Source of the DNA: a phage
Sequence record: PZ338878.1
Reading direction: 5' to 3' (one strand)
Length of the DNA stretch: 64,000 nucleotides
Notes under the pieces: model-generated
The model's input: only the letters and a program-made list of their open reading frames with translations
Databases searched by the model: none
Told to the model about the DNA's origin: nothing
In this document: positions 1-64,000 of the stretch, piece by piece
Position numbering within the stretch: position 1 is the first letter of the stretch
Layout: each line of letters begins with the position of its first letter
Made by a program: the position numbers and the translations under genes

Positions 1-124
1 TACCTGCTAGTAAGTCTCGGTGAGTATTAACAATCATTGCAGGTTTGTTTGCATTTTCACGAGTAAATTCTTCGGATGTTTGTTCGAGGAATCCGATTAC
101 ATCCTCATATAGTTTTTGGGTCAT
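1..124 (-). CDS. hypothetical protein, N-terminal part only (ORF runs off window start)
   Basis: ATG at 124-122 (MTQKLYEDVIGF...) with GGAGGA just upstream; open to position 1. Confidence 0.4.
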   Translation of the reverse strand, partial: MTQKLYEDVIGFLEQTSEEFTRENANKPAMIVNTHRDLLAG

Positions 125-143
125 TAATCCTCCGTGGAAAATA

Positions 144-166
144 AAAGCCAGCATTAAGCTGGCTTT
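144..166 (-). terminator. rho-independent terminator hairpin after gene 214..1164
   Basis: AAAGCCAGC-ATTAA-GCTGGCTTT inverted repeat; T-run on minus strand. Confidence 0.5.
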
Positions 167-213
167 AGGGTGGATCTTTATTTTAAATCTTTTTCGTAAG
201 ATTGTCCTTGATC

Positions 214-1164
214 TTAGTCAAGGTTTTTGGTAATACGTGTACAACCATCAGAAGTCAAACCGTCAACTTGAGTTTCCCAAGTACCATGAATATTTCGGAA
301 CAATGTTGTTACACCTTTTGGTTCATTAATAATGATTGCCATAACAAGTTTAGGATCGATAACAGACATAATCTTTTCCTCAATACCCTCTGTAATAACA
401 TTATTGCGCACAATATTAATTGCATCTTCTTGTACAGTAAGAACACTTACGTTCTTAAGAGTATATACCTGCTGTGTAGTGTAAATGATACGAACATAAC
501 TTACAGAACGAGTAGGCACAGGTTTACGCGGTCGGCGAAAACGTGGTTTTGGTGAAGATTCAGTTTTACTTTCATCTTTTGAATAATACTCCTCAAACAG
601 TTTAGTAAATGTTTTTACATCAACTACAAACCGATCTTTCCGATATGGAGAATTCTTATGTGCACCATTAATACCACTGTTTTCATCGAAGAAAGTAATG
701 TTTTCTTCAGTTGAATACATTAGATAATGATCTGCATTTTTCCAATGTGGTTGTGGACAACGAGGATTACAAACTGAAAGCAGATAACTAATATCTTCTT
801 CCGTGGCATCAGTATCCAGGAAACACGTATTATGCACAGTCAGTTGTACTTTTTCAGCCATATCTTTTTCTTTATCCTCATTAGCAAGATATTCAGTACG
901 AATAATTTCCAGAAAACCTTCAGGTGTTACTTCCATAAATGTATATTCAGGATGAAGTTCCATATATTCAAATCCACAACCATCTAACTGCTGTAGAAAG
1001 TTAGGGTAGAAGAACAAATCATTAACACTGTGAATCAGATCATTGATTTCTGCTTCAGTTGTGTAGCCAAAACTCTTGTGAATTGCTTCGTTAAGAATAT
1101 GCAGGATACCCATCTCTTCTGCTGCTTTTTTAACTTCCAGTTTATTAGCGTAAAATGCAATCAT
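214..1164 (-). CDS. hypothetical protein (316 aa)
   Basis: long ORF in tightly packed minus-strand block. Confidence 0.55.
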   Translation of the reverse strand: MIAFYANKLEVKKAAEEMGILHILNEAIHKSFGYTTEAEINDLIHSVNDLFFYPNFLQQLDGCGFEYMELHPEYTFMEVTPEGFLEIIRTEYLANEDKEKDMAEKVQLTVHNTCFLDTDATEEDISYLLSVCNPRCPQPHWKNADHYLMYSTEENITFFDENSGINGAHKNSPYRKDRFVVDVKTFTKLFEEYYSKDESKTESSPKPRFRRPRKPVPTRSVSYVRIIYTTQQVYTLKNVSVLTVQEDAINIVRNNVITEGIEEKIMSVIDPKLVMAIIINEPKGVTTLFRNIHGTWETQVDGLTSDGCTRITKNLD

Positions 1165-1181
1165 TATGTTCTCCTTCTAAA

Positions 1182-1616
1182 TTAGTTTAAAATTTCTTTT
1201 GCAATGGTAGAAGCAAGTTTTCCATCATATTGATTCGGATACTCTGCTTTAAGGTGTTTCATCATATCTGGCATTTTCTTGCCTGTCAAGGCAAATTCTT
1301 CAGCAATAGCTCGAAGATCATCTTCAGATAGCATTTCTGGTAAATATTTTTCCAGAGTGGTGATATCACGCATAGCTCGCTCACACTTGCTAAGGGAAGC
1401 ATTAACTTTCTTAAGTGAGTCTAGTTCCTCTTTAGCGTGTGCAATACCAATCTTAACAATGTTAATCATAATATCGTCTTCTGATTTGTTTAGATTTGCC
1501 TTTTGAGTACGAGCAAGGTCAAACTCACCAATAATATTAGTTAACAAAGCAAAAGCACCCTTATCGGTTGTACGTGCTAAGATACGATCTGCTTTCATTT
1601 GTGTCACAATAGACAT
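1182..1616 (-). CDS. GatB/YqeY-domain-like protein (144 aa)
   Basis: sequence resembles YqeY-type helical domain; motif-level only. Confidence 0.4.
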   Translation of the reverse strand: MSIVTQMKADRILARTTDKGAFALLTNIIGEFDLARTQKANLNKSEDDIMINIVKIGIAHAKEELDSLKKVNASLSKCERAMRDITTLEKYLPEMLSEDDLRAIAEEFALTGKKMPDMMKHLKAEYPNQYDGKLASTIAKEILN

Positions 1617-1628
1617 TCTATTCTCCTC

Positions 1629-2201
1629 TTATTTGCTAATGCTTTGAATTTTATTTACAACACGGTTTATTGCCAGTGAAGCCCTAGGCTCTGCAATACC
1701 TGTTGCATAGATATAAGGATGACCTTTTGGAGACTCCCTCATACCGAATGAACCTAATTCTAAACCATATTCATCCTCTACGTCAACCCCAATATTAGTG
1801 GGTACTAAATATGTTTTAACTCCATAATAAGTAGAGAAGAAACAGCGCATAGCGTTAGCATACTCTTCAATTGTAGCATCAGGGTAGAACTCAATCAACT
1901 CCAATTTCAAGAAAATATTAAAATGAGTATCATCTAAATTTTCTTCTGTACGGTAACATGGTGTTAGTGCCATATACGGATTACCTGCTGCAAATTCAAA
2001 ACCATCCTTCTCCATTTGCAGGAAAGATTGTTCTGCACTAGCTACATAGTATTTACCGTTAGGATGCCCTAATGGGCGATCCTCTTTATTTTCTGGTAAT
2101 GTGTACGCCAGTATATCAGCATCCACGAGATATGGAACTTCTAACATTTGTGCAAATCGACCATAGTAATCAATAGCTTGAGCTATTACTGCAACATTCA
2201 T
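1629..2201 (-). CDS. hypothetical protein (190 aa)
   Basis: ORF in operon context. Confidence 0.5.
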   Translation of the reverse strand: MNVAVIAQAIDYYGRFAQMLEVPYLVDADILAYTLPENKEDRPLGHPNGKYYVASAEQSFLQMEKDGFEFAAGNPYMALTPCYRTEENLDDTHFNIFLKLELIEFYPDATIEEYANAMRCFFSTYYGVKTYLVPTNIGVDVEDEYGLELGSFGMRESPKGHPYIYATGIAEPRASLAINRVVNKIQSISK

Positions 2202-2449
2202 GATCGACCTCCGCTGCGGAATGCACGTTTAGTAATGTTTGACATAGTGATCAAATCTTGAAGCGTCATATCAGGAAAATGCTGTTCAAGAACACCTTCA
2301 ACAGCGCCTACAATATCTGATAACTCAATAAGTTGCATCAGCTTGCAATCTTGATCAATAGCATCTTGAAGTTCATAAAGCTCTTCTTGAATCTTAGCAA
2401 CAGAACCATATTCCTCTTTACTAATCTCCTTCAAATGATACCCTGCCAC
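2198..2449 (-). CDS. hypothetical protein (83 aa)
   Basis: ORF overlapping neighbour by 4 nt (coupled). Confidence 0.45.
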   Translation of the reverse strand: MAGYHLKEISKEEYGSVAKIQEELYELQDAIDQDCKLMQLIELSDIVGAVEGVLEQHFPDMTLQDLITMSNITKRAFRSGGRS

Positions 2450-2459
2450 TTTAACCCCC

Positions 2460-5234
2460 TTAGTTTACCAGTTTATTTATGTCTGGTAAAAGATTTATTT
2501 CACCTAAAAAATCACCTTCACCTTCCTCTAGCCAACTCTCATATGCTTGTGCATGATTATAGTTACCATCAAAAGAATCTGCAACAAATTTTTCTACAGT
2601 TTTTCGAGATGTGCCAGCGCCAAATACACCAAGTTTAATACCATTGATCGGTAAAGTAGGGCTTGTTGGTACTTTCTCTGTTGCAACACGGTTGATATCT
2701 ATAATCTCTTGTACAGTTGTATTCCATTGTAAGCATTTAACACAACGGGTATGCGCTACATACAGTAAGTTTCGCTCTGCCTCTTCTAGTCCTACCCATT
2801 CACCAGTCTTTTTATCATAGTTGGAAGGAAAATCATTAGCAACAATAACCTGATCCCACTCCAAACCTTTAGACTTATGTGCTGTAGTCAGTGTGACTTT
2901 TGCTGTAGGAGAATTTCTATGCGTTCTAAGTGTATGTGCTATAGTGTTTGCCTTGCCAGAAACTACGATGTTTAACAAGCGTTTAGCATCTGGATCAGCC
3001 TCTGCACACTCAACAAATTCATTCCAGTCTGCGTAAGGTAATACAGTTTCATGTTTTACTTTCTCAATATCCCCTCTCCGAAGAGCATTAACACTATCCA
3101 CCATAGAGATAAAATCCCTGGTATCTACGTTAATAATAATTTCTTCCCCATCTGCAATACGATCCATTGCCTCCATAAGCAAGGTTAAATTCTTGCGAAA
3201 GATGATAGTGTAAGGTTTTGTATAGTCTACAACATCTGATTTGTAGCTACCTACTACAGTATCAAAGCCTTTACCAACCAAAGGATGACGCAAAGGTTCT
3301 TTATCACTTAAAATCATATTCGCAATGTTTGCCACTTTGGGGCCAAAACGGAAGCAAGCAGTTAATGGAAGCTCTGCCCCATACTTAGCTGTTTCAATCA
3401 TCATATTAGAGCTACCTCTAAATTGATAAATGCAGTTGTGGCTAAGAATTTCATTGCCAAAAAAGTTAGCAGTATCTTCTACTTCAATATCATAATAGAT
3501 ACCCTCACTATCTACAATGTCCACAATCTCTTCTGCCGTTACAGTATCACCATCTTTTACTAACACAGACATGCCTTTAAACAAACCCGCTGCCGGAATT
3601 AAATTATATTTGGGAGTGTTCACAGAGGACATGCATTCTTTTAAAGATGCAAACGGAACTATTTCAAGGATCTTTTGTGCAAAACTCAATGCTTCACGAT
3701 AAGAATTGAAATATTTACGTACACGGTAACGACCTTCCAATTTAGCAACACTTACGCTTACACCTGCTTCAATGAGTGAGGCATAGATTGGCATTTCACT
3801 TTCTGTCCACTCAAAGCTAACTTGTGTTCCTTTACAACCTTGTGCTCGCAAAGTCACTGTTAACATTTTTCTTGCATCTACTGCACAATTGATGCTGTGC
3901 CAATGTGGATAAGCAAAATGATAGTCTTTATCCTCTAAAAGTTTAAAACCATTTTGTCCGAATTGTTCAAAGATATTGTTGATCCTTTCTTGATTAATAC
4001 CGCGTGAACTTGCTTCAAATACACAAGTAGGAATGCCATATTGTAAACTGTATGCCATTTCTTTTTCCATAGCAGCTTCACGGTTTTCAACAATATCCAA
4101 CACCCACAACTTCTGTGCTTTTTCAGAACGTGTACGTTGCCCCAGTTTAGAAAAACCTTCTTTATCATCGAATTTGTTAGTGATCCCTACTCGGAAACCT
4201 AAATCTTTTCTCCACATTAGGTATACCACCATCTGATCATCTTTCAGAACATAAGGTGAAGCCCAAATACGATGGTTATGTGTCATATCTAAAGTCTTAC
4301 CTTTAGCAGTAATAATATTCCTACCTTTTGTACGTGTAGATAAAGTCTTATTTGTTACTTTTCTAAATGTAACTTTACCGTTAGAATAAGACTCTACCTT
4401 ATCACCGATTTGCAGGTCTTTCATTGTAACCTGACCATTTTCGGTATTAAGTACCGTGTTTTCTGACACACATTGGAATTCATCACCAACTACCACAATT
4501 TGTTTGGCAGATTTAGCATTCCGCAGAATAGACAAGAATGCAGGGTTAACATCCTGGAATTCATCCCCAAAAATAATGTCATAACCAAGATCAGCACCAG
4601 ACAATTCAAACAATTTTACATAGGTGTCATGCGTCATCAAAGTATCTGTGTTAGGATCAATGCGCTCTCGCCACAATTGTTTTGCATACTTAACTACTTC
4701 TGTAATTAGTTTGTGTTCGTTAATACCTTTTCTTTTAATATCTGCAAGATGTACACCAGGAAAATGTTTACGGCTGATAAAAGGATCATCCGAAAATTCA
4801 AACTTACCTACGGTTTGCTTGATCATTAAACCAATCATAGCACGAGTTAAAAGTGTTTTCCCTCGTTTATCAATAAGATTATTAATCTTAAATTTCTTTG
4901 CTATCTCACTACCTGTACCTGCAACGTTAACATACTGTCCTTCTGGTCGTGACAGTTTTGCACGTAAACGATGATCCAGGAATTGATAGCAAATGGAATG
5001 CAATGTACGGCATTCTACATTTGGTGGCATCTTACGCCGTGCTTCTTCTGCCATGCTTTTATTGAAAGCTAAGTAAAGAATGCGATCTTCTGTACTGTTA
5101 GCCAGCAAATAAAGTGTTGACGTTTTTCCTGATCCAGATTTAGCTTGGATAGTTAAAAACCGATGATCTGGAAAAGCCTCCTTAATAGCTGTTTGCTCTT
5201 CTGTTGGAGTAAAACTCAACTCTTTCTTAGCCAT
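2460..5234 (-). CDS. SF1 UvrD/PcrA-like DNA helicase interrupted by an intein
   Basis: Walker A AKSGSGKT; DEFQD; helicase motif III split as VVGDEFQ / CIYQFRGSS; start taken at MAKKELSF (RBS GAGAGG) rather than track start. Confidence 0.8.
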   Translation of the reverse strand: MAKKELSFTPTEEQTAIKEAFPDHRFLTIQAKSGSGKTSTLYLLANSTEDRILYLAFNKSMAEEARRKMPPNVECRTLHSICYQFLDHRLRAKLSRPEGQYVNVAGTGSEIAKKFKINNLIDKRGKTLLTRAMIGLMIKQTVGKFEFSDDPFISRKHFPGVHLADIKRKGINEHKLITEVVKYAKQLWRERIDPNTDTLMTHDTYVKLFELSGADLGYDIIFGDEFQDVNPAFLSILRNAKSAKQIVVVGDEFQCVSENTVLNTENGQVTMKDLQIGDKVESYSNGKVTFRKVTNKTLSTRTKGRNIITAKGKTLDMTHNHRIWASPYVLKDDQMVVYLMWRKDLGFRVGITNKFDDKEGFSKLGQRTRSEKAQKLWVLDIVENREAAMEKEMAYSLQYGIPTCVFEASSRGINQERINNIFEQFGQNGFKLLEDKDYHFAYPHWHSINCAVDARKMLTVTLRAQGCKGTQVSFEWTESEMPIYASLIEAGVSVSVAKLEGRYRVRKYFNSYREALSFAQKILEIVPFASLKECMSSVNTPKYNLIPAAGLFKGMSVLVKDGDTVTAEEIVDIVDSEGIYYDIEVEDTANFFGNEILSHNCIYQFRGSSNMMIETAKYGAELPLTACFRFGPKVANIANMILSDKEPLRHPLVGKGFDTVVGSYKSDVVDYTKPYTIIFRKNLTLLMEAMDRIADGEEIIINVDTRDFISMVDSVNALRRGDIEKVKHETVLPYADWNEFVECAEADPDAKRLLNIVVSGKANTIAHTLRTHRNSPTAKVTLTTAHKSKGLEWDQVIVANDFPSNYDKKTGEWVGLEEAERNLLYVAHTRCVKCLQWNTTVQEIIDINRVATEKVPTSPTLPINGIKLGVFGAGTSRKTVEKFVADSFDGNYNHAQAYESWLEEGEGDFLGEINLLPDINKLVN
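3435..4472 (-). mobile_element. intein (346 aa) inserted in helicase motif III
   Basis: begins Cys (CVSENTVL), block-B-like THNH, ends SHN followed by Cys (CIYQFRG); flanking exteins reconstitute VGDEFQ-IYQFRG. Confidence 0.75.
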
Positions 5235-5235
5235 T

Positions 5236-5712
5236 TCAACCTCTCTTAATTTGTTTAACAAGCATAGGAACAAAATCTCGTTTTAAAATTTGTTCAATAA
5301 TATGATCAGGTAGCTGTTGGAAATTATAATTAAATGCTACTGTCTCACCTTTAGGTGTTTCTACCCGCACATATAGCATGTTACGAAGTTTATCCACTTG
5401 TGCTGTATATTCTAAACCACGTAATTGATGCATTGCAAACATCAAATCATCAGTTTCAGTTTGGAATCTATCCCTTGTTTGCATCAAGGATAAGGCAAAA
5501 GGTAGATTTTCCCTAAGAGCCACCTTCTTAGGCACTAATGAAGGGAAATACTCCCCAATAACTTCCTGTGTAAGCTGAATACACTCTTTTTCAAGCTGGT
5601 TTTGTTCCTTGAGTTCACAAACACTTTTTTGTAAAGTGTTAACCTCTTTTTGCAAAGCTGCTAGTTGAGTATTTAACTTTCTTTTTTGATTACGACCAAA
5701 ACGTTTAGACAT
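5236..5712 (-). CDS. hypothetical protein (158 aa)
   Basis: ORF in operon. Confidence 0.5.
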   Translation of the reverse strand: MSKRFGRNQKRKLNTQLAALQKEVNTLQKSVCELKEQNQLEKECIQLTQEVIGEYFPSLVPKKVALRENLPFALSLMQTRDRFQTETDDLMFAMHQLRGLEYTAQVDKLRNMLYVRVETPKGETVAFNYNFQQLPDHIIEQILKRDFVPMLVKQIKRG

Positions 5713-5720
5713 ATCTCCCC

Positions 5721-6236
5721 CTAGTAAAACCCCTTAACAATTTGTATTAACTCGGCACAACGGTTGACCAACTTTTCATCGTACAATACACGTTGTGGCA
5801 TATGTTGTATAATATACTCCATTTGCTCATGCCATGTCCACTTTTCTTTTTTGTCTGGGATAACATCACTAGCACGAGAATTATCTTTTAATGTTTGTAT
5901 AATCCAATTGCTTGGAAAGTGCTCTCCACCTTTCTTAAATGGTTTATAGTGGCCTAGAGTGAATTGAGAATCCCCTGTTAGAGCACCCAATTTATTTAGA
6001 TGGATAATCAAACTACGAAACACGTAGTATTCATAGATGTTATCCACCGTATAGCAAGCATAATATTTCAAGATGCCCTTATCTCGCGGATACTTACCAA
6101 CATCCAGATTACACCAGTTGACATTTTCTGGATCATAGTTGTGTTCCTTAAGCCATATTTCTCTTTCATCAAAGTCTGGGTATATTACCGCCCTGCTTAC
6201 AGAGTCAACAAGTGGAGATTGAGCATCAAAAAACAT
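5721..6236 (-). CDS. hypothetical protein (171 aa)
   Basis: ORF in operon. Confidence 0.5.
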   Translation of the reverse strand: MFFDAQSPLVDSVSRAVIYPDFDEREIWLKEHNYDPENVNWCNLDVGKYPRDKGILKYYACYTVDNIYEYYVFRSLIIHLNKLGALTGDSQFTLGHYKPFKKGGEHFPSNWIIQTLKDNSRASDVIPDKKEKWTWHEQMEYIIQHMPQRVLYDEKLVNRCAELIQIVKGFY

Positions 6237-6257
6237 TATATTTTCCTTATTGGTTTA

Positions 6258-6623
6258 TTAAACGTTTTCTAAATCTTTTAAGGCATTACCCAACGTTAGA
6301 ACAATAACATCGTTTGCTGCCTCTTCCCCATTGATATTGGTGAAATTTGGTGTGACAAAAGTAACCATATAAAACTCGTCCACCTGGAAGACAGCAATAA
6401 CACCGTCCATCTTAACATCTTGACGAAAGGAAAAACCAATCATCTTCTCTTGCAAAGGCATATCCCCTTCCTTCATTACTGCCAGGGAGTTTTCAGGAAT
6501 GTTATATTTATCTGCTCCGATGTAGATGTACGTAATGTTATCTTTATCGTGATGATACAGGGTTGCTTTTTCCATATCTAAACCTGACAGATCAAATACG
6601 TTAATTTCTTGTGTAGTCTTCAT
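6258..6623 (-). CDS. hypothetical protein (121 aa)
   Basis: start moved to ATG 6623 (MKTTQEINVF) with GGGAGGA RBS. Confidence 0.5.
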   Translation of the reverse strand: MKTTQEINVFDLSGLDMEKATLYHHDKDNITYIYIGADKYNIPENSLAVMKEGDMPLQEKMIGFSFRQDVKMDGVIAVFQVDEFYMVTFVTPNFTNINGEEAANDVIVLTLGNALKDLENV

Positions 6624-6987
6624 AAATATCCTCCCAAATCCAATAATCATCTGTGTAAGTAGGATGCCTTTTATCCCACTCTGTTCTAGCCCAAGCAACC
6701 GCTGCTACCAACACATCACCATGACAAGGTTGAGGTGAGCAGAAGCAAACTAAGTCTTTCCCTTCTAATTCTAACAAATCTTCAAGAGTGATTTTACCAC
6801 AACGAATTTGTTCCCACAACCACTCTTTATATCTTTGTATAGTTGATCCTCGTGGTTCATCATCCTTTAACTTAAAAGGATTTGCAAACTTTGAGGCTTT
6901 TAACCCCATATGAGGCATAGCTCTGCCAATGTACACTGCACCTTCAGGTATTACTTTACCTAAATGGTAGAAATTTAATACTTTCAT
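6601..6987 (-). CDS. DUF4326-like protein
   Basis: VYIGR...GNPF and CFCSPQPCHGDVL motifs; ATG start at 6987, upstream start in track is TTG. Confidence 0.45.
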   Translation of the reverse strand: MKVLNFYHLGKVIPEGAVYIGRAMPHMGLKASKFANPFKLKDDEPRGSTIQRYKEWLWEQIRCGKITLEDLLELEGKDLVCFCSPQPCHGDVLVAAVAWARTEWDKRHPTYTDDYWIWEDIYEDYTRN

Positions 6988-6988
6988 A

Positions 6989-7339
6989 TTAACCCAAACA
7001 CATCTGTGCAATCAAGCCCTGTATAAATTTATTAGCTTCTTTACTGTCGTAATCAGTTTCTTCTGGATATCCATCTTCATCGTACACAACTGTACCTTCA
7101 ATATACCCTGCCTCAATTAAGGCACGGATCATATCAAATTGCCAGCATGAGTTACCAAATGGACGTTTACCATTAAAACACTCTTCTTCTCTCCATAACG
7201 TAGAGAGTAGTTGTCGGAAATATTCCCGTACAGTGACAGTACCAAGATCTGAATCCTCAAACATAACATCCAGGGCATCAGGATTGCTTTTCTCTACATA
7301 AGGAATATATTTAACACCATTAATAGTTACATCAAGCAT
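6989..7339 (-). CDS. hypothetical protein (116 aa)
   Basis: ORF in operon. Confidence 0.5.
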   Translation of the reverse strand: MLDVTINGVKYIPYVEKSNPDALDVMFEDSDLGTVTVREYFRQLLSTLWREEECFNGKRPFGNSCWQFDMIRALIEAGYIEGTVVYDEDGYPEETDYDSKEANKFIQGLIAQMCLG

Positions 7340-7702
7340 TTATTTCTCCTTATCATCATATTCTAGGAACATATCTGCACGATATGCTTTACGCTCTTCA
7401 AACTTAGCAGGATCTACAACAATAAGCAATACAAGGTTAACATCTAAATACTTCTTAACAAATAGAAATAAATCTTTTCCACAGTTAAAACCTACACCAG
7501 TATAGGCATCCCCATATTGATCTACTGATTTAATCTTCTTACTAACCGTACATTCTATGCTATTCTTTTCTTCTTGGTATAAGGCTTTCCCACCCCAATA
7601 TGTAAAGAATTTAGTACCGTCAGCACCAAGTTTAAAACCTTCTGTTGCATGTCCAGCAAATGAAAGTAAACATAACCAAGTGATCATCAGGTACTTTAGC
7701 AT
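7340..7702 (-). CDS. putative secreted protein with N-terminal signal peptide
   Basis: MLKYLMITWLCLLSFAGHA hydrophobic leader; start at ATG 7702. Confidence 0.5.
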   Translation of the reverse strand: MLKYLMITWLCLLSFAGHATEGFKLGADGTKFFTYWGGKALYQEEKNSIECTVSKKIKSVDQYGDAYTGVGFNCGKDLFLFVKKYLDVNLVLLIVVDPAKFEERKAYRADMFLEYDDKEK

Positions 7703-7703
7703 T

Positions 7704-8186
7704 TTAACCACCCAATTGCAAATGTTTAGAAAGAACAATATCCCACTGATCACCACAACCGTTATCTATGCGGAACATAATGTACGTATCATCTTCTTCT
7801 ACAACATATAACACCTCATAGGAATTACAACAGCCTTCCCAATTTTTAACAGCCTCTGGTGTATCATGTGTAAAAATTTCATTACCATCATACGACCAAA
7901 ACAAAGGGGTGAGGTTTTCGAAGGTCAGTGAAGTAGGGTTCACTTCATCTTTAACTGCTTCCTCATACTCCTTATGCGTTTGTACTGCTTTAGTTAGTGT
8001 ACTCATGTCTATCTCCTTTTCTCCTTCTTGACTATGGAGGATAGCGAACTCTCTAAACTCCACTTCACGCCATGTTTTTAAGTAGTGCTTTATAATTTTA
8101 TCAACATCTGCCTGTTCAACATTACTTTTCAAGCAATAGTAATCATGGTCTTCGCCCATTCTACCCCATATGCTATACCTTGTCAT
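7704..8186 (-). CDS. hypothetical protein (160 aa)
   Basis: ORF in operon. Confidence 0.5.
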   Translation of the reverse strand: MTRYSIWGRMGEDHDYYCLKSNVEQADVDKIIKHYLKTWREVEFREFAILHSQEGEKEIDMSTLTKAVQTHKEYEEAVKDEVNPTSLTFENLTPLFWSYDGNEIFTHDTPEAVKNWEGCCNSYEVLYVVEEDDTYIMFRIDNGCGDQWDIVLSKHLQLGG

Positions 8187-8454
8187 CTGATTGATCCTTT
8201 ACATTGCTCTTGGTATACACAGGAATAACATCGTCGTGATCTTTATTACTTTCATCTGTTAAAGCCCAAAACAACTTACCTGCTGGATGTTTAAAGATGT
8301 AGGCAATAGGTTCCTCTTCCTGTGCTTCTTTGCTACGGATACCATCCCGCCAGGCAAGCCAAGTGTAGATCATCACTTCTTGACGTTCTTCTTCGTTAGG
8401 CCACATATGTGGTGGGAAGGTTTTATCAAACCATTGCTTAAATTCTTCGGTCAT
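8173..8454 (-). CDS. hypothetical protein (93 aa)
   Basis: ORF, GGAG RBS. Confidence 0.5.
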   Translation of the reverse strand: MTEEFKQWFDKTFPPHMWPNEEERQEVMIYTWLAWRDGIRSKEAQEEEPIAYIFKHPAGKLFWALTDESNKDHDDVIPVYTKSNVKDQSDDKV

Positions 8455-8464
8455 AATCTACTCC

Positions 8465-8629
8465 TTAACGTACAAAGTTAACCTCTGCTTCTTTCAGCTT
8501 TGACACTTCTACATAACCACCATGATCATCTTTAATCCATTCTTTTCCTTTACGGATGATAACAGGGTATGTAGAGTGAGTAAGTTTAGGTACAGATCTT
8601 TTTGTTTTAGTGATAGAAATGTTTTGCAT
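8465..8629 (-). CDS. small hypothetical protein (54 aa)
   Basis: hand-translated MQNISITKTKRSVPKL...; AGGAG RBS; below ORF-track size cutoff. Confidence 0.35.
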   Translation of the reverse strand: MQNISITKTKRSVPKLTHSTYPVIIRKGKEWIKDDHGGYVEVSKLKEAEVNFVR

Positions 8630-8689
8630 AGTAGTCTCCTTAGTAAATTTTACATAGAGTCTAGATTATTTAGTAGATAGAGTCAATAA

Positions 8690-8956
8690 CTAATTACTGT
8701 TAGATCTGTATTCTGTCTTCCATTCACAATGGTAAACTTCAACAGGTTCTAACTTCCAGTGTTCAGGAACTAATTCAGGGCAATATCTACAAAAGAGAAA
8801 TAGATAGATAATTAAGACAGGTATTAAATAGTAAAATGGTATACGATCATAACCATACTTACGAGATAACATGTAGACATATAGATAGGGTATAACAATT
8901 AATCCTATAACTATAAGTAAGAAGAGAAGTATAAACCTTAGTGTAGTAACATCCAT
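8690..8956 (-). CDS. small membrane protein (88 aa)
   Basis: two hydrophobic segments; AGGAGA RBS. Confidence 0.5.
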   Translation of the reverse strand: MDVTTLRFILLFLLIVIGLIVIPYLYVYMLSRKYGYDRIPFYYLIPVLIIYLFLFCRYCPELVPEHWKLEPVEVYHCEWKTEYRSNSN

Positions 8957-8983
8957 AGTATTCTCCTATACAGTAATATACTC

Positions 8984-9014
8984 TGTTCCTGCCCCTCCAT
9001 GAGTGGCAGGAACA
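8984..9014 (-). promoter_or_regulatory. intergenic hairpin immediately 5' of RBS of gene 8690..8956
   Basis: TGTTCCTGCC / GGCAGGAACA inverted repeat, 11-nt loop. Confidence 0.35.
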
Positions 9015-9033
9015 ATATCTATAGAGAATACTA

Positions 9034-9088
9034 ACTCGCTTCGCTCGTCACCTTTCAGGTTTAGGGTAGCATGTTTTTCTGAAAAAGT
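9034..9088 (+). repeat. conserved intergenic element, copy A (second copy at 36198..36250)
   Basis: CTCGCTTCGCTCG...TAGGGTAGCATGTTTTT...GAAAAAGT shared with copy B. Confidence 0.5.
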
Positions 9089-9120
9089 CAATACTCTCCA
9101 CAAAACTTTACAAAATACTT

Positions 9121-9393
9121 TTACATAGGTACAACAGAGTCTGTTTTGAAGTCGTACATATGATTTACACCTGTGATTTTTGACATAGAGATTGCACGTT
9201 TAACACCTGCAATTACCTGGTCTGTCTTCTTAATCTCTTCACGGAACTTACGTACAGTTAGAGAGAAGAAACGATGATCCATCCATTGACGGTTAACACG
9301 ATCACGTTTGAAGTGACGGAAATCTTCAATCTGTCTGTTACGCAAACGGCGCAGTACATATAATAATTCATAGTAAGGGTGTTTATTTTTCAT
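9121..9393 (-). CDS. hypothetical protein (90 aa)
   Basis: ORF. Confidence 0.5.
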   Translation of the reverse strand: MKNKHPYYELLYVLRRLRNRQIEDFRHFKRDRVNRQWMDHRFFSLTVRKFREEIKKTDQVIAGVKRAISMSKITGVNHMYDFKTDSVVPM

Positions 9394-9396
9394 AAT

Positions 9397-9825
9397 TTAT
9401 TCTCCAAATCGAAAATCGTCAATATCATCAAACCATACACAATGGCGAGTCCTTTCTTTTTCTGTTGCAGACATTGTTTCAACAGCTTTAGGACTAAGCA
9501 CAACAGGAATGTAACGAACAGGTCGTTCATAATAGTAGCCATACTTTTCTGTATTAGCTGCCTCAAAGACTTTACGGCGTTCTTCAAGATCTTCTATGGT
9601 GAATCCTACCATATAACCATCATGTTTGCTACCCCATCCTTCCTCACTTTCAACAATCGGGATATAAAAGCCGTTACGCGTCCCTGACGCTGGTTTTTCT
9701 TGAGCCTGAAGGCAAGCCTCCCATCCTGCTTTAAAGACGTTATAGAGCGATTTACGCACGTTATGAGTGCCGCTTTCGCTTGCTGGATAGATTTCATTAA
9801 ACTTGTCTTGGATTTGTTGTGTCAT
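9397..9825 (-). CDS. hypothetical protein (142 aa)
   Basis: ORF. Confidence 0.5.
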   Translation of the reverse strand: MTQQIQDKFNEIYPASESGTHNVRKSLYNVFKAGWEACLQAQEKPASGTRNGFYIPIVESEEGWGSKHDGYMVGFTIEDLEERRKVFEAANTEKYGYYYERPVRYIPVVLSPKAVETMSATEKERTRHCVWFDDIDDFRFGE

Positions 9826-9968
9826 ACCCGCCCCTTAGTGATTATTTGACCAGCTAAACAAATAGCTTGTAGTACAATAAAGAAGTAGCCTAATTTTACA
9901 CTACCCAATACCCAGAATGCAATGTTTGCAAACAAACAAAAAGCAATATTAAGTCTAAAGAATAACAT

Positions 9969-10169
9969 TTAATCCCCTTCATATTTAGGTAAAGGCATAT
10001 ATGCCACAATAGGAGGGTAATCAAAGTGAAAATGATGGTTCACCACAATAATCTTACCAGACATACTTTTATGCACTTCACAATACCCTTTTCCACCATC
10101 TTCCATTACCACCACATACTCACCTAGTGGGATATCGTATGGATCTTCTACTTTTACCCATTCTGTCAT
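9969..10169 (-). CDS. hypothetical protein (66 aa)
   Basis: start moved to ATG 10169 (MTEWVKVED) with GAGGAG RBS; track start is GTG. Confidence 0.45.
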   Translation of the reverse strand: MTEWVKVEDPYDIPLGEYVVVMEDGGKGYCEVHKSMSGKIIVVNHHFHFDYPPIVAYMPLPKYEGD

Positions 10170-10321
10170 TTTGTAAACTCCTCGTAGTAAGGTAAAGCCT
10201 TGATCAGTTGTTCTGAAGTGCCATTTTGCACCCACGTAACACCATTGTCAACAGAAACATACCCTTTTTTGTCAATAAATTTACGCAGACAGCCAGTGAA
10301 CTTATTTTTGTAGATAACCAT
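10166..10321 (-). CDS. small hypothetical protein (51 aa)
   Basis: hand-translated MVIYKNKFTGCLRKF...; AAGGAG RBS; ATGA overlap with downstream gene. Confidence 0.4.
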   Translation of the reverse strand: MVIYKNKFTGCLRKFIDKKGYVSVDNGVTWVQNGTSEQLIKALPYYEEFTK

Positions 10322-10333
10322 CTTTACTCCTTG

Positions 10334-10687
10334 TTACATCCACAGGTTATGAAAATACTTAGCAAATAAAATGCGACCTTCTAAACGATCTTGCCGCTGT
10401 TTTTCATTAACTTCTTCTGGTGGAGTTGAGTCCTTAAAAGAAGACTCCATTTTTTCAAGAATTTCTAACCAGTGTTCTGCTGCTCGTTCTTCCATATAAG
10501 GTAGATAGTCACCTTTAGCGTGTGGGTACATCCGACGAAGTAACCCACTAGGAATTTTAACATTGTTTGTGGCTATCACTTTTGCACGATACGCAGAAAG
10601 TGCATTGTAGATCAGTTTACTTAGTGTCACATCCAGATCAAGAAGATCACTCTCTTCAAATTGAATTTCATCGTGTACAATTTTCAT
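10334..10687 (-). CDS. hypothetical protein (117 aa)
   Basis: ORF. Confidence 0.5.
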   Translation of the reverse strand: MKIVHDEIQFEESDLLDLDVTLSKLIYNALSAYRAKVIATNNVKIPSGLLRRMYPHAKGDYLPYMEERAAEHWLEILEKMESSFKDSTPPEEVNEKQRQDRLEGRILFAKYFHNLWM

Positions 10688-10971
10688 CGTGCCTTCTCCC
10701 GATCTGCATCTAATTTCAACAAGAAAGCTGTATACTCTTCCGAACCTTGGTGTAAAAACATGTGATAAGAGCTTACCAGTTTCTTCGTTGTCGTATAACG
10801 TTCCATTTCCCCAACAACACCTCCACCTAGTGTGTAGAGCACAATACCTTCAACTCCAACATAGTTTACTACTTCAACCAAGTCTGTGTTATCCCAATAG
10901 TAGTTAGGTGACACAATAAGATCGCCCACTGCCAGTTTAATGTTTGCTACTTCGTCTTGTGAATAATACAT
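10684..10971 (-). CDS. hypothetical protein (95 aa)
   Basis: ORF. Confidence 0.5.
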   Translation of the reverse strand: MYYSQDEVANIKLAVGDLIVSPNYYWDNTDLVEVVNYVGVEGIVLYTLGGGVVGEMERYTTTKKLVSSYHMFLHQGSEEYTAFLLKLDADREKAR

Positions 10972-10983
10972 TTGGTTCTCCTC

Positions 10984-11277
10984 TCACATTAAGACACGTT
11001 TTGTGTTGATGGGTGCATTATCAAACATGTTAAGAACATTATCAAGCAGTTTTACTAATTCATTTGTAATTTGTTCCCTTGAACGGGAGGAAGTGAGCAC
11101 TTTGCTTTCACCAACAATATGCATAACTTTTATAGGAGCGTCTAAAATGATGTTGTGCTGATGATCCTCTTCAAAAGAAGCCAACCATTTCTCATTGTTA
11201 CCGTGCAAGGCTACAATCACACCAAAACCGTTAATTGTTTCAGAAATATTCTTAGTTGCTAAAGTAATGTTCATCAT
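10984..11277 (-). CDS. hypothetical protein (97 aa)
   Basis: ORF; first gene of minus block. Confidence 0.5.
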   Translation of the reverse strand: MMNITLATKNISETINGFGVIVALHGNNEKWLASFEEDHQHNIILDAPIKVMHIVGESKVLTSSRSREQITNELVKLLDNVLNMFDNAPINTKRVLM

Positions 11278-11333
11278 CTACCTCTTTTGTTACGATACAC
11301 ACAGAGTACCAGAAACTAATTTCAGATCAAGTA

Positions 11334-11361
11334 TTGACATACTGTTTTATTGTGCTAATCT
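11334..11361 (+). promoter_or_regulatory. candidate sigma70-type promoter in divergent intergenic region
   Basis: TTGACA, 16-nt spacer, extended -10 TGcTAATCT. Confidence 0.4.
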
Positions 11362-11393
11362 TAATGCATACACAAATGAGAGGAGATAAACGA

Positions 11394-11945
11394 ATGCAAA
11401 ACACCGATCTGACTTGGGTAGAAGCCAAAGAAGCAATGTTAAAAGGCAAACGTGTTAAACATAAATACTTTTGCGAAGGGGAATGGTTTGAAATGCGTAA
11501 CCGATCCCTTGTAGACGAAAAAGGAAATAACATGGAACAATGGTTCAAAAATGAAATTTGGCAGGGAACAGGTTGGTCTATAGTTGAAGATCAGCCTAGC
11601 TCAAGCGCACTGTTTAGCCCTATTATGTATCGCGTCATCGGTGCTTTAGTTGTTGATCACGGAATTGCAGTGGAAAAAGAATGCTGGGAAGAGGTATCTT
11701 TTTTCAACCTGGCTTCTTATGCAAAAAGCCATATGCACTTGTTTGAAGAAGGTGATGAATTTGTTCTTCGTATGCGATATGGCAAAGAATTCAGATTACC
11801 ACTTGATAATGATGTAGACACTGTTGTAAAATGGTTAGCAGAGCATTATGCTTACGATGCAATTTGTGGTCGCAGCTTCGGCAACGAACGCTGGGACATG
11901 ATTTGTGAAAAATATGATTTTGAGCCGGAATACGGAGTTTTATAA
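11394..11945 (+). CDS. hypothetical protein (183 aa)
   Basis: start at ATG 11394 with AGGAG RBS. Confidence 0.5.
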   Translation: MQNTDLTWVEAKEAMLKGKRVKHKYFCEGEWFEMRNRSLVDEKGNNMEQWFKNEIWQGTGWSIVEDQPSSSALFSPIMYRVIGALVVDHGIAVEKECWEEVSFFNLASYAKSHMHLFEEGDEFVLRMRYGKEFRLPLDNDVDTVVKWLAEHYAYDAICGRSFGNERWDMICEKYDFEPEYGVL

Positions 11946-12196
11946 TGTTAAGTATCAAACCTAAAATGATAACAGCAGATGAAGCAGACTTTATTTTCAA
12001 ATGTGGACGTGTATGGAGAGAATTCACAAAAGGGAATGAAGTGGTTGTTGTTGTCGAACACAAGATATCTATCCAGGATCTGTTTGGACAATATGTTGAT
12101 GTTATTAAATTAGGTATTGACAAGGGTTTAGTTGAGGTGTTAACATTAGATCAAGTTGAAGCAGAGCACCTCGATAAAGTGGTGGTTGAATTTTAA
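11945..12196 (+). CDS. hypothetical protein (83 aa)
   Basis: TAATG overlap with upstream gene. Confidence 0.5.
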   Translation: MLSIKPKMITADEADFIFKCGRVWREFTKGNEVVVVVEHKISIQDLFGQYVDVIKLGIDKGLVEVLTLDQVEAEHLDKVVVEF

Positions 12197-12216
12197 AATA
12201 CAGACGGGAGAAAGGT

Positions 12217-12390
12217 ATGAGTTTCTTTGTTACAGTATTTATGGCTATCTGGATTGTAGTCTCACTCGTTCTTTTCCTGGTGGGTTGTCTGGAAGAGATT
12301 AAGAAAGCGGTTATTTGCGGTTTCTTTGGTTTTATTATCTCTCCTGCCTGGATGTGGTTCTTCATTATGATTGGTTTCCTTAAAAGGTAA
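12217..12390 (+). CDS. small membrane protein (57 aa)
   Basis: hand-translated MSFFVTVFMAIWIVVSLVLFLVG...; GGGAGAAAGG RBS. Confidence 0.45.
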   Translation: MSFFVTVFMAIWIVVSLVLFLVGCLEEIKKAVICGFFGFIISPAWMWFFIMIGFLKR

Positions 12391-12404
12391 GTGAGGAATA
12401 AAGA

Positions 12405-12842
12405 ATGAGTAAAACAAACGCAATCGCAGATAAAGCAACGGATGTACTTCTGAACATGGTTAACGTCACTATTCAAACAATGAGTGATGTTGTGGAGTTT
12501 GGAAAACAACAAATTCCAGAAGTAATCCATCAATTATTAGTGTGGAAAGCAGTATCCGCAGGTTTATGGCAACTTTTTAGTATTTGCTTTATGCTTATTA
12601 CTTTTATTGCTGTGCGGAACATCGTAAAAGCAATTAAAGATAAAGAATGCCTGTGGTCACGAGATCGTTATGGTGAAGTATCTGCTTTACCTATTGTTGG
12701 TCTTGTTGTCTGTGCTTTCTTTTTCTTTTTAGGGTTTGTTATTTTCTTTTCGAATTTTGATTGGCTAAAAATCATTATTGCACCAAAAGTGTATCTGATT
12801 GAATTTGCTGCTGATTTAATTCGTTCATCTCAACAAAAATAA
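12405..12842 (+). CDS. membrane protein (145 aa)
   Basis: several hydrophobic helices; GAGGA RBS. Confidence 0.5.
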   Translation: MSKTNAIADKATDVLLNMVNVTIQTMSDVVEFGKQQIPEVIHQLLVWKAVSAGLWQLFSICFMLITFIAVRNIVKAIKDKECLWSRDRYGEVSALPIVGLVVCAFFFFLGFVIFFSNFDWLKIIIAPKVYLIEFAADLIRSSQQK

Positions 12843-12853
12843 AAGGGGTTAAA

Positions 12854-13981
12854 ATGAAATACACGATTTATGGTGATATTGTAAGTGTAAATAAAGATAT
12901 GGGCGTGGAATCTAACTACCTTCCACCTGGATTCTATACTGTTAGTCGTGATCCCCTTGGCAATTACTTTTTAAGCCGTGGTAATCTAACAGGTGTACCG
13001 GATGTTCTGTATGGTGAAACAGAAAAACGAGCAAATCACGTTATTCGTACATTCCATCGCCGTAGTGCACAAGGTAAAAACACAGGCTTGCTTCTGACAG
13101 GAACTAAGGGCAGTGGTAAAACTATGTTAGCCAAACTCATTAGTCGTGACCTTGTAGAAGAAGGTATTCCAACTATTATGGTTACTCAAGCCTACAGCGA
13201 TGCTAATTTCATTGAACTTATTAGCAAGATCACCGACAAAGCAGTGATTATTTTTGACGAGTTTGATAAAGTGTATGAGAAGAAACAAGATCAAGAAGCA
13301 CTTCTCACTTTGTTAGATGGTACTGGCAGTGGTAATAAACTGTTTATTCTGACTAAAAACAGTGGTTTTATCTCTGAATTCTTTTTAAATCGTCCTAGTC
13401 GTGTGTTTTATAATTTTAATTATGATAAAATCTCACTAGAAACTATGATTGACTACTTAGATAAAAACCTGGATAACAAAGCACACTTTGATAATTTCCA
13501 AAGACTTTGGGATGTAAGTTTAGAGTTGTCCTTTGATGTGATCCAAGGTATAGTAGAAGAACTTAATTTCTACCCTGATTTATCCTTTAAAGAATGCATC
13601 TCTATGATGGGCGTTTCTTTAGGTGGTGGTAATAAATGGGATATCAGCAGCGTTGTTATTAATGGAAAACTTCAGAAAGTTAGCTGGGTATCTAGTTGGC
13701 ATAACTTCACACCTGCAATCTTTTTAGGTGGTTCGTGCACACTAGACGTGTACTTGTCATCTCCAAGTGATGCAGACTCTAAAGAAGCCCTTGCTAATAG
13801 CTCTTACGTGGTTTTTGATGATGAAGGAGATGCTCGAATTCCATTGAATGCGACAAAAATGAAAGCAGATCTTATTACAGGCGGTAAAATCGTTGTGTTT
13901 AGTGACGATCCAGAAGATTCTTTCCGTATTGTTCTGGAACCAACTATCACCAATGGTGCAACTTTGGCAAGTGTGTTTTAA
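12854..13981 (+). CDS. P-loop (AAA-type) ATPase
   Basis: Walker A GTKGSGKT, Walker B VIIFDEFDK. Confidence 0.7.
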   Translation: MKYTIYGDIVSVNKDMGVESNYLPPGFYTVSRDPLGNYFLSRGNLTGVPDVLYGETEKRANHVIRTFHRRSAQGKNTGLLLTGTKGSGKTMLAKLISRDLVEEGIPTIMVTQAYSDANFIELISKITDKAVIIFDEFDKVYEKKQDQEALLTLLDGTGSGNKLFILTKNSGFISEFFLNRPSRVFYNFNYDKISLETMIDYLDKNLDNKAHFDNFQRLWDVSLELSFDVIQGIVEELNFYPDLSFKECISMMGVSLGGGNKWDISSVVINGKLQKVSWVSSWHNFTPAIFLGGSCTLDVYLSSPSDADSKEALANSSYVVFDDEGDARIPLNATKMKADLITGGKIVVFSDDPEDSFRIVLEPTITNGATLASVF

Positions 13982-13997
13982 GTAAGCTAGCAAATAA

Positions 13998-14020
13998 AAA
14001 CCCGCTCCGGCGGGTTTTCT
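13998..14020 (+). terminator. rho-independent terminator or attenuator
   Basis: AAACCCGC-TCCG-GCGGGTTTTCTT. Confidence 0.6.
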
Positions 14021-14055
14021 TGTATTGATGCCAGATTTAATAAGAGGAGTAATAG

Positions 14056-15453
14056 ATGACAGCACCAAAATCATGGGAACAATATAAAGAAGAATTAACA
14101 CCCCTTGCTAAAAATCACAATATTCAAATCCTGGGTTATGTTGGGGAATGGAAAGGGAGCAAGACTAAACTTAAACTATCTTGCCCTGATCATGGAGAGT
14201 GGGAAAGTACCGTAATCACTAACTTTAAAACTAGAGGCGGTAAATGTTGCCCCGATTGCAATGGTCATAGAAAAGTAACAGAAGAAAAGGAATGTATTTC
14301 CCTTGTTGATGTTGCTAAAGAAAGAGGGTTTACTTTTATAGGTCTTGCCGAGGAGTGGCGAGGTGTACGAACAAAAATTCGCATAATTTGCCCTAAACAT
14401 GGAGAGTGGAACACCACAAATATTATTAGTTTTAGGAATGGACATGGTTGTCCGACATGTGCAAGTAATAAGCCGTTAACATGGGAAACAGAATTACCGA
14501 TCTTGGAAGAGATAGCACAGAAGAAGGGGTATCAAGTGTTAGGGTACGTTGGAGAATGGAAAAGAAATAAAACAAAACTTGATTTGTTGTGTCATTGTGG
14601 TTATAAATGGGATACTACAAGTATTAACAGTTTTAAACGTGGTAGTGGTTGTCCTTTATGTGGGTATAAGAATACAGGTAAGTCACAAACAATATCCGAC
14701 GATCAACATATTGCAGATTTCTTTTCTACTGGTGTCTTCCCTGAAGGCACTATCTTCACTAACACAGGAGCACGGGGGAAAGGATGTGGGCATATTATCT
14801 GGATGGTTGAATGTCCTGTTTGCTCTCATGATGAATATGTTCAAGCAGGTGTTTGCAATGGTAAATTTTACTCTAAAGGATATAACCTTAAACGAGGACA
14901 CATGCCGTGTCGTTGTGGAAACTATCATTATACAGAAGACCAGATCACCTACAAAGTGAGAAAGGAAGTAGAGAGTAAAGGGTATATTTGGGTAGGATGG
15001 ATCAGTAAACCTAGTGCAAAAGGCAAGTTTAAATATTGGTGCAATAAACACGGGGAACAAATTGGAAATGCTGATAGTTTGATACATAGGGGAGCTGGGT
15101 GTCCACAGTGTGCTGGTCATAGTCAACAGCAATTATATATTAATATTGTTAAAGATAATGATATTATAGTTGCTCTTAAGTTTGGTATAGCTAAAGATAG
15201 CGATAGACGATTAAACCGTCAAAATAACCATAATATGTTTTTTATGGAGCGTATTTGTTTATATGATTTTAGCACAGTGAAACAATGTAAGGCTGCTGAA
15301 AGAGCTATAAAGAAAAAATTAAAAACTGGTATTTTAACGGAAAGAGAGTTGAAAGACGGTTATACAGAAACAGTAAGTGTTTCTGATTTGGAAAATCTTC
15401 AAAAAATTATTACACAATATGGTGGCAAGTTAGTATACAGTAAGGAGGTGTAA
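14056..15453 (+). CDS. multi-repeat zinc-ribbon protein with C-terminal T5orf172-like (GIY-YIG-related) domain
   Basis: tandem GEWxGxxTK...CPxHGEW...GCPxC units; C-terminal LKFGIAKDSDRRLNRQ resembles T5orf172 motif. Confidence 0.6.
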   Translation: MTAPKSWEQYKEELTPLAKNHNIQILGYVGEWKGSKTKLKLSCPDHGEWESTVITNFKTRGGKCCPDCNGHRKVTEEKECISLVDVAKERGFTFIGLAEEWRGVRTKIRIICPKHGEWNTTNIISFRNGHGCPTCASNKPLTWETELPILEEIAQKKGYQVLGYVGEWKRNKTKLDLLCHCGYKWDTTSINSFKRGSGCPLCGYKNTGKSQTISDDQHIADFFSTGVFPEGTIFTNTGARGKGCGHIIWMVECPVCSHDEYVQAGVCNGKFYSKGYNLKRGHMPCRCGNYHYTEDQITYKVRKEVESKGYIWVGWISKPSAKGKFKYWCNKHGEQIGNADSLIHRGAGCPQCAGHSQQQLYINIVKDNDIIVALKFGIAKDSDRRLNRQNNHNMFFMERICLYDFSTVKQCKAAERAIKKKLKTGILTERELKDGYTETVSVSDLENLQKIITQYGGKLVYSKEV

Positions 15454-16005
15454 ATGCGGATTACTGATAAGTATGTGTTCTTCTTCTCGGCAAAAGATGA
15501 ATTTAGCAACTGGTATCTATCATCTTTTATTGAACCTTTAGCTCCCAAGTATAATAATTCTATTACAAGTTCTGTTGAATTTACTTGTGTGGAACAATAT
15601 ATGATGTGGAGAAAAGCATGTTTGTTTTATGATTACAACATTGCATCTTCTATTTTAACCGGAGATCTAAGATATACAGGAGAAAAAGAACAGGCATATT
15701 ATAAGCGACTAGGTAGATTAGTTAAAGATTACGATGAAGCTACTTGGACTTCTTTACGGGAGAAGATTGTCAAGCGTGGTTTGTATCTTAAATACACACA
15801 AAATGAAGATCTCAAAAATAAACTTATCGCTTACGCAGATAAGGAGTTCGTAGAGGCAAGCCCTTATGATTCTATTTATGGTATCAAAATGGGGATGTGG
15901 GATCGTGATGTTGAAAACAAGGATCGTTGGAAAGGACAAAATCTTTTAGGAAAATGGCATACAGACCTTGCTGTTTATCTAAAAACACAATCTGATATTT
16001 CCTGA
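15454..16005 (+). CDS. NADAR-family (YbiA-like) protein
   Basis: FFFSAKDEFSNWY and EQYMMWRKA motifs; ATG directly follows upstream stop. Confidence 0.6.
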   Translation: MRITDKYVFFFSAKDEFSNWYLSSFIEPLAPKYNNSITSSVEFTCVEQYMMWRKACLFYDYNIASSILTGDLRYTGEKEQAYYKRLGRLVKDYDEATWTSLREKIVKRGLYLKYTQNEDLKNKLIAYADKEFVEASPYDSIYGIKMGMWDRDVENKDRWKGQNLLGKWHTDLAVYLKTQSDIS

Positions 16006-16224
16006 TATTTTGAAAATTTTTATTTTTATAAAAAGGGGTGTGGGTTTCATGTACGGAAATCCACCCTCTGAATAATATATCCAGAGTAAATATTATTCTG
16101 TACTCTGTTAATAAAGTATTTAATTTGTTTGTTGGACTATGGTATCTGATCTTTAAAAGACATACTATCTCTTAACTACTACTTATAACAGAACAGTAAA
16201 ATCATTTTTATAAAAAGGACAAAA

Positions 16225-16425
16225 TTATTTAAAGTTTTTACAGATTTTTGGCTACAAATTTTGAAAATGAAAAGTTCAAGTTTGGTCAAAATTATTTAAA
16301 GTTTTTGTATGTATTTCTATCCAGATTTTGAAAATGAAAACTTCAATTTTTTAAAAATTCCCCAGTTTATTTAAAGTTTTTTTGCCTTTTTCCGTAGAAA
16401 AATCAAAAATGAAAAGTTCAATTTC
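16225..16425. repeat. three tandem ~70-bp direct repeats
   Basis: TTATTTAAAGTTTTT at 16225, 16291, 16367; TTTTGAAAATGAAAAGTTCAA at 16258, 16325, 16401. Confidence 0.7.
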
Positions 16426-16444
16426 GTGTTTTTATAGGTGTGTT

Positions 16445-16557
16445 AATGAGAATCATTTTCGTTTGTAAATGAGAATCATTATCATTTAACTATGTAAGTG
16501 ATAATCATTCTCAGTAAGAGAATGAGAATCATTAGCAAATGAGAATTTTTCTCATTT
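16445..16557. promoter_or_regulatory. array of Fur-box-like hexamer repeats
   Basis: AATGAGAATCATTATCATT, GTGATAATCATTCTC, AATGAGAATCATT close to Fur consensus GATAATGATAATCATTATC. Confidence 0.45.
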
Positions 16558-16818
16558 ACAGAATAACGCGCAGGGGCGGTGTTTGTCTCGCGCTCCCGTG
16601 TCCCCTCGCCATACAATAAGAATAGCATAACCAACAACAAAAGCAAGCGATTATTTTTATCTTTACATTTCTTTACAAATTTATTTTAGACGAGCTACCG
16701 GCGATCAACCTTCCAACCAGGGCCGCCTGGTATGTTAGCCCCGCCTTTACGCCGTGGGGGTGGCGTTTCCTCTTCTGTATGTAAAACAGTATAAGCCCGA
16801 TCCCTGGGCTTGTCAATA

Positions 16819-17085
16819 TTATTTTTTGTTTTCTTGCCAGGATAGGACACCTAACCAAAAATACATGTCGCCCCGCGCCCCTGGCGGGATCTTGCTTTCC
16901 CCGCCGCCACTGCAAGCCCATAAATAACCGTCAGCGAACGGATCAAAGTGATCTATCTCTTCCACCTTATGATCGCCCAGGTTGAGAACGGTTTCAACCT
17001 TTAAGCCCGTTGCGCTTGCTACCTGGTGCACCGTGCCGCCTTGCCAGCCCAATGATTGCATGAGATGTAAAGGAGTATTTGTCAT
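16819..17085 (-). CDS. hypothetical protein (88 aa) in G+C-richer segment
   Basis: ORF; composition differs from surroundings. Confidence 0.35.
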   Translation of the reverse strand: MTNTPLHLMQSLGWQGGTVHQVASATGLKVETVLNLGDHKVEEIDHFDPFADGYLWACSGGGESKIPPGARGDMYFWLGVLSWQENKK

Positions 17086-17196
17086 GGTATCGCCCTTTCT
17101 TTGATGTGCGCCCTGGTTGGCGCGGTAGAAAGATAATAGCCGTTTCTTTTATAGATAGCAAGCAAAAAAGAAATGAAAAAAAGATTAAAAAAACGG

Positions 17197-17256
17197 TTGA
17201 CGTTCCTCACCTGGTAGCGTAGTATTCATCTTGTCGAGGGGCGGCAATAGTGCCGC
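17197..17256 (+). promoter_or_regulatory. promoter + 5'-UTR hairpin cassette
   Basis: TTGACG N17 TAGTAT; hairpin GGCGGCA-ATAG-TGCCGC. Confidence 0.6.
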
Positions 17257-17280
17257 TCATAACAGAAGAGAGAAATAATC

Positions 17281-17553
17281 ATGGCATCATATAGCGCATC
17301 AATGATCGTAATGGGTATCACTGGTAAACCTATGCGCGGTGGCGGATCTTTCGCTAACATCAACATTGACGGGCGTTTATCCCTGGACGCAGCGATCACA
17401 GTGGCACGGGAAACATTTAAAAAAGAATGTAATTTCAATAAACAAGATTATCTCGGTTTTGCTATTGAAAAAACCGCGCGCTTTGTGGATTATAAAAGCC
17501 CGAAAATGATCGACACTACACTAAAAGCGCAAGATGTAGCGTTTTTGCTTTAA
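17281..17553 (+). CDS. hypothetical protein (90 aa)
   Basis: RBS + ATG after cassette. Confidence 0.55.
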   Translation: MASYSASMIVMGITGKPMRGGGSFANINIDGRLSLDAAITVARETFKKECNFNKQDYLGFAIEKTARFVDYKSPKMIDTTLKAQDVAFLL

Positions 17554-17556
17554 GGT

Positions 17557-17618
17557 TTGACACTGAAAAATAATTGGGTAATATATACGACATAAGGCGG
17601 GGAAATGGTTTCCCCGCC
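17557..17618 (+). promoter_or_regulatory. promoter + 5'-UTR hairpin cassette
   Basis: TTGACA; hairpin GGCGGGGAAATGGTTTCCCCGCC. Confidence 0.6.
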
Positions 17619-17640
17619 AAATCAAAGAAAGGGTAATGCA

Positions 17641-18003
17641 ATGAGCAAGCAAATCAATACTATCATGTTTAATCTGGTATCTTTCCGCGATGACGTGAAA
17701 AATCTTTCGCGTGATGCAGTGGATGCACGGATCGAAAGCTATCGCACACAGATCGCAACGTTACCGCTGAAACGTGATCAACATGCCGCTAATATGATGC
17801 TTGATGCTATGATTAAAAAGATGATTCAATGTGATCTTACCCTGGCTTATGAATATGCTGGCGATCTCTTTGTAACATACAGCAAGCCCGTACCAGGCAT
17901 GAGCACCACGGAAGAATTGCATGCCTTAAATCTGCGACAAGATGCATGGGATAACATGCGCCGTGTTATGGTATGGGTAGAAAGCGGTAAAATTTACGAA
18001 TAA
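17641..18003 (+). CDS. hypothetical protein (120 aa)
   Basis: start at ATG 17641 after hairpin; track start 17605 lies inside hairpin. Confidence 0.55.
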   Translation: MSKQINTIMFNLVSFRDDVKNLSRDAVDARIESYRTQIATLPLKRDQHAANMMLDAMIKKMIQCDLTLAYEYAGDLFVTYSKPVPGMSTTEELHALNLRQDAWDNMRRVMVWVESGKIYE

Positions 18004-18009
18004 AAACGG

Positions 18010-18064
18010 TTGACATTGCACTAAAACCTGATAAGCTATCTTAAAGCGGGAATTGTTCCCGCTT
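18010..18064 (+). promoter_or_regulatory. promoter + 5'-UTR hairpin cassette
   Basis: TTGACA; hairpin AGCGGGAATTGTTCCCGCT with compensatory end pair. Confidence 0.55.
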
Positions 18065-18081
18065 ATATAGGATAAAACTTT

Positions 18082-18228
18082 ATGAAACAATATGTAATGA
18101 GTATTCATACCAAAAACGGCGCTACTGTTACGACTCCGGCACGGTTTGCACTTGTAAACCGTTGCAAGAGACTAAAACGAGAGCTAAAAAATAACCGTGC
18201 AACGGGCTTTAAACGCTGGGGAGGATAA
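18082..18228 (+). CDS. small basic protein (48 aa)
   Basis: hand-translated MKQYVMSIHTKNG...KRWGG. Confidence 0.4.
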   Translation: MKQYVMSIHTKNGATVTTPARFALVNRCKRLKRELKNNRATGFKRWGG

Positions 18229-18230
18229 TC

Positions 18231-18491
18231 TTGTTTTTTCTAAAAGTTTTTGATAATGTGATCGCTTTTGAACATGCTACAACGTTCGACCTGGCGAGAT
18301 ACGCTATCAGGTTTAAAGATAATGTTTATCCCCGTGCTGGCGGCGGTTACACTATTTTTAATCATCGCAACGCGCAACTGACTGATGTAACTAATCCAGA
18401 TCCTGGAGTGTATCGGATAGGCTGGCTACCGTCAAAAGACGCTGCAAGCATGTTTAAGGTATGTAAACTACTAACAGAAGAGGCGAACTAA
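18231..18491 (+). CDS. hypothetical protein (86 aa), TTG start
   Basis: GGAGG 6 nt upstream of TTG. Confidence 0.4.
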   Translation: MFFLKVFDNVIAFEHATTFDLARYAIRFKDNVYPRAGGGYTIFNHRNAQLTDVTNPDPGVYRIGWLPSKDAASMFKVCKLLTEEAN

Positions 18492-18492
18492 C

Positions 18493-19047
18493 ATGGGGCG
18501 TGAATATGTGATCCAGTCCTGGGTAAAGCATGATGTAAATGATCCGCGCATAATACCAGATGACATGATCGATCACATGGTAGGGTATAGCGGGGAGCAG
18601 ATAGGAAATCGAGCGGCAAAGAGCAACGGCAACACCAGGACGCGATCCGTTCGCCCTGGATGGCTGGCGAATGGTAACGCTGACATTGCAAGCGCCGCAG
18701 ATCCAAGCGATGACGCTAAAAATAATCCCTTATACAACATTGATCCGGCTTTTAAGGTATTGGAAGAGTATCCCGCTAAATTAGCCGCACTAGATAAGGC
18801 ATACGAAGAAAAGCGCATGGCCTGGACTGTATACAACACCGCTAAAATGGTGCTAGATGCAAAACTAATTAAAGCCCAGGAGAAGATCAATAAACTTGTT
18901 ACCATAGCGCAAGAGGAAGACCAGGGCGACCAGGAGGAAGAGGAAGAAATCATGCCTACTCTGGAAGAGGAAGAGATCCAGCCATACATGCCGACGGAAG
19001 AGGAAAAAAGACAAGCCTTAAAAAATTATGAAAATTGCATTGTGTAA
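18493..19047 (+). CDS. hypothetical protein with acidic C-terminus (184 aa)
   Basis: ORF, RBS. Confidence 0.5.
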   Translation: MGREYVIQSWVKHDVNDPRIIPDDMIDHMVGYSGEQIGNRAAKSNGNTRTRSVRPGWLANGNADIASAADPSDDAKNNPLYNIDPAFKVLEEYPAKLAALDKAYEEKRMAWTVYNTAKMVLDAKLIKAQEKINKLVTIAQEEDQGDQEEEEEIMPTLEEEEIQPYMPTEEEKRQALKNYENCIV

Positions 19048-19050
19048 GGG

Positions 19051-19155
19051 TTGACATATGCAAACAAGCCCCGTAATATGTACCACATAGAGCGGGGCAA
19101 CTTCTCAAAGGTGAAATAAAAAATCAGTTGACACCTGAAATCAGTAAGCTATAAT
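19051..19155 (+). promoter_or_regulatory. tandem promoters (first with degenerate hairpin)
   Basis: TTGACA at 19051 and TTGACA N16 TATAAT at 19128-19155. Confidence 0.5.
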
Positions 19156-19192
19156 GCTTATATAGATTGAAACATTACTAAGGAATAAAAGC

Positions 19193-19372
19193 ATGGCTAT
19201 TATTGCAAAAACTGAGATCGTAGGTTTAGATTCTATCCTCCTGGCATATGAGGAAGCTATAGAAATGTATGTGGTTTCCTATGGTGATTATATCCGTGAA
19301 TATAATTCTATTGATCTAGCTTTTGAATGCTATATTCGCCAGGTAAATAAAGCATACGATGATTATCGTTAA
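19193..19372 (+). CDS. small hypothetical protein (59 aa)
   Basis: hand-translated MAIIAKTEIVGLDSILLAYEEA...; RBS AAGGAA. Confidence 0.4.
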   Translation: MAIIAKTEIVGLDSILLAYEEAIEMYVVSYGDYIREYNSIDLAFECYIRQVNKAYDDYR

Positions 19373-19391
19373 AAGTTTTAGTCTTGTGCTA

Positions 19392-19421
19392 TTGACAACG
19401 AACGATAGTACAAGCATAATA
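19392..19421 (+). promoter_or_regulatory. sigma70-type promoter (no hairpin)
   Basis: TTGACA ... CATAAT. Confidence 0.45.
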
Positions 19422-19467
19422 ACTTTTATCGGGAACACTCCTAACTAATCAAAAGAGATTAAAGATT

Positions 19468-19833
19468 ATGGCTAAAAATATCAATGTTTCTGCTTATGCT
19501 ACCCTGGCTAACACTGCTAAAATTGAACTATCCAGCATTGAAGCGGTACATATTAGCGCCCGTCGCTGGTTTCAAAAGTCTTATGGTAATACTTATTTCT
19601 CTTTGATCGTTGACGTTGAGATCGGCGGTAAACTGATTGAAGTCGTTAACGTTCCGTTTCAATATGGTTATGGTGATCATTTTGATACCGTTGCCCTGGA
19701 AGAGTTTAGCAAGGTTATCAACCTGGAAGGTAAAGAGTTTTCAAATTATGCCTACCTTTCCCGTTTTTGCCGTGATAATGGGATCGCTGTATACAGTCAT
19801 GCAAGCGATGTTAAACGCAAAAAAGATTTATAA
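19468..19833 (+). CDS. hypothetical protein (121 aa)
   Basis: ORF, RBS. Confidence 0.55.
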   Translation: MAKNINVSAYATLANTAKIELSSIEAVHISARRWFQKSYGNTYFSLIVDVEIGGKLIEVVNVPFQYGYGDHFDTVALEEFSKVINLEGKEFSNYAYLSRFCRDNGIAVYSHASDVKRKKDL

Positions 19834-19838
19834 AAGTA

Positions 19839-19900
19839 TTGACAGCACGAATAAAAAGAGTAAAATGTTTCATATCAGGACGGGGGAATGGTTCCCCGCC
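19839..19900 (+). promoter_or_regulatory. promoter + 5'-UTR hairpin cassette
   Basis: TTGACA N16 TAAAAT; hairpin CGGGGGAATGGTTCCCCG. Confidence 0.6.
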
Positions 19901-19919
19901 TATAACTAGGTATAATAAA

Positions 19920-20150
19920 ATGGCTAATATGTATATGACCGAAGTTAAAACCGTAAAAGATACTACTACCAATAAAACTACTTACTTACAGCGGATCTGC
20001 GGTGTATGGCAACGTATTAGTAAAGCAAAGTATTATAAATTAACATCATATGCTAATCGTTCGGATTCATTCCGTACTGAAATAAAAGGTAATAAAGTAC
20101 ACCAATACGGCACTTATTATTATTATAGCCTAGACGCGATTGCAATCTAA
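19920..20150 (+). CDS. hypothetical protein (76 aa)
   Basis: start at ATG 19920 after hairpin. Confidence 0.5.
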   Translation: MANMYMTEVKTVKDTTTNKTTYLQRICGVWQRISKAKYYKLTSYANRSDSFRTEIKGNKVHQYGTYYYYSLDAIAI

Positions 20151-20169
20151 GCATATTTTTAAAAAGCAC

Positions 20170-20230
20170 TTGCAAACTAGGTTTAAAGGCGTATAATGTT
20201 TTGCATAGAGAGCGGGAATAGTTCCCGCCT
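20170..20230 (+). promoter_or_regulatory. promoter + 5'-UTR hairpin cassette
   Basis: TTGCAA N16 TATAAT; hairpin AGCGGGAATAGTTCCCGC. Confidence 0.6.
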
Positions 20231-20252
20231 CACTGAAAAAGAGATTAACATC

Positions 20253-20492
20253 ATGGCTAAATCTAAAATGTACAACGGTCACAAAAACAAAACTCATTGG
20301 AATGTAAGCCTTTGGATTAATAACGATCCAGGTTTTTATAATATGGCAAAAGAATTTATAGCCGTGAACAACAATAAAGATAACGCCGCGCGTGAAATGA
20401 TGGCACTACTTAACGAAATGGGCCAAAATACTACGCCAGATGGCTATAAATTCAGTAAAACCAGTATCCGCGCCGCTATGGTAGGAATGTAA
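20253..20492 (+). CDS. hypothetical protein (79 aa)
   Basis: start at ATG 20253. Confidence 0.5.
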   Translation: MAKSKMYNGHKNKTHWNVSLWINNDPGFYNMAKEFIAVNNNKDNAAREMMALLNEMGQNTTPDGYKFSKTSIRAAMVGM

Positions 20493-20501
20493 TAAAAACA
20501 G

Positions 20502-20561
20502 TTGACAACGTTTTTTAATCTGATAAGATGTATCACATAGGGCGGGAAATGGTTTCCCGCC
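20502..20561 (+). promoter_or_regulatory. promoter + 5'-UTR hairpin cassette (consensus copy)
   Basis: TTGACA...CTGATAAG...CACATAGGGCGGGAAATGGTTTCCCGCC. Confidence 0.65.
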
Positions 20562-20583
20562 AAATCAAAGAAAGGTTAACATT

Positions 20584-20811
20584 ATGGCTATCGTTATTGT
20601 TCGCGTATCCGGAACGGTTGGAATCTCCCAGGTAGTAGCAGTTATCACAGAAAAGAAAGGGGATGATCTTCACTCCTCCTTGAATAGCTGGGCGGTCGCT
20701 AACTTTGGGCAATGGTCGAGCGTTGAGTACATCGAATCCTACCAGGTGCCAACGATTAGCCTAACCGATCTAAATGTTGATCGCTTGTTGTGCCTGGATC
20801 AATTAAACTAA
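20584..20811 (+). CDS. hypothetical protein (75 aa)
   Basis: RBS AAAGG + ATG. Confidence 0.5.
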   Translation: MAIVIVRVSGTVGISQVVAVITEKKGDDLHSSLNSWAVANFGQWSSVEYIESYQVPTISLTDLNVDRLLCLDQLN

Positions 20812-20819
20812 AAATAATA

Positions 20820-20877
20820 TTGACAAGATAACTAAAATCAGTAAAATGTAATGCATAGGGCGGCAATAGTGCCGCCC
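20820..20877 (+). promoter_or_regulatory. promoter + 5'-UTR hairpin cassette
   Basis: TTGACA N16 TAAAAT; hairpin GGGCGGCAATAGTGCCGCCC (compensatory G/C swap). Confidence 0.6.
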
Positions 20878-20898
20878 CTAGTGAGAGAGATTATCAAA

Positions 20899-21114
20899 AT
20901 GGCTAATATCCGCACACTGTTAAAAAATGCAAGTCAAGTTTTATTTTCAGATGACGAGTATTTCAACAAAGACATTACAGGCGTGAAAAATTTAAAAGAC
21001 GTGAAGGATGTTATCGGTATCCGTGGATCTTTACGTAAAGGTGACATATACGGTAACAAGGTGCAATATAAATTGTCAAAAGATTATGATTTTACTTTGA
21101 CAATTATTTCATAA
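20899..21114 (+). CDS. hypothetical protein (71 aa)
   Basis: start at ATG 20899; track start lies in hairpin. Confidence 0.5.
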   Translation: MANIRTLLKNASQVLFSDDEYFNKDITGVKNLKDVKDVIGIRGSLRKGDIYGNKVQYKLSKDYDFTLTIIS

Positions 21115-21120
21115 AACTAC

Positions 21121-21181
21121 TTGCAAACCTGGTAAAATAAAGTAAACTATATTCATTAAGGCGGTGGAATAGCCCACCGCC
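21121..21181 (+). promoter_or_regulatory. promoter + 5'-UTR hairpin cassette
   Basis: TTGCAA ... TAAACT; hairpin GGCGGTGG-AATAGC-CCACCGCC. Confidence 0.55.
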
Positions 21182-21204
21182 TAACAAAGAGAAGAGGAAA
21201 CATC

Positions 21205-21375
21205 ATGATCACTTTCGCCACCCGTGAAGCCGCTCGCAACGTTGCACGTAAAGTTAACGCCGCCAACCTGGGCGCTACGCTTAAAGCCCCGGTAAAAGAT
21301 GAATCAGGAAAATGGATCTTTCCTGGTCTGCGTCACGCTGATAAGCTGGGAACATTAACGTTAAAAAACAAATAA
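21205..21375 (+). CDS. small hypothetical protein (56 aa)
   Basis: hand-translated MITFATREAARNVARKVNAANLG...; RBS AGAGGAAA. Confidence 0.45.
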   Translation: MITFATREAARNVARKVNAANLGATLKAPVKDESGKWIFPGLRHADKLGTLTLKNK

Positions 21376-21381
21376 TATCCG

Positions 21382-21440
21382 TTGACAGTAGCATCATTTA
21401 TAAGTAAAGTAACAACAACGGCGGGAAATGGTTTCCCGCC
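21382..21440 (+). promoter_or_regulatory. promoter + 5'-UTR hairpin cassette
   Basis: TTGACA ... TAAAGT; GGCGGGAAATGGTTTCCCGCC. Confidence 0.65.
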
Positions 21441-21460
21441 ATCAATAAAGAGATAAGATT

Positions 21461-21820
21461 ATGAAATCAGTAAAAGCAATTAAAACTTACATTGTGTCGG
21501 CTATTTCTTTTGATGGTACTACAACCGAAAAAGAAAAGATCACCGAACTGATGCGCCGTTTTAACTCTGAATACTGGTATCCCGATAATCAAAAACGTTA
21601 CAATCATAACATGACCAAGGCGATAGCCTCATGGTTACAAGGTTTACCGTCAGAAGTCAATATTGCTTTTGATTATAATGAGATCGATCACTTGTTAATT
21701 GAATGGAAGTGCATAAAAGAAACAAGCAAAGAAACAACCGTTACCCGTGAGCGGGAAAATTATTGGTTATATATTGCAAGCATGATCGTAATCCTGGCAA
21801 AACAGCATAACGTGGCGTAA
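21461..21820 (+). CDS. hypothetical protein (119 aa)
   Basis: ORF, RBS. Confidence 0.55.
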   Translation: MKSVKAIKTYIVSAISFDGTTTEKEKITELMRRFNSEYWYPDNQKRYNHNMTKAIASWLQGLPSEVNIAFDYNEIDHLLIEWKCIKETSKETTVTRERENYWLYIASMIVILAKQHNVA

Positions 21821-21834
21821 TTAAGAGGAAAAAC

Positions 21835-21972
21835 ATGAACGCATCACAGCAGATCGAAAAATTCAACCGCAGCAAGGCGCGTAAAAATTGGAACGAAGAG
21901 ATCACCAAAAAAGGCGATAAGCGGAACAAAACAAAAAGAGATCGCAGTACAAAAAGACACTGGAACGAATAA
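21835..21972 (+). CDS. small highly basic protein (45 aa)
   Basis: hand-translated MNASQQIEKFNRSKARKNWNEEITKKGDKRNKTKRDRSTKRHWNE; RBS AGAGGAAAAAC. Confidence 0.4.
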   Translation: MNASQQIEKFNRSKARKNWNEEITKKGDKRNKTKRDRSTKRHWNE

Positions 21973-21977
21973 CAAAA

Positions 21978-21996
21978 AGGGCGCAATAAGCGCCCT
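21978..21996 (+). terminator. rho-independent terminator
   Basis: GGGCGC-AATAA-GCGCCC + TTTTA. Confidence 0.6.
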
Positions 21997-22090
21997 TTTA
22001 GCTTATATAGAGGCTTGTTACCCATAGGCAATGGTAACGCCAGGGCAAGCCTATAAATCAACGTTAGACAGCTTTACAGGAGCTTTAAAA

Positions 22091-22273
22091 ATGAAATTAA
22101 ACGAAATAAGCAAGGCACTAGCCCAGGGTCAAAGGTTATGCGCCCGATATCGTGATCAATATGGCTTCATGACTAGCGGCGTGATCCTGGGGATTGAAGG
22201 TAATAAAATTTTTATTGACACGTTGAAAAACGTTGTATATAGTGACAATATAATCTCAATAAAACATATATGA
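22091..22273 (+). CDS. hypothetical protein (60 aa)
   Basis: start at ATG 22091. Confidence 0.45.
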   Translation: MKLNEISKALAQGQRLCARYRDQYGFMTSGVILGIEGNKIFIDTLKNVVYSDNIISIKHI

Positions 22274-22281
22274 GGCAAGAA

Positions 22282-22683
22282 ATGAAAAAATTATTGATCG
22301 CTGGTTTAATCTCTTTTGGCATGGTTGGAACATCTAGCGCGGCGATATCCTCCACAGTAGCAGAATTAAGCGCCGTTGATGCAATGGAAAACGTCATGAT
22401 CATTAATAACGCGATCCCCGATGAAATCATGGAGGATTCTCACATGATCGCTTATGGTGCTGTTACACAATTAACGGCAAAAATAGATAAATCTATTGTT
22501 AATGGCTTAAATGAAGATGTACCATGTGAAATTATTACCAGTGTGCTAACGACTCAAAATTTTACGCCGTGGCTAAAAAGTATTCAAAAGGTACACAGCA
22601 CCGCCGCAGATCGTAGCAATGAAAAACTAGTGTCAGCACTTGCAACGTATACCCTAGCAAAATGCACCGAAATAAAAGATTGA
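22282..22683 (+). CDS. putative secreted/periplasmic protein (133 aa)
   Basis: signal-peptide-like MKKLLIAGLISFGMVGTSSAA. Confidence 0.5.
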   Translation: MKKLLIAGLISFGMVGTSSAAISSTVAELSAVDAMENVMIINNAIPDEIMEDSHMIAYGAVTQLTAKIDKSIVNGLNEDVPCEIITSVLTTQNFTPWLKSIQKVHSTAADRSNEKLVSALATYTLAKCTEIKD

Positions 22684-22706
22684 CAACATAGAAAGCACGT
22701 TATAAG
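22680..22706 (+). promoter_or_regulatory. sigma70-type promoter (no hairpin)
   Basis: TTGACA N15 TATAAG. Confidence 0.45.
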
Positions 22707-22730
22707 ATACACACAACAAAGGAGAACTAC

Positions 22731-23033
22731 ATGAACGGCATAGCTAAAACGTTTTTTCTTTTTTCTGGTGTAAATGATCCATCAATAAAAGTCGATAGCG
22801 TAAAAGAAAACAATACTATCACCGCTAAATTGTTTCAAGATGAAACAAATAACGTGCTAATCATTAATCTTAAAGAAATAACGAAAGGTTATTATACTAT
22901 TGCTTACCATGCGATCTATCATGCTGGTACTAGCGAGGAAGTGCAAACAAGCAACAACGAAAGCGCGGCGCTACCTGGTGATCTGGTGCTGGGCGTTATC
23001 AGTTTAATTGTCAATGATTTTTTTAAGGAGTAA
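22731..23033 (+). CDS. hypothetical protein (100 aa)
   Basis: RBS AAAGGAGAA. Confidence 0.5.
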   Translation: MNGIAKTFFLFSGVNDPSIKVDSVKENNTITAKLFQDETNNVLIINLKEITKGYYTIAYHAIYHAGTSEEVQTSNNESAALPGDLVLGVISLIVNDFFKE

Positions 23034-23037
23034 AACC

Positions 23038-23133
23038 ATGCCCTATTTACATTTATTTTTCGGGATCTTATTGTCAGGATCTTTTTTCTTCTGTATACTT
23101 GTTTCTATTGTAAACCACGTTTTAAGACATTAA
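23038..23133 (+). CDS. small hydrophobic peptide (31 aa)
   Basis: AAGGAG 7 nt upstream; MPYLHLFFGILLSGSFFFCILVSIV. Confidence 0.35.
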   Translation: MPYLHLFFGILLSGSFFFCILVSIVNHVLRH

Positions 23134-23142
23134 GGAAACAGC

Positions 23143-23262
23143 ATGAAAATTATTCCCGTACAGTATAGCGTAATAAATCCAGCATATGAGGAAGGAAGGA
23201 AAACAAGCATGGCTTTATGTTGTATTACTACTATAGCCATGTTATTATATATTGTGTTTTAA
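23143..23262 (+). CDS. small peptide with hydrophobic C-terminus (39 aa)
   Basis: RBS AAGGAAA; hand-translated. Confidence 0.3.
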   Translation: MKIIPVQYSVINPAYEEGRKTSMALCCITTIAMLLYIVF

Positions 23263-23362
23263 TAGGTTTTATAGTTGTACGCTTTAAAGGCTTTACAATT
23301 TTTTGTTATGCTTTAAAATATATCTTGAAAACGGCAAAGGCCGCAAACAAAAGGGTAAAATT

Positions 23363-23686
23363 ATGAAATCTGTGATCGGTGTTTATTTGGATAACTCTGA
23401 TTTTTTCTATCATCGTGCGCGTTTCCTTGATGCGATTGAAATGATAGAATCAGGCTTTAAAGAGTATCGCCTTGCACATGATGACCTGGAAGCATTACAG
23501 GGTAATAGTGTTTTTACATTGCAAGCTAAAGCACTATGCAAAAGCCGGATCGACATTGCAAGCAAAAAGATAGAACGCGGCATGTCCTGGTTGCGCACCG
23601 CAGAAATCAACATGGGGCAATGGTACGGCGAAAACTTAGAAAATAAACTCACTTTTGTAAATGTAGAAAATATTAAAGATTATTGA
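23363..23686 (+). CDS. hypothetical protein (107 aa)
   Basis: start at ATG 23363. Confidence 0.5.
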   Translation: MKSVIGVYLDNSDFFYHRARFLDAIEMIESGFKEYRLAHDDLEALQGNSVFTLQAKALCKSRIDIASKKIERGMSWLRTAEINMGQWYGENLENKLTFVNVENIKDY

Positions 23687-23749
23687 TTGACAGCACACCT
23701 GATAAGTAATATATTGTATCTCATAGAGCGGGGAAATGGTTTCCCCGCC
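23687..23749 (+). promoter_or_regulatory. promoter + 5'-UTR hairpin cassette
   Basis: TTGACA ... CTGATAAG TAATAT ... GCGGGGAAATGGTTTCCCCGC. Confidence 0.65.
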
Positions 23750-23768
23750 TTAACAGAAGAGATAAGAT

Positions 23769-24053
23769 ATGAAAATCACAAAAGCACTTTTCAACTATGC
23801 AGCACGTCGCGGATTATGCTTATCCGTTGAAAATTTAGGAAAAGAAGATTTTTTGTGCTTTTGGGAGCTTGAGAATGATAATGAGTGGATCTTCTCTTAT
23901 TCTATCTGCAAAGATCAAAACGGTTGCTTGTTAACCTGGCGCGGTAATATCTATTTGCCGGAAGAAATAAAACAAGAATTACCAGGCACGATCATGACTG
24001 AGAAACAGCTTAAGGAAGTGATCAATTTTGTAGGGCAAAACATTAAAAAATAA
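23769..24053 (+). CDS. hypothetical protein (94 aa)
   Basis: ORF, RBS. Confidence 0.55.
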   Translation: MKITKALFNYAARRGLCLSVENLGKEDFLCFWELENDNEWIFSYSICKDQNGCLLTWRGNIYLPEEIKQELPGTIMTEKQLKEVINFVGQNIKK

Positions 24054-24054
24054 T

Positions 24055-24114
24055 TTGACAGTAGGCAAACAACGTAGTAAAGTTTATCACATAGGGCGGG
24101 AAATGGTTTCCCGC
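24055..24114 (+). promoter_or_regulatory. promoter + 5'-UTR hairpin cassette
   Basis: TTGACA N17 TAAAGT; GGGCGGGAAATGGTTTCCCGCT. Confidence 0.65.
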
Positions 24115-24137
24115 TCACAGCAGAAGAGAAACAAATC

Positions 24138-24308
24138 ATGATCCCGACTATGTTTTACGTATCGCGCAAAGGTCACAATATTTTTTGGTCTGAAGATTTA
24201 AATGAAGCCATGACGTTTGCCCGTGATCGTGTTGCTATCGGTGGCGTTAATATTACCGTAACCGATGAAAACGGCATTGAATACTATAACGGCGACGATG
24301 AAGAGTAA
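24138..24308 (+). CDS. small hypothetical protein (56 aa)
   Basis: hand-translated MIPTMFYVSRKGHNIFWSEDLNEAMTFA... Confidence 0.45.
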   Translation: MIPTMFYVSRKGHNIFWSEDLNEAMTFARDRVAIGGVNITVTDENGIEYYNGDDEE

Positions 24309-24316
24309 TTAATAAG

Positions 24317-24337
24317 GCGGGGGGAGTATTCCCCGCC
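24317..24337 (+). promoter_or_regulatory. 5'-UTR hairpin (no own -35 seen)
   Basis: GGCGGGG-GGAGTATT-CCCCGCC. Confidence 0.45.
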
Positions 24338-24366
24338 ATCAATTCACAACTAAAAGAGAAATCATC

Positions 24367-24561
24367 ATGGCGCTTAAAAAACTAACAAGCAATACTCGTT
24401 GGGATGAAATTGACGGGGAAGTATACATTTTCGCCCGTAAACCAGGTGATCAAAAATGGTCAAAGGCTTTTACTTGTCACCCTGCAACAATAGATCTAAT
24501 AAAAAGTAAAGGTTTACGTGAAGCAGTAGCGAGAAGTTTACTGATCCCTTGTAAAAAATAG
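24367..24561 (+). CDS. hypothetical protein (64 aa)
   Basis: ORF, RBS. Confidence 0.5.
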   Translation: MALKKLTSNTRWDEIDGEVYIFARKPGDQKWSKAFTCHPATIDLIKSKGLREAVARSLLIPCKK

Positions 24562-24562
24562 T

Positions 24563-24622
24563 TTGACAATATGCGGTTATCTGGTAATATATACCACGTA
24601 GGGCGGGAAATGGTTTCCCGCC
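24563..24622 (+). promoter_or_regulatory. promoter + 5'-UTR hairpin cassette
   Basis: TTGACA N16 TAATAT; GGGCGGGAAATGGTTTCCCGCC. Confidence 0.65.
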
Positions 24623-24640
24623 AGAATAGAGAGAACTAAA

Positions 24641-24745
24641 ATGATTATTCTTACCATGATGTGCGCGGCGGTTATTATTCCTTTGATAACGCTTATTGTT
24701 TCTGAGATCGATGATCTTCTCTTTGAAAGAAGTTTAAAAAAGTGA
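24641..24745 (+). CDS. small membrane peptide (34 aa)
   Basis: MIILTMMCAAVIIPLITLIVSEIDDLLFERSLKK. Confidence 0.4.
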   Translation: MIILTMMCAAVIIPLITLIVSEIDDLLFERSLKK

Positions 24746-24808
24746 TTGACAACGGCTAATAAGCTGATAATATGTATCACATAGGGCGGGGCAATAAGGC
24801 AACGCCCA
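24746..24808 (+). promoter_or_regulatory. promoter + degenerate hairpin cassette
   Basis: TTGACA ... CTGATAATATG ... ATAGGGCGGGGCAATAAGGCAACGCCC. Confidence 0.5.
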
Positions 24809-24825
24809 CTAATGAGGGTAGCATC

Positions 24826-24930
24826 ATGTTAGAGAAAATTTTCACGGTTGTAATAGTGGGCCTGGCGTTATCGGTTGGAGTGATTGCAACTATGGCTAAC
24901 ATGATTCTATCTTCCCACGGTATCGGCTAA
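24826..24930 (+). CDS. small membrane peptide (34 aa)
   Basis: MLEKIFTVVIVGLALSVGVIATMANMILSSHGIG. Confidence 0.4.
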   Translation: MLEKIFTVVIVGLALSVGVIATMANMILSSHGIG

Positions 24931-24931
24931 G

Positions 24932-25156
24932 GTGAAACAAGTGATCACGAATAAGACAGGTAAAACAGAATTTTTACGTAACTTGCAGATCGGCAAGCCT
25001 GAGATCTGGTATTGCACTAAAACACCACGTGACGAAATGAAAGATTTTACCGCTACTTTACAACGTGTTAAAATATCTATCACACAGAAAAAAGCCTTGA
25101 TAGTTGCAGAAAACGAGATCCCGCAAACTATTATCATTGTTGAGCGTACAGCATGA
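24932..25156 (+). CDS. hypothetical protein (74 aa), GTG start
   Basis: ORF from track; weak RBS. Confidence 0.35.
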   Translation: MKQVITNKTGKTEFLRNLQIGKPEIWYCTKTPRDEMKDFTATLQRVKISITQKKALIVAENEIPQTIIIVERTA

Positions 25157-25539
25157 AAACAGAAAACATTAACGAAATGATCAACGGCTATAAAGAAGCC
25201 TTTATTTTTGCCGAACCAGCGACGGATCACAATGGGGAATATATTGAGAATCTAGACGATTATGATTTTTCTTCTAGCGCCCTGGAACGTATTACCAGCG
25301 ATGTGACCGCCTTTTGTAGTGCCAATGTTGCCGCTATCTCTGAGGCAATGAGCGACGGCGCTACAGCAAACCAGATCGGGAATGATTTACATTTCACCCG
25401 CAACGGGCACGGCGTAGGCTTTTGGGATCGCCCTGAAATATACACCACTAACACGGCGAACCGCCTAACAAATGCCGCTAAATTAATGCCATCGGTGCAT
25501 GCTTACATTGGTGAAGATAATTTGATTTATATTGAATAA
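25153..25539 (+). CDS. hypothetical protein (128 aa)
   Basis: ORF overlapping upstream by 4 nt. Confidence 0.5.
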   Translation: MKTENINEMINGYKEAFIFAEPATDHNGEYIENLDDYDFSSSALERITSDVTAFCSANVAAISEAMSDGATANQIGNDLHFTRNGHGVGFWDRPEIYTTNTANRLTNAAKLMPSVHAYIGEDNLIYIE

Positions 25540-25545
25540 AAAGTA

Positions 25546-25604
25546 TTGACACCGATCCCCAATATGGTATTATTTACCACGTAGGCGGGAAATGGTTTCC
25601 CGCC
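25546..25604 (+). promoter_or_regulatory. promoter + 5'-UTR hairpin cassette
   Basis: TTGACA N16 TATTAT; GGCGGGAAATGGTTTCCCGCC. Confidence 0.65.
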
Positions 25605-25627
25605 AGGTAATCAAAAAGGTAAATACT

Positions 25628-26017
25628 ATGCGCAACCTGGTTTCTGTTTCTAACGTTGAAAAATTCCAATCCTTGCAGGGTATCGTTAACAACGTAGCGC
25701 CTTTTTTAGTCAATGGCTTGATTGCAAAGATGAAGAATAAGCATCATGCGGCATGGTCTGCTTACTGCTTTGATAATGATGAAAAAGCGGCTGAAATGAT
25801 GTTAGATATGCTGTTAGACAGTGTTGAATCATCTTTACCGGAAAACATCGCAGAAGAGATCACCTATCGTTATAATATGGCGATCACTTACCAGGAGGTT
25901 GCGCAATTTAATATGATGGACGATGACGAACAACAGGATCAAGAAATGTTTTGGGAGTATGCTGATCGTCAATCGGCTTTTGATGAAAAATTAGCGATGT
26001 ATTATAACGAATATTAA
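25628..26017 (+). CDS. hypothetical acidic protein (129 aa)
   Basis: start at ATG 25628. Confidence 0.5.
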   Translation: MRNLVSVSNVEKFQSLQGIVNNVAPFLVNGLIAKMKNKHHAAWSAYCFDNDEKAAEMMLDMLLDSVESSLPENIAEEITYRYNMAITYQEVAQFNMMDDDEQQDQEMFWEYADRQSAFDEKLAMYYNEY

Positions 26018-26033
26018 TACACGGTAAAAGAAA

Positions 26034-26052
26034 GGGGCGCACTAAGCGCCCT
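26034..26052 (+). terminator. rho-independent terminator
   Basis: GGGGCGC-ACTAA-GCGCCCC + TTTTTT. Confidence 0.7.
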
Positions 26053-26479
26053 TTTTTGTATTCTTTTTTCACGATGGAAACAACACGTAAAGAATAGGCG
26101 TAAAGGTGGCGTAAAACCAGCTAAAACCGATTGTAACCGTTTAAACAAGGTAGGGATGATTAATCACCTTACCAGGATGAAAAAGCCGTTATAAAGCTAT
26201 TTAGAGCGTTTAAAGCACACAGGAAATAATTTGCTTTTTATCTTGCCTTTTATTCTGCTTTTGATTATTATTATGGAACGGGCGGCACCTGGGGACAGGG
26301 GAAGATAATCACCGGACGACCCCGCTATATATTGATAGCTAATAACTATCAAACAACAAAACATCAAAGGAATAAACTATCAAATCTTTACAATTCTACC
26401 TATTGACCGATAAATCATAACAGTTTAATATTGTTTTTAGAGGGTAGAACATACCCAAAACGAAAACAGGAAAAAGAAG

Positions 26480-26716
26480 ATGAAAGAAGTCATGATCCTC
26501 AAAAAATCACCTATTTTACGTGGTGGCTTTATCGCTTACTCTGATGATCTGTTAATTGCAACGGTTGCAAAAATACTAAAATCAGAAGAGGATAGTAAAA
26601 ACGGCGTTTATCGTATCTGTTTCACCCGTGGAAAATTACAAGGCAAGATCGCTTATGCTTTTGATTTACAAGATGTAAATGATAAAATCTGCGCTGTTAT
26701 TGATTATGCAAAATAA
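26480..26716 (+). CDS. hypothetical protein (78 aa)
   Basis: RBS AGGAAAAAGAAG. Confidence 0.5.
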   Translation: MKEVMILKKSPILRGGFIAYSDDLLIATVAKILKSEEDSKNGVYRICFTRGKLQGKIAYAFDLQDVNDKICAVIDYAK

Positions 26717-26728
26717 TTAACTTTCTTA

Positions 26729-26760
26729 TTGACACCGGATCACGCTTACATTATTATTTA
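26729..26760 (+). promoter_or_regulatory. sigma70-type promoter (hairpin absent or degenerate)
   Basis: TTGACA ... TATTAT. Confidence 0.45.
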
Positions 26761-26803
26761 TCACGTAGGGCAAATCATTTTAAACGGTAAACGAGGAAAC
26801 ACC

Positions 26804-27187
26804 ATGAGCAATATCATCAACCTGGCGGCTACTGTAAACGGCAAAGACTTTAACGGCGCTGTAGACCGTGATCCTATGTGGTGCTTATCAGTGTTCAAAG
26901 GTGACTTGGTTGAAGTTAGAACAACCGAAGGTTATAGCGACGATTATAAATGCGAGATCCATTTACATAACTGGTACACGGGTAAAACTTATGCGCTGAA
27001 TCACGCGTTTATCGGGAAAATTGAATATCGCGAAATGATCGACGAAGAAACGGGGCAAGATTTTAGCGATTATGTTTATATTCGTTCCGAAACATTAGCC
27101 GAACGGTTGATCGAGAAAATGAAAGCAAAAAATAAAATTAATTTAGCTCATTGGCTTGATATAACAAACGATCCAGCTTATAAGTAA
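26804..27187 (+). CDS. hypothetical protein (127 aa)
   Basis: start at ATG 26804 with GAGGAAA RBS. Confidence 0.5.
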   Translation: MSNIINLAATVNGKDFNGAVDRDPMWCLSVFKGDLVEVRTTEGYSDDYKCEIHLHNWYTGKTYALNHAFIGKIEYREMIDEETGQDFSDYVYIRSETLAERLIEKMKAKNKINLAHWLDITNDPAYK

Positions 27188-27202
27188 ATAACATTTCACA
27201 CC

Positions 27203-27221
27203 AGGGCGCACAAAGCGCCCT
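27203..27221 (+). terminator. rho-independent terminator closing the small-gene array
   Basis: AGGGCGC-ACAAA-GCGCCCT + TTCTTTTT. Confidence 0.7.
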
Positions 27222-27433
27222 TTCTTTTTACCTAAATAAAGATGATAGCTTTTACCTATCAAAAACGTTCACCGAAAAAAGTGAATAGATCGCGGTATCG
27301 AGCTAATCAAGGAGCAGATGAACAACCATACCATGAAGATCATAAGGCGTTTACAACGTGTTTTAGACCGCTTATTTTTAATTTCTCCATGTAACTATCT
27401 GGCAAAAACAGCCTTTTTCTTGTCTTTCCTCTT

Positions 27434-27508
27434 AAATGATAATCATTCTTATTTATAGCTGATTATTTATGCAATAAACTGCATAATGCAATAATGATAA
27501 TCATTCTT
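27434..27508. promoter_or_regulatory. two Fur-box-like sites
   Basis: AAATGATAATCATTCTT and AATAATGATAATCATTCTT. Confidence 0.4.
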
Positions 27509-27517
27509 AACTTATGA

Positions 27518-27800
27518 CCATCTAACCTATAAAATAATAAGCTATCTAACTAAATTAAAACTAATTATCTCACCTTTATTTATAATTTACTGTTATTATC
27601 TCATTGATAACCTTATATTAAACAACAATAACTAATATAAATCATTACTAAGCTAAATATAATCTATCTAACCTTTAAAACTATAACTATAATCTATCGA
27701 ATTGTTGCACAAAGTAACTATTAAATTGTTAGTAACATTACTAAATAATTAATATCCTATCTATTTATGATCTAATCTTTACCTTACTATCTATTACCTA
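27518..27800. repeat. iteron-like short repeats in AT-rich non-coding DNA
   Basis: recurrent CTATCTAAC(C/T) / CTATCTATT motifs. Confidence 0.4.
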
Positions 27801-27859
27801 AATAATCATTTCATACCGTAATAATTTCATATAATAATTATAACAAGAAATATAATTAG

Positions 27860-28045
27860 CAAGCGTATCATTAGCAGCCTATGCCGGACACATAGGCGGC
27901 TAATAATAACGCAACTACACACCTCACATAATAACTATCACCGATAGTTATTATCTGTGCTTATGTAGCTTGCAACAATTGCAAGCGCAACAATATACAT
28001 GGTATATTGTATTCCCTTACATTGTTGCGGTGCGTTATTATTAGC
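27860..28045. repeat. cluster of nested palindromes
   Basis: GCCTATG-N7-CATAGGC; ATAACTATC-ACC-GATAGTTAT; GCTTGCAA-CAA-TTGCAAGC; CAATATAC-ATG-GTATATTG; flanking GCTAATAATAACGCA inverted repeats. Confidence 0.6.
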
Positions 28046-28420
28046 TAATGTTTGGAACATTGGCTATAATATAAGCTACCCAATAATAAGTTATGCAATA
28101 ATAAACATAGTGAATAATTACCCTGATGATCATAATGCGCCACCTTCCAGGGGCGCTATGTGAACACAAAGAAATCTTTCTTGTCAAGAAAAATATTACC
28201 ATTATTGCGCAAAATTATTTATATATGAATAGACGGTTTTTCATACTATTGCCCCCCCCAAATTATGCCCCTTTTGTTGGGTACAACTATCCCTATTTGT
28301 TGCAATGTATACCTTATTTGTTGAGCATAGTTATAGCCTATTTGTTGAGCCTACTTTCTTAAAAGCGCAATAAATTAGAATTATCTTGATTTTTAGGGCG
28401 TTTTATAGTATAGAAAATAT

Positions 28421-28439
28421 GCAAATGATAATCATTATC
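28421..28439. promoter_or_regulatory. near-consensus Fur box
   Basis: GCAAATGATAATCATTATC vs consensus GATAATGATAATCATTATC. Confidence 0.5.
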
Positions 28440-28606
28440 AGCTATCTTCCACGGGTAGCACTATTTCACGCAGGATCATTTCATTTGGCAAGGTGTATAT
28501 AGATGTTTAGAAATGCCAAGCCATTGATTTGCTTAGAATTTATCTGTTTTGTTGGGAATAGTGCCTTTATTGTCCAGAAAATAATCAAAAGTCTTATAAG
28601 TCATTG

Positions 28607-28640
28607 AATGATAATGCAAATGATAATAATTCTCATTGAT
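28607..28640. promoter_or_regulatory. Fur-box-like repeat
   Basis: GAATGATAATGCAAATGATAATAATTCTCATTGAT. Confidence 0.4.
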
Positions 28641-28691
28641 ATTTGAGGGGGACGGTCGGCAGAAATCGGGGGGCGCTGAAAATCGCGTTAA

Positions 28692-28758
28692 NNNNNNNNN
28701 NNNNNNNNNNNNNNNNNNNNNNNNNNNNNNNNNNNNNNNNNNNNNNNNNNNNNNNNNN
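28692..28758. other. assembly gap (67 N)
   Basis: run of N in sequence. Confidence 1.
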
Positions 28759-29076
28759 AGGGGGTGTGTCGAAATAAATCGGGTATACCGGAAAATTTTT
28801 GTGGCATAGATATTTATTTGTCTATATTATGTACAAAGGGGTGTGTTAAAAATAATAGGTATATATAGAATAATTGATAGGGAAATCCTATACTAAATCC
28901 TTCATTAATGATGTTTCTATGTGGCTGTCCTTGTAACAGATGAAAAGACGCTGTATGATGTGTGAAAGACAGAATCAAAGATGCAAATAATACTTGCATT
29001 GAATAGAAATGTCTGTACACTGTGTTCCATATAATATGCAATACCGCGCATAACAAACTACTAATGAGAGGTGTAA

Positions 29077-29535
29077 ATGAAAACTGTATCTTTGTATCTT
29101 GCTAACACGGAGCGTGTACATAATCTGGTAAAAGAATGCGGTGTGAGTGTTCAATTTAACACAGGAAAGCCTTCCGTGGTGACAGGCAGCGAGATGTGTG
29201 TTATTGATTTCATCAATGAATATTTTCGTGGAAAACCTATCGCTCGGCACTTCATTCAAGAAATGCGAGATGTAGAGCAGGATTATGAATTCTACCCAGA
29301 AATTTGTGAACGTTATGAAACAATTCTTAGTTCTGTAGAAGATCCAGATACTAGTGAAACAGGTGCTTCCCACTTACTGTGGATGTTGAGTGAAATTCAG
29401 GATGGGTGTAATGGTATGTCTGAAACCAAACGCCATCGTTGGTTAGGCTATATTCAGGGTGTTATGGTTATGAAAAACCTTATTACAGTGAACGATGAAC
29501 GTAATGCTACACGCCCCGTCTTTAATGGAGCATAA
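29077..29535 (+). CDS. hypothetical protein (152 aa)
   Basis: RBS GAGAGG. Confidence 0.55.
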   Translation: MKTVSLYLANTERVHNLVKECGVSVQFNTGKPSVVTGSEMCVIDFINEYFRGKPIARHFIQEMRDVEQDYEFYPEICERYETILSSVEDPDTSETGASHLLWMLSEIQDGCNGMSETKRHRWLGYIQGVMVMKNLITVNDERNATRPVFNGA

Positions 29536-29536
29536 C

Positions 29537-29752
29537 ATGAAAAGCATTAGGGTGTGTATTGAAAATAATTGTGGCTATCTGGGGTTGACACACGTCACTT
29601 TCCCTCTTATATTAGATGCCGATATAGCTTACAGCGGAGTTGCTTATGTGTCATTCAAGACAATGAGCCAAGTACCTGGCTGGAATTGGGAAGTGGTTGA
29701 TGTTGTTGAAGGAGAAGATTATGTTTTCCTTCCACACGAATATACTGTTTAA
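29537..29752 (+). CDS. hypothetical protein (71 aa)
   Basis: start at ATG 29537 (MKSIRVC). Confidence 0.45.
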   Translation: MKSIRVCIENNCGYLGLTHVTFPLILDADIAYSGVAYVSFKTMSQVPGWNWEVVDVVEGEDYVFLPHEYTV

Positions 29753-29766
29753 AAGAGGAAAAGAAT

Positions 29767-29943
29767 ATGGATAAACAAACTACTGTGTACTTAGTAACAA
29801 AGAATACCCCAGGCTGGAGCCAATGCAGCACTGTTCCTTACAAGATCTGTGCAACACTCGAACTAGCACAACGTGCAGAAGCAGAAGTGAATGCCATGCA
29901 ATACAGCTATGGTGAGATCATTCCTTTTACTCTTGAACAATAA
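29767..29943 (+). CDS. small hypothetical protein (58 aa)
   Basis: hand-translated MDKQTTVYLVTKNTPGW...; RBS AAAGAGGAAAAG. Confidence 0.45.
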   Translation: MDKQTTVYLVTKNTPGWSQCSTVPYKICATLELAQRAEAEVNAMQYSYGEIIPFTLEQ

Positions 29944-29954
29944 GGAGTTGTGTA

Positions 29955-30407
29955 ATGTTTGAAATTGGTAAAGTGTATCGTTTTAAAAACGCATCTTATA
30001 TCCGTAAGTTTGGTAATGTGTCTGAGTGCAATAGCAAGATTGCTTTTTTCTTAGGTGATTCCTGTTTTCGTGTATTAGATGTGGATGACTGGTATGGTGT
30101 CACTTCTTTGCAATCCTTAGCAGGAGAACAAGAAATTATCACTCAAAACGAAGGCGATTTTCGTCAGTGTTACACATTGCTTGCAAAAAGTGAGTTTGAA
30201 TACTTTGTAGAAGTAGTAGAGGAAGCACCAAAAAGTAAACATGAAGAGAAATACCTGCTCGTAGTGGACGGAGTTCCAATCATGGAAACCATCTACCGTG
30301 AGGAAGTTGAAAAAGAGGCAAAACGTTACAAGCTGGATCGTACACAGAGTGTAGTTGAAGTATATTCTCTTATTGGTGTTGCAGATATTCATGTAAACAT
30401 TGTATAA
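29955..30407 (+). CDS. hypothetical protein (150 aa)
   Basis: RBS AAGGAG. Confidence 0.55.
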   Translation: MFEIGKVYRFKNASYIRKFGNVSECNSKIAFFLGDSCFRVLDVDDWYGVTSLQSLAGEQEIITQNEGDFRQCYTLLAKSEFEYFVEVVEEAPKSKHEEKYLLVVDGVPIMETIYREEVEKEAKRYKLDRTQSVVEVYSLIGVADIHVNIV

Positions 30408-30621
30408 TATGTGTAATGATAGATACATTCTTCGTGTATCTGATAAGTCTCCAATGTTTGACTGGCGGGGCTGGTGGCTACTGGCTCCGATGCAAGGTCT
30501 GACAGACGTGGAAAAGGAGGCTTATGTGTATACAAAAGAAGAGATAGAAGATAGCCTTTATTTGACAGATAACATTAAGAATGGTATCTTTGAGTGTAAA
30601 TTGAAAGGAGAGGAAGAATGA
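30400..30621 (+). CDS. hypothetical protein (73 aa)
   Basis: ORF; weak RBS. Confidence 0.35.
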   Translation: MYNMCNDRYILRVSDKSPMFDWRGWWLLAPMQGLTDVEKEAYVYTKEEIEDSLYLTDNIKNGIFECKLKGEEE

Positions 30622-30917
30622 CTGTTACAGAAAAACTGCGCTGTATTGCAAAGCAAAGTGGAGAAGGCTTGTGGTTTCCTATTGATGAAGTTATTCAGGA
30701 TTGTTATGATCAGGCAAAAACTGGCAAATACTCCAAGGCATTTAAACCATCTGTTTTCGGTTTGGATGACTATCCGACAAATGAACAAGCAAGGAAACGC
30801 CAAGTGGATTTGATTGATCTTGCTATGGAAGCACTGCGAGAGCGTGGACTTAGTAAGGTGTATGCTTTAAACACCAAAGAGGGTTTTGTAGATTCAGTGA
30901 TCGTAGACTGGCATTAA
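30618..30917 (+). CDS. hypothetical protein (99 aa)
   Basis: RBS GGAGAGG. Confidence 0.5.
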   Translation: MTVTEKLRCIAKQSGEGLWFPIDEVIQDCYDQAKTGKYSKAFKPSVFGLDDYPTNEQARKRQVDLIDLAMEALRERGLSKVYALNTKEGFVDSVIVDWH

Positions 30918-30926
30918 GGATAGATC

Positions 30927-31295
30927 ATGCAAGAGAATAATAAAGTGTGTAACATGAAAAGCAGCCCCTATTTGCTACAATTTTATGAGTGGTGGTTAGA
31001 ACAAGAAGATACAAACTTTAGCAAAAAGCATTATGGTCTTTGCACGTGTCTCGTAGACTTCTTATACAATATTGCTTGGATAAAAGACGTTGAGAATGTA
31101 GCAAACCTTCAAGCCTCTGTACGAGAGGAAATGAAGGAACAGTTTAAGAAAGCGGGTTTGAACCATTTACACCCATTTAATACAGATTTCTCACACTACT
31201 TTACGGAAACAGAGTTAGGCATTGCACACCTTAACAAAGAACGTGTACAATGGGTGATTGATCGTATTCGTGATATGGAGGAATACAATGGTTAA
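30927..31295 (+). CDS. hypothetical protein (122 aa); paralog of 32205..32789
   Basis: shared LLQFY, LHPFN, HLNKER(V/I)(Q/E)WV motifs. Confidence 0.55.
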   Translation: MQENNKVCNMKSSPYLLQFYEWWLEQEDTNFSKKHYGLCTCLVDFLYNIAWIKDVENVANLQASVREEMKEQFKKAGLNHLHPFNTDFSHYFTETELGIAHLNKERVQWVIDRIRDMEEYNG

Positions 31296-31497
31296 GTTTA
31301 AAACTTTCTGTGCAATCTCTGTTTGTCTTATTCTTGCATACGTGTTATTCTCTGGTATCATTCGTTTAGGTGAGTATATGGCAAGAGAAGCTCGTGAAAG
31401 TGAAGCTAAAAAAGAACAGTGTATTGTGTTCAAGCATCAAAGAGATACTGAAAAATTTCTTGAACAGGATTGTGGGCGCTATGTGAATTATAATTAG
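31288..31497 (+). CDS. small membrane-anchored protein (69 aa); paralog of 35645..35869
   Basis: N-terminal TM + shared C(I/T)(V/I)(F/L)KH...FL...C..YV.Y. Confidence 0.5.
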   Translation: MVKFKTFCAISVCLILAYVLFSGIIRLGEYMAREARESEAKKEQCIVFKHQRDTEKFLEQDCGRYVNYN

Positions 31498-31506
31498 GAG
31501 GGAAGT

Positions 31507-31755
31507 ATGTTAGATATTTTTACCTTTGATCGTGTTGGTACACCGATTACCGAAGAAGAACGTACCAAAATTGAACAAGAATTGGATGCTTTACGTGCGT
31601 CTCTTACAGACACAGCCTCACTACAACGTGAAGCTGCACATCTCACAGAGATCACTGGTATTCAGTGGAGCACGGAGTGGGTTGTAATTACAATTGAAGC
31701 GGATATTTGGGGACATGAAGAGACGCTACGTACCGGAGTAGTAACGGTTTGGTGA
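31507..31755 (+). CDS. hypothetical protein (82 aa)
   Basis: RBS AGGAGGGAAG. Confidence 0.5.
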   Translation: MLDIFTFDRVGTPITEEERTKIEQELDALRASLTDTASLQREAAHLTEITGIQWSTEWVVITIEADIWGHEETLRTGVVTVW

Positions 31756-31801
31756 TAGATGTTATTCTTTTGTGTTTCTTGATATATAAATAGGAGGGTT
31801 T

Positions 31802-32026
31802 ATGGTAAAACGTCTGGAATGGGATGCGTGTACTGCTCACGCTTGTCACTGTGATATTGTGGAAGATCCTAATGGAGAAATGGTGTATTATGAAGATTAC
31901 GAAGCATTGCACAATGCTGTGATTGCTTTGCTGGATGATATTAGCTCACGCTACCCAGGACAACAATTCACGTGTCCACATATTCAACTGTTAGCCAAAC
32001 TTACGGAGTATCCAAGTGTTCCATAA
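31802..32026 (+). CDS. hypothetical protein (74 aa); paralog of 36530..36793
   Basis: shared CDIV(E/P)DP(N/E)G motif; RBS AGGAGGG. Confidence 0.5.
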   Translation: MVKRLEWDACTAHACHCDIVEDPNGEMVYYEDYEALHNAVIALLDDISSRYPGQQFTCPHIQLLAKLTEYPSVP

Positions 32027-32193
32027 TATGGGCGTCCCTGAACAACTACTCTTTATTGTAGGATTAGTAGGCTTATTGGCGGCTGGAGCTAAAGCCGCTT
32101 CTCACACGCATCACATAATGTTAAGATTTCTATTCCTGCTCCCTTCTATCCTCGTACTACTAGTCATACTGATCGATAACATTTTTCACAATT
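32026..32193 (+). CDS. small membrane protein (55 aa)
   Basis: hand-translated MGVPEQLLFIVGLVGLLAAGAKAASHTHH... Confidence 0.4.
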
Positions 32194-32204
32194 AAGGAGA
32201 GGTC

Positions 32205-32789
32205 ATGAGTAAAATTATACCAAGCAGTTATGAATTATTGCAGTTTTATGTATATTATATAGACTGGGTTACTAGATCGAATGTTAAAGACAATGCGATG
32301 TTTAGTAAAAGCATCTGTTTAACAGAAAGTATCTTCCGTTATTGGCACACAGGCAGAAAGTGTACACACAGTGAAGCTATGCGCATTGTAGGTGAATACC
32401 TGGAGCAATTGCAAAAAGCAGAACTTCCTGTCCTTCACCCATTCAACGAATCTAAAGAAGAATTAGAACAAGAGTGCAGGGAAGGTAAGTGCCATTTGAA
32501 TGAAAAACGTATTGAATGGGTAAGGCAACGTTTAGCCGATGCAGGAAAGCCTCCTAGTAACTCTGACTACACGTGGTACGATGTAGAGGGTTTAGTTCAG
32601 GGTTTTGAGGCTTGTGCTATAGATAATACCAATTTTGCCAAAGTTTTATGTGAGGCTTATGATCTGGCAGATAAAATCCGAAAGCAAGGATGGAAACAAG
32701 AGCACAAAGAATCATATGAACGTCTTGACAAGATTTTCAAACAGATCTATTCTAACCACAAAGAGATGTTCCAAATGGAGGATGTGTAA
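32205..32789 (+). CDS. hypothetical protein (194 aa)
   Basis: RBS AAGGAGAGG. Confidence 0.55.
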   Translation: MSKIIPSSYELLQFYVYYIDWVTRSNVKDNAMFSKSICLTESIFRYWHTGRKCTHSEAMRIVGEYLEQLQKAELPVLHPFNESKEELEQECREGKCHLNEKRIEWVRQRLADAGKPPSNSDYTWYDVEGLVQGFEACAIDNTNFAKVLCEAYDLADKIRKQGWKQEHKESYERLDKIFKQIYSNHKEMFQMEDV

Positions 32790-32844
32790 TGAAAGAGATT
32801 ATGTTTTATTGAATTGCTAAAACACGTTAAATAAGGAGAGTGAT

Positions 32845-33249
32845 ATGTGGTCTGTTAAAATCAAATATAATGCTCAGTATTATGGTGGAAAACCTTACGA
32901 AGTTGTTATTTGTGATTGTATCTCTGAAGAAGTTGCACAGCTTTGTGGCGCTGGTGTTAGTGAAGCTATGAACAAAATGCATAATTCTACTGTGCGTTTC
33001 CTGGATCGGGATATTCCAGAAGATGTAAATGACTATGGTTACGAAGTTATTTACAGTGAAGGTAAGAAGCTCTCTATTGAAGATGCACTTAAAGCACTAC
33101 CTGCTATGTGCAACCCGACACCAGAAGCAGTTAAAGAGATTTTACCAGAATCCAACCCCGATGAATATGCTTCTATGGTTGCTTCAGATATGTGGAATCT
33201 CTGTCGAGAAACTATGATTAAAAATCTTGTGGAAATGGCACATGAGTAA
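32845..33249 (+). CDS. hypothetical protein (134 aa)
   Basis: RBS AAGGAGAG. Confidence 0.55.
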   Translation: MWSVKIKYNAQYYGGKPYEVVICDCISEEVAQLCGAGVSEAMNKMHNSTVRFLDRDIPEDVNDYGYEVIYSEGKKLSIEDALKALPAMCNPTPEAVKEILPESNPDEYASMVASDMWNLCRETMIKNLVEMAHE

Positions 33250-33460
33250 AACGCACTTTATACATCCGTTTGATCCAAAGAACAAGGCGGTTATACACCG
33301 CCGTTGGACTGAAACGCGCATTACAAAATGTCCTGTGCCAGCAGCACAGGAATATAACAAAACATATAAAGCAGAATTTGTGGAGTACACCTTTGTGAAT
33401 AACAAAGGGAAGGAGGTTTATGTTCCAGAATACTGCCTTTGGATAAAATGGGAGGAATAA
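33242..33460 (+). CDS. hypothetical protein (72 aa)
   Basis: start at ATG 33242 overlapping upstream stop. Confidence 0.4.
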   Translation: MSKTHFIHPFDPKNKAVIHRRWTETRITKCPVPAAQEYNKTYKAEFVEYTFVNNKGKEVYVPEYCLWIKWEE

Positions 33461-33627
33461 TGCAAACATTTTTTATCGACAAGTTCAACAAAAATATGAA
33501 CACGTGGATGGCAACATTCACTATGCAATTTGCGTCATTTAAAGAGGCTCAAGAATGGTGCGATCAACACAAGGATTTTGATTTTTACTATCAAATTAAT
33601 ACAAATCTTTCTCCAAAGGATAAATAA
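33460..33627 (+). CDS. small hypothetical protein (55 aa)
   Basis: GGGAGGA RBS; TAATG overlap. Confidence 0.4.
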   Translation: MQTFFIDKFNKNMNTWMATFTMQFASFKEAQEWCDQHKDFDFYYQINTNLSPKDK

Positions 33628-33628
33628 T

Positions 33629-33973
33629 ATGTTGGCTGATATTGAAATCCTTATGTACCGACAAGGTATGATCAAAATGTGGCTGGATTCTTTTAGCAAC
33701 ATATACTGCACAGTGCGATCAGCAGAGGAGCGTAAAACGCTTATTTTATCTGCTATTGTTGATAAACAACGTTTCTTCAAAGAAGTTTTGCAAACAGGCT
33801 TCTCCGATGCAGGAGTAGAGATTGCAACTCTTAGTCTTGGGGTGCTGTCTTACTTGGAGTCCGTTGTTTTATATGTCTTCTCTTTAGAAGAAGACTTGCA
33901 ATTTGAAGCATTAAAACTTATCTTAGATGCTGCAATTGACATAGAACAAAATCGAATTGATTCTTTTGAATAA
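33629..33973 (+). CDS. hypothetical protein (114 aa)
   Basis: start at ATG 33629. Confidence 0.45.
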   Translation: MLADIEILMYRQGMIKMWLDSFSNIYCTVRSAEERKTLILSAIVDKQRFFKEVLQTGFSDAGVEIATLSLGVLSYLESVVLYVFSLEEDLQFEALKLILDAAIDIEQNRIDSFE

Positions 33974-33989
33974 AAATAAGGAGAAAACT

Positions 33990-34448
33990 ATGCAAGAGGT
34001 TAAACATTATCCACATGGTCGTAGTTTTGTAGCTGTATGGCATGTTCCTGCTCGTAATGAACTATTTTGTGCATCTTTTCATTACAAAGATGGACAATAT
34101 TTCACCTATGACGAGACGATGGATGATTTTATCCCAGAGTGCGATCATGGGTATACACCAATGTTCTTTAAACGTATGAAAGCTCGTTTCTTCGTTACAG
34201 ATGTTGATGGTGAACCTACTTGGCACATCGAAGAAGATTGGCAAGATTCTGTAGATATTAAAGAAGCCCCAGAATGGGCTACACTGCTGGTACACGTCAA
34301 AACCCCTACCCTTGACGTTATGGCGTGGGTTAATCATGATGATACCCATTTCCAATACATAAATAGTAGCACAGAAATTTCTGGCGAGATTATTGGTCGT
34401 TGGAAGCCTACGAATCAGGTTGCTATTGTCGGGTATAAGACTGTATAA
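33990..34448 (+). CDS. hypothetical protein (152 aa)
   Basis: RBS AAGGAGAAAA. Confidence 0.55.
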   Translation: MQEVKHYPHGRSFVAVWHVPARNELFCASFHYKDGQYFTYDETMDDFIPECDHGYTPMFFKRMKARFFVTDVDGEPTWHIEEDWQDSVDIKEAPEWATLLVHVKTPTLDVMAWVNHDDTHFQYINSSTEISGEIIGRWKPTNQVAIVGYKTV

Positions 34449-34449
34449 T

Positions 34450-34644
34450 ATGAAAAATAGCGTAGATTGGGATGATTTATCCGATTTTGAAAAATGGTTC
34501 TTAGGCAGTGGTTGTTATGCAGATGGGGATCTCGAAAGAGATCCTTCTGGAAACTACATTATGCCATTAACCCAAGGTTTTTATGAGTGCTGGTGCGCAG
34601 CACAAAACAACGTACTGAATAAGGAGACAACACAATGCAATTAA
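34450..34644 (+). CDS. hypothetical protein (64 aa)
   Basis: start at ATG 34450. Confidence 0.4.
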   Translation: MKNSVDWDDLSDFEKWFLGSGCYADGDLERDPSGNYIMPLTQGFYECWCAAQNNVLNKETTQCN

Positions 34645-34874
34645 ACATCGGACAACCAATTTTTGATGAAGATACTGGTCAATATGCAGTGATTGTTGCT
34701 CGTATGAGTGGTGATGACTTTATTGTTTCAGAACTACTCGGATCAGATCCGCAACTGCGCGTAGTTTGTGACCTATATCTTCGAGACGAAAGTGATCGCA
34801 TTGCACTGAAAGAAGATGGTATGCTCTACTACACCTGGACTAGAGATCCTGGGGTAACGGAGGTAGAGGTATAA
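34635..34874 (+). CDS. hypothetical protein (79 aa)
   Basis: RBS AAGGAGA. Confidence 0.5.
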   Translation: MQLNIGQPIFDEDTGQYAVIVARMSGDDFIVSELLGSDPQLRVVCDLYLRDESDRIALKEDGMLYYTWTRDPGVTEVEV

Positions 34875-35173
34875 TGGTAAGGAACAGGGGTTTACATAAA
34901 AGAAGACACCTTACTTACTGGCATCGTAAAGTACATGAACCTGTATCAAAGAAAGAATGGCAATACCTGCCTTATGGAAAGGAGCGAAGAAAGTATTTGT
35001 TAGCTCATTTAAGGGTACATGGTTCGCTTCCTGTTAACAGTAAGTGGCAATTGCAAACAGCTTATGACGAAGATATGAAATATTTGTTAAAGAGAGGTAT
35101 TATTTGCCTTGTTAAGATAGGGCGATGGAAATCTCGTCAATCTTATATCGTACTTAAACAGGAGAAACGATGA
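34874..35173 (+). CDS. basic protein (99 aa)
   Basis: K/R-rich; RBS GGAGGTAGAGG. Confidence 0.5.
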   Translation: MVRNRGLHKRRHLTYWHRKVHEPVSKKEWQYLPYGKERRKYLLAHLRVHGSLPVNSKWQLQTAYDEDMKYLLKRGIICLVKIGRWKSRQSYIVLKQEKR

Positions 35174-35421
35174 ATATCAAAGATGTTGTAGCCTACGTAG
35201 AAGATGAAGTTAAAAACCATACAAGTTTACTGAAAGTAATGGTTGTGGTTAAAAATGGTGTTGGACAAGTAAACGTACAACATGTCTTATCTGACACTGT
35301 ATATAATGTGTTTGAATGTAAAGAAACACCTCATGGAGTACGTGTGGTTTATATTGATAACAATTTCAAAGAATGTGTGAGACATACTTTAGAAAATGAA
35401 CTAAGGATCACAATCCTATGA
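35170..35421 (+). CDS. hypothetical protein (83 aa)
   Basis: ORF, coupled. Confidence 0.5.
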   Translation: MNIKDVVAYVEDEVKNHTSLLKVMVVVKNGVGQVNVQHVLSDTVYNVFECKETPHGVRVVYIDNNFKECVRHTLENELRITIL

Positions 35422-35591
35422 GTTATTATGTTGTACCTTATGCCAATAAGTGGAGAGTAAGAGAAACTTGTTTTCTATTCTCCTGGTGGGCTACATTCGG
35501 AGATGGTTGTGGAAATGATACAGGAAAGCCTGTAGAGTATGACACAAAAGAAGAATGTGAACAGTGGATAAAATTAACACAAAGATGTTGA
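35418..35591 (+). CDS. small hypothetical protein (57 aa)
   Basis: hand-translated MSYYVVPYANKWRVRETCFLF... Confidence 0.4.
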   Translation: MSYYVVPYANKWRVRETCFLFSWWATFGDGCGNDTGKPVEYDTKEECEQWIKLTQRC

Positions 35592-35616
35592 CACGATCTT
35601 AACTTCTTGTTAGTAT
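35588..35616 (+). promoter_or_regulatory. sigma70-type promoter
   Basis: TTGACA N17 TAGTAT. Confidence 0.55.
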
Positions 35617-35644
35617 CAATGTGTACTAACGATAAGGAGGGTTC

Positions 35645-35869
35645 ATGAAGTTTGTAAACAAGTTGCAACAATTTTTGTTATCAACAGCAATCTTTTTGCT
35701 TTTGTTAATTGGTATTCTGTATGGTGCAGCTAACTTATACAAGCTACACAACAATGTAGAACATAATATAGAGAAGTGCACCATTCTAAAACACAATAAA
35801 CAAGCAGAAGATTTCTTAAAGAATAAGTGTTACAATTACGTTGATTATGAGGAGACAAACAATGATTAA
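35645..35869 (+). CDS. small membrane-anchored protein (74 aa)
   Basis: N-terminal TM; RBS AAGGAGGG. Confidence 0.5.
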   Translation: MKFVNKLQQFLLSTAIFLLLLIGILYGAANLYKLHNNVEHNIEKCTILKHNKQAEDFLKNKCYNYVDYEETNND

Positions 35870-36104
35870 AGAATTAGGCATGCGAGTATACAGTGAGTGG
35901 ACTCCAAGCAATGGCCCAGGAATTGTTGCAGCTAAGTGTATCAATGGTCGTATTGAGTACCTGGAAGGTTATGAAGATAATGAAGAGTTAGTAGATTATG
36001 CTAAATCTTTTATTGAAGATGATACAGACTTTATTGTATTATATGATACAGGAGAGTTAGAGTATGGATATGATGGAGATGGGGATATCTTTGAACTTCA
36101 ATAA
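35862..36104 (+). CDS. hypothetical acidic protein (80 aa)
   Basis: start at ATG 35862 with GAGGAGA RBS. Confidence 0.5.
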   Translation: MIKELGMRVYSEWTPSNGPGIVAAKCINGRIEYLEGYEDNEELVDYAKSFIEDDTDFIVLYDTGELEYGYDGDGDIFELQ

Positions 36105-36197
36105 GAGTAGTAAGTAAGATATAAAGAGTATATAGTTAGTTATAGAGTTAGTAACATTACATATACTCTTTCCATGTATAACATGGAATATTCTCTA

Positions 36198-36250
36198 CCT
36201 CGCTATCGCTCGGTATATAAGATTAGGGTAGCATGTTTTTTACGAAAAGT
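36198..36250 (+). repeat. conserved intergenic element, copy B
   Basis: CTCGCTATCGCTCGG...TAGGGTAGCATGTTTTTT...GAAAAGT matching 9034..9088. Confidence 0.5.
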
Positions 36251-36311
36251 AAAACTGTTTGTACCGATTGATAGCAGGTTTTTAATAGATTTCATCTATG
36301 AGGAGTAGAAA

Positions 36312-36530
36312 GTGTACAAATTATATAAAGCAAAAGATAAGTTTACGGGTAATACATCTGGTTTCTATGTAACACCTCGTGGTGTTGCTGTGTTCGATTG
36401 GATCTCTGGTACTCCAGATCGTGAAATGATCTCTCTTGTAAAACTGTCGGAACAAGAGTACACTTACGGTGACATTACAACATTCTATTCTCGTGCAGAA
36501 AATCCAAAACTGATCGCGGAGTGGGAATAA
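36312..36530 (+). CDS. hypothetical protein (72 aa), GTG start
   Basis: GAGGAG RBS upstream of GTG. Confidence 0.45.
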   Translation: MYKLYKAKDKFTGNTSGFYVTPRGVAVFDWISGTPDREMISLVKLSEQEYTYGDITTFYSRAENPKLIAEWE

Positions 36531-36793
36531 TGGTTACACGATATGGCTTAGAGGTGTACAGCCAAGGTGCTGCTGGTCAATGTGATATTGTACCAGATCC
36601 AGAAGGGGATTATGTTCTTCTTGCTGATTACAATAAGCTAGAAGAAAGACTTCTGGCTGTGTATGCTAAAGAGAACAAAACAATCTGCCCTTATTGCAGT
36701 GGAATGGGTTGGGTGGTTGCAGATGTTGGACAAATGTACGAATGTGTGCCTTGTAAAACCACAGGATTTATTGAAAAGGATACTGACAAATGA
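36530..36793 (+). CDS. hypothetical protein (87 aa)
   Basis: start at ATG 36530; CxxC...CxxC cysteines. Confidence 0.45.
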   Translation: MVTRYGLEVYSQGAAGQCDIVPDPEGDYVLLADYNKLEERLLAVYAKENKTICPYCSGMGWVVADVGQMYECVPCKTTGFIEKDTDK

Positions 36794-37038
36794 CTGTAGC
36801 AGATAAAATGAGAGAACTAGCAGAAAACGCAGAACTTAACAAAGCAAAGGATAGTCTACAAAGTATCTACTCGTATATTGAGAGAGCAGCTAAAGATGGA
36901 GACAGAGAAGTTGCTATATACACGCTTTATCCAACTTTTGTAAAAGTTAACTTGGATGCTGAAGGTTTTTCAACTTTTATTGATACAGAAACATCTCATT
37001 ACGACGAAAACTTTACTCGAATAGTTATTCGATGGTAA
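36790..37038 (+). CDS. hypothetical protein (82 aa)
   Basis: ORF, coupled. Confidence 0.5.
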   Translation: MTVADKMRELAENAELNKAKDSLQSIYSYIERAAKDGDREVAIYTLYPTFVKVNLDAEGFSTFIDTETSHYDENFTRIVIRW

Positions 37039-37054
37039 ATTTCTGATATTTATG

Positions 37055-37110
37055 CGCCCTGGCTACCTGGGCGTAATAAATTCAGCTTATATTTGATCCG
37101 CGCCTTCGGC
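37055..37110 (+). terminator. possible weak terminator / structured intergenic RNA
   Basis: GC-rich hairpins CGCCC...GGGCG and GCGCC-TTC-GGCGC in AT-rich context. Confidence 0.3.
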
Positions 37111-37143
37111 GCTTAGGCAAAGCCACGCCACACAGGAGGGTTT

Positions 37144-37554
37144 ATGTTCAAATGGTTAAAAGGGTTTCTAACATCTTTGGCAGAACCTAAGCAAGATGTT
37201 ATTAAAAGCTCTATCACAGGAAAACCGCTTGTTATAGTTACAGGCGGCTTTGGTCATGGGTTTTCTCTTAAACAAACAGATATAGGTTTACAGGGGTGTC
37301 TGATTAGCTTTAGAATCACTCAATTAGGAGATAATAGACAAACAATATTAGATCTTTTCAATGGGGAGTTTGATGATTATTTATCTAAGAGTGATAAAGA
37401 ACGTCTGATCGAGCATATAAAACACCGCTATGAGCGTGGTGGTTACTATTTAGAGACAAAACGTAATTCACAAGGTGATCTTGACATAGTTAGCATAGCG
37501 TGGGATAATGAATTTAAAACTAAACTTGGTAAACTTCTGGAGGAGTTATGGTAA
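37144..37554 (+). CDS. hypothetical protein (136 aa)
   Basis: RBS CAGGAGGG. Confidence 0.55.
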   Translation: MFKWLKGFLTSLAEPKQDVIKSSITGKPLVIVTGGFGHGFSLKQTDIGLQGCLISFRITQLGDNRQTILDLFNGEFDDYLSKSDKERLIEHIKHRYERGGYYLETKRNSQGDLDIVSIAWDNEFKTKLGKLLEELW

Positions 37555-37730
37555 ATATTAAAACAGGTGATATTGTACGTCTTGCCAGCGAAGAAATGTT
37601 AATGACTGTAATGGTATCTACTTACGATACTTGCGAAGTGGTGTGGTTTGATGTTAATGAGCAACTACAGAAAGCTACATTTGATAAACGTATGCTTCGT
37701 AAAGTTGAAGAAGTGAAGGAGGAAGAATAA
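37548..37730 (+). CDS. hypothetical protein (60 aa)
   Basis: ORF, coupled. Confidence 0.45.
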   Translation: MVNIKTGDIVRLASEEMLMTVMVSTYDTCEVVWFDVNEQLQKATFDKRMLRKVEEVKEEE

Positions 37731-37731
37731 T

Positions 37732-37944
37732 ATGGGAATGTTGCTTCGTGTTTTTGTGTTTCTTATGTTCTGGATTATCGTTGGTAACGGTATTGTATTT
37801 TTGATTTTTCCTGAAGTGATGACAGGTAATGAAAATAAGGCAGTGCCTTACATTATGCTTATCGGTTACGGTATTGGTACACTTGGACTACTGTTTGCTG
37901 ATTGGTTAATCAATACTTTGTTCTCTAAGTACAGGAACAACTAA
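37732..37944 (+). CDS. small membrane protein (70 aa)
   Basis: two hydrophobic helices. Confidence 0.5.
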   Translation: MGMLLRVFVFLMFWIIVGNGIVFLIFPEVMTGNENKAVPYIMLIGYGIGTLGLLFADWLINTLFSKYRNN

Positions 37945-37945
37945 T

Positions 37946-38218
37946 ATGTCGGAAAACTTACCTAATGTTTTCTTTTGTTTTGTAGATTGTGTTACACAAG
38001 AAATTATAGTTGACGAAGAAGGTATGTTTACTTATTTTGCATCTGAAGAAGAGGCAAAACTATCAGCTATGAAATGTATAAGCCAAATGTCAGTACCTGC
38101 TGTCAACAGGTTCGGTATTGCCCAGGTGTATAAAACAGTAACAGAGTTTACACCAGATCGAAAACTAACTTTTCTTAACGTTCACTTTGTTTGTAAGTTT
38201 AGTGAACTACGACATTAA
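37946..38218 (+). CDS. hypothetical protein (90 aa)
   Basis: ORF. Confidence 0.5.
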   Translation: MSENLPNVFFCFVDCVTQEIIVDEEGMFTYFASEEEAKLSAMKCISQMSVPAVNRFGIAQVYKTVTEFTPDRKLTFLNVHFVCKFSELRH

Positions 38219-38232
38219 AAGCAGGAGTAAAA

Positions 38233-38832
38233 ATGAAAGAATATTGGAGTGGTGAGAAGGGCTTGCTAAAGCCAGGGATGCTTTTGCGAGTAAAGAACAT
38301 GTTGATCACACAAGATTACATAATGCCTAATCCTGGAGCATTAGTAGAATTCCTTACTGCGCGAGATCAACCTGGGGTTGGTGAAATGTGGATTGTAACG
38401 TGGATATCTCTCGATAGTAAATTGCGCGTTGCTCCTATTGACCCAAAACACTTGGAATCTCCTTACGCCAGCGTTGATTCTCGGATCATAGATTTGGCTA
38501 GAGTTTATAAGGCTAGGACTGGTGTAGAATTAGATGTAGAAATTTTAAATCAATGTATTGACTTCTTACCTGAAAAAGTGCATAATGCACAACAAGAAGA
38601 TAGCGGTTTAGAAGTTATTCTTCTGAATGATGGGATGTTCTCTGGTCTGGCATCTGTAGATTTTCCAATAACATTAAGATTGTTACCTGGGGAATACGTA
38701 CTGGATGAAGATACTATTGCTATATCCTCTAAAATTTTAGAACTCATTCCAGGTGCAAGGTGTGTTGGTGATACATCTTCCTTGCTGTTTACTCTGAATG
38801 AAGAAGCCATTATAGTTAAAAAGGAGAAGTAA
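38233..38832 (+). CDS. hypothetical protein (199 aa)
   Basis: RBS AGGAG. Confidence 0.55.
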   Translation: MKEYWSGEKGLLKPGMLLRVKNMLITQDYIMPNPGALVEFLTARDQPGVGEMWIVTWISLDSKLRVAPIDPKHLESPYASVDSRIIDLARVYKARTGVELDVEILNQCIDFLPEKVHNAQQEDSGLEVILLNDGMFSGLASVDFPITLRLLPGEYVLDEDTIAISSKILELIPGARCVGDTSSLLFTLNEEAIIVKKEK

Positions 38833-38937
38833 ATGATGACGTTTATTGTTGGTGTTGTTGTTGGTTATTTTGGTCACAAGTATCAAGATGTTATCATCGC
38901 TAAAGTTGACGAAGTAATCGAAAAATTTAAACACTAA
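38833..38937 (+). CDS. small membrane peptide (34 aa)
   Basis: AAGGAGAAG RBS; MMTFIVGVVVGYFGHKYQDVIIAK. Confidence 0.35.
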   Translation: MMTFIVGVVVGYFGHKYQDVIIAKVDEVIEKFKH

Positions 38938-38988
38938 TTTTCTAAAAGGCTGTACTATTGTGCAGCCTATCTTTCAAAGGAGAGTAAA

Positions 38989-39162
38989 ATGTTCAAAGAT
39001 ACCAATTATAAATGTGTACATTGTGGTAAATCTTTTGGTGATCACCAAGCTAAGACGTTCAATTGTCCACGAAAAGGGCGAGGTAGCTTTAAAGGTTTTA
39101 ATCCATCCCACGTTTATTCTCCCAACTACGAGAAACCAGAAGAAGAAAAATTTGTAATCTGA
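38989..39162 (+). CDS. small zinc-finger-like protein (57 aa)
   Basis: AAAGGAGAG RBS; CVHCG...NCPRKGRG. Confidence 0.45.
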   Translation: MFKDTNYKCVHCGKSFGDHQAKTFNCPRKGRGSFKGFNPSHVYSPNYEKPEEEKFVI

Positions 39163-39171
39163 GGAGGCAAT

Positions 39172-39459
39172 ATGGAACTAGTACAAGAAGTTTATGAAAA
39201 ACTAAAAGAAGAGAATCTTGATTGGCCTGAACATGCTCTTATTGTCGTCAAAGATACTAATGGTGAAATAAAATTCTCAAGTGTAAGTGAAGATGATGTT
39301 GTTTTAAGTCCTACAGGATATTATATGAGAGGTGTTACGTGTCTATTCAACACCAAAGTGTATCCTGAAGTTAAACTTAGTTGCGGTGAACCTGATCATC
39401 CAGAAATCGTTACACGTAATGAATATGAAAATTATTATTTTGCTCGTGAAAGCAAATAA
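39172..39459 (+). CDS. hypothetical protein (95 aa)
   Basis: RBS GAGGAGG. Confidence 0.55.
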   Translation: MELVQEVYEKLKEENLDWPEHALIVVKDTNGEIKFSSVSEDDVVLSPTGYYMRGVTCLFNTKVYPEVKLSCGEPDHPEIVTRNEYENYYFARESK

Positions 39460-39467
39460 GGAAAACT

Positions 39468-39791
39468 ATGCAAAAAATAAACACCGGTTCTCGTCCTAAA
39501 CAGAAGCAAACAAAAGCAAGGGTATCTTATGTTGATAACTCTTGTTATAATTTCAAAAATGTTAAAGAAGTTATCATTGACGAAAAAGAAGGTTTGATTC
39601 ACATTTCATCTGAACGTTTGAAAGGTAGTGTTACTATTCGTGAGAATGTATCTGTACCTATGAAAGTCGTGGCTACACTCTGTGTTGATAAACCAGATGT
39701 TGTTAACTACTATGTGTTCCGTGATAACTGTATTGCATTACATAATAAGATTTTTAAATCTTCGCACGTTAAAACAAAACACATTGTATAA
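39468..39791 (+). CDS. hypothetical protein (107 aa)
   Basis: ORF. Confidence 0.5.
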   Translation: MQKINTGSRPKQKQTKARVSYVDNSCYNFKNVKEVIIDEKEGLIHISSERLKGSVTIRENVSVPMKVVATLCVDKPDVVNYYVFRDNCIALHNKIFKSSHVKTKHIV

Positions 39792-39796
39792 CACAT

Positions 39797-39819
39797 AAAC
39801 CCGCTTCGGCGGGTTTTCT
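39797..39819 (+). terminator. rho-independent terminator
   Basis: AAACCCGC-TTCG-GCGGGTTTTCTT. Confidence 0.7.
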
Positions 39820-39876
39820 TGTATATACGCTCTTTATCTGTTATAAACACTTTTACCATAAACAATAGGAGGTATT

Positions 39877-40098
39877 ATGTCTGTAGTTGTAGAAGGTAGT
39901 ATTGGTTTCTTAGTAGATAACCCTCACCCTTTCGTGGTTAAGGTTCATATTCAAGAAAAGGTAAGCAACAATACGTGGCTGTGCTTGTTAGATAGTAAGA
40001 TACACTCTTATACAGAGGTTTATCTTCACACTTGGCAAATTGGTACAATAACAGCAGAGGATGAATTGATAATTGAACTATATGAACGAGATCTATAG
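39877..40098 (+). CDS. hypothetical protein (73 aa)
   Basis: RBS AGGAGGT. Confidence 0.5.
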   Translation: MSVVVEGSIGFLVDNPHPFVVKVHIQEKVSNNTWLCLLDSKIHSYTEVYLHTWQIGTITAEDELIIELYERDL

Positions 40099-40179
40099 AT
40101 GACTTTACTAGAGAGTATTGTAGTGTTAATCATCTTTATCATTATTGTCATAGGATATTTTACAGAAGACTAAAATAAA

Positions 40180-40203
40180 GCCCCTAGAATCGCTTCTAGG
40201 GGC
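40180..40203. terminator. bidirectional terminator between convergent blocks
   Basis: GCCCCTAGAA-TCGC-TTCTAGGGGC flanked by A-run and T-run. Confidence 0.65.
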
Positions 40204-40273
40204 TTTTGTTTGCATTAGGTAGGGAAACGTATTACTAAAATAAAAAGTGCGTTAGAATGCGTTACAGGAGGTT

Positions 40274-40531
40274 TTAGGAATGCATAAAATCTTCTTCAGG
40301 GCAGGTTGAGAGATAAGAGATGCACGTTGGGACAACAACAACATTGTCTTTAAGGTTTTCAACCAAGCCTTTTGTAATCCCAGCCACTGCCCCGTTAATA
40401 TCTGCTTGACGGATACCAAAGCCTTGTTGTGCGGATAGGTAACAAAATCCCTCGCCTTTCTGTTGATTGTTATTGAAGTAATAAACGTAGTGCATCATAA
40501 AATGGTCTTTAACGATTTGTTCTGTGGTCAT
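40274..40531 (-). CDS. hypothetical protein (85 aa)
   Basis: ORF. Confidence 0.5.
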   Translation of the reverse strand: MTTEQIVKDHFMMHYVYYFNNNQQKGEGFCYLSAQQGFGIRQADINGAVAGITKGLVENLKDNVVVVPTCISYLSTCPEEDFMHS

Positions 40532-40550
40532 AATATTCTCCTATAAGAAA

Positions 40551-40566
40551 AGGGGCTTTCGCCCCC
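40551..40566 (-). terminator. terminator/attenuator hairpin after Sir2-like gene
   Basis: GGGGC-TTTC-GCCCC; T-run on minus strand. Confidence 0.55.
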
Positions 40567-40575
40567 TTGGTTAAG

Positions 40576-41388
40576 TTATTTAGTCAAATGATCTTCTATC
40601 ATTTTTATGAAAGCAGGATTGCTAAAAGCATCTGCGGCTTTTTCTCGATAAACAAAGACTCCTCTATCTTCGTAAAGAAGAGTTTCTTCGTAATTAATTC
40701 CTGGGTTAACAACAATCATTTTTGTACCCATATTAAGTGCAGGGAATAATTCCCAATTAAAATTGATAACTTGGTTTGAACATCCTACTACAACAACCAA
40801 ATCTTGCATGGTCAAAGTATCAAACAAGTGAGCCATATCTGCATACAAAGGTGCAGCCTCACCAAAAAATACAACATTAGGCTTCACCCAGTTATAATCA
40901 TCTATGTTTATGCTGTTGTAACCAATATCTACCAGTGTTTTGTAATCTCCAGGATGCATACGGTAAACTACTTCAGGAAGATATCCGTGCACGTGAATAA
41001 CCGAATCTCTGTCTACACCTGCTCGCTCTAGTAGATCATCAACGTTTGTTGTCAAGTTTACTACTTGGTTAGGATATTCCTTAAACCACTTTGCTATTTG
41101 AATATGTGCAGCATTAGGTTGTACATCTTTAAGCTCAACACGTCTTTTGTTATAAAATTCGTGTGTTTTGGCATACAAATCCATACCGTTTTCGTCTACA
41201 CCACCAACCACTGGAAGATCTGGAGATGTTCTCACACGATAACCTGCTTGGAAAGCTCCAATATTGCAGACCTCTTCTAAATCATATTCTTCCCATAAAG
41301 CACGACCACTATCTGTGTCTGTTCGGAATGTTCGAATCCCACTGTCTGCACTTAAACCAGCTCCACTAACAAAAATTACTCTTCGCAT
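40576..41388 (-). CDS. Sir2-family (sirtuin/CobB-like) protein
   Basis: GAGLSADSGIRTFR, TTNVDDL, HG, VVFFGE, VVGCS motifs. Confidence 0.8.
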   Translation of the reverse strand: MRRVIFVSGAGLSADSGIRTFRTDTDSGRALWEEYDLEEVCNIGAFQAGYRVRTSPDLPVVGGVDENGMDLYAKTHEFYNKRRVELKDVQPNAAHIQIAKWFKEYPNQVVNLTTNVDDLLERAGVDRDSVIHVHGYLPEVVYRMHPGDYKTLVDIGYNSINIDDYNWVKPNVVFFGEAAPLYADMAHLFDTLTMQDLVVVVGCSNQVINFNWELFPALNMGTKMIVVNPGINYEETLLYEDRGVFVYREKAADAFSNPAFIKMIEDHLTK

Positions 41389-41930
41389 TCAATATCCTCT
41401 TCGTAATCATCATACCAAGAAGATGCGTCGTAACGCTCTTCCTCTTCGAAATCCCAATTAATTTCTACTCCAAAATCTAAAAACAATTTAACAATGTTTT
41501 CTGTAGAATAGTATTTATCATAAGCGTTAGCTAGTTCCCAATACTTATCACTCAATTTTTTATAATTAGGATCATTGTAATCATGAGCTACTTTATCACC
41601 ATAATCATACATCTCTTCTTCAGCTTTAAGCATAGCTTCTGGTGTAAGAAGATTAGGGAACGGACGATTTCTTTCTTTTAACTTAGAAGCAATCCAGTTT
41701 GCAACATTCGCCACTTCACCATCTCGATTATCACCTAAACAACTTGCATAATCTCCATCTTCGTAAGTGCCTAAATCCCCACTGACTTCATGTACAATAG
41801 ATGAATACGATCCACACGTTTCACAATCTGAAAAAGTGTCTACTGTTGTAATATCAATAGATAAAACTGGTAAAGCCATAGCTTCTTTCACACAAGCCTC
41901 CTCATATAATAACATATCATCAAAACCCAT
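41376..41930 (-). CDS. acidic hypothetical protein (about 184 aa)
   Basis: start at ATG 41930 after GGAGGA; D/E-rich. Confidence 0.45.
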   Translation of the reverse strand: MGFDDMLLYEEACVKEAMALPVLSIDITTVDTFSDCETCGSYSSIVHEVSGDLGTYEDGDYASCLGDNRDGEVANVANWIASKLKERNRPFPNLLTPEAMLKAEEEMYDYGDKVAHDYNDPNYKKLSDKYWELANAYDKYYSTENIVKLFLDFGVEINWDFEEEERYDASSWYDDYEEDIECEE

Positions 41931-41949
41931 ATATCCTCCAGACAAATAA

Positions 41950-41966
41950 AGCCCCTGGTTGGGGCT
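41950..41966 (-). terminator. terminator/attenuator hairpin
   Basis: GCCCC-TGGTT-GGGGC. Confidence 0.5.
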
Positions 41967-41984
41967 TTGGTTAAGTTTTACAGA

Positions 41985-42596
41985 TTATACCAGACTTTTA
42001 AGGTAGTTGTCAAGTGCTTCTTGATCACCTTGACAAACATAGCAACGGAAGTCTTGAGCAGAAGGTTCTTTGTCCTCTTCCCAATCCCAATAGACAGTAC
42101 CTTTATAGCGTGAACCTGGAAACTCGAAGTATGCTACGTGGGTAATATGGTGTGGGCCACCCCAAAACTCTGTAAAAGTAAATTGAGGATACGCTGCTTT
42201 AACTGTATTTTCAAACCAAGTTTTACGATCTAATGCTTCGTTTATAAAATAAGCATGGCGTTCCATTTCATCCCAATCTTTCCAAACGCATTTTTCATCC
42301 AGAGAAAAAACAAAATTCTCACTGTTAAAATCGTCTGTATCTGATTCCAAAATATCATAATCATGTGCGCTAGGTATCCACCATCCAGCTTCTAATAGTG
42401 CTTTCGCAGGTACAAAACCTTTTTCAGCGTATTGATCAAATTCTTTTACTCTACGTACAGTGCAGTATTCATCTTCACCACCAATGTCCAGCATACAAGC
42501 GCCTTTGCGTCTTGCTGCAAGACCATGTGTATCAAAAACTACAACACTACCTTCACCATCTTCACGATCTACTTGATATGCCACTTTTTGAGTCAT
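41985..42596 (-). CDS. hypothetical protein (203 aa)
   Basis: ORF. Confidence 0.5.
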   Translation of the reverse strand: MTQKVAYQVDREDGEGSVVVFDTHGLAARRKGACMLDIGGEDEYCTVRRVKEFDQYAEKGFVPAKALLEAGWWIPSAHDYDILESDTDDFNSENFVFSLDEKCVWKDWDEMERHAYFINEALDRKTWFENTVKAAYPQFTFTEFWGGPHHITHVAYFEFPGSRYKGTVYWDWEEDKEPSAQDFRCYVCQGDQEALDNYLKSLV

Positions 42597-42719
42597 ATTA
42601 CCCCCAATGTATATGGGAAATTAACCAAAAGATAAATTCCCAAAAACACCAACCAAGAAAAGTTAATGGAATTATAAAAGCTATCAGAGCAGTCTTCCAG
42701 CCTTTCCACAATGTTTCCA

Positions 42720-43709
42720 TCATTCCTCCATACACTTAAGAATATGTGCAATGACAGGTATAGTCCAACCATTACCTAACATCTTATATGCTTGTGTGTT
42801 ACTACTCACTTTAAAGTAATCATCTGGAACACCTTGTAAGCGGCAACACTCTTTAACCGTTAACTTTCTATAATGCACACCTTCACTCAATTTTTCAAAG
42901 GCATCCAGATATCTTCCAGGTGGAATGTAAGCTAATAGTACGTCTTTCGGCACAGTCGTGAGGCAACGAGTTTTTTCACTGTCCTGAACTTCCAAGCAAT
43001 GTACCAAACGATCAGTTTTAGATGTACTACGTTTGCCATTTTCATTAATTCTACGCCCATATATTGCTGCTGGATAAAAAACCAGTTGTCTGCGACTCTT
43101 TTCAAAATACTGTTCTATATTACCACCTTTGGCATAATTTGCATCTATGCAATACGCCTTGTCCCTGTCTACAATACTATCATCTTCAATAATATCTTGC
43201 AACACTTCATTGGTAATATCCCAAGGCTTTATTTCCCAATTGCACCAGTATAAACGTTGTCTATTCTGTGCCGTGAAATCTGCGGAGTTAATGAATACGG
43301 GATCAACACCTAAGTAACTTGTGATCACGTTTTCCCACTCTACCTTCATCTTAACGTTTTCAAGCATGAACTTAACATTAGGGTTAAACTTTTTAATATG
43401 TTCAAGAATTTCAACATATTCAAAGAACAGTTTAGATCGCGGATCTTGAAAGTTCAAACCCTTACCAGAAGAAGAGAAGCCTTGGCACGGGCTACCACCT
43501 AACAAAAGATCAATTTCTCCCCACGGGATATCCCATTCTCTCCATTTTGTAACATCCCCTAATTGAATAATGTCTGGAAAATTGGCTTGGCTTTCAGCTA
43601 TGGCAAATTTGTCCAATTCTGAGGCATAATATTTATCTACTTCAATACCTGCACTTTTTAGTGCAAGCATTCCTCCTGACATACCATCAAAAAGACTTAA
43701 AACTTTCAT
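42720..43709 (-). CDS. DNA (cytosine-5)-methyltransferase
   Basis: FDGMSGG (motif I), GSPCQGFS (IV), ENV (VI), QNRQR (VIII). Confidence 0.85.
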   Translation of the reverse strand: MKVLSLFDGMSGGMLALKSAGIEVDKYYASELDKFAIAESQANFPDIIQLGDVTKWREWDIPWGEIDLLLGGSPCQGFSSSGKGLNFQDPRSKLFFEYVEILEHIKKFNPNVKFMLENVKMKVEWENVITSYLGVDPVFINSADFTAQNRQRLYWCNWEIKPWDITNEVLQDIIEDDSIVDRDKAYCIDANYAKGGNIEQYFEKSRRQLVFYPAAIYGRRINENGKRSTSKTDRLVHCLEVQDSEKTRCLTTVPKDVLLAYIPPGRYLDAFEKLSEGVHYRKLTVKECCRLQGVPDDYFKVSSNTQAYKMLGNGWTIPVIAHILKCMEE

Positions 43710-44122
43710 TATTGCTTCTTCTCCTTAACACTAGCTGGTAATTCTGCCTTAAGGCAGAAGTTTAAACGGTAAGCCTCATTTTCATTTAAAAGTACAGATT
43801 CACACGATAACCAAAACAAGAGATCCTCAATACTAGGACTGTTAAGCCAACAGTGCAGAAGAGAATGTTGTTCTATATCAATGTAATTTAGCAACAAGCC
43901 TTGTAAGGCGTAACTAGTTCCTGTCGCTTTTGCTTTTTCAAGGATGATATTGTGTTTACTAACAACCTTCTTTCTAAGACCAAACCATTTACTAACAACA
44001 ACAGTCTCTTCTTGTAGTTGTTTTCTTATTTTCTCACATTCTTTAACTACAATCTGCATCTTATCCACTGCTGATTGAAGTTGTTCTTTTGTTGGGTTTA
44101 CAAAATAGTCACTATAATACAT
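43709..44122 (-). CDS. hypothetical protein (137 aa)
   Basis: ORF. Confidence 0.5.
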   Translation of the reverse strand: MYYSDYFVNPTKEQLQSAVDKMQIVVKECEKIRKQLQEETVVVSKWFGLRKKVVSKHNIILEKAKATGTSYALQGLLLNYIDIEQHSLLHCWLNSPSIEDLLFWLSCESVLLNENEAYRLNFCLKAELPASVKEKKQ

Positions 44123-44181
44123 GCTAATCTCCTCTTCTGTTTTTGTGTAGTTTATTCGAAAAAACTAGTGTTGTCAACAAA

Positions 44182-44201
44182 AAACCCGCCGAAGCGGGTT
44201 T
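44182..44201 (-). terminator. rho-independent terminator
   Basis: AAACCCGC-CGAA-GCGGGTTT; T-run on minus strand. Confidence 0.6.
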
Positions 44202-44204
44202 ATA

Positions 44205-44462
44205 TTATTCTACAGGAATTTCTTCACCAAGAGAAACTTCCAAACGGAATGCTTTACTTTCAATACATTCACTACCTTTTAAGAAATCGAATTGCACTAT
44301 AGACTGACTTAATAGAATAGATAGAATCACATCGCAATCTTCACTAGGAGCTAGATGTTTGTATTCTTCCTTCAAGGTAACATCATAAAAACATAAATCC
44401 CCTACCCCTAGTTCATCCCATCCTTCCCACGCATCTACAAAATTAAACTCTAGACCTTTCAT
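44205..44462 (-). CDS. hypothetical protein (85 aa)
   Basis: ORF. Confidence 0.5.
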   Translation of the reverse strand: MKGLEFNFVDAWEGWDELGVGDLCFYDVTLKEEYKHLAPSEDCDVILSILLSQSIVQFDFLKGSECIESKAFRLEVSLGEEIPVE

Positions 44463-44983
44463 ACAACCTCCTCGTAATTGTTATTGTGTTTTACTGTCTC
44501 AACATACAATAAAGATTCCATCTGTAAGACATTACCAGAAATAATAAACCCATAAGCCATTTCAGATGTATCTATATCGTATGCCCCATCTTCCGGTTTA
44601 GCAAAGTGTAAAACTATTTCATCTGGGTTTTCTTCATCCCATATTTTAGAAATTTTCCGAACCAGAATATTAGCTAAAATAGTTGACATTCGGGATAAAG
44701 CCGTATCCTCGTATCTTTTAAAACCTAACCAATAGAGGTTAAGAATTTCTACTTCTTCTTGTGTTAAGTTTTTGTCTAAAGTAATCAGATCTGTAGTGCA
44801 CGGCGTTTTTGTTGAACCTACTGTTACAAAACCTGGAGTGTTATGAAAAACAATCTTAACTTTATCACGTATGAAGTTTAAACCTTGTGCCTCAACTATA
44901 TATTGTATTGTAGGTACAATATCGTTTGTTACATCAATAAAGCTATCTTTGATGACGCTTATATTATTTCTGGACAAGACCAT
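44459..44983 (-). CDS. hypothetical protein (174 aa)
   Basis: ORF. Confidence 0.5.
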   Translation of the reverse strand: MVLSRNNISVIKDSFIDVTNDIVPTIQYIVEAQGLNFIRDKVKIVFHNTPGFVTVGSTKTPCTTDLITLDKNLTQEEVEILNLYWLGFKRYEDTALSRMSTILANILVRKISKIWDEENPDEIVLHFAKPEDGAYDIDTSEMAYGFIISGNVLQMESLLYVETVKHNNNYEEVV

Positions 44984-45542
44984 TCTCCTCTAAAATAGGT
45001 TTAATAAATTCGAAGATTTGTTTTTTACTTTTACCTCGAATATTAAAACAAGGAACATTAAACTTTTTAGCCAACATCCAAGCTGTTCTTGTACCACCCA
45101 AAGGATCTCCATTTTTATCTGTATTTGCACAAGCTAAAAGAAAACAAGACGGTTTTGGATTCTCAAGATCTTTGCCAAGAACTTGGTGGATATTCCTTTG
45201 ATGCAATTTTTTAGCACCTTGAGATAATCTGTCCCAAGCCGGATGCAATTCTTTTGCATATTGCAAGGTTAGAGCATAGTTTACACTATCTGGTCTGTCA
45301 AGAACAATAACCTCTCCCTCTATCTCATTACCTTTAAACGAAGGCCAAGGAATGTATATTTCTTTCTTTGTATTGTTTCCACTATCATATACCCCGCATT
45401 CAAATGCGGAATCTGCACCTTCTGCTTTACCAGATCGTAAAATGAACCATGTAGATAACCATTTTGCAACAGCTACCATAGTGTCCCATTCTTCGTCTGT
45501 AATATCTCTGCTACCAACACCTGTGTAGAATAAATCGCTCAT
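44964..45542 (-). CDS. SLOG/DprA-like Rossmann-fold protein (193 aa)
   Basis: TGVGSRDI...RSGKAEGADSAFECG resembles DprA/Smf motif; start at ATG 45542 with AAGGAG. Confidence 0.4.
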   Translation of the reverse strand: MSDLFYTGVGSRDITDEEWDTMVAVAKWLSTWFILRSGKAEGADSAFECGVYDSGNNTKKEIYIPWPSFKGNEIEGEVIVLDRPDSVNYALTLQYAKELHPAWDRLSQGAKKLHQRNIHQVLGKDLENPKPSCFLLACANTDKNGDPLGGTRTAWMLAKKFNVPCFNIRGKSKKQIFEFIKPILEENGLVQK

Positions 45543-45552
45543 GGTTTTCTCC

Positions 45553-45873
45553 TTAACAAGTAATATTGGGAATAATACTGGGAGTAACAATTGGAGTAAT
45601 AGGGTACGTAAACCAAGGGCTTCCAATTTCCCAAGGACTATAAGGTGTACGAGGATCAAATGGAGGCGTTACTTGAGGCTTTTTCCAAATCTCCTCTAGT
45701 TGTTTCTTCCATTTATCCCTTGCTGTATCGTTATCTTCATCCAACTGTTCGTCATTATCTTTTATTTCTGATTTTGGAAATAAAAGCTCTTTGACTAACT
45801 CAACGTCTTCCGTTTCAATAGTAGTTTCTTTCGTAATATTCCCTACCGTCTCTTTAATTGTGACTTTATACAT
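45553..45873 (-). CDS. hypothetical protein (106 aa)
   Basis: ORF. Confidence 0.5.
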   Translation of the reverse strand: MYKVTIKETVGNITKETTIETEDVELVKELLFPKSEIKDNDEQLDEDNDTARDKWKKQLEEIWKKPQVTPPFDPRTPYSPWEIGSPWFTYPITPIVTPSIIPNITC

Positions 45874-46619
45874 TAGTCCTCCTCTAAAGTAGAATAAAAT
45901 TGTAACGTATTTGAATCATTAAAATATGCAAAGGTTAAATTACCATTGAAGCAAGATCCTGTATCCATATATACCCTATTACTGCTAATTACAGGTTTAG
46001 GAACATAAGAATGCCCGTGAAATACATAATCTACTCCTGAAACTCTAGGAAGAAGAATCCCTTCAAGGGCGCAATCTATCATATCACGATCCCACATTAA
46101 AGATTCTGTGAATCGAGATACTTGTTCTTTATTCATATTCGAACAAAATGGCAAAACTTCCGTCACTGGTAGATGTTCCAAAACTGAAGGATATCCTCCG
46201 TGAATAAAGCCTAGTTTCATATTACGATAGTTGACAACAAGTACAACAGGTAAGTCTTCTAGCATCAAAGCAAGAGCAGTTGCACCTTCTTCTCCACACT
46301 CGTTTAGAACTGTATGGCCTCCGTTCTGAAACCAACATTCGTAATATCGCCTATCACCTTCTAGCAACCCTTTAATCATCATATCTTCGTGATTTCCACG
46401 AATAGCATAGCGATTTAGCTTTCTGGTGAATTCAACGGTACAACGAAAATTCTGCTTGCCGCGATCTGTAAGATCTCCTAAAGATACAACAACATCTTGA
46501 TCTCGGATACCTAAAGTATTAACACCTTTCTGGTATAAATCAAAGCAACCATGTAAATCACCAATAATAAACAGGTCTTGATCATCTTTTACACTAATTT
46601 CTTGATATACTAGCATCAA
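45873..46619 (-). CDS. Ser/Thr protein phosphatase (calcineurin-like metallophosphoesterase)
   Basis: GDLHG, GDLTDRG, GNHE motifs. Confidence 0.85.
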   Translation of the reverse strand: MMLVYQEISVKDDQDLFIIGDLHGCFDLYQKGVNTLGIRDQDVVVSLGDLTDRGKQNFRCTVEFTRKLNRYAIRGNHEDMMIKGLLEGDRRYYECWFQNGGHTVLNECGEEGATALALMLEDLPVVLVVNYRNMKLGFIHGGYPSVLEHLPVTEVLPFCSNMNKEQVSRFTESLMWDRDMIDCALEGILLPRVSGVDYVFHGHSYVPKPVISSNRVYMDTGSCFNGNLTFAYFNDSNTLQFYSTLEED

Positions 46620-46942
46620 CTCTCCTCAAAATCCATAAGTATAAAGATATTAACTTTACCTTCTATATTATGTTCTACAACGAGATCTGCAAATTCTTTG
46701 TAGGCTTTTTCTTCTATTTGTTCAATGTGAGACGCTACATCTTTGTATATAGCGTCACCATCTACTTTAACAAGGAGGAATAGAGATCTTACCTCAATCT
46801 CTTTATTTTTGCGGGGTAGAAAATCGACGGCTTCTTGTATACGCCAGCCGAGATACCCTGGAGTCCTTTGAATATCCTCCAAATGACTTTCTAAGATCTC
46901 CCTTCCTTTGTCTATTAAAGCCTGTTCTGTCGTTATTTTCAT
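46616..46942 (-). CDS. hypothetical protein (108 aa)
   Basis: ORF. Confidence 0.5.
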   Translation of the reverse strand: MKITTEQALIDKGREILESHLEDIQRTPGYLGWRIQEAVDFLPRKNKEIEVRSLFLLVKVDGDAIYKDVASHIEQIEEKAYKEFADLVVEHNIEGKVNIFILMDFEES

Positions 46943-46952
46943 CCCCTTCTCC

Positions 46953-47525
46953 TTAATGTGTTAATGAAACTGCGTAACTAAACACAGGTTCAGATATTAC
47001 ATCGGCTACAGTAATAAAAACGTCCTCATCTTGCGTTGTTTCTACACGACATACAGTTACACCATTTACTACAAATTCAACGCAATGTGGAATATCTTCA
47101 CAAACGAATGTAGTGTAAGTAACACCCAAAGCATCATACAAAGATTTAACAGTATTTGCAAGTGCCGCAGTTTCTTCTTTTTCTGAGACAATGAATGCTG
47201 TAACAACAAGATTGTTTGCATAGTTTAGACTGTCCTCTATAGCCAATGATTTACAAGGTAGTAATGCAAAATATTTACCTGGTTTAATCAGACCTGCTTC
47301 CCATTGATTCAAAATTGCCTGGGATGGTTTAGTAATATAAAACAGATTTTCACTTGGGTTATCAATATTACTTCTGGCGATACAACGTGAAGGATTATTA
47401 ATATCAAACACATGATCAAAATCTACACAAACTGGTAAACTGAAAGGTGTAAATTTTTTACCTAATAATCCTACTGCTGACAATATGTTTGCTGTGCTTA
47501 TCTTCCCGTTAAAAGCTAAACGCAT
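46953..47525 (-). CDS. hypothetical protein (190 aa)
   Basis: ORF. Confidence 0.5.
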   Translation of the reverse strand: MRLAFNGKISTANILSAVGLLGKKFTPFSLPVCVDFDHVFDINNPSRCIARSNIDNPSENLFYITKPSQAILNQWEAGLIKPGKYFALLPCKSLAIEDSLNYANNLVVTAFIVSEKEETAALANTVKSLYDALGVTYTTFVCEDIPHCVEFVVNGVTVCRVETTQDEDVFITVADVISEPVFSYAVSLTH

Positions 47526-47536
47526 ATTTAACTCCT

Positions 47537-47740
47537 TTAACTAGCAACCGTAACTTCCGAACTTTCTTCTTTCGTACTGTCTACGATATGCCTGGTGGCA
47601 ATATACGAGACTTGCCAGTTACCATCTGGTGTAGTCTCAATAAGTACCCTATCTACTTCGAGAAAATGCAAAAATTCAACCATCGCTCGCTTCGATAGGA
47701 ATTGTTTTTTAACAGTCTCCTCAAAAGATTGAACTGCCAT
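47537..47740 (-). CDS. hypothetical protein (67 aa)
   Basis: ORF. Confidence 0.45.
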   Translation of the reverse strand: MAVQSFEETVKKQFLSKRAMVEFLHFLEVDRVLIETTPDGNWQVSYIATRHIVDSTKEESSEVTVAS

Positions 47741-47749
47741 GTTTCCTCC

Positions 47750-48412
47750 TTATTTAATATTCAATTTTGCACAAAGACGTTGTACCGCTTTGGCATCGAA
47801 CAAACTCCCACGAATAGTTCTCTTTCCTGATTCATTCAGATGCTTTGCAATCGTCATATATGGCGTTTTACAAGCTCTGTATGCAACTAAAGAATCTTTT
47901 AAAGAAAGTGCAAACTCTTTTGAGCGTTTTGCTTCTTCCGTTTTCGTATAATCTGTTCTTTTGTATTTAGGGTTTGCTGCACCAAGAAGCGTTCCCTTCG
48001 CTTTTGCTACCTTAAGGCTCTTCTTAACACGATCAGATATTGCACGAGCCTCTTCCTCTGCCAGAACTGCTAAAATATTTATTATCATATTTTCAGCGGA
48101 GGGCATAGTTGCTATCCGTACATTAATCATCTCTAACAAGGTTGCAACAGAAGCTGTGTTACGTCCAAGACGGTCAACCTTAGCAACAACAAGTGTAGCA
48201 CCTGTTTCTTTGCAAAGATTAACAGCTTTTACAAGCTCTCTACGTTGCTTCCAATCGCCTTTACCAGAATAAAACTCTGCAAAGCTACCTACAATAGTAT
48301 AATTTTCTTGTGAATCCAGGAAGCGTTGGATATCTGCTTCCTGTGATTCTATACCATACTGGTTGCCTTGTTGTTTCTTCTTAGAAAGTCGATGATACAG
48401 TACAAACTTCAT
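47750..48412 (-). CDS. serine recombinase (resolvase/invertase family)
   Basis: N-terminal YHRLSKKKQQ (catalytic Ser), VAKVDRLGRN. Confidence 0.8.
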   Translation of the reverse strand: MKFVLYHRLSKKKQQGNQYGIESQEADIQRFLDSQENYTIVGSFAEFYSGKGDWKQRRELVKAVNLCKETGATLVVAKVDRLGRNTASVATLLEMINVRIATMPSAENMIINILAVLAEEEARAISDRVKKSLKVAKAKGTLLGAANPKYKRTDYTKTEEAKRSKEFALSLKDSLVAYRACKTPYMTIAKHLNESGKRTIRGSLFDAKAVQRLCAKLNIK

Positions 48413-48469
48413 AATACCCTCCTGTTCTGTTGCAGGAAGTATGCACTACCTCAATGTTAAAGTCAACAG

Positions 48470-48673
48470 TTAAGTAGTGGTAATATCATCTTCTTGAATA
48501 TCAGGGTCAACTTCTGCAAAGATAGCCTCTACAGGAATTTCTTCACCTGCTATTCTAGAAAGAAGCACTGAACCAATAGCTTTTGCGTGTTCTTCGGATT
48601 CCGCATAAACATTAGTTCCTGTGTCTTTTTTCTTAGTTTCGTTAAAATATACCAGATAGTAATTGTATGCCAT
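48470..48673 (-). CDS. hypothetical protein (67 aa)
   Basis: ORF. Confidence 0.45.
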   Translation of the reverse strand: MAYNYYLVYFNETKKKDTGTNVYAESEEHAKAIGSVLLSRIAGEEIPVEAIFAEVDPDIQEDDITTT

Positions 48674-48924
48674 TATTCATCCCAATCGTTGTTTCGAGCA
48701 CTTTCAAGAACCTTGACAACTTCTGCGTACTCTACAGCTAAACCAGCACACACTTCAGCTTGTTTTGCAATTGCTTGCTTAAAGAACATAGCGATTGCAA
48801 CACTCTGTGTTGTGTGAATGTTATCTGCTTTAGTTGATACATGAAGATCAAAATCTTCTTCATCAAAGGTGAGTTCCATAGTAACAATAAATTTCTCGGT
48901 CATAAAAATGCTCCTCTTAAACAA
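48673..48924 (-). CDS. hypothetical protein (83 aa)
   Basis: ORF. Confidence 0.45.
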   Translation of the reverse strand: MFKRSIFMTEKFIVTMELTFDEEDFDLHVSTKADNIHTTQSVAIAMFFKQAIAKQAEVCAGLAVEYAEVVKVLESARNNDWDE

Positions 48925-49426
48925 AATAGAAAGGTTGAGTTAAACCCAGCCTGTTTTTTGGGTCGTAGACGTACCAAGCATATGCTGTCTTGTCAGTACC
49001 ACCTGCAACAAAAGATGGTCGTTCAGAAAGAACAATCAAATTTGTTGGCGGGTTCTGTTTATGGAATTCCCTTCGTTTAATAGACTCTAGGAACCCAAGA
49101 CGCAACAAGTATATGCAAACGTCTGCTTCTTTTAAGCTCTTTTGCAAGAACTCAAGTGCAAGTCTGAATGGTGGATTTGTGATTATAATATCCGGCTTAG
49201 TATGCCATTCGTGGTTAAAATAATCCTTCCCTTCTTCTAACTCACAATATTCTGATCCTTCTGGAAAATGTTGATAAATTGCAGCAGCAGCACCTTTACA
49301 CGGTTCTGCAAAAATAAAACCTTCTTCTTTAAGGTTATTAAAATCTATTACACTAAATAATGCATTTATACATTTTTGTGGAGTAGGATAGTAATCAGTT
49401 GGTGGACGATCATACTTATTTGCCAC
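48917..49426 (-). CDS. phage Dam-type DNA N6-adenine methyltransferase
   Basis: DYYPTP near N-terminus and IITNPPF catalytic motif. Confidence 0.7.
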   Translation of the reverse strand: MANKYDRPPTDYYPTPQKCINALFSVIDFNNLKEEGFIFAEPCKGAAAAIYQHFPEGSEYCELEEGKDYFNHEWHTKPDIIITNPPFRLALEFLQKSLKEADVCIYLLRLGFLESIKRREFHKQNPPTNLIVLSERPSFVAGGTDKTAYAWYVYDPKNRLGLTQPFYFV

Positions 49427-49844
49427 TACTTAAAATCTCCTCTTTTGTGATTTCAGGGTTTTCTTCAAAAACCATAATATCTCTTAAGAACGTTAATTCT
49501 TCCATAGATACTGGTATTGTATCTTCTTCTGTTTTTCGTTTACATAAGTCGTCAAGAAAGTTTTTAACGCTTTCTGACACATCGTAAAATTTCAACAGTT
49601 GATAATCACAGGAGGAGATCCTATCTAGTTCTAACATTCTTTCTAAGATATTTTCTGTGTTGCCGTACAACACACGAACTTCTCCGAAAGGGTTGACTAA
49701 ATATTGTGAAGTTCTGAACCATCCCTTTTTAGATACAGTGTAACGCTGTTCTGCTAAACTTTCAATAAAATTTTTAGCTCTTTTACAGTTTTGTTCTAAA
49801 GAGTAATAGGCTTTTTCTACAAAGATTACAGGTACTGGTAACAT
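49416..49844 (-). CDS. hypothetical protein (142 aa)
   Basis: ORF; GGAGGAG RBS. Confidence 0.5.
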   Translation of the reverse strand: MLPVPVIFVEKAYYSLEQNCKRAKNFIESLAEQRYTVSKKGWFRTSQYLVNPFGEVRVLYGNTENILERMLELDRISSCDYQLLKFYDVSESVKNFLDDLCKRKTEEDTIPVSMEELTFLRDIMVFEENPEITKEEILSSGK

Positions 49845-49857
49845 ATCTCCTCCTAAT

Positions 49858-49875
49858 AACCCCCGTGAGGGGGTT
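49858..49875 (-). terminator. terminator/attenuator hairpin
   Basis: CCCCC-GTGA-GGGGG. Confidence 0.5.
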
Positions 49876-49884
49876 TATGTTAGA

Positions 49885-50538
49885 TTAATTATCAGAGGAC
49901 ACTTTATCAAGTTTTTCAGAGACTGTCAATACTTTTTCTTGTGATTCTTTCATTTCTGCTAAAATACTTTCAGCTTCATCACTATCAGGATCACCAGTCA
50001 ACAGCATACTAATTAGTTGCTCCTTGCTGAAGTTCAGAATATCTTCCGCTGTTAGTTCCAGTTGTTCTTCGATCTCTTCAACAAAAGTTTCACCGCCTGA
50101 AAAAGCATCTCGTAGTTTTGCAACTTCCATCGCTTCTTCTGGGGTTGCCCCAGCGTCTAAAGCTGCTAAAGCAAAATCTGCCCCACTACCAACAGCATAG
50201 TAATCTTCAGTTAAAGGATATGCTCGCGTTGGATTATTACCCTCGTGCATATAAATTTTACCGTCTGGGTGAACAACCAATGCCACAAACTCTTCATCTT
50301 CTTTATCAGGATCTGACTGGATCACCAAACCTGGGATTGTCTCTTGTGCTGCCTGGCACTGTAAGTTTTGTTCGAACCAAGAAAAGAAAGTCAGGATAGA
50401 AGACAGACGTCCTGCACCACCAACAAGGTAATCCCCAATTTTACGCACTTTCTTGAAATTTAAAGTGTCTACTCGATTACCTACTGTTACTTTACCGTCA
50501 GATAGAATTTTGTTATGTGTTGCAATAATTGTTGTCAT
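49885..50538 (-). CDS. HslV-like proteasome-type (Ntn hydrolase) peptidase with acidic C-terminal extension
   Basis: N-terminal MTTI, KKVRKIGD, GGAGRLSS, AVGSGADFALAA parallel E. coli HslV. Confidence 0.7.
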   Translation of the reverse strand: MTTIIATHNKILSDGKVTVGNRVDTLNFKKVRKIGDYLVGGAGRLSSILTFFSWFEQNLQCQAAQETIPGLVIQSDPDKEDEEFVALVVHPDGKIYMHEGNNPTRAYPLTEDYYAVGSGADFALAALDAGATPEEAMEVAKLRDAFSGGETFVEEIEEQLELTAEDILNFSKEQLISMLLTGDPDSDEAESILAEMKESQEKVLTVSEKLDKVSSDN

Positions 50539-51029
50539 TGTACTTCCTCCTGTAGTGTTTTAAGGACTGCTTTACCACCGCTTACATACTTACGTAGGTA
50601 ATCAATAGCTCTTAGTGTTTCTTTATCCACAAGAATTTTATTAGTTCTTGTTAGTGGATGATTTAGTAAATCACTGCAATTTCTTACTAACATAGACTTC
50701 TTGTGAAAGATACTGCTAAGAAAAAGAAGTTTAGAATCTTCTTCATCAATCAGGAGTAATTCTGAATTAGATCCGGCTACATTTATTATACACTCAAACA
50801 AGCCTTCTTGACTATCAGATAATTCCTGGTAATATTTAGTTAGCCAATCCTCTCCTTTTAACCAACTAAAAAACATCTGAACTTTTTGCAAAGTTGTCAT
50901 GTTCTCTAAACGAAGAGATATTTCTTTTTCAATCTTGTCAATATAAATCTGTCTAAACTCATTCGGCTTAACTAAGCCAGCTTGATAGCATTCATCAATA
51001 CCATTGCGATCAATCTCAATTAGCGTCAT
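50535..51029 (-). CDS. hypothetical protein (164 aa)
   Basis: ORF. Confidence 0.5.
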   Translation of the reverse strand: MTLIEIDRNGIDECYQAGLVKPNEFRQIYIDKIEKEISLRLENMTTLQKVQMFFSWLKGEDWLTKYYQELSDSQEGLFECIINVAGSNSELLLIDEEDSKLLFLSSIFHKKSMLVRNCSDLLNHPLTRTNKILVDKETLRAIDYLRKYVSGGKAVLKTLQEEVQ

Positions 51030-51065
51030 TTAACCTCCATAACAGGCATCCTTGCCTTGTAATTA

Positions 51066-51818
51066 TTAATATACTTCCGTGATGAACTGAGACAAACGGG
51101 AACGTTGGTTATCAGCAGTTGTCATTTCAACATAACCAATAAAATCTACAATAGCTTCCCTTTCTCCTTCTTCGTTAATAGGAACAACACGATCTAACAA
51201 ATCACCTAACCCGTTAGCTCTTCGTTTAATTGCATATGTTTGATTAACATCACCCATAATGACAATTCGTGTATTAAGACCTGCTCGCTCAAGGAGAAGT
51301 TTTACTGTGTTTGGTGACATAAGTTGAACTTCATCAATAAGAATAATGCTGTTATCCCACGTAGCACCTAGTGCATAGTTTGGAATATTAAGTTCAATTT
51401 TGCCACTTGCAATATCGTTTTCCAATTTATTTGCAGTCATAAACTGTTGGAAAATTCTTTTAGTTGACTCGTAGTGTGCTGCTAGTTTATCAGTCTTATC
51501 TCCAGATAAGAAACCGATTTGGTCATCACCTACTTCTGTCGGGTTTTTAAGGAAAATCAACTTTCTGAAGTCACCAGCTTTAAGCATTTGCAATGCTTTC
51601 CATAGTGCTGTTGTCGTTTTTCCTGTTCCTGCTGGGGCATTAACAATGGTTAAATCATTCCAAACCATGCTTCTTACAATAGCTTCTTGATTCCCAATAG
51701 GGGTAAATTCATCAAGACGGTAATCATCATTTCCTACTGCTTTAGCCGCATAACGACTGGCACGTTTGTCATCATTGGCTGCTGATTGACGACGAGCCTT
51801 TGCGGTTTTATTTCCCAT
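51066..51818 (-). CDS. phoH: PhoH-like ATPase
   Basis: Walker A NAPAGTGKTT and PhoH-like layout. Confidence 0.8.
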   Translation of the reverse strand: MGNKTAKARRQSAANDDKRASRYAAKAVGNDDYRLDEFTPIGNQEAIVRSMVWNDLTIVNAPAGTGKTTTALWKALQMLKAGDFRKLIFLKNPTEVGDDQIGFLSGDKTDKLAAHYESTKRIFQQFMTANKLENDIASGKIELNIPNYALGATWDNSIILIDEVQLMSPNTVKLLLERAGLNTRIVIMGDVNQTYAIKRRANGLGDLLDRVVPINEEGEREAIVDFIGYVEMTTADNQRSRLSQFITEVY

Positions 51819-51834
51819 GTTTGCACTCCTTATA

Positions 51835-51854
51835 AAAGGGGCTTTCGCCCCTTT
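51835..51854 (-). terminator. rho-independent terminator after lysozyme gene
   Basis: GGGGC-TTTC-GCCCC; T-run on minus strand. Confidence 0.6.
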
Positions 51855-51856
51855 GT

Positions 51857-52357
51857 TTAGTTATAAGCGTCTAATGTTCCAGTTTTAAGCACCTGAATTA
51901 CACGCTCTGCGCGATTAGGCGTTTGGCGATACCATTTACTTTTACGTAAATTTATAGAGGCTTGAGTATAATATGAATTACTCACTAAAGTCAAGCTATT
52001 TTTGAAAGATTCTGCACCTTTCAATCCCATTTGAAATACCATATTAATAATAGCCATTTTACGATTAGGACTTACTTTATCGTAAATAGGAGATAATATG
52101 GTGCTTGAATGGATTTGTTGTATCGCTTTCTTTACGTCACTCTCAAAGATTCTTCTAGCTTCCGCTTCAGTAATAACCCCATTGGTTTTTCTACCTACTA
52201 AGTTATCAAGAATGCGTATAGCTTCTGCTTTATCTTTGAGTTTTGTCAGAAGGTGTCCAATACCAACTGTCCAATACCCTTCGGTATCAGTATATACAGT
52301 TAGCTTTAGTCCTTCATCAAAACGTAACATATCAAACACATCAACTACTTTAGCCAT
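51857..52357 (-). CDS. T4-type lysozyme (endolysin, GH24)
   Basis: MLRFDEGLKLTVYTDTEGYWTVGIGHLL and WYRQTPNRAERV closely parallel T4 lysozyme. Confidence 0.95.
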   Translation of the reverse strand: MAKVVDVFDMLRFDEGLKLTVYTDTEGYWTVGIGHLLTKLKDKAEAIRILDNLVGRKTNGVITEAEARRIFESDVKKAIQQIHSSTILSPIYDKVSPNRKMAIINMVFQMGLKGAESFKNSLTLVSNSYYTQASINLRKSKWYRQTPNRAERVIQVLKTGTLDAYN

Positions 52358-52369
52358 GTTTTCCTTATA

Positions 52370-52513
52370 TTAGTCGCCCTCCCCATGATCTAGCTCTTGA
52401 AACAGTAGGTGTTCAGGAGACATTTCACGTTTAGGCTTCGTCTTTTTAGTTTGGGACTTAAGCTCTGTTGCCAAAGCACGAGAAAAGATCTTACGTTTCT
52501 GTTTACCTTTCAT
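52370..52513 (-). CDS. small basic protein (47 aa)
   Basis: hand-translated MKGKQKRKIFSRALATELKSQTKK...; GGAG RBS. Confidence 0.35.
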   Translation of the reverse strand: MKGKQKRKIFSRALATELKSQTKKTKPKREMSPEHLLFQELDHGEGD

Positions 52514-52517
52514 ATTG

Positions 52518-52784
52518 TTACTCCGCAATCTGAGCCATGAATTCACGTAGTTCAGAAAAACCTCCTACGTGGGTTAGATGTTCACCATCTTCCACAAAAA
52601 TTTGAGGAAAGGTACGTGGCAGAACACCTGTTTTCTCTAAAACCAGATTCTGAATCTGATCTAAAGAATAGTCTTCATCTAAGGTAAGATATTTAAAATC
52701 CTGTTCACGCTGTTCCAGTAGAATCTTAGCGTTAGTGCAGAAAGGACAATTTGGTTTACCGTAGATAATAAAATTCATTTTCAC
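52518..52784 (-). CDS. glutaredoxin-like protein (RNR electron donor)
   Basis: CPFC active-site motif; 88 aa. Confidence 0.8.
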   Translation of the reverse strand: MKMNFIIYGKPNCPFCTNAKILLEQREQDFKYLTLDEDYSLDQIQNLVLEKTGVLPRTFPQIFVEDGEHLTHVGGFSELREFMAQIAE

Positions 52785-53611
52785 TCCTTGTTTAAAAGTA
52801 TAGTTAAAGTTCTTACAATACCGCTATCAACACTTCGCGGATTTAAAGTAGGATCTGTTTTTAAATAAGATGTTGCTGGTCTGACTGCTTTAGAATTATA
52901 GGTTGAAGCAGATACAGGATTAACTGTAACAGATAAATCTATAACAAGAAATATCTTACGTGCAAAATCATACCAAGAAATATAATCTGCACCTGCATAG
53001 TGTACAATTTTACTATTTACACCATCTTTTACAAGTTTAAAAATTGTTTCTGCAAGATCAGGTGCATAAGTAGGACATGATAAATGATCACATACTACAT
53101 TAAATTCTTTTTGACCACCGTTGTAGCGTTCCAACATAGTTTTCAAAAAGTTATGTCCAAATTCACTATAAACAGAAGCTGTTCTGATAATAAGTGCTGT
53201 AGGACAAACTGCTTGTACTAAAGTTTCACCTAATTGTTTACTGTAACCGTAGGTGTTCAAGGGGTTTGTTTTACTATCTTCTGTGCCAGCAACATGCCCA
53301 TCAAAAACATAGTCTGTTGAAATATGTACAAACTGTATCAGTAAATCATTACATGCTTTGGCAATGTTTGTTGCACCGTATGCATTAACATTTATACAGG
53401 TGTTAACATCTTCTTCAGCTTTATCTACTGCCGTGTAAGCTGCACAATTCACAACAACGTCAGGCACGTGCTGTACAAGACTATTCATAACATCTTTAAA
53501 GTTGGTAATGTCTATATCACTTGCTTCAATCAAAATAACATCTTCGGGCGCAACTTTTGCCAAAGACTGTCCTAATTGACCTTTTGAACCAAAGATTAAA
53601 AATTTTGTCAA
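52781..53611 (-). CDS. rmlD: dTDP-4-dehydrorhamnose reductase
   Basis: N-terminal Rossmann GSKGQLG; size and operon position. Confidence 0.75.
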   Translation of the reverse strand: MTKFLIFGSKGQLGQSLAKVAPEDVILIEASDIDITNFKDVMNSLVQHVPDVVVNCAAYTAVDKAEEDVNTCINVNAYGATNIAKACNDLLIQFVHISTDYVFDGHVAGTEDSKTNPLNTYGYSKQLGETLVQAVCPTALIIRTASVYSEFGHNFLKTMLERYNGGQKEFNVVCDHLSCPTYAPDLAETIFKLVKDGVNSKIVHYAGADYISWYDFARKIFLVIDLSVTVNPVSASTYNSKAVRPATSYLKTDPTLNPRSVDSGIVRTLTILLNKE

Positions 53612-54162
53612 AATATGATCTCCTTTAGTGTTTTGGCTTGCTGATCTTTTTGTGACAAGATAGGTTTAAAATTAATATCATTAAAGATTAAATCAAAACC
53701 CCAATCTATATTGATATCTGGATCATTCCACACAAGACTACACTCTGAAGTCGGATCGTAATATTCTGTACATTTATATTCAAAATCAGCAATGTCGCTA
53801 ATCACAACAAAGCCATGAGCGAAACCAGGAGGAATCCAAAATTGTGTTTTATTCTTTTCAGATAAAAGAACACCTACCCATTCTCCAAATGTCGGACTAC
53901 CAACCCTAATATCTACAGCAACATCATAAACTTCACCACGAACACAACGTACTAACTTCCCTTGTGGGTTTTTCTTTTGAAAATGAAGCCCACGTAGAAC
54001 TCCTCGAATAGAACGTGAGTGGTTATCCTGGACAAAGTTTTGTTTACCTATGTATTGATCATATAAAGCCTGATTAAAACTTTCTAAGAAAAAGCCACGT
54101 TCATCTCCGTAAACGTCAGGTTGAATGATCAACAAATCTTCGATTTTTGTTGCTTGAATCAT
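53608..54162 (-). CDS. rmlC: dTDP-4-dehydrorhamnose 3,5-epimerase
   Basis: DERGFF motif; cupin-size 184 aa. Confidence 0.8.
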   Translation of the reverse strand: MIQATKIEDLLIIQPDVYGDERGFFLESFNQALYDQYIGKQNFVQDNHSRSIRGVLRGLHFQKKNPQGKLVRCVRGEVYDVAVDIRVGSPTFGEWVGVLLSEKNKTQFWIPPGFAHGFVVISDIADFEYKCTEYYDPTSECSLVWNDPDINIDWGFDLIFNDINFKPILSQKDQQAKTLKEIIF

Positions 54163-54174
54163 TTAATTCCCCCT

Positions 54175-55044
54175 TTATTTTAATTTAAGTAAATACTTAC
54201 CGTAGTCTGTTTTACTTAAAACCTCTCCAGAACTTTTTACAGAGTCTAAAGTAATCCATTCATTTTTAAAAGCAATCTCTTCTAGGCATGCAACCTTCAT
54301 ACCTTGTTGCTTTTCTATTGCATGAACAAATTGAGATGCTTCCATAAGACTTTCATGTGTTCCTGTATCCAGCCAAGTGAAACCTCTTCCTAGTTTACAG
54401 ACACGTAAAGTCTTTTCTTTCCAGTACATCTCATTTATATCTGTAATCTCTAACTCCCCTCTAGCAGAAGGTTTAACGCTCTTAGCTTTCTGTATAACAG
54501 AATTATCGTAAAAGTACAAGCCTGTGATTGCGTAGTTGCTTTTTGGTGCTTTTGGTTTTTCTTCAATACTCACCACTGTACCTTCAGAATCAAACTCAAC
54601 AACACCAAATCTTTCAGGATCATTTACGTGATACCCAAAAATATTAGCTCCACCATTCTTTTCAATATATTCTTTAGTAGAATCTAAAATGCTACCAAAA
54701 CTCTGACCAAAGAATAAATTATCACCTAGCACAAGTGCTACAGAATCTTCGCCAATAAAGCTCTCACCAATAATAAACGCTTCTGCTAAACCTTTCGGGC
54801 TTTCTTGTATTGCATACTGTAGGGAAATACCAAAAGAAGAACCATCACCTAAAAGATTTACAAAATTAATTTGATCTTCTGGTGTTGTAATTATTAGTAT
54901 TTCCCTAATTCCAGAAAGCATTAGGACAGAGAGTGGATAATAAATCATAGGCTTATCGTAAATTGGTAATAGTTGTTTACTAACCCCTTTAGTAACTGGG
55001 TAAAGTCTTGTTCCACTACCACCTGCTAAGATAATACCTTTCAT
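54175..55044 (-). CDS. rmlA: glucose-1-phosphate thymidylyltransferase
   Basis: N-terminal [14 protein letters not shown]. Confidence 0.9.
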
Positions 55045-55052
55045 ACTCCTCC

Positions 55053-56042
55053 TTAAACTTTATTTTCCCACCACTCTTTGTTATCTACATACCAATCAAT
55101 GGTTGAATAAAGTTTTTCTTCAAATGTGCCTTTAGCTTTCCACCCTAATTCCTTTTCAATCTTATAAGGATTCACTTCATATCTTAGATCATGCCCAGGT
55201 CTATCTGTAACCATCTCAATTAGGCTACAAGCATCTGTTTCAGATGGATACACCGCATCCATATAATCACAAATCATATAGATTACATCAATATTAGTTC
55301 TAGGGTTTCTGCTCCCAATATTATATGTTTCTCCAGATTTGCCTTTAGTTACTACTAGGTGTAGTGCTTCTGCGTGATCGTCAACGTATAACCAATCTCT
55401 TACTTGAAGACCATTACCGTAAACAGGGATTGGTTTATGCATCAAGATATTTGTTATCGTTTTAGGTATTAGTTTTTCTGGATGATGATATGCTCCAAAA
55501 TTATTTGAACAATTTGTTATAACTGTCGGAATACCATAAGTACGATGCCACGCTCTTACCAAATGATCGCTTGCAGCTTTAGATGCAGCATATGGACTAC
55601 TTGGTTTATAAGGATTCTGTTCTGTAAACGGATAATCCCCTTCTTCCATATCACCATACACTTCATCTGTTGAAATATGATGAAACATTTTAAGATTTGA
55701 TTTATCTCCCATTAAACGAACAGCTTCTAGAAGATTAAATGTTCCAACAATATTTGAATTTATAAAAACACTCGGTGATGCTATTGAATTATCTACGTGA
55801 CTTTCTGCTGCAAGATGCATTATATAATCTGGATTAACATCTGCCACAATCTTAGCAGTTAACTGAGCATTTGTCAAGTCAACACGACAAAACTTTACAT
55901 TAGGTGTTTCTGATAAATTTCTAGGGTCTGAAGCGTAACCCCATTTATCTATAACGTAAATATCATTCTTAGTATTTTTAGCCAGGAAACGAACTACTGC
56001 ACTTCCAATAAAGCCTAAACCACCTGTTACTAAGTATTTCAT
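55053..56042 (-). CDS. rmlB: dTDP-glucose 4,6-dehydratase
   Basis: TGGLGFIGS and YAASKAASD (YxxxK). Confidence 0.9.
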
Positions 56043-56236
56043 TTAGTCTCCTTCCAATTATTCCCTTCAGTAAAAATAATACCTTCATAAAACAACCATC
56101 TGGAACCTTTTTCAACAGGAACAGGAATCTCTTCTTCAGTAAAGTTATAAACCTCTCTAGCATCTTCTAAAAGTGATGCAAATGTTTTTGGACTTACTGT
56201 TACGCGAGGAGCATTGATCAGTCGATCTAGCATCAT
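56039..56236 (-). CDS. hypothetical protein (66 aa)
   Basis: start at ATG 56236 with AGGAGG RBS. Confidence 0.45.
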   Translation of the reverse strand: MMLDRLINAPRVTVSPKTFASLLEDAREVYNFTEEEIPVPVEKGSRWLFYEGIIFTEGNNWKETK

Positions 56237-56249
56237 TCTACTATCCTCC

Positions 56250-56576
56250 TTACCAAACGTGTTGAGAAATAATAGTTTCCGTTTCAATGTTATATTTTTC
56301 AAGAAGTTGTGCGTAGGCTTCTTTTGCATTCTTATTTAGTTGCTCAAGATCTACAGCTATACTTCCTTCGCCACCTTCTAAATAAATGCCATATATGCAA
56401 TAAGATGCATCAGCGTCATAGAAAGGTGAGATACGGCTTAAATCAAGACCTTCTTGTAAGAACCAATTAAAATCTCCATCAAATTCTTCTTCAATTCTAG
56501 GATCTTCTCCTACAGCCTCTTCCCATTTATTAAAAGGTGCACCCTGTAACATACGCCATGCAATATCAACTCCCAC
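56250..56576 (-). CDS. hypothetical protein (108 aa)
   Basis: ORF. Confidence 0.5.
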   Translation of the reverse strand: MGVDIAWRMLQGAPFNKWEEAVGEDPRIEEEFDGDFNWFLQEGLDLSRISPFYDADASYCIYGIYLEGGEGSIAVDLEQLNKNAKEAYAQLLEKYNIETETIISQHVW

Positions 56577-56712
56577 TATCTTCCTCCTCTTCTTTTTCTT
56601 CTGTATGAACGAAACCTAAGCCGTTACAATTCCAACAAGGAATAAATTGTTCCATACTAACAATAAAATTCCCAGTACCACCGCAGACAGGACAAATACT
56701 TACATCGCCCAT
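56566..56712 (-). CDS. small zinc-ribbon protein (48 aa)
   Basis: hand-translated MGDVSICPVCGGTGN...CWNCNG...; GAGGAG RBS. Confidence 0.45.
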   Translation of the reverse strand: MGDVSICPVCGGTGNFIVSMEQFIPCWNCNGLGFVHTEEKEEEEDSGS

Positions 56713-56714
56713 TA

Positions 56715-56897
56715 TTAAAGCTCCTCAATCTTTTCTAACATCTGTTTTAACTCATTCTCTGTTAACAGAATTTCTGTGATACCATCATAAGTTTCTACCA
56801 TCAGAGTAAAACATTTTTCTCCATCTGAACACACAAAAGCGCCACCTTCATCTTCTGTTAAGTCAGAATTAATATCTACATCAACAAAATCAATCAT
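56715..56897 (-). CDS. hypothetical acidic protein (about 60 aa)
   Basis: start at ATG 56897 with AAGGAG. Confidence 0.45.
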   Translation of the reverse strand: MIDFVDVDINSDLTEDEGGAFVCSDGEKCFTLMVETYDGITEILLTENELKQMLEKIEEL

Positions 56898-57108
56898 CTT
56901 TTTCTCCTTTGATAATTTCAAACTTGGCTACACCATTAACTATAATATGACCGCAAGACATAACTCCTAGCCAATGATCACCATTCTTTTTTAAACGTTT
57001 GCCGTAAACATCACAGAAACCATTCTGTAATTCGGAAGCCTCATAAGAGGCTCCCTTTTCGAAAACGTCTTTGAAGTCAGAAATTAATCCAACACAAAGT
57101 AGTTTCAT
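56890..57108 (-). CDS. hypothetical protein (72 aa)
   Basis: TAATG coupling to nrdB. Confidence 0.45.
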   Translation of the reverse strand: MKLLCVGLISDFKDVFEKGASYEASELQNGFCDVYGKRLKKNGDHWLGVMSCGHIIVNGVAKFEIIKGEKDD

Positions 57109-58193
57109 TAGAAGTCTAACTCCTCGTCATCACTTACATCTTTATTTGCTGAATTCAGTTTGTAAGCTGTAATTTGGATCTCCTGTGCTGCTGCTTGAAT
57201 TTGATCTGGATTTAACCAAACATCCATCCAAGGCAGTGGACTTTTCTTCGGTGCACGGAATTTATGTTTCATTTTCAGTCTGCGATAGATAGGTGCAGCA
57301 TTGAAGTAAACCCAAAGTTTGAACAACTCTGCGTTACCACCAACGATAACCCTTCCTTCACTAAACAGATAGTCACACCAATCTTCCTCTTGTCCAACTA
57401 CCGTGTCAAGAATTTCTGTCAGAACGTCGATATTATCTTCGTATACTTTTCTCCAAACAGGATCTTTCAGCAGTGCATCAATAATAGCATAATCCATTTT
57501 AACGTGCAATAGTTCATCCAACATAATTTTTTGAATGAGTTTAGCTGCACCTACAAACAGTTGCTGCTCTGCTAAAGCAAATGTTGCAGCAAAAGAGGAT
57601 ATGAATTGAATGCCTTCCAGACCGATAAGTGCAATCATTCCTTTCAGGATCAGTAGACGAAGGTTATCATCCTTCTCAATCAGACCTAGAGCATATTTAT
57701 GTCCTGCCTCTGCCAGATCACTCATTATCTCTTCAACTATACCCATCCTCTGGAAGATTCTTTCGTTCTCCATAATCTGATCGATAACTTCATTTGGATT
57801 AGGGATACACTGACGAATAATTTCAGAATATGTCAAAGCGTGTAAAACTTCCATTTCCGATTGCTTCATCATCATTGCACATGCTTCGTTGTTGCTTAAA
57901 AATGGTGCAAACAAAGTGATAATTGATTTAGCAAGTGAATCATTTTCCCATTGGAAAGATAGGTTTTTGATCATAACATCATAGTTGCTTTTAGAACAAG
58001 CTACGAAATCTTTTCGTGTCTGATCTAAGTCTACCTCGTTTTCATCCCAATCTTGCTGTTTTTGTAGTTTGTACAGACGATGCATTTCTGGGTATGTTAC
58101 ATTAATAGAATCAAAAATACCTAACTGTTCTCCCAAAAATACAGGATAGAAACCTTCTTTGTAAGTGTCGTTGTATAAATTAATCGCTGCCAT
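57108..58193 (-). CDS. nrdB: ribonucleotide reductase class Ia beta subunit
   Basis: EDWCDYLF, NPLPWMDVWL and acidic C-terminal tail parallel E. coli NrdB. Confidence 0.85.
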   Translation of the reverse strand: MAAINLYNDTYKEGFYPVFLGEQLGIFDSINVTYPEMHRLYKLQKQQDWDENEVDLDQTRKDFVACSKSNYDVMIKNLSFQWENDSLAKSIITLFAPFLSNNEACAMMMKQSEMEVLHALTYSEIIRQCIPNPNEVIDQIMENERIFQRMGIVEEIMSDLAEAGHKYALGLIEKDDNLRLLILKGMIALIGLEGIQFISSFAATFALAEQQLFVGAAKLIQKIMLDELLHVKMDYAIIDALLKDPVWRKVYEDNIDVLTEILDTVVGQEEDWCDYLFSEGRVIVGGNAELFKLWVYFNAAPIYRRLKMKHKFRAPKKSPLPWMDVWLNPDQIQAAAQEIQITAYKLNSANKDVSDDEELDF

Positions 58194-58515
58194 TTAAATC
58201 CTCCACAATATCACACATTGCTTTTATTGTATCAATGTGTTTTCTCTCCATACCATTCTCTATGTAAGCCTTCTCTAATGCGTTCCATACACTCTTTGTG
58301 AGTAGTACAGTAACCTCTCCATCATATCTTGCCCTGGTTAAAGCATACCAGGTAGCTTCTGGATCATTGGAAGCCCATATTTCAACACTGGAAAATTGAA
58401 AACCTGCAATATAATGGCAACACCAATCGAATGTAAAATCTTTACTATCTACCAGTGTATAATTTCCCCAGCGTCTTTGTGGTGTTGCTCCAGGTAATAC
58501 AACTAATGTAGGCAT
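58180..58515 (-). CDS. hypothetical protein (about 111 aa)
   Basis: start at ATG 58515 after hairpin and AAGGAGG. Confidence 0.45.
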   Translation of the reverse strand: MPTLVVLPGATPQRRWGNYTLVDSKDFTFDWCCHYIAGFQFSSVEIWASNDPEATWYALTRARYDGEVTVLLTKSVWNALEKAYIENGMERKHIDTIKAMCDIVEDLNGSD

Positions 58516-58530
58516 ATTCCTCCTTAAGAA

Positions 58531-58548
58531 AGGGGGACAAAGCCCCCT
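58531..58548 (-). terminator. attenuator/terminator hairpin between nrdA and downstream gene
   Basis: GGGGG-ACAAAG-CCCCC. Confidence 0.5.
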
Positions 58549-58555
58549 AGTTTCA

Positions 58556-60817
58556 TTACATCTTACAAGCCTCACAACCGGATTCTTCATCCTCTTGAGC
58601 GAGTGAGGTTGCCGATTTTGTTCTGCTATTTAGATAGTACAAAGATTTACCACCAAGTTTTGCAAACTGAAGAATATATTGCATTTCTGATTTAATGGAT
58701 AAACGACCACCTTCCATCTTAGAATAGTCAATCCACTTATCACATGATGCACCTTGATCTAAGAATTTAGTCAATAATCCATATGCTTCAGCCATATCTT
58801 TATCTGGCGTATCCCAAGCCGATTGGTAAATATCTTTTAGTTTATCATAGTCTGGCACAATAAACAGGACATTACCTTTTTGGCTTTGTTTATAAACTAT
58901 AGTATCACGTACAGGATACACAGAGTTAGTCGTATTACTTACAAGACTACTGGACTCATTCGGAGCAATAGCTGCTAATACACTATTTCGGATACCGCCT
59001 TGTGCAATGATATCTTGTCGTAAACCTTCCCAATCCATTTTAAGTTTAAAATTGCCAATATCGTCTACAGCTTTAGCGTAGGTGTCAATAGGCAACCATC
59101 CTTCAGGCCATTTGGTTTTATGCATCCATTCTGCATTACCCTTCTCTTTTGCCAAACGAAGAGAAGCTCTTGCTAACCAGTAATAATGCCTTTCTGCTAA
59201 TTCGTGAATTAGTTTTTTGCCGTAAGGATCTGAATAAGTAACAAAATTACTTGCCAGATAATGTGCAAGGTTTGTAATACCTACACCGATAGACCTACGT
59301 GCTTTAGCAGTGATTTCGTTATGTTTAAACGGATACTGCATTGTTTCAATAACATTATCAATAGTTAGAACGGTATAGTATGCAACATCTTCATATTCTT
59401 CTGGTGTAACACGACCAGCTACAATAGAAGACAGGAAGCATAATGCCAATTCTTGATCTTCTGTATTCTCACCTGTGAAAAGATCAGTCATATTGTGAAA
59501 TGCTTTCGTAGGTAAGAAAATTTCTTGGCACAAGTTTGACTGATAAATAACATCCTTAAACGGAGTATGCTTATTAGCATTATCCGCAAAGAACATATAA
59601 ATACGTCCTGTCTCTGCTCTTTGTGTAATAATTTCTGCCAGAAGATCTCGTGCTTTTACAAACTTCTTCTTAATACGTTTGCGACTAACTTTTTCATATA
59701 CTTCTTCAAACTCTTCCTCGCTTTTATAAAGCGCCTCATAGAGTTCTGGTGCTTCGTCATAACTAACTAGCATCCAATCTTTACCTTTTGCTGCACGGCG
59801 CAGGAAAGCATTGTTTACTACGATAGAGTAATCAAGTTTATCTACTCGTTTTTCACTAACAGTAGTTGGGTTTTTCAAACGTACCAAATCTTCAAAATCA
59901 GGTTCTAGTATTGTAAACGTTACTGTTGCACTTCCACCACGACTTGCTTGTTTTGATGCTCCAACACTTGTCTCCATCCATTTCAGATATGGTAAAAGAC
60001 CACCGTGAACGATACGGTTGTTCTTAACACCTTGTCCTGTAGCACGGGTTTGGAGGTTAACACCAATACCTGCATTATTCAATGTATATTCATGCGCAAG
60101 ATAGTTAGCAATTGCTAAAGATTCTGCTGTATCATCTGCTCTAAACAGACAACAAGAAGCACTACCTTTAATCTTAGTACGCAAAGTTGTTAAATAAGGT
60201 GATGGTAAATTAATCTTAAGATCACTTACGTAGGTATATAGACGTTTAATGTCTTCTACTCTGCGATCTTTTGGTTGGATTTCCATTACCTTCATTGCTA
60301 CACCAATGAATAAAAACTGTGGTGATTCAAAAACAACATCATTGATCGCATCTTTGACAAGATACTTATCAACCATCTGGCGTAGTACGGAATAACCATA
60401 AGTTAGGTTTTTATCGTGATTGACAATTTTACCAATCTCAATAATTTCTTCTTCTGTATAATCCATTTTTCCCCAATAGCCTTTACTTACAGACATATTG
60501 TAGAAATCCAGGAGGGAGGGGATATTATGATATCCCCCATGAGCCTGTTTATAAATCATACCAAGAAGTAACCGACCTGCCATATCACTATATGCCTGAT
60601 CTTTCTTATCAATACATGCTGCTATCATAGCTTTATGTAAATCACGAGTAGGCACACCGTCGTAACAACGTTTAACAGCTTCAAGTTCAATTTCAGACCA
60701 ATTTAATTTACCAGCAGCAAACTCTGACCATTTACGAAGTTTTTCTGGATTAAATTCTTCTTTCTTGCCGTTTGTTTTTGTTACATAACGGATAGATTTG
60801 CTTAGATACTGAGTCAC
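58556..60817 (-). CDS. nrdA: ribonucleotide reductase class Ia alpha subunit
   Basis: 753 aa; active-site NLCQEI; C-terminal CEAC pair. Confidence 0.9.
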   Translation of the reverse strand: MTQYLSKSIRYVTKTNGKKEEFNPEKLRKWSEFAAGKLNWSEIELEAVKRCYDGVPTRDLHKAMIAACIDKKDQAYSDMAGRLLLGMIYKQAHGGYHNIPSLLDFYNMSVSKGYWGKMDYTEEEIIEIGKIVNHDKNLTYGYSVLRQMVDKYLVKDAINDVVFESPQFLFIGVAMKVMEIQPKDRRVEDIKRLYTYVSDLKINLPSPYLTTLRTKIKGSASCCLFRADDTAESLAIANYLAHEYTLNNAGIGVNLQTRATGQGVKNNRIVHGGLLPYLKWMETSVGASKQASRGGSATVTFTILEPDFEDLVRLKNPTTVSEKRVDKLDYSIVVNNAFLRRAAKGKDWMLVSYDEAPELYEALYKSEEEFEEVYEKVSRKRIKKKFVKARDLLAEIITQRAETGRIYMFFADNANKHTPFKDVIYQSNLCQEIFLPTKAFHNMTDLFTGENTEDQELALCFLSSIVAGRVTPEEYEDVAYYTVLTIDNVIETMQYPFKHNEITAKARRSIGVGITNLAHYLASNFVTYSDPYGKKLIHELAERHYYWLARASLRLAKEKGNAEWMHKTKWPEGWLPIDTYAKAVDDIGNFKLKMDWEGLRQDIIAQGGIRNSVLAAIAPNESSSLVSNTTNSVYPVRDTIVYKQSQKGNVLFIVPDYDKLKDIYQSAWDTPDKDMAEAYGLLTKFLDQGASCDKWIDYSKMEGGRLSIKSEMQYILQFAKLGGKSLYYLNSRTKSATSLAQEDEESGCEACKM

Positions 60818-60828
60818 TTCCTCTCCTA

Positions 60829-61089
60829 TTAATTGTGCATGTTTAGAACATCTACATCATAACCGCCACGCATCTCATTATATAAGCCATTTGCGTATAG
60901 AAAACCTTCAAAATGATCTATACCTTCAAAACCTTTTGCCTTTGCTTTGCGGTCTGCTTCTTGTCTTTTTGGGGATAATCTTTTAGATGTATCAAGGATA
61001 ACTGTTACATTGCAACCTAATGTTTCATCAAAATAGACTTCAATTTCACAGCCTTCATATTTATTACTTTCTGTCATTTGGCCTCTCAA
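60829..61089 (-). CDS. hypothetical protein (86 aa)
   Basis: ORF. Confidence 0.45.
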   Translation of the reverse strand: MRGQMTESNKYEGCEIEVYFDETLGCNVTVILDTSKRLSPKRQEADRKAKAKGFEGIDHFEGFLYANGLYNEMRGGYDVDVLNMHN

Positions 61090-61500
61090 TTAGAATTCAG
61101 AATCATCATCTCGTGATGGATCATGTTCATTTCCGAAGTCTTCCATTTTGATATGAGAGCTACCCCAACCTGTAAAATCTTCTTCTCCAAAGTGCAAAAT
61201 ATCTACACCTTGATAGATTCGCTTATATTTATAGTCTTGTCGAACTGGGAAAGTATACAATGTAGTATTTGCAAACACCACACGTCGATTGTTGTTACTA
61301 CGAATATTAACACCACGTTCTACTGTATAATGTCCATCGGTAGACATACCAAGCATTACTAATGCTGCTCGCAATGTGGTGTTATGATACTCGTGAGGAA
61401 TTTTTCCTCCGTGCTTTTTAGCCATTTCTTTCCAGATCGGTGTAGCCTTAATGGTAGACATACTTACGGTCGCCCAAATGGTTGTATTAATTAGTGACAT
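61090..61500 (-). CDS. hypothetical protein (136 aa)
   Basis: ORF. Confidence 0.5.
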   Translation of the reverse strand: MSLINTTIWATVSMSTIKATPIWKEMAKKHGGKIPHEYHNTTLRAALVMLGMSTDGHYTVERGVNIRSNNNRRVVFANTTLYTFPVRQDYKYKRIYQGVDILHFGEEDFTGWGSSHIKMEDFGNEHDPSRDDDSEF

Positions 61501-61597
61501 AAATTCTCCTTCTCTCTTTTAAGGAGAGCATAGCTCTCCTAACGTTAGCCTATACTACACGAATCTCAATTAAAAGTCAACTATAATTTTAAGTTGA

Positions 61598-62569
61598 TCA
61601 CCATTTTGTATGGTTCGTCAAAAGTTGACGATGTTGAATCCAACCACAGAAGTTTCCACTCCACAAACGATGTTTACGATCCATATGTGTAATACCTTCT
61701 TCCCAGGAGGAAGGGAACGGAGGAATATTAATACCACCTTTCTGTTGTTTTAATCCTGACAAATCCATTTCTTTCATTGGCGTTGCCTGGTGTTCAAACG
61801 GAGATGCATGTACCTTTTGTCCAGACAGCAAACGAGAATAGATATCCAATGCTTTATCTTTAGTATCATTCAACTTACGATAACTTACCTGAGCGCAACA
61901 AGAAGCTGAAATAGCTTTTGCTTCATCTTCTGTCAACACTTTCTCGTTGGAGAAGGTTTCACCCAAGAAATAACGGATCATACCAGTTTCTGGATCTCGA
62001 TCACGATTAACGTAAGGTGTATGCCATTCCCCTGGGAAAAGAAGATATGGTTCAGAAGATTCATACAGTTTTTTAATTTCTTTAGCAAGAGCCTCAATAG
62101 TAGGATCTGCATCAGCATCTACGCGCAACCACAAGAAGTTTTCTAGCTCTGTAGTGGTTACTACAGTCTTCATACGCTGAAATGGTTCTAGTAGGCGGTT
62201 TGCAACCTGTTTATGATAACCAGCAAGGGAAAACTCTTCTGCAAAACGTGCAGCACTTAGCGCAGCCAAGTCCCACCATTCTTTTGCAGTATAACCTGCA
62301 TCAATCAGGGCATCGTGATCTGTGCCTTTATCTTGCATACCTGGTTGGTTAGCACCAAAACGATAAGGACGTGCTGGAGATTGCCGTACCATTTCAATCA
62401 GGGTTTTAACAGGGATAGCTCGACTTGATGCGGCATTACGAGAAAACAAACGATGCGTCATCAATTCAGAGTGAATGATTCGAGGATATTCAAGTTCAAA
62501 GGTAACAATATCCTTACCTTCGGATGTTTGAGAGTGTGCAATAATTTTTGCTGAAATAGAATTTGTCAT
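61598..62569 (-). CDS. ThyX-like (flavin-dependent thymidylate synthase family) protein, atypical motif order
   Basis: THRLFSRNAASSR (RHR-x7-S-like), NFLWLRVDADA, HASPFEH motifs; 323 aa. Confidence 0.55.
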   Translation of the reverse strand: MTNSISAKIIAHSQTSEGKDIVTFELEYPRIIHSELMTHRLFSRNAASSRAIPVKTLIEMVRQSPARPYRFGANQPGMQDKGTDHDALIDAGYTAKEWWDLAALSAARFAEEFSLAGYHKQVANRLLEPFQRMKTVVTTTELENFLWLRVDADADPTIEALAKEIKKLYESSEPYLLFPGEWHTPYVNRDRDPETGMIRYFLGETFSNEKVLTEDEAKAISASCCAQVSYRKLNDTKDKALDIYSRLLSGQKVHASPFEHQATPMKEMDLSGLKQQKGGINIPPFPSSWEEGITHMDRKHRLWSGNFCGWIQHRQLLTNHTKW

Positions 62570-62578
62570 TATTTCTCC

Positions 62579-63169
62579 TTAAGGTAGTAAAATACTTTCA
62601 ATTTCTTCCCACTGATTATCTAAACCAGTGATAATTACATTAGGAAGTTTCTTTAACTCTTCCAAATATGGATCTTCGTAAATAGTGTTGAAATATATTT
62701 TCAACGTTTCATCTGGAAACAGGACAAGATTTTCAGCCCTATCGTCAATAGTTACATCGCAAGGTAATAAGTATTTTTCTTTTGTTGCGAAAAAGCCATT
62801 ACCAGATGTTCTACTAAAATCCACTTTATCTAAAGATCGTGTTACGTGTCTATATTTAGAACTAAGGTGTCCACCCTTAGTGTGGCTCGCTATAGATATA
62901 TTAGCTCCATTTGCAATTATACGATGAACAACATCTGTACTATTAGGTACTACTCCCATAGTATCATATAGATGTTGGTTATCCCAAAAAGAGTAAGGAT
63001 CTACACCAAATTGCTTTTTAAAATCAGGGAAATATTTCGTAATATCATAGTGCACAGTCTTATGTGTCTTATCAAATTTGATATTAGATCTACTTACCGC
63101 ATTTAACCAATTTAACCATTCTATATCCGCTGGAGCTATTACTAAATCCCAATCACATACTAGACGCAT
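62579..63169 (-). CDS. HAD-superfamily 5'-nucleotidase-like protein
   Basis: CDWDLV (DxD) and TIDDRAEN motifs; start at ATG 63169 with AGGAG. Confidence 0.5.
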   Translation of the reverse strand: MRLVCDWDLVIAPADIEWLNWLNAVSRSNIKFDKTHKTVHYDITKYFPDFKKQFGVDPYSFWDNQHLYDTMGVVPNSTDVVHRIIANGANISIASHTKGGHLSSKYRHVTRSLDKVDFSRTSGNGFFATKEKYLLPCDVTIDDRAENLVLFPDETLKIYFNTIYEDPYLEELKKLPNVIITGLDNQWEEIESILLP

Positions 63170-63716
63170 TATTTCTCCTGTTATAACATTTTCTACACAT
63201 TGTTTCGTAAATGTCTTCTCCTCCAATAACAATCTGTTCTTTAGAGTCGATAAGTCTAGCATTGAAAATAGCTTTTCTTCCACATTTACAAATGCTTTTC
63301 AATTCTGTAATTGAATCTGCTATGGCTAATAACCGTTCAGAACCTTCAAACAATTCTGTAGCAAAATCTGTTTTAAGTCCATAGCAGAATACAGGAATAT
63401 CGTAATTGTCTACCACATCTCCAAGAATGTCAACCATATCTTTAGTTAGGAATTGTGATTCATCCACAAATACTGCATCTACTGGATTCTCTTTAAGTTG
63501 TGTATAAATTTCCAGCATATCTTCTTTTGTTTTAACTGGTTTTGCTTCCTCTTTAATACCTATCCTAGAAGCAATAGCACTACCAGATCTGGTATCTAAA
63601 GCTGAAGTTAAAAGAAGAACTTTCATATTTCTTTCTTTATAGTTCCAAGCTGTTTGTAGAAGATGTGTGCTTTTACCACTGTTCATCGGACTATATCGGA
63701 AATAAAGTTTAGCCAT
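63153..63716 (-). CDS. tdk: thymidine kinase
   Basis: P-loop SPMNSGKST; overall parallel to E. coli Tdk. Confidence 0.9.
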   Translation of the reverse strand: MAKLYFRYSPMNSGKSTHLLQTAWNYKERNMKVLLLTSALDTRSGSAIASRIGIKEEAKPVKTKEDMLEIYTQLKENPVDAVFVDESQFLTKDMVDILGDVVDNYDIPVFCYGLKTDFATELFEGSERLLAIADSITELKSICKCGRKAIFNARLIDSKEQIVIGGEDIYETMCRKCYNRRNNASSM

Positions 63717-63730
63717 ATTTTCTCCTCTAA

Positions 63731-63750
63731 CGCTCCCGTTTGTGGGAGCG
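63731..63750 (-). promoter_or_regulatory. hairpin immediately 5' of tdk RBS
   Basis: CGCTCCC-GTTTGT-GGGAGCG. Confidence 0.4.
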
Positions 63751-63761
63751 ATAATACTTTA

Positions 63762-63998
63762 TTATTTCTCTTCGTCAAGAAGAATTTTTACTATTTGTTT
63801 TCTTCGCTTACTTACTGTACTTTCTGGTGAAATTCCGCGCTTCGTTAGCCAATTTTTATCCTTTTTAGACTGGCATAAAGCTATCGCTTCCTTCTCCGCT
63901 TTTGCTTCCCTGAATGTCATATCGTGCTTGTCAGCATAAGCTAGGATAGCGTTACACTGCTTACAAACTACACGCAGGTCGTCTTCTGTTACATACAA
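63762..63998 (-). CDS. hypothetical protein (78 aa)
   Basis: ORF near window end. Confidence 0.45.
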   Translation of the reverse strand: MYVTEDDLRVVCKQCNAILAYADKHDMTFREAKAEKEAIALCQSKKDKNWLTKRGISPESTVSKRRKQIVKILLDEEK

Positions 63999-64000
63999 TA

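Follow-up and report, generated by a model that had tools for sequence, protein, structure and literature searches.

Three phased tandem repeats in the genome of a phi92-like Escherichia coli phage: a possible replication origin

Introduction

Three tandem repeats in a gene-free stretch of phage DNA raise the question of what reads them and to what end. The DNA analysed here (hereafter the window: 64,000 nucleotides, record PZ338878.1) belongs to a Justusliebigvirus, a phi92-like phage of E. coli. In the GenBank records of phages inny and alia the array is marked by a bare 'repeat_region' with no function given, the genome paper of these phages does not discuss the annotated repeat (PMC7552041), and no paper giving the array a function was found in the literature. 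In the related phage rV5 the origin was sought by skew analysis and not located, the skew following transcription (PMC3606486). A sequence-only reading of the window had proposed that the repeats are iterons, binding sites of an origin or of a regulator, rather than products of slippage.

Results

Three repeat units, each with two boxes

A repeat search of the window resolved positions 16220-16428 into three units of about 70 bp, with start-to-start distances of 67 and then 75 bp and a pairwise identity of 71-72% over 79 nt (Table 1). No ORF of at least 40 aa was found within 16176-16481. Box A (TTATTTAAAGTTTTT) is exact in all three units, and box B (TTTTGAAAATGAAAAGTTCAA) starts 34 bp past the start of box A in each of them. 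Three non-coding tandem repeats with two conserved blocks at fixed spacing, as the sequence-only reading had described them, are thus borne out. The core of box B (AAAATGAAAAGTTCAA) lies at 16264 and 16406 without mismatch and at 16331 with one; the whole 21-mer is exact in unit 1, has one mismatch in unit 2 and three, at the 5' end, in unit 3. In unit 1, box B is an inverted repeat, TTGAA-N9-TTCAA. Tandem Repeats Finder (TRF), one of the checks proposed at the outset, also reported a tandem repeat, of 2.0 copies rather than three (16220-16350, period 67, 81% matches); the extra 8 bp in the second interval account for the difference.

Among 2000 dinucleotide-preserving shuffles, two reached a 15-mer present at least three times in 16150-16450 (mean 7.8), both with overlapping homopolymer words. 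A chance origin of the repeats is negligible because the second block sits at a fixed offset. Neither box A nor box B was found again in the rest of the 64-kb window or outside the array locus in the 148,885-bp genome of the relative VEcB (OZ035773.1).

Table 1. Features in and around the repeat array, in window coordinates
Feature	Position	Strand	Description
Short direct repeats CTGATATTTC, (T)GATATTT motif	15992..16010		1.9 copies (TRF); left edge of the module, overlaps the stop of the NADAR/YbiA-like gene
GC-rich hairpin, terminator-like	16030..16075		between the rightward NADAR gene and the leftward module; read from the sequence
Repeat unit 1	16220-16286		box A 16225-16239, variable spacer, box B 16259-16279
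Repeat unit 2	16287-16361		box A 16292-16306, box B 16326-16346 (1 mismatch); 8 bp longer at the 3' end
Repeat unit 3	16362-16428		box A 16367-16381, box B 16401-16421, left arm degenerate
Fur-box-like sites, 4-5	16441..16560		TGAGAATCATTATCA and similar; immediately right of the repeats
GC hairpin	16572..16606		minus-strand AGGGG..CGG..loop GAGACAAACACC..CCG..CCCCT, preceded by conserved CAGAATAAC
Candidate promoter P2	16619..16646	-	TTGCTT-16-TATTCT, weak in the window; just downstream of GTAAA-N5-GTAAA
Tandem TGTAAAGA repeats	16660..16679	-	GTAAA-N5-GTAAA on the minus strand; candidate CpxR-type site
Candidate conserved structured ncRNA	16680..16781	-	about 100 nt; starts at the predicted P1 start site
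Sigma-70 promoter P1 (predicted)	16788..16816	-	TTGACA-17-TATACT, 11/12 consensus match
88-aa ORF	16819..17085	-	phi92 gp224 homologue, PHROG 19316, no known domain; first of the leftward-transcribed island

Known promoter types did not account for the units. Tandem sigma-70 early promoters of the T7 A1-A3 type were rejected on finding one weak minus-strand match, in unit 2, with the candidate hexamers in the variable spacer. The consensus of sigma-28 (FliA) promoters is TAAAGTTT-N11-GCCGATAA; box A holds the -35-like TAAAGTTT, but GCCGATAA is absent and the -10 position falls in non-conserved spacer in all units and lineages. For a T4-type late promoter, with its -10 element like TATAAATA, the reverse complement of box A, TTTAAATA, was considered; this word occurs six times in the window, three of them inside the array, and is not enriched at gene starts. 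A sigma-54 promoter was unsupported on inspection by eye.

Copy number and spacing are conserved, spacers are not

In 57 of 62 matching phage records the full 261-nt query aligned as a single ungapped piece at 97-99% identity, so that the repeat is conserved in close relatives, and all 57 close relatives carry three units, with no variation in copy number. Five other Stephanstirmvirinae lineages have three units at 66-67 and 75-76 bp despite diverged spacers: across the six lineages, spacers are 45-52% identical and box A 89%. Part of the unit 3 spacer (..ACTTTTC..) is kept in unit 3 of other lineages. Such held geometry with free spacer sequence points to a DNA-protein architecture.

Box B is lineage-specific yet uniform within a genome, and it forms an inverted repeat in each lineage; that of Klebsiella phages reads GAAATTT-N-AAATTTC. 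The window's own copies are 83% identical to one another, as against 61% for orthologs of other lineages. These identities indicate concerted change of box B within each lineage. The Fur boxes adjoining the array are unchanged across subfamilies, and box B diverging while these host-read boxes stay constant is the pattern expected if a co-evolving phage protein reads the units.

Seven Vequintavirinae also carry three units beside Fur boxes; these units differ in sequence, and their spacings of roughly 75 and then 67 bp are the two distances of the window in reverse order. Their unit core matches box B solely as the reverse complement; the sole notable match between the units of the two subfamilies is the reverse complement TTTTGAAAA(C/T)GAAAAGT. 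Local alignment scores between Stephanstirmvirinae and Vequintavirinae units lay inside the shuffle range, so that homology of the units is not statistically demonstrable and the Vequintavirinae array is a positional counterpart. The reversed order and the reverse-complement core suggest that the array works independently of orientation. The pattern TTATTTAAA-N57-58-TTATTTAAA returned 120 loci in an IMG/VR scan, all of them chance matches in AT-rich contigs and none with the module. A host- or plasmid-derived origin was rejected, since E. coli genomes gave no match to the array and matches in Moraxella plasmids were of Fur-box size only.

These comparisons bear directly on slippage. A tandem repeat in non-coding AT-rich DNA is where neutral duplication by replication slippage might leave a functionless trace, and a slippage-type VNTR was considered; but copy number is constant in all 57 relatives, the units are only 71-72% identical and combine conserved boxes with free spacers, and number, spacing and box A are kept while spacers diverge, with a positional counterpart in a second subfamily. 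We give neutral slippage practically no credence. The part of the sequence-only reading that set binding sites against slippage therefore stands on the constancy of copy number, of spacing and of box A, on the way box B has changed in concert, and on the Vequintavirinae counterpart.

The array is AT-rich and predicted to be curved

The GC content of the array is 22%, compared with 37% in the window, and in the genome of the relative the array is among the two 300-bp stretches lowest in GC. It is also the most curved 210-bp stretch, both in the window and in the whole genome of the relative, by a wedge-model calculation with approximate parameters, which gives predicted rather than measured values. 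High predicted curvature is confined to Justusliebigvirus and its nearest relatives; with the same model, the arrays of phi1_175008 and the Vequintavirinae are not especially curved.

Curvature that is the highest predicted in the genome, GC content that is nearly the lowest, and a position between convergent transcription units would suit an array that serves as structural DNA or soaks up nucleoid proteins of the host (H-NS, Fis, IHF, gyrase) with no dedicated phage protein, for example one relieving supercoiling where rightward and leftward transcription meet. We consider this very unlikely: an exact 15-mer in three copies, 89% identity across lineages and the concerted change of box B are unexplained by binding of low specificity, the Vequintavirinae and phi1_175008 arrays lack the marked curvature, and there is no IHF consensus.

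Over 16500-17100 the GC skew is -0.09 to -0.17, meaning that the minus strand is G-rich; this is the only hint of an RNA-DNA hybrid at the locus. As a locator of the origin, GC skew was uninformative in the VEcB genome, where its turning points match changes of gene orientation only.

The array is embedded in a conserved gene-free module

The array is part of a gene-free module of 1.2 kb, kept across two phage subfamilies, which comprises GATATTT repeats, the array, Fur boxes, a covarying hairpin, GTAAA-N5-GTAAA, a candidate ncRNA of about 100 nt and two predicted leftward sigma-70 promoters (Table 1). GATATTT is present in two to four copies at the same position in 13 of 13 other lineages compared. 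The hairpin at 16030-16075, which has a T-run on its minus-strand side, was not called by a simple terminator scan and, from its sequence, may play a terminator-like role. The first Fur-like box lies at 16447, 26 bp past the end of box B of unit 3 (16421), confirming that the array is directly upstream of these boxes, and one to five Fur boxes flank the array in every lineage compared. The stems of the hairpin at 16572-16606 differ yet still pair in other lineages, for example GCGGG/CCCGC and CCCGG/CCGGG in CR3 (covariation judged by eye).

P1 keeps its position and quality in all lineages, with a spacer that varies. P2 points toward the Fur boxes and repeats; in the window it was read by eye and falls below the promoter-scan threshold, whereas scans of relatives gave clear versions (TTGATC-16-TATTAT with TG; TTGCAA-17-TATATT). 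Both promoters were also recovered, as predictions, in KP2025, 4MG and CR3. Canonical early promoters are predicted in the window as well, e.g. at 17197-17225 and 17557-17584. GTAAA-N5-GTAAA occupies this position in 12 of 13 lineages and is nearly invariant in the alignment; it matches the published CpxR recognition consensus, which makes it a candidate site by sequence. The candidate ncRNA is 83-88% identical across Vequintavirinae genera, where its flanks are unalignable, with a mean column identity of 77% in its alignment. One stem shows compensatory changes (CCCC:GGGG, CCAA:TTGG, CCAG:CTGG), and RNAalifold support for the structure is weak. In Rfam the repeats had no hit at all, and the Fur array and the ncRNA region gave no more than sub-threshold noise (miRNA, ohsC).

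A possible rightward promoter occluded by Fur would be TTGAAT-18-CAGAAT. In Vequintavirinae the last Fur box lies exactly between TTGAAT and (C/T)AGAAT hexamers 18 bp apart. Hexamers flanking a Fur box in this way form the classic layout of a Fur-repressed promoter.

This setting invites the view that the array is an operator or architectural element, where binding of a phage regulator or bending of the DNA switches P1, P2 and perhaps the rightward promoter, with no role in replication; the conserved ncRNA and leftward island would thereby come under its control at the early-to-middle transition. The embedding among Fur boxes, the CpxR-type tandem, P1 and P2 speaks for it, as do the palindromic box B, which resembles the operator of a dimeric repressor, the curved AT-rich DNA typical upstream of regulated promoters, and the Fur-repressed layout in Vequintavirinae. 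However, 100-330 bp separate the units from the nearest predicted start site, none of them overlaps a promoter or contains a conserved pair of sigma-70-like hexamers, the window version of the rightward promoter is poor (-35 GCAAAT), and a base-pair-exact spacing of 67/75 bp among three sites is hard to explain for a remote operator. On balance an operator without a replication role seems doubtful, though it deserves serious weight.

Two conserved promoters face the array and no minus-strand terminator is predicted between them and it, so the repeats might instead act as RNA, forming the 3' portion of a long non-coding RNA that is transcribed leftward from P1/P2, possibly under Fur/CpxR control. 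Its three A/U-rich modules could be binding or processing sites (Hfq, ProQ, RNase E or a phage RNA-binding protein) or a decoy. The hairpin at 16030-16075, with its T-run on the appropriate strand, fits this view, and non-coding tandem repeats serve as an RNA decoy in the relative phiTE (PMC3475682). Against it, the units show no conserved hairpin (by inspection) or covariation, their spacers are unrelated between units and lineages, and Rfam has no match on the repeats; an inter-unit distance held within 1 nt with free sequence would be unusual for unstructured RNA, and the apparent orientation independence of the Vequintavirinae array fits a strand-specific RNA poorly. A role as RNA is thus unlikely. 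ToxI or pseudo-ToxI antitoxin RNA repeats in particular were rejected, their period, locus and behaviour being different and an Rfam match being absent. The pseudo-ToxI repeats of phiTE are 36-nt units in 1.5 copies that expand under selection (PMC3475682); they are like the array in being non-coding tandem repeats in an rV5-like myophage and unlike it in that the array has a fixed copy number, units of 67-75 bp and no similarity to ToxI.

Neighbouring genes and position in the genome

The array lies between convergent transcription units, and its neighbours encode a NADAR protein, a CapR/T5orf172 homing-endonuclease-like protein and an AAA+ ATPase. No initiator gene (Rep, O or DnaA-like) overlaps or adjoins it. 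The AAA+ ATPase (12854-13981) was rejected as an initiator: matches to Hda, DnaC, IstB and Orc profiles were weak and below cut-off, and its AlphaFold model (pLDDT 89) best matched Bcs1, Rpt, FtsH and NSF, not DnaA, Orc or DnaC. On this model the protein is a classical-clade AAA+ ATPase of the Bcs1/Rpt/FtsH-like kind. The gene upstream of the module differs between subfamilies, and that of Vequintavirinae, which has no homologue in the phi92-like genome and no Pfam domain, was discarded as a common binding protein. The small leftward ORF was likewise discarded as a common regulator, its 88-aa type being unrelated to the DUF7170 type.

A terminal repeat of 343 bp occupies positions 28349-28691 of the window, about 12 kb from the array, and in phi92 the distance between the array and the right terminal repeat is about 11.6 kb, equal to 7.8% of the genome. 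The T5 injection-stop region spans about 1-2 kb without genes, about 8% from one genome end; it contains several repeat families and sites for host DNA-binding proteins, with DnaA boxes rather than Fur boxes. The array, too, sits in a gene-free stretch rich in repeats and host-protein sites about 8% from a genome end, which could suggest a DNA-entry signal of this sort or a terminase site; it differs in having Fur boxes, and its module also occurs in circularly permuted relatives. We know of no report of two-step injection in this phage group. The module is present in phages with short direct terminal repeats, namely phi92 and BME3, the latter reported as such (PMC12210895), and equally in phiTE and PVP-SE1, reported as circularly permuted (PMC3475682), and is thus independent of the mode of packaging. 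The distance of 12 kb from the 343-bp terminal repeat (PMC12210895) and the retention of the module in relatives with no fixed end (PMC3475682) led us to reject a terminus, pac, cos or terminal-repeat boundary. Records that start near the array reflect arbitrary cuts, the EC152 sequence running on across its record ends. An entry or packaging signal is accordingly highly improbable.

Discussion

Most likely the repeats form a DNA site for the assembly of proteins, and possibly a replication origin. As our leading but tentative account, we propose a phased protein-binding array read by one or more phage-encoded proteins, probably a transcription-activated origin. The three units would be cis-acting, helically phased bipartite sites, box A plus the palindromic box B, on curved AT-rich DNA. 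One or two co-evolving phage DNA-binding proteins may assemble on them into a wrapped nucleoprotein complex, which would mark and open the origin. The leftward host-type promoters P1, also the presumed source of the structured RNA, and P2 could transcribe into the AT-rich array, in parallel with the transcription-activated origins of T4, T7 and ColE1. With Fur boxes and possibly a CpxR-type site between promoters and array, the iron or envelope state of the host might gate this transcription. From the features described above we infer that the boxes are bound by proteins, and of what kind, that transcripts extend into the array and that replication begins at this site.

Several hallmarks of iteron origins are present. 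The array consists of phased direct repeats of one site at a single locus within 149 kb, in AT-rich DNA (22% GC) with the highest modelled curvature. Compared with iteron origins such as those of plasmids and oriLambda, which has four O-protein iterons and an AT-rich region, it shares genome-unique direct repeats with phased spacing, static curvature from A/T tracts, an AT-rich setting and a repeat sequence that co-varies with the lineage. It differs in lacking an adjoining initiator gene and DnaA or IHF sites, in carrying two boxes in each unit, and in its far longer period, 67-75 bp against the 18-22 bp of classical iterons. In Stephanstirmvirinae modules there was no TTWTNCACA, no TTATCCACA within one mismatch and no WATCAANNNNTTR. 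Of the initial iteron claim, constrained direct repeats hold; the DnaA/IHF consensus and neighbouring initiator gene usual for an origin are absent, and the period is unlike that of classical iterons.

The likeness to transcription-activated origins lies in predicted promoters directed into an AT-rich segment. T4 oriF/oriG (middle promoter and unwinding element), the T7 primary origin (tandem promoters and AT-rich region) and ColE1 RNA II likewise send transcripts into an AT-rich meltable segment, and their structured, G-rich upstream transcript has a predicted equivalent here. Those origins lack a three-unit binding array, and in the module the promoters stand 200-400 bp away with Fur boxes in between, which are, to our knowledge, no known feature of replication origins. 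In rrnB P1, an UP element is combined with three Fis sites, which resemble the array as three phased sites on curved AT-rich DNA by a regulated promoter region; no promoter abuts the array, and its boxes do not match Fis and differ between phages of one host.

A broader account, with all the readings that follow included, would make the whole 1.2-kb module a host-state-gated switch of replication or development common to rV5-, PVP-SE1-, phAPEC8- and phi92-like phages; we hold it to be distinctly unlikely. Transcription from P1/P2 across the wrapped three-site array would fire the origin or flip a convergent-promoter switch. Fur, for iron, and the CpxR-type site, for envelope stress, would be the gates by which a strictly lytic phage times replication to host status. 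The RNA of about 100 nt would represent a new phage ncRNA family, as primer or regulator.

Phage therapy and biocontrol collections make wide use of phi92-, phAPEC8-, rV5- and PVP-SE1-like myophages. For this group, in which skew analysis of VEcB and rV5 located no origin, the array offers a precise origin candidate, a unique element of 210 bp whose number, spacing and one box are kept within a subfamily, which has a positional counterpart in a second and is flanked by Fur sites and a promoter-RNA unit. If the array is indeed an origin or master switch, it would be needed for engineering such phages (minimal genomes, conditional replication) and could reveal how a lytic phage reads the iron status of its host. 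Should it prove dispensable, it would still illustrate clearly how strongly geometry can be constrained in non-coding phage DNA.

Results

A megablast search with positions 15400–17600 matched 142 phage records, the closest of which (97–98% identity) belong to Justusliebigvirus (phi92-like, Stephanstirmvirinae), e.g. inny, Antha and UAB_1. Positions 28349–28691 match the direct terminal repeat (343 bp) of the phi92 annotation and are directly followed by 67 N (28692–28758), and therefore the window crosses a physical genome end or junction. The sequence-only reading had described three tandem ~70-bp repeats in non-coding DNA, with two conserved blocks at fixed spacing in each, and both observations were confirmed. 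The array lies in a rightward gene block (11.3–39.8 kb), within a 1.27-kb stretch without genes, between a NADAR/YbiA-like gene (15454–16005) and a rightward gene (17281). Its units start 67 and then 75 bp apart. The 15-mer TTATTTAAAGTTTTT, named box A, is exact in all three, and the second block, box B, starts 34 bp after box A in every unit, being exact in unit 1, carrying one mismatch in unit 2 and degenerate along its 5' arm in the third unit. A 15-mer present three times arose in 2 of 2000 shuffles, both homopolymer artefacts, and neither box occurred again, whether in the window or in the relative VEcB (complete genome, 148,885 bp). Owing to the 8 bp by which the second interval exceeds the first, Tandem Repeats Finder detected the repeat and counted no more than two copies. 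Two GenBank records carry a 'repeat_region' here without explanation; beyond this bare feature, no function or comparative analysis of the repeat was found in the searchable literature.

Further repeats were seen beside the array: a possible degenerate fourth unit at 16145–16219, with ATCTTTAAAAG at 16149, exactly 75 bp ahead of the unit 1 box A, and a 15-mer, ATTTTTATAAAAAGG, found at 16022 and again at 16204. Neither was conserved in other lineages. On the gene side, a homing-endonuclease-like ORF of 465 aa (14056–15453) contains five CapR-homology repeats and T5orf172/GIY-YIG-like and zinc-finger matches; its length varies in close relatives (390 aa in inny), which suggests that this gene, just upstream of the non-coding region, is mobile or changes fast. 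Compared with many close relatives, phi92 (gp225) and inny among them, the window is ~257 bp shorter at 17085–17281, and this phage lacks the small gene located there.

Copy number was compared among relatives using positions 16180–16440 as query. In 57 of 62 matching phage records the alignment was full length, in one ungapped piece, at 97–99% identity, so that all 57 have three units. Five distant Stephanstirmvirinae (Citrobacter phage Tr1 and Klebsiella phages KP2025, FKP3, phi1_175008 and KP13-26) are only ~70% identical at the locus, yet they keep three units, with box A starts 66–67 and then 75–76 bp apart. This fixed number and retained geometry bear out the earlier view that the array is not a product of slippage, and leave a neutral repeat hardly conceivable. 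Across Stephanstirmvirinae lineages box A was 89% identical in every comparison, and the inter-box spacer 45–52%. Box B is uniform inside a genome and different among lineages (83% identity between paralogs in the window versus 61% with orthologs elsewhere); as read from the sequences, it forms an inverted repeat in each lineage, TTGAA-N9-TTCAA in the window and GAAATTT-N-AAATTTC in the Klebsiella phages. Phapecoctavirus tuntematon has a related array with a degenerate middle unit and other spacing.

The right-hand flank of the array (16540–17260), used as query, retrieved 240 records and extended to six genera of Vequintavirinae. In the seven Vequintavirinae sequences read (4MG, EC152, CR3, POP15, Av-05, Erwinia phage pEp_SNUABM_01 and Klebsiella phage BIS47), the order of elements was identical to that in Stephanstirmvirinae, defining a conserved non-coding module.

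Elements of the module in their conserved order, with positions in the window
Order	Feature	Coordinates	Strand	Description
1	Stop of upstream gene			Gene differs between the two subfamilies
2	(T)GATATTT repeats	15992–16010		2–4 copies
3	Variable segment			150–250 bp
4	Repeat unit 1	16220–16286		First of three units
4	Repeat unit 2	16287–16361		
4	Repeat unit 3	16362–16428		
5	A5-6/T5-6 tract			
6	Fur boxes	16447–16560		1–5 boxes
7	CAGAATGAC and GC-rich hairpin	16572–16606 (hairpin)		Conserved loop GAGACAAWCACC on minus strand; stems differ among lineages, pairing kept
8	TCTTTACAnnTCTTTACAAA tandem	16660–16679		GTAAA-N5-GTAAA on minus strand; just upstream of candidate P2
9	Candidate ncRNA	16680–16781	minus	~100 nt, GC-rich, highly conserved
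10	Predicted promoter P1	16816–16788	minus (leftward)	TTGACA type; TTGACA-17-TATACT, near-consensus

The left edge of the module is marked in every lineage, whatever the upstream gene, by the repeats of element 2, (T)GATATTT(G) (also at loci L003–L007 and L012–L020 of other phage lineages). Between these and the array, Vequintavirinae carry in addition GAAATSG-type repeats and 2–3 copies of TTATCTCAAA. Their units differ in sequence (GGTTCTCGATCG..TTTTCAAAATCGAGATCGTATTT..GAAAAAATTTTT, with two GATC per unit) and are again three, 74–78 and then 63–67 bp apart, which is the Stephanstirmvirinae order of distances reversed. Similarity between the units of the two subfamilies was not significant; the best match, TTTTGAAAA(Y)GAAAAGT, paired box B with the Vequintavirinae core in reverse complement, the only orientation in which the two match. 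This match and the reversed distances raise the possibility that one subfamily has the array flipped, with respect to the Fur boxes, compared with the other.

The Fur boxes, which a host protein reads, do not change among these phages, whereas the boxes of the units do, as expected if the units are read by a phage-encoded partner. The last Fur box of Vequintavirinae is framed exactly, on the plus strand, by TTGAAT and (C/T)AGAAT with an 18-bp separation, the layout of a Fur-repressed promoter directed rightward; the window has a poor version of this candidate. The hairpin sits between the Fur boxes and P2, a second predicted leftward promoter, where P2 and the candidate rightward promoter would converge. 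The GTAAA tandem is found at the equivalent spot in 12 of 13 lineages and fits the CpxR recognition consensus, making it a putative CpxR site. The main rival reading, in which the array is an operator or architectural array for these Fur/CpxR-linked promoters, is in our estimation somewhat less probable than the origin proposed below. Matches to the Fur box with at most 3 mismatches numbered 29 in the window against 5.8 expected. Strong ones beyond the array-side set occur at 27437 and 27495, in AT-rich DNA that precedes the terminal repeat, and at 28426 (a perfect box, TGATAATCATTATCA) and 28621, within the repeat itself. In that second large, very AT-rich region without genes (27190–28350; down to 21% GC in the relative VEcB), the Fur boxes are accompanied by many short repeats, among them ctatctaac and taatctatc.

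P1 is conserved in position and quality in every lineage, with a free spacer (12/12 in KP2025, TTGACG-17-CATAAT in CR3, TTGCAA-17-TATATT in 4MG), and its predicted transcript start is the exact start of the ~100-nt segment. This segment is 83–88% identical across genera of both subfamilies (mean column identity 77% in alignment A1). One stem shows compensatory changes, read by eye (CCCC:GGGG, CCAA:TTGG, CCAG:CTGG), and a pseudoknot with a CGCC:GGCG stem is possible; RNAalifold support was weak (MAFFT alignment) and Rfam gave no match. One GenBank record labels the segment tRNA-Ile, but ARAGORN detected no tRNA, and we regard it as a candidate new phage ncRNA. The P2 of CR3 is TTGCAA-17-TATATT, and that of KP2025 and 4MG is TTGATC-16-TATTAT, with an extended -10; the version in the window is weak. 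Transcription from either promoter would run toward the hairpin, Fur boxes and array, with no terminator predicted on the minus strand along the way. The array might therefore lie within a long leftward transcript and act at the RNA level, a reading that we consider unlikely; Rfam gave no match for the array as a known RNA family.

The GC content of the array is 22.3%, versus 37.1% for the window, and in the VEcB genome only two 300-bp stretches have GC this low, the array and a second, namely the AT-rich region preceding the terminal repeat. Curvature was predicted by a dinucleotide wedge model with approximate Bolshoy–Trifonov parameters, so that figures are approximate too. Positions 16220–16430 were the single most curved 210-bp stretch predicted in the 64-kb window, and the array also topped the 148.9-kb VEcB genome (39.2; next peak 33.0; genome mean 18.8). 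In Tr1, KP2025, FKP3 and KP13-26 the array was the locus maximum or within ~40 bp of it, whereas the arrays of phi1_175008 and Vequintavirinae showed no special curvature, the adjoining upstream segment being more curved. High curvature is thus a marked trait of this lineage and not a universal one. Structural DNA or a nucleoid-protein sink is a quite improbable account of the array.

Several known identities were rejected. Early promoters here are canonical (e.g. 17197–17225 and 17557–17584), unlike the array; sigma-28 and T4-late-type promoters and a host or plasmid origin were ruled out, and the pseudo-ToxI repeats of phiTE are of another kind. The array is not a terminus or packaging site, since the terminal repeat lies 12 kb away and the module is retained in relatives reported to be circularly permuted (PMC3475682); any injection or packaging signal is accordingly very improbable.

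Discussion

Combined, the uniqueness of the units, their fixed number, bp-exact spacing, conserved palindromic boxes that evolve in concert, free spacers, extreme AT content and predicted curvature argue for a stereospecific DNA-protein assembly and against an RNA element or neutral repeat. The array is probably a specific DNA-protein array, whose units would be read by a phage-encoded partner and assembled into a stereospecific complex. That it is in addition a replication origin is a tentative proposal. The complex would then serve an origin of the transcription-activated kind, in which strong, conserved predicted promoters would send a structured, G-rich transcript toward the AT-rich array. 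These surroundings, and the persistence of the module across subfamilies irrespective of flanking genes or packaging mode, are best fitted by such an origin. Against it, no initiator gene lies nearby, no DnaA or IHF consensus site was found in the Stephanstirmvirinae modules and, to our knowledge, Fur boxes have no role at origins. The array is likened to iteron- or operator-like arrays, but its unit size is atypical of iterons. The AAA+ ATPase at 12854–13981 (375 aa), which is common among large phages and labelled 'DnaC' or 'replication protein' by some sources, was rejected as initiator. In its AlphaFold model (pLDDT 89), a beta domain at the N terminus and a beta-rich one at the C terminus flank an AAA+ core of the classical clade, with Bcs1, Rpt and FtsH as best folds, and on this model the replication-loader label looks unfounded.

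In the rV5 genome paper the origin could not be located by skew analysis, and the genome map draws a 'non-coding' box without genes (PMC3606486). What is new here is the three-unit architecture kept within Stephanstirmvirinae, with a positional equivalent in Vequintavirinae; the strict unit geometry with concerted change of box B; the array as the genome's most curved predicted stretch; and its place in a wider non-coding module that includes Fur boxes, a putative CpxR-type site, a candidate ncRNA and a hairpin judged by eye to covary. The array opens the unmapped origin and the early control of a phage group used in therapy to direct testing.

Follow-up and report, generated by a model that had tools for sequence, protein, structure and literature searches.

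Three non-coding regions bracketing the terminal early-gene block of a phi92-like phage were found to carry dense arrays of sequences that are, by every applicable sequence criterion, Fur boxes; they occur far beyond chance expectation and have been maintained in evolution. We believe that host Fur probably binds these sites. Beyond that, we put at about even the chance that the arrays are host Fur operators acting as iron-dependent transcription blocks at the borders of the terminal early block. Fur binding in vivo and its consequence for transcription are what we infer from these patterns, which suggest that phage control regions are tied to the iron status of the host in a way not described before.

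The gene order of the window, by which we mean the whole stretch of DNA analysed (64,000 nucleotides), was as in phi92 (ORF list and phi92 annotation; Table 1), and the 2-kb stretch around the left cluster of boxes was 97–98% identical to the Justusliebigvirus phages inny, Paula and VEcB. By sequence, the window is that of a large, virulent, phi92-like (Justusliebigvirus) E. coli myophage, a genus that we take to comprise phi92-like E. coli myophages of ~148 kb within the subfamily Stephanstirmvirinae. The genome size is ~148.6 kb on phi92 coordinates (148,612), and the complete relative VEcB has 148,885 bp. ARAGORN detected no tRNA genes in the window. The assembly is circularly permuted and collapsed, so that the direct terminal repeat (DTR) is present once. 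The DTR was assigned in the window solely by homology to phi92, being 94.5% identical to the annotated DTR-L (1–343) and DTR-R (148270–148612) of that phage, both of which have the same sequence. Four TATTTGTTG repeats (28262–28347) adjoin its left boundary, and these, rather than the Fur boxes, are the likelier terminase sites. A run of N (28693–28759) starts two bases past the DTR end; the masked sequence reads GCACCTCTCGCAAGC...TTATGAAAA in VEcB, without any box.

Fur-box-like arrays on both sides of the small-gene array

Sites were scored with a symmetrised position weight matrix made from 11 Fur operators of E. coli K-12 MG1655 (fepA-fes, fepD-entS, fepB-entC, fhuA, fur, fiu, tonB, cirA, exbB, ryhB and fecI), taken from the 12 Fur-regulated promoter regions fetched. 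The native operators used score 11.1–20.0 bits with this matrix. Its specificity was high in 75 kb of E. coli control DNA, where 15 of the 17 sites at or above 14 bits lay within known Fur promoters; the fur promoter's own box, outside the training set, was among the 15. The initial annotation had proposed that Fur-box-like sequences flank the small-gene array on both sides, and indeed all the sequences it named were present at the positions given and bracket the array. Nine window sites in the clusters reach 15.0–22.7 bits, and the best of them, with two mismatches to the consensus, outscores all the native operators used.

Table 1. Coordinates of the boxes and surrounding features in the window. 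Scores in bits are those of the E. coli Fur matrix.
Feature	Position	Strand	Score or basis
Minus-strand genes	window start to ~12 kb	-	phi92 layout
Operon homologous to phi92 gp217-223	ends 16005	+	phi92 layout
Non-coding DNA, 1.3 kb	between gp217-223 operon and small-gene array		phi92 layout
Three AT-rich direct repeats, 67–75 bp, immediately left of the Fur cluster	16204..16424		repeat search
Left cluster, site 1, GTTAATGAGAATCATTTTC	16442..16460		19.3 bits; exact core match
Left cluster, site 2, GTAAATGAGAATCATTATC, with an overlapping unit shifted by 6 bp	16465..16489		19.3 and 14.4 bits
Left cluster, site 3, GTAAGTGATAATCATTCTC	16494..16512		16.5 bits
Left cluster, site 4, GAGAATGAGAATCATTAGC	16518..16536		19.7 bits
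Left cluster, site 5, palindrome AAATGAGAATTTTTCTCATTT, a degenerate copy of GAATGAGAATCATTCTCATTT	16535..16559		12.1 and 11.5 bits
Conserved non-coding element, probably structured RNA	16556..16830	+	243 phage records, covariation
Small-gene (early) array, phi92 gp225-gp248	17281..27394	+	ORF list, phi92 annotation
Non-coding DNA, 1.7 kb	between small-gene array and gp001-036 block		phi92 layout
Fur-box-like site just 3' of the last array gene, TTAAATGATAATCATTCTT	27432..27450		15.3 bits
Fur-box-like site, AATAATGATAATCATTCTT	27490..27508		20.0 bits
DTR, 343 bp, physical genome ends	28348..28690		homology to phi92 (blastn)
Best site, GCAAATGATAATCATTATC (28421–28439), with two flanking phased units	28415..28445		22.7 bits
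Three phased units, TGAATGATAATGCAAATGATAATAATTCTCATTGAT	28605..28640		15.0, 18.9 and 13.6 bits at 28610, 28616 and 28622
Second gene block, phi92 gp001-036	right of the 1.7-kb non-coding DNA	+	phi92 layout

The boxes lie in AT-rich DNA (~37% G+C across the window, 33.6% in the 26–28 kb stretch) in which other repeats are abundant, and they could in principle be chance products of such repeat-rich non-coding sequence. The counts argue strongly otherwise. Seven window sites reached 18 bits or more, compared with 0.04–0.06 expected from order-1 and order-3 Markov simulations of the window, an enrichment of more than 100-fold over composition-matched sequence. Six of the seven are at 16442–16536, 27490, 28421 and 28616. 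The seventh, at 52764 (18.8 bits, in a coding sequence with phi92 gp063 homology), looks like background by its sequence context, as does a 16.7-bit site at 39421 in a coding sequence with gp034 homology. The core AATGAKAATCATT with up to one mismatch gave 13 matches in the window (9 distinct sites) versus 0.57 expected, all of them at 16445–16533, 27435, 27493, 28424 or 28619–28637, and the classical 19-mer Fur consensus GATAATGATAATCATTATC with up to three mismatches gave 6 versus 0.06. In the whole genome of VEcB, 9 of the 13 sites at or above 15 bits were in homologues of the three clusters, and the 85 kb beyond the window-equivalent part held none at that threshold. The simulations and the comparative data, which include conservation of the boxes across subfamilies, thus rule out a chance origin, to which we assign a negligible probability. 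The claim of the initial annotation that site density and quality exceed chance stood up to the matrix scan and its Markov control.

The internal build of the arrays also resembled that of native operators. Although only the 13-bp core was used as the query in the AATGAKAATCATT search, the flanks of the matches fit the Fur consensus as well, with G at position 1 and TC at positions 18–19. A matrix derived from the phage sites correlated with the E. coli Fur matrix over all 19 positions (r = 0.925, null maximum 0.59), a comparison that is partly circular because the sites were picked with the latter. Pairs or triplets of sites phased by 6 bp occur at 16442/48, 16465/71, 16494/500, 16518/24, 27432/38, 28415/21/27 and 28610/16/22, matching the overlap pattern of native E. 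coli Fur promoters. Site density is higher than in any of the 12 native Fur promoters, with 6 sites of 12 bits or more in 141 bp compared with at most 3, and the three phage clusters contain more and stronger sites than each of the 12. Capture of a host promoter was considered as a source of the left cluster; blastn against E. coli genomes gave nothing beyond short alignments with E values of 1 or more, so the left cluster is not a captured host promoter.

Conservation of the boxes and of an adjoining non-coding element

Boxes were kept at all three places in the Phapecoctavirus phage phAPEC8 and in a Klebsiella relative, in which the flanks are ~70% identical or unalignable. On the right side, the sites at 27432 and 27490 come after the last array gene and its terminator. 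The first is retained in inny, phi92 and VEcB, and the second has a 16.6-bit counterpart in phAPEC8, TGCAATGATAACCATTATC, at the equivalent place after the array. Within the DTR, the best site is 74–92 nt from the left end and the triple array 50–85 nt from the right end; because the two arrays are inside the repeat, each physical end of the virion DNA carries both. In phAPEC8 the best site has a 15.4-bit counterpart in the first half of the repeat, and the triple array corresponds to a phased pair (16.2 and 17.7 bits) placed ~55 nt before the conserved right boundary, which falls between ...CGCGTTAA and GCAC. The terminal palindrome of the left cluster is retained as well by Salmonella, Cronobacter and Erwinia phages of the genera Seunavirus and Henunavirus. 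Among four Justusliebigvirus genomes, variation in the right region affects 3.9% of the box columns compared with 15.1% of the remaining non-coding ones (p = 0.004).

In the left region the same four close genomes give a different picture, with box columns no more conserved than their well-conserved neighbours, which counts against reading the sites as Fur operators. Site 1 is identical in inny and VEcB and scores 16.0 bits in phi92, and the counterparts of the degenerate site 5 in relatives reach 14–20 bits. The left cluster directly adjoins a conserved element of ~250 bp that matches 243 phage records and is annotated in none of them. The segment 16537–16720 is conserved far above its surroundings, with 87–89% identity in Phapecoctavirus and ~75% in Seunavirus phages of Salmonella and Cronobacter. 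Alignments of eight phages of the subfamilies Stephanstirmvirinae and Vequintavirinae, with hosts among E. coli, Klebsiella, Salmonella, Cronobacter and Erwinia, showed that the palindrome GAATGAGAATCATTCTCATTT is conserved immediately to the left of the element in both subfamilies. It forms a symmetric 7-1-7 unit (TGAGAAT-C-ATTCTCA) and ends, with constant spacing, 3 nt before a (C/G)(A/T/G)GAATGAC box.

With an invariant part of the element as the query, IMG/VR yielded 16 further loci. Those retaining the left half of the element have the Fur palindrome 3 nt before the GAATGAC box, except for two uncultured relatives (L161 and L171), in which another palindrome, TAGTCAC-N5-GTTACTA, is found in tandem copies at the identical position. 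L161 gave only distant Stephanstirmvirinae matches. In both loci a direct-repeat pair comparable to the repeats left of the Fur cluster precedes the operators. The fixed spacing to GAATGAC combined with the palindrome swap suggests operator-like behaviour of this site.

The element itself most likely encodes a plus-strand structured RNA. Its 3' domain can be folded into two hairpins with 17 pairs, in which 90.9% of the alignment cells are paired compared with 33–50% when the pairing partners are slid; four of the pairs show compensatory changes, and the covariation exceeds that in all 500 shuffles. We assign the RNA to the plus strand because three pairs alternate between U-G and C-G, which is compatible with that strand only. 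RNAalifold on the entire element gave weak, ambiguous results on both strands, and the testable fold comes from the 3' domain only. A search of Rfam 15 returned no family match to the element, and two sub-threshold chance matches within 15000–30000. The element ends at a hairpin with a T-run (16791–16813, terminator scan). A conserved minus-strand promoter proposed at 16816..16788 (TTGACA-17-TATACT) is disfavoured by its 21-nt spacer in L161 and by the conserved T-run; the hairpin within this segment is more likely a bidirectional terminator serving gp224 and the plus-strand RNA.

No convincing promoter was found between the palindrome and the RNA when sigma-70, extended -10, sigma-54 and sigma-E patterns were searched by hand. 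The best candidate (TTGAAT-18-CAGAAT) is weak, and roughly one lineage in three lacks its critical A at -11. The RNA may be made by read-through from the gp217-223 operon, downstream of which no terminator was predicted. Promoter scans likewise placed no sigma-70 promoter over any box in the window; because of this, and of the lost A at -11 in the candidate, a classical box-over-promoter architecture would be putative.

The palindrome is also widespread beyond these phages. The exact 19-mer AATGAGAATCATTCTCATT was present in at least 120 IMG/VR contigs ranging from 27 to 65% G+C, compared with none for a control palindrome of the same half-site composition. Copies were mainly intergenic: 6% lay under ORFs of at least 450 nt, compared with 56% of random positions. 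Some copies adjoin or overlap consensus sigma-70 promoters: one contig (L091) has three tandem palindromes just upstream of a consensus TTGACA-17-TATAAT promoter, and in another (L044) the box begins right after a TATACT -10. In a third (L045), Fur palindromes stand beside DnaA boxes. Some of these contigs may contain host DNA, and this spread is taken as supporting context only.

Candidate readers and functions of the arrays

The initial annotation had suggested that host Fur might tie early-gene expression to iron status. The boxes do match Fur operators; the promoters of the early array do not carry them. Each of these promoters forms a module of its own within an intergenic gap and consists of TTGACA-17-TAATAT, or a near match to it, with a conserved GGCGGGAAATGGTTTCCCGCC hairpin behind it. 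The phAPEC8 annotation lists them as host-dependent promoters, and the matrix scan of the window detected no Fur box in any of them. Direct Fur control of the early array is therefore unsupported. Our preferred reading, operators that block transcription at the borders of the block, places the action elsewhere. The operator arrays would occupy three control regions: five tandem sites (16442–16559) directly upstream of the putative plus-strand RNA locus, two sites just past the last early gene (27432–27508), and two arrays inside the 343-bp DTR, thus at both ends of the virion DNA. In an iron-replete cell, dimers of Fe2+-Fur would bind cooperatively and spread along the arrays, and bound Fur would block initiation or passage of RNA polymerase at the borders. 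This would affect above all rightward transcription into the RNA locus, and also transcription that enters or crosses the terminal repeat. When iron is limiting, Fur would depart and the blocked transcripts would be made.

The initial annotation had also raised the possibility that the boxes are operators of a phage-encoded DNA-binding protein with Fur-like specificity. This suggestion gained slightly from the palindrome swap in L161 and L171, since operator swaps usually accompany repressor swaps; the swap is the pattern expected of a phage repressor co-evolving with its operator and counts against host Fur as the reader. The early arrays also comprise dozens of small proteins annotated without function, several of which are annotated as possible transcription regulators in phi92. 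On the other side, the motif fits the Fur matrix at all 19 positions and outscores native operators. With phmmer (E up to 10), the phi92-like genomes (the window and VEcB) gave no homologue of Fur or of the T5 proteins A1 and A2, and the T5 ORF set gave no Fur homologue and matched only its own A1 and A2. The motif is shared with T5-like phages, with which no common regulator was detected. The only proteins that T5 and the phi92-like phage have in common are enzymes of nucleotide metabolism and housekeeping, namely ribonucleotide reductases (NrdA, NrdB), NrdD, PhoH, a phosphatase, a Sir2-like protein, a cell-wall hydrolase and an endonuclease-like protein. Since no shared regulator was detected, the reader common to both phages is most simply a host protein. 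Moreover, the contigs listed with the exact palindrome are mostly unrelated to T5 or VEcB, and its presence in at least 120 contigs of such varied G+C favours one host-conserved reader over many convergent phage proteins. We consider a phage-encoded reader unlikely, and a host factor appears the more economical choice.

If Fur is the reader, the boxes might serve to remove it from host promoters rather than to control phage DNA. Multicopy Fur boxes titrate Fur, which is the basis of the FURTA assay. With about 12 high-affinity sites per genome copy, in number and strength exceeding any native promoter examined, Fur would be titrated as replication proceeds, and derepression of the iron-uptake and Fe-S assembly regulon would feed the ribonucleotide reductases of the phage, which depend on iron. 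NrdA, NrdB and NrdD, all iron enzymes, make up most of what T5 and the phi92-like phage share at the protein level. Titration would come only late in infection, however. Nor would a decoy have to lie at any particular place, whereas the sites are kept precisely 3 nt from GAATGAC and inside the DTR. We further down-weighted this explanation because T5, according to 10.64898/2026.04.02.716235, destroys host DNA in its pre-early phase, so that derepression of host genes would be useless to it. Overall, a Fur decoy seems to us quite improbable.

The placement of some boxes speaks for a different, architectural role, in which Fur or another box-binding protein would form a nucleoprotein complex near the DNA ends and ~8% from the right end, serving as a DNA-entry checkpoint that resembles the T5 injection stop, protecting the ends, or helping terminase in the manner of IHF at lambda cos. 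Sites 50–90 nt from the DNA ends and inside the DTR suggest a non-regulatory role, which weighs against a transcription block. A distance of 12.2 kb, equal to 8.2% of the ~148.6-kb genome, separates the left cluster from the right physical end. In blastn the cluster also matches T5-like phages, with 76% identity over 81 nt to Repeat Region 3 of T5. T5_ev219 has a large untranslated region at the inner end of its left terminal repeat, where a perfect AAATGAGAATCATTCTCATTT occurs together with AATGAGAATCATT-type repeats that run for 170 bp, directly beside DnaA boxes. Of the 12 sites of 13.5 bits or more in that genome, 10 fall within its first 10.4 kb, one of them a 22-bit site at 549, and the cluster at 9848–10368 directly adjoins the DnaA boxes of Repeat Region 3. 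This box region is the Repeat Region 3 of Davison, who regards it as the prime candidate for the injection stop signal (iss) and its internal repeats and palindromes as having a function "impossible to guess"; Fur and iron are nowhere mentioned in that preprint (bioRxiv 10.1101/866236). According to the same preprint (10.1101/866236), the first-step-transfer DNA of T5 amounts to 7.9% of its genome. Both phages have non-coding DNA with repeats where the terminal early block ends on its inner side, at 8.2% here and 7.9% in T5. They also agree in the orientation of their terminal small genes, which point to the DNA end, and the Fur palindromes beside DnaA boxes in L045, a third and unrelated contig, fit the same picture.

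Several observations run against this architectural role. The DnaA box TTWTNCACA gave 13 matches in the window compared with 10.5 expected, and none between 11912 and 32182, so that DnaA boxes are not above chance and none is near the clusters; the phi92-like regions, lacking them, are therefore not copies of the T5 region. The palindrome conserved into Vequintavirinae goes with the non-coding element rather than with an end. Mutants in fur support plaque formation by T5, and we know of no report of two-step injection for the phi92-like group. In our view an architectural role has a rather low probability. Its most specific form, in which Fur would be a structural host factor for terminal regions of large virulent enterobacterial phages, binding the DNA at the arrays as it enters and forming the T5 injection stop signal together with DnaA and, in phi92-like and rV5-like phages, an analogous iron-sensitive checkpoint at entry or at the early-to-middle transition, located at the array 8% from the end, we hold to be improbable.

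Comparison with known systems

Fur boxes belong to the textbook picture of bacterial iron regulons; those known from phages are, to our knowledge, only single operators over prophage toxin genes. Our literature search returned nothing connecting Fur boxes with these phages or with T5, and no prior description. Dense, top-scoring arrays in the terminal repeats and core control regions of virulent phages, conserved across Stephanstirmvirinae and Vequintavirinae and recurrent in T5-like phages, would imply either that host iron state is read or that Fur is borrowed as a DNA organiser. For T5, injection-stop repeats that have been catalogued for decades without a function would gain a concrete, testable identity. 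The arrays may also matter for phage therapy, in which phages of these groups are directed at E. coli, Klebsiella and Salmonella within iron-restricted tissue, where Fur is off. In addition, an unannotated and widely conserved locus resembling a structured RNA has been exposed beside the boxes.

T5 Repeat Region 3 resembles the left cluster in having the same AATGAGAATCATT repeats and palindromes, and in its place at the inner border of a terminal early block whose small genes read towards the DNA end, about 8% into the genome. It differs in its paired DnaA boxes, of which there are eight within the IRD'/IRC' inverted repeats (10.1101/866236), in these inverted repeats themselves and in nine DRD repeats, none of which is present in the window. 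The terminal repeat of T5 is ~10 kb compared with 343 bp in the phi92-like phage, and T5 depends for its two-step transfer on A1 and A2, of which no homologue was detected in the phi92-like phage.

Compared with the boxes of the E. coli iron regulon (iucA, entC, fepD-entS, ryhB and fur), the phage arrays have the same 19-bp consensus, the same hexamer or 7-1-7 build, the same 6-bp phase and the same clustering, with scores that are equal or higher and a density above that of any native promoter examined. Native boxes overlap the -35 or -10 of the promoter they regulate, whereas no promoter could be placed over the phage boxes, which, unlike native ones, are on a virulent phage and partly inside a terminal repeat.

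Phage-borne operators for a host iron repressor have precedents in Fur at the stx1 promoter of Shiga-toxin phages and DtxR at the tox operator of corynephage beta. There, too, the phage genome carries the operator and a phage function tracks host iron. These are single operators over one cargo toxin gene of a prophage, whereas the phi92-like phage, which is strictly virulent, has about a dozen sites in core non-coding regions and at the ends, conserved across subfamilies and with no cargo gene. The IHF sites of lambda cosB offer a further parallel, as the sites of a host DNA-binding protein are built into the region that forms the DNA end; the protein and the motif are different there, and this analysis produced no link between the boxes and terminase.

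A conserved non-coding element beside the left cluster of Fur-box-like sites

The non-coding element at the right end of the left cluster of predicted Fur boxes (coordinates of this and the other features are collected in the table) was found in records from both Stephanstirmvirinae and Vequintavirinae; in Aeromonas phages, only the 3' part of the element matches. The fold of this 3' domain comprises two hairpins, in which compensatory changes occur, and the U-G/C-G alternation within the domain is strand-specific. One lineage carries a cUUCGg tetraloop, and a pyrimidine-rich tail, UUUCCUCUUCU, follows downstream of the two-hairpin domain. Nothing matching the element was present in Rfam. We believe that it probably represents a new phage RNA family.

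Three records labelled 'Campylobacter phage' with C. jejuni as host (MG065656.1, MG065689.1 and MG065639.1) share 94-99% identity with the present group of E. coli phages in the compared regions; these are probably mislabelled or contaminant assemblies.

Coordinates of features in the phage sequence and in loci of other phages
Feature	Location	Strand	Remarks
Three AT-rich direct repeats, 67-75 bp each	16204-16424		directly left of Fur cluster
Conserved non-coding element	16556-16830	+	matches in 243 phage records, without annotation
Early-promoter module, 8-11 copies	17570-26780		intergenic gaps of small-gene array
Very AT-rich stretch	27510-27800		between small-gene array and terminal repeat
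Four TATTTGTTG repeats, 21-24 bp spacing	28262-28347		last one stops exactly at left boundary of terminal repeat
Direct terminal repeat, 343 bp	28348-28690
Run of 67 N	28693-28759		starts two bases past right boundary of terminal repeat
Swapped palindromes	L161, L171 (IMG/VR contigs of uncultured relatives)		~145-175 nt upstream of CTACCGGCGAT
Fur-box-like cluster of T5_ev219	L013 (T5_ev219 7693-12778), 2155-2680

Repeats and promoters from the Fur cluster to the terminal repeat

Each of the three repeats adjoining the Fur cluster contains TTGAA-N9-TTCAA. Relatives also have direct repeats at this position, but of other sequence; the repeats may serve as iterons or as an unwinding element. Within the array of small early genes, the promoter module is built of TTGACA, a 17-nt spacer and TAATAT or a variant of it, followed by a conserved 5'-UTR hairpin, GGCGGGAAATGGTTTCCCGCC, to which the PHIRE 'promoters' of the relative phAPEC8 correspond. 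Repeated motifs in the AT-rich stretch beyond the array are CTATCTAAC-like sequences and TAATCTATC.

The four repeats abutting the direct terminal repeat are candidate terminase recognition sites. The terminal repeat is made up of two related modules, ~160-195 bp long, each with ATGCAAATGATAAT at its end. In the relative VEcB, the counterpart of the N-masked stretch reads GCACCTCTCGCAAGCGAGCAGTATTTTGCGGCAAGTTATTGATATTATTGACTTTACGCTTATGAAAA, and no Fur box was found in this corresponding sequence.

Fur-box-like palindromes and repeats in uncultured phages and in T5

The same Fur palindrome occurs in further uncultured phage contigs from IMG/VR: in L045 it is adjoined by DnaA boxes, L091 carries three tandem copies of 30 bp a short distance before a consensus sigma-70 promoter, and in L044 it begins directly after a -10 hexamer. 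In the two relatives with swapped palindromes, tandem TAGTCAC-N5-GTTACTA copies take the place of the Fur palindromes and lie 3 nt from the conserved GAATGAC box, as Fur palindromes do elsewhere.

A T5_ev219 protein (105066-105740), encoded beside nicking endonuclease and terminase genes, weakly resembles the 'endonuclease' gp222 of phi92 (28% over 114 aa, E = 8e-7). The match covers ~14320-14660 of the window, and the gp222 gene lies a short way upstream of the non-coding region on the left.

The dmp gene of T5 contains a predicted 22-bit Fur box at position 549 (T5_ev219, L025), at a distance of 550 nt from the left end, and the candidate injection-stop region (Repeat Region 3) contains a cluster of Fur-box-like repeats adjoining DnaA boxes.

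Follow-up and report, generated by a model that had tools for sequence, protein, structure and literature searches.

Promoter-early stem-loops (PeSLs) of the T4-type phages RB49/phi1, T4/PST and KVP40/nt-1 are made up of a strong σ70-like promoter and a G/C stem-loop, together with an SD, a start codon and an A/T-rich stretch in which the preceding gene has its stop codon (PMC2839356; PMC4122927). In a reporter assay, the stem-loop of PeSL211/210 (RB49/phi1) was a strong terminator that cut lacZ expression similarly to rrnB T1 (PMC2839356; PMC4122927). In promoter-coupled terminators, about 10 bp separate the end of the terminator from the next start downstream, and the terminator sequence itself also provides promoter elements (Fletcher et al., 2026, preprint; 10.64898/2026.08.19.745784).

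The DNA studied here, a window of 64,000 nucleotides, is from a Justusliebigvirus (phi92-like myovirus), a phage of E. coli. A preliminary description of its promoter-hairpin cassettes did not recognize them as a described element, but they match the PeSLs known from T4-like phages (Arbiol, 2010, PMC2839356; Comeau, 2014, PMC4122927). As with PeSLs, the same composite intergenic motif is repeated many times and is concentrated in ORFan-rich hyperplastic regions, at insertion, deletion and replacement junctions between close relatives. Unlike PeSLs, the cassettes belong to a lineage (Stephanstirmvirinae/Vequintavirinae) that is not T4-like, have hairpins of one family, whose core is GGCGG/CCGCC, and lack a U-tract, and the terminator role of PeSL stem-loops is unlikely here. 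The hairpin is fixed downstream of the –10, whereas in RB49 it is mostly between or over the hexamers and in PST upstream of the promoter. A blastn search detected no sequence match in T4-like phages. PeSL-like cassettes were not described before for the phi92-like lineage. The promoter-coupled terminators also unite stem-loop and promoter in one element between tandem genes, but in the present case the hairpin follows the start and has no U-tract.

Other structured RNAs are comparable in part. Emory, Bouvet and Belasco (in 1992) reportedly found the hairpin of the ompA 5′ UTR of E. coli to be a 5′-terminal mRNA-stabilizing stem-loop. The cassettes share with it a stable hairpin a few nt from the predicted 5′ end, structure over sequence, and an accessible RBS; they differ in being a multi-copy family that is also found between cistrons, and in a 5′ end that is predicted and whose 3–6 unpaired nt are perhaps too many. 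REP/BIME intergenic palindromes are said (Newbury et al., in 1987) to stabilize upstream mRNA segments, as in malE-malF. Like them, the cassettes supply repeated GC-rich palindromes without U-tracts between co-transcribed genes, plausible 3′-exonuclease barriers and known recombination substrates; REPs, however, are imperfect chromosomal palindromes of about 35 nt that are associated with RAYT transposases and lack a coupled promoter. The RNase III sites of the T7 early region are structured RNA between early genes on a polycistronic transcript of the host polymerase, and they define and stabilize single messages. The stems here, of 8–10 bp, are too short for RNase III, and each unit has its own promoter.

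Anatomy of the cassettes

Each unit consists, in order, of an A-rich stretch in which the upstream gene has its stop codon, a near-consensus σ70 promoter, about 11 nt of spacer, a GC-rich hairpin of 8–10 bp, a purine-rich, unstructured leader of about 20 nt with a weak SD, and the ATG that begins a small gene without known function. The promoter often has an extended –10 (CTGATAAG, TGn plus TAAGAT, in 43/128 copies). Transcription should start in the spacer, whose consensus is gTAtCACrTAG. Over 146 copies at 12 loci, the distance from –10 to hairpin has its mode at 11 nt (69/128), in agreement with the earlier placement of the hairpin at or near the predicted 5′ end, and the distance from hairpin to ATG is mostly 17–24 nt.

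Sequence reading and a promoter-plus-hairpin scan gave 13 complete cassettes in window positions 17197–25630; their –35 elements start at the first coordinates of cassettes 1–12 and 14 below. Besides these, there are one internal-loop variant hairpin (24746), one promoter-less hairpin (24311–24334) and two or three decayed copies (19051, 26729 and a weak one at 26403). The 21-mer GGCGGGAAATGGTTTCCCGCC occurs five times on the + strand with at most one mismatch, vs. 0.00 expected.

17197..17283, + strand: cassette 1, TTGACG-17-TAGTAT; hairpin GGGCGGCA-ATAG-TGCCGCTC with one G·U pair; leader; ATG 17281 of a 90-aa gene; fold z –2.98
17557..17643, + strand: cassette 2, TTGACA-16-TAATAT; 10-bp hairpin GGCGGGGAAA-TGG-TTTCCCCGCC
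18010..18084, + strand: cassette 3, TTGACA-16-TAAGCT with TGn; hairpin AAGCGGGAA-TTG-TTCCCGCTT, A-U in place of outer G-C pairs; drives a 3-gene run (18082–19047)
19051..19105, + strand: decayed cassette, promoter, CACATAG and left arm alone (AGCGGGGCAA)
19839..19922, + strand: cassette 4, TTGACA-16-TAAAAT; bulged-A hairpin AGG-A-CGGGGGA / UUCCCCG-CCU; ATG 19920
20170..20255, + strand: cassette 5, TTGCAA-16-TATAAT; hairpin GAG-A-GCGGGAA-TAG-TTCCCGC-CTC; ATG 20253
20502..20586, + strand: cassette 6 (canonical), TTGACA-16-TGnTAAGAT, GTATCACATAG, hairpin GGCGGGAAA-TGG-TTTCCCGCC; ATG 20584; 47.8 bits
20820..20901, + strand: cassette 7, hairpin GGGCGGCA-ATAG-TGCCGCCC, G-C of the canonical copy flipped to C-G; ATG 20899
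21121..21207, + strand: cassette 8, TTGCAA-16-TAAACT; hairpin GGCGGTGG(G)-AATAG-(C)CCACCGCC, compensated change at three inner pairs; ATG 21205; z –5.23
21382..21463, + strand: cassette 9, canonical hairpin; ATG 21461; 2-gene run up to the terminator at 21975–21999
21975..21999, + strand: intrinsic terminator, GGGCGC-AATAA-GCGCCC plus TTTT
23687..23771, + strand: cassette 10, hairpin (AG-A-)GCGGGGAAA-TGG-TTTCCCCGC(-CT); ATG 23769
24055..24140, + strand: cassette 11, hairpin GGGCGGGAAA-TGG-TTTCCCGCTC with one G·U pair; ATG 24138
24311..24369, + strand: promoter-less hairpin GGCGGGGG-GAGUAU-UCCCCGCC immediately 3′ of the 24138 gene's stop codon; leader; ATG 24367
24563..24643, + strand: cassette 12, canonical hairpin; ATG 24641 of a 34-aa gene
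24746..24828, + strand: cassette 13 (variant), promoter, CACATAG and GGGCG-GG-GC..GC-AA-CGCCC, an internal-loop hairpin kept in relatives; likely start ATG 24826
25546..25630, + strand: cassette 14, canonical hairpin; the gene ends at the terminator at 26031–26055
26729..26807, + strand: cassette remnant, promoter and CACGTAGGGC, hairpin deleted
61498..61580, – strand: same architecture elsewhere, TTGACT-17-TAGTAT, 11 nt, AGGAGAGC-TAT-GCTCTCCT, purine-rich leader, ATG

This catalogue bears out the architecture claimed earlier (promoter, hairpin, leader, ATG), and the earlier count of at least 14 cassettes is about right. That nearly every small gene has one is too strong a statement: about 29 genes are served by about 20 promoters and 14–15 hairpins, and several runs of two to five genes lack cassettes. 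The region had also been called visibly G+C-richer than its flanks, but the difference is only marginal (0.37–0.41 vs. 0.34–0.39). All 10 genes checked are PHROGs of unknown function.

At 19051, where a perfect-consensus promoter without a hairpin follows at 19128, relatives still have a short hairpin, and the orthologous site of the 26729 remnant retains its hairpin in ESCO13. The stem at 61498..61580 is unrelated to those of the array; the geometry is the same.

The ORF starts said to fall on an ATG in the loop do so, in frame, at 17605 and 25592; the one at 20851 is in the spacer. Further mis-called starts are at 24772 and 20196. The true starts of the cassette 2 and cassette 14 genes are likely ATG 17641 and ATG 25628, respectively; in the public record, alia_125 begins at the loop ATG (counterpart of 25592).

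Conservation of the hairpin structure

A fold of –13 kcal/mol or lower follows 14 of the 20 promoters, vs. 3.5% of random 48-nt windows (binomial 1e-16), and every predicted 5′ UTR folds with z between –2.0 and –5.2. Almost all predicted folds leave the SD and AUG unpaired. The compensatory stem changes noted earlier were found again when 48 distinct hairpins (12 loci) were compared: pairing in the inner stem amounts to 94.9%, and G-C, C-G, A-U and U-A interchange at three stem positions. The covariation score, whose counts take in related copies, was reached by none of 500 shuffles, and slid controls are 41–67% paired. Stems differ at orthologous sites. Non-Watson-Crick pairs on the transcribed strand are G·U in 23 cases vs. 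A·C in 10. Covarying stems, together with a GCGG/CCGC core-to-core spacing of 6–13 nt, uphold the claim that selection is on structure and not on a fixed dsDNA binding sequence. The promoter-less hairpin is kept in 7 loci without a promoter, with different compensated stems. The hairpin is not essential, because it has been lost at 19051 and 26729 while the gene stays.

It should be noted that template-switch repair or gene conversion can make a palindrome symmetrical again even where the RNA is not under selection. A purely structural role also does not explain why CAYRTAG is conserved in the spacer or why loops frequently begin with AAU(R)G.

Cassettes at the junctions of gene modules

At least 133 phage records across Stephanstirmvirinae contain the cassette family, as does the rV5-like FV3; it is confined to one ORFan-rich block of about 10 kb per 146-kb genome. 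Between close relatives, collinearity breaks at cassettes: 36 of 44 HSP ends, and 19 of 25 distinct breakpoints, are at most 15 nt away. Compared with alia, the window has one gene module deleted, and the hairpin-to-leader junction is the promoter-less hairpin at 24311. Modules bounded by cassettes are common to the window and a different subfamily at 90–97% identity. FV3 (Vequintavirinae) has a 98%-identical protein in a homology block that spans one cassette's –35 to the next cassette's –35, and a second block (97%) that begins at a promoter. Cassettes thus coincide with junctions of module insertion, deletion, replacement and exchange, including across subfamilies. This is the best-supported property of the cassettes and was overlooked in the preliminary description. 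Breakpoints are expected in intergenic DNA anyway, because selection removes breaks within genes, and cassettes occupy most of each intergenic space.

Possible roles of the hairpin

In the classical PeSL reading, the stem-loop attenuates or terminates transcription coming from upstream promoters and so insulates each gene; the gene's own promoter would then be the main source of its expression. The lacZ result in RB49/phi1 (PMC2839356; PMC4122927) agrees with this, as does the GC-rich, stable nature of the hairpins; WebGeSTer and sometimes TransTermHP, the tools of the ASO2A depositors, call them rho-independent terminators, and public records name them so. However, none of the 14 hairpins has a U-tract (the longest T run after any is 1, against T4–T6 in the three real terminators), and an independent terminator scanner flagged no cassette hairpin on the + strand, only T-tailed terminators. 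Canonical terminators are present at the array ends (21975–21999 and its copies at 26031–26055 and 27200–27224) and are expected to mark where transcription of the array stops. With the hairpin placed 3′ of the start used by its own promoter, efficient termination would cut the cassette's transcript short about 25–30 nt after initiation. Since it is fixed inside the 5′ UTR and lacks a U-tract, the hairpin is probably not a terminator, and we consider attenuation unlikely. Far less probable is a promoter-proximal RNA of the nut boxB or put type, which would modify RNA polymerase for antitermination or pausing. An RNA hairpin near the start of early transcripts would suit such a role, but at least 14 copies per 10 kb would serve to overcome three terminators, no Rfam similarity was found for the hairpin, the loops vary, and the hairpin is also present without a promoter.

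The hairpin, with its conserved flank or loop, could instead be read by an RNA-binding protein or an endoribonuclease, encoded by the phage (or host), that would co-regulate all early genes post-transcriptionally, for example in an early-to-middle shut-off in the manner of T4 RegA/RegB. The near-invariant GGCGG/CCGCC core, the conserved CAYRTAG 5′ of the stem, loops often beginning with AAU(R)G, retention of the hairpin at the promoter-less site, and its position 5–10 nt upstream of the SD, apt for a translational operator, are in line with this. We nevertheless regard it as improbable: loops vary in sequence and length (UGG, AUAG, AAUAGC, GAGUAU, CAC, UUAA), as do stems in length and inner sequence, one copy has an unrelated stem with the same geometry, no candidate binding protein was identified, and the search pattern itself imposed part of the core invariance. 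For a dimeric repressor blocking early promoters from a palindrome centered near +16, a placement like that of lac O1, the palindrome directly 3′ of strong promoters and the invariant outer half-sites would be suitable, but half-sites 6–13 nt apart fit one dimeric protein poorly, inner positions covary for pairing, which a dsDNA site does not require, and G·T "mismatches" are tolerated; we give this very little credence. The palindrome might also have no RNA function, spreading with modules as a selfish repeat, homogenized by gene conversion, with its symmetry restored by intrastrand template switching. Breakpoints at cassettes, modules common to different subfamilies, many identical copies in one genome and genes that manage without a hairpin are all compatible with such a repeat. 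It appears doubtful given that distances to –10 and ATG are fixed across divergent genera, G·U pairs are favored on the transcribed strand, orthologous sites maintain different stems over long divergence, an unrelated stem has the same geometry, and the promoter alone would be enough homology for recombination.

We prefer the view that the hairpin is most likely a 5′ and intercistronic stabilizer and insulator acting at the RNA level. Among the three functional options raised earlier (stabilizing stem-loop, translational operator, processing signal), the sequence weakly favors this one. We infer its steps as follows. Host RNA polymerase would start 3–6 nt upstream of the hairpin, and a stable stem-loop would therefore head every primary transcript. 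Because the hairpins have no U-tract, polymerase would read through to the few true terminators, giving nested polycistronic RNAs in which hairpins between cistrons may protect the segment upstream by blocking 3′-exonucleases. Once the AU-rich RNA derived from a promoter has been cleaved, the hairpin may shield the downstream 5′ end from 5′-end-dependent attack by RNase E/RppH, and it may keep leader and SD clear of upstream pairing. In ompA work the limit of unpaired 5′ nt for protection by a 5′ hairpin was reportedly 2–4 nt; the predicted 3–6 nt are at or beyond this limit and count against a stabilizer.

The 60–85 nt or so of sequence shared by cassettes may also supply homology for recombination between modules. 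On balance, we lean toward the cassettes being PeSL-like units through which phages of the phi92/phAPEC8/rV5 supergroup would both express and exchange their early genes.

The cassette family and the phages that carry it

The window contains a repeated promoter-hairpin-leader unit that is structurally conserved and lies at the junctions of gene modules. Each complete cassette has a sigma70 promoter, about 11 nt, a GC-rich hairpin of 8–10 bp, a purine-rich leader and an ATG. The catalogue below comes from reading of the sequence and from a scan in which a hairpin had to follow a promoter of sigma70 type. The array reported in the preliminary description is real, comprising 13 complete units and variants, and the covariation, the folding statistics and the repeats of the 21-mer GGCGGGAAATGGTTTCCCGCC agree on it. 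The 21-mer has five plus-strand copies at one mismatch or fewer (none expected), and among the repeat families listed for the window by a repeat finder the cassette is the dominant one.

Cassettes and related hairpins in the window
17197, 17557, 18010, 19839, 20170, 20502, 20820, plus strand: first seven of the 13 complete cassettes, −35 starts
21121, 21382, 23687, 24055, 24563, 25546, plus strand: the other six complete cassettes, −35 starts
24746, plus strand: conserved variant hairpin with an internal loop
24311–24334, plus strand: hairpin without a promoter
19051, 26729, plus strand: two decayed cassette copies
26403: weak cassette copy
61580 (promoter), opposite strand: cassette layout with an unrelated stem, AGGAGAGC-TAT-GCTCTCCT

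A fold of −13 kcal/mol or lower follows 14 of the 20 promoters of the region, whereas 48-nt windows drawn at random from this genome fold as stably in 3.5% of cases (binomial probability about 1e-16). The stability of the cassette stem-loops ranges from −13 to −19 kcal/mol, and the predicted 5′ UTRs have folding z-scores of −2.0 to −5.2 each. In nearly all of these folds, the purine-rich SD and the AUG are free of pairing.

By megablast, the E. coli myoviruses alia, KKE7M, ESCO32, VEcB and muut (~147 kb) match positions 17000–27000 at 95–97% identity. Judged by the records of these matching phages, the window is from a Justusliebigvirus (phi92-like group, subfamily Stephanstirmvirinae), and a T4-like phage is excluded. 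A covariance model, the check proposed earlier, was run without filters on both strands. It found the hairpin family in the window only at 17235–25608 and, in a complete relative of 146 kb and 96% identity, only in the homologous block, apart from one family-like outlier. The outlier, at about 75013 (plus strand) of the concatenated records L012–L014 of that genome, lies off the main block and reads TTGACT-16-TATAGT, ATAAGACATAG, AGCGGAGGA-TTG-TCCTCCGC.

An 89-nt cassette query matched 504 places in at least 133 phage records. These are essentially all Phapecoctavirus and Justusliebigvirus, plus relatives from Klebsiella, Serratia, Citrobacter and Shigella and two rV5-like Vequintaviruses. All ten of the proteins tested downstream of cassettes fall in PHROG families of unknown function. 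It should be noted that four unannotated records flagged UNVERIFIED, MG065639, MG065656, MG065645 and MG065689 (Campylobacter phage A150, C3, A145 and A110a, host C. jejuni), are 95–97% identical to the present coliphage group; their host label looks doubtful. A cassette-like piece in MT119359.1 (Enterococcus phage heks, 39.7 kb; positions 544–609, 88% over 65 nt) lies near the record end, and contamination or chimeric assembly seems likely.

Geometry of the promoters and leaders

The −35 element is TTGACA in 113 of 128 copies, the spacer is 16–17 nt, the −10 element reads TAnnnT, and TGn is present in 43 of the 128. The promoters were also returned by an independent scan, and reading of the sequence places a stop codon upstream in an A-rich context. 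A recognisable promoter stands ahead of about 137 of 146 hairpin copies. The CTGATAAG noted in the preliminary description is an extended −10 element, TGn plus TAAGAT.

Counted from the end of the −10, the distance at which pairing begins has a sharp mode of 11 nt (69 of 128; mostly 7–14), and in most copies 17–24 nt separate the hairpin from the ATG. In folds of the predicted 5′ UTRs the hairpin begins 0–7 nt from the assumed 5′ end. Initiation would occur 6–8 nt past the −10, at either CA step of gTAtCACaTAG. Since the modal distance is 11 nt, this would leave 3–6 unpaired nucleotides before the stem. The literature searched for this phage group yielded no transcription-start or RNA-seq data; the papers only count promoters and terminators.

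The idea that nearly every small gene has its own promoter is overstated: about 29 genes share about 20 promoters and 14–15 hairpins, so that several runs of 2–5 genes depend on one promoter. The G+C excess of the region, described as visible, is marginal. The misleading of ORF calls by ATGs in the loop is borne out at 17605 and 25592, which are in the loop and in frame, but at 20851 the ATG belongs to the spacer. In alia, the loop ATG is used for the orthologue of the 25592 gene (alia_125; 10264–10689 of the alia record L002, 426 nt).

Alternative starts of cassette-driven genes
17605, 20196, 20851, 24772, 25592: upstream in-frame ATGs, in the loop, spacer or −10
17641, 20253, 20899, 24826, 25628: SD-supported starts

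Many cassette-driven genes begin with ATGGCTA(A/T), that is, Met-Ala (19193, 19468, 19920, 20253, 20584, 20899). Because of this, the conserved unit may take in the first codons as well, where it would aid translation efficiency or add to the homology for recombination.

The promoter-less hairpin lies directly 3′ of a gene for 56 amino acids, and the orthologous site has no promoter in any of the seven loci having it. The hairpin is kept there with a stem that differs between genera (GGCGGGGGGAGTATTCCCCGCC, GGCGGGGAATACTTCCCGCC, GGCGGGATTAATCCCGCC). This retention, together with the layout at 61580 where the stem is unrelated, suggests that the hairpin structure has a use of its own, also between cistrons.

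The array has other sequence features at its flanks. Two to three tandem AT-rich repeats of 67–75 nt, non-coding, occupy 16204–16424, just 5′ of the divergent promoter region with which the array begins; alia and muut annotate such repeats solely as 'repeat_region'. They look iteron-like and may be an origin or a regulatory array. Palindromes resembling a Fur box flank the array on both sides, with six matches at three or fewer mismatches to the Fur-box consensus GATAATGATAATCATTATC, versus 0.06 expected. These sites may serve iron-responsive control or bind another protein.

Fur-box-like palindromes on both sides of the array
16442–16536: Fur-box-like palindromes
27490–27508: Fur-box-like palindrome
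28421–28439: Fur-box-like palindrome

Conservation of the stem and the question of termination

Pairing was examined in 146 hairpins from the window and the loci of 11 relatives, which reduce to 48 distinct sequences. A plain MAFFT alignment of the cassette copies put the stems out of register and was replaced by a register-defined, N-padded alignment anchored on the outer GCGG/CCGC core. The invariance of that core carries no weight, because the search pattern imposed it. An alignment derived from the covariance model would mix both strands, as the stems are palindromic and the minus strand scores up to 20.7 bits.

With these further homologues the covariation reported earlier is kept: in the 48 distinct hairpins, the unconstrained inner stem is 94.9% paired. 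Its first pair is G-C in 32, C-G in 11 and U-A in 1; the second is A-U in 30, G-C in 12 and G·U in 4; the third is A-U in 27, G-C in 4 and G·U in 4. The covariation score is 0.220 versus 0.122, with none of 500 column shuffles as high, and pairing falls to 41–67% when the partner columns are slid. The spacing between the cores takes values of 6, 8, 9, 10, 11, 12 or 13 nt. The varying spacing and the covarying inner bases are not those of an operator for a dimeric protein with half-sites of fixed spacing and sequence, and the earlier argument for structure over a fixed protein site is thus sustained. G·U exceeds A·C on the transcribed strand (23 vs. 10), a bias that gives only modest support for RNA-level structure because the copies are related. 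A signal of selection for pairing can also be mimicked by gene conversion between copies or by template-switch repair within the palindrome. Rfam gave no match at gathering thresholds in the whole window, and a single chance-level match in the cassette region at E ≤ 1.

The public record ASO2A places each hairpin some 10 nt past an annotated promoter and labels it 'rho-independent terminator predicted by WebGeSTer'. We rejected this identity on U-tract criteria: the hairpins are GC-rich without a U-tract, no T run after any of the 14 exceeds 1, and the next 9 nt have 0–3 T. An efficient terminator there would abort the cassette's own transcripts, because the hairpin lies past the start of its own promoter. 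The true terminators in or just past the array form a conserved family of their own with T4–T6 tails, and only the T-tailed terminators were flagged on the plus strand by an independent scanner. All the terminator repeat families are distinct from the cassette hairpins.

Terminators in the window
21975–21999, 26031–26055, 27200–27224: true terminators, AAAAGGGCGC-AATAA-GCGCCCTTTT
13998/39797 and 40548/51834: further small terminator repeat families

Between the terminator at 26031 and the next promoter at 26403, about 340 nt (26060–26400) are without a convincing ORF. A structured RNA candidate at 21998–22092 was dropped, its z-score of −1.2 being below significance.

Gene exchange and possible roles of the hairpin

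That the cassettes would serve as junctions of gene exchange is the best-supported functional statement of the analysis. Window positions 16000–28000 were aligned with four closely related phages. The collinear blocks (HSPs) have 44 internal ends, of which 36, or 19 of 25 when each position is counted once, are no more than 15 nt from a cassette, many of them inside it. Such enrichment is partly expected, since breaks within genes are selected out and cassettes fill most of the intergenic space. Individual junctions can be read at the nucleotide level. In alia, the site of the window's promoter-less hairpin is followed by an extra gene of 270 nt and then by a complete promoter-hairpin cassette, which precedes the orthologue of the 24367 gene; read against alia, the window has lost one module, so that the first hairpin is joined to the second leader. 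In muut, two modules are absent between the −35 regions of the cassettes at 17197 and 18010. The exchange extends to FV3, an rV5-like phage of the Vequintavirinae, which encodes a protein sharing 98% identity with the product of the 24367 gene. The FV3 block, of 90–94% nucleotide identity, extends between the −35 regions of the upstream and downstream cassettes. A second FV3 block, 469 nt at 97% and common to KKE7M, starts exactly at a promoter.

The preliminary description did not recognise the cassette as a described element, yet a close counterpart exists in the promoter-early stem-loops (PeSLs) of T4-type phages. A PeSL combines an A/T-rich part, in which the upstream gene stops, with a strong sigma70-like promoter and a G/C stem-loop, followed by an SD and a start codon; the copies cluster ahead of ORFans in hyperplastic regions and are tied to indels between close relatives (PMC2839356, PMC4122927). 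The window cassettes share the strong promoter with its A/T-rich, stop-containing upstream part, the stable and covarying stem-loop, the many copies before ORFans in one hyperplastic block (17.2–25.6 kb; one block per 146-kb genome), and the indels and replacements between close relatives, including the deletion junction and the FV3 modules. They differ in lineage, Justusliebigvirus instead of T4-type; in the literature searched, the term PeSL was found in three papers, all on T4-likes, with no description for phi92-, phAPEC8- or rV5-like phages. The proposed PeSL roles are transcription termination or attenuation and modular shuffling, including by mini-circles (PMC2839356); for the hairpins here, a terminator function is doubtful from the sequence. 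In RB49 and phi1 most stem-loops overlap the promoter hexamers or stand between them, and in PST they are upstream of the promoter (PMC2839356, PMC4122927); a hairpin downstream of the −10 is only one of five RB49 subclasses, whereas here it is always in the predicted 5′ UTR. The latter also distinguishes it from promoter-coupled terminators, which stop some 10 bp short of the next start (10.64898/2026.08.19.745784). In sum, the cassettes are a genuine and robust finding and are conserved widely. They are no categorically new element, and any RNA-level role is directly testable.

We lean, by a little, to a composite model in which the cassette is a unit of expression and exchange and its hairpin a stabiliser or insulator; confidence is high in the former part and roughly even in the latter. 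Host RNA polymerase would initiate just 5′ of the stem. In the absence of U-tracts, it would read through to the few real terminators, giving nested polycistronic early RNAs in which each cistron is preceded by a hairpin. The hairpins would block 3′-exonucleases, shield 5′ ends from RNase E and RppH (both primary ends and ends cleaved in the AU-rich promoter-derived RNA), and leave the A-rich leader, with its weak SD, free of structure. The 60–85 nt of common sequence would provide the homology for module exchange.

Other readings are less probable. As a transcription attenuator it is improbable, being past its own start, silent in the terminator scan and lacking a U-tract. We consider it equally doubtful that the hairpin is a shared RNA operator for a putative factor, or that the whole is a functionless recombination repeat, the break enrichment and the possible mimicry of pairing selection notwithstanding. 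A double-stranded operator for a dimeric protein is very improbable, as the variable core spacing and the inner covariation speak against a fixed double-stranded site, and an antitermination signal is as remote. A more specific proposal, also unlikely, is that the hairpin with its CAYRTAG flank is a lineage-specific RNA operator for a putative phage RNA-binding protein or nuclease, and that it doubles as a docking site at which genes pass between phage subfamilies. If so, more than 12 separately promoted early genes, and any new module bearing a cassette, would automatically join one post-transcriptional regulon. Srd of T4 stimulates RNase E. The rV5 paper mentions a Srd-like protein; a link of Srd to protective hairpins was rejected, as neither the window nor the complete, nearly identical genome has a homologue that tblastn could find with rV5 gp011 as query.

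The annotation of these phages needs correction, as public records label the hairpins rho-independent terminators and several starts are called in the loop or promoter. The cassettes are compact, strong, self-contained expression units that could be reused in phage engineering. Because the cassette is unusually uniform, its single hairpin family keeping a set distance to the promoter and to the start codon, it offers a clean system for the effects of promoter-proximal hairpins on early mRNAs and for repeat-directed exchange, including across subfamilies. At least 133 sequenced phages carry the family, and many of these are candidates for phage therapy. With them the little-known PeSL principle, of regulatory cassettes that express accessory genes and act as shuffling seams, is extended beyond the T4-likes to another large group of virulent coliphages.
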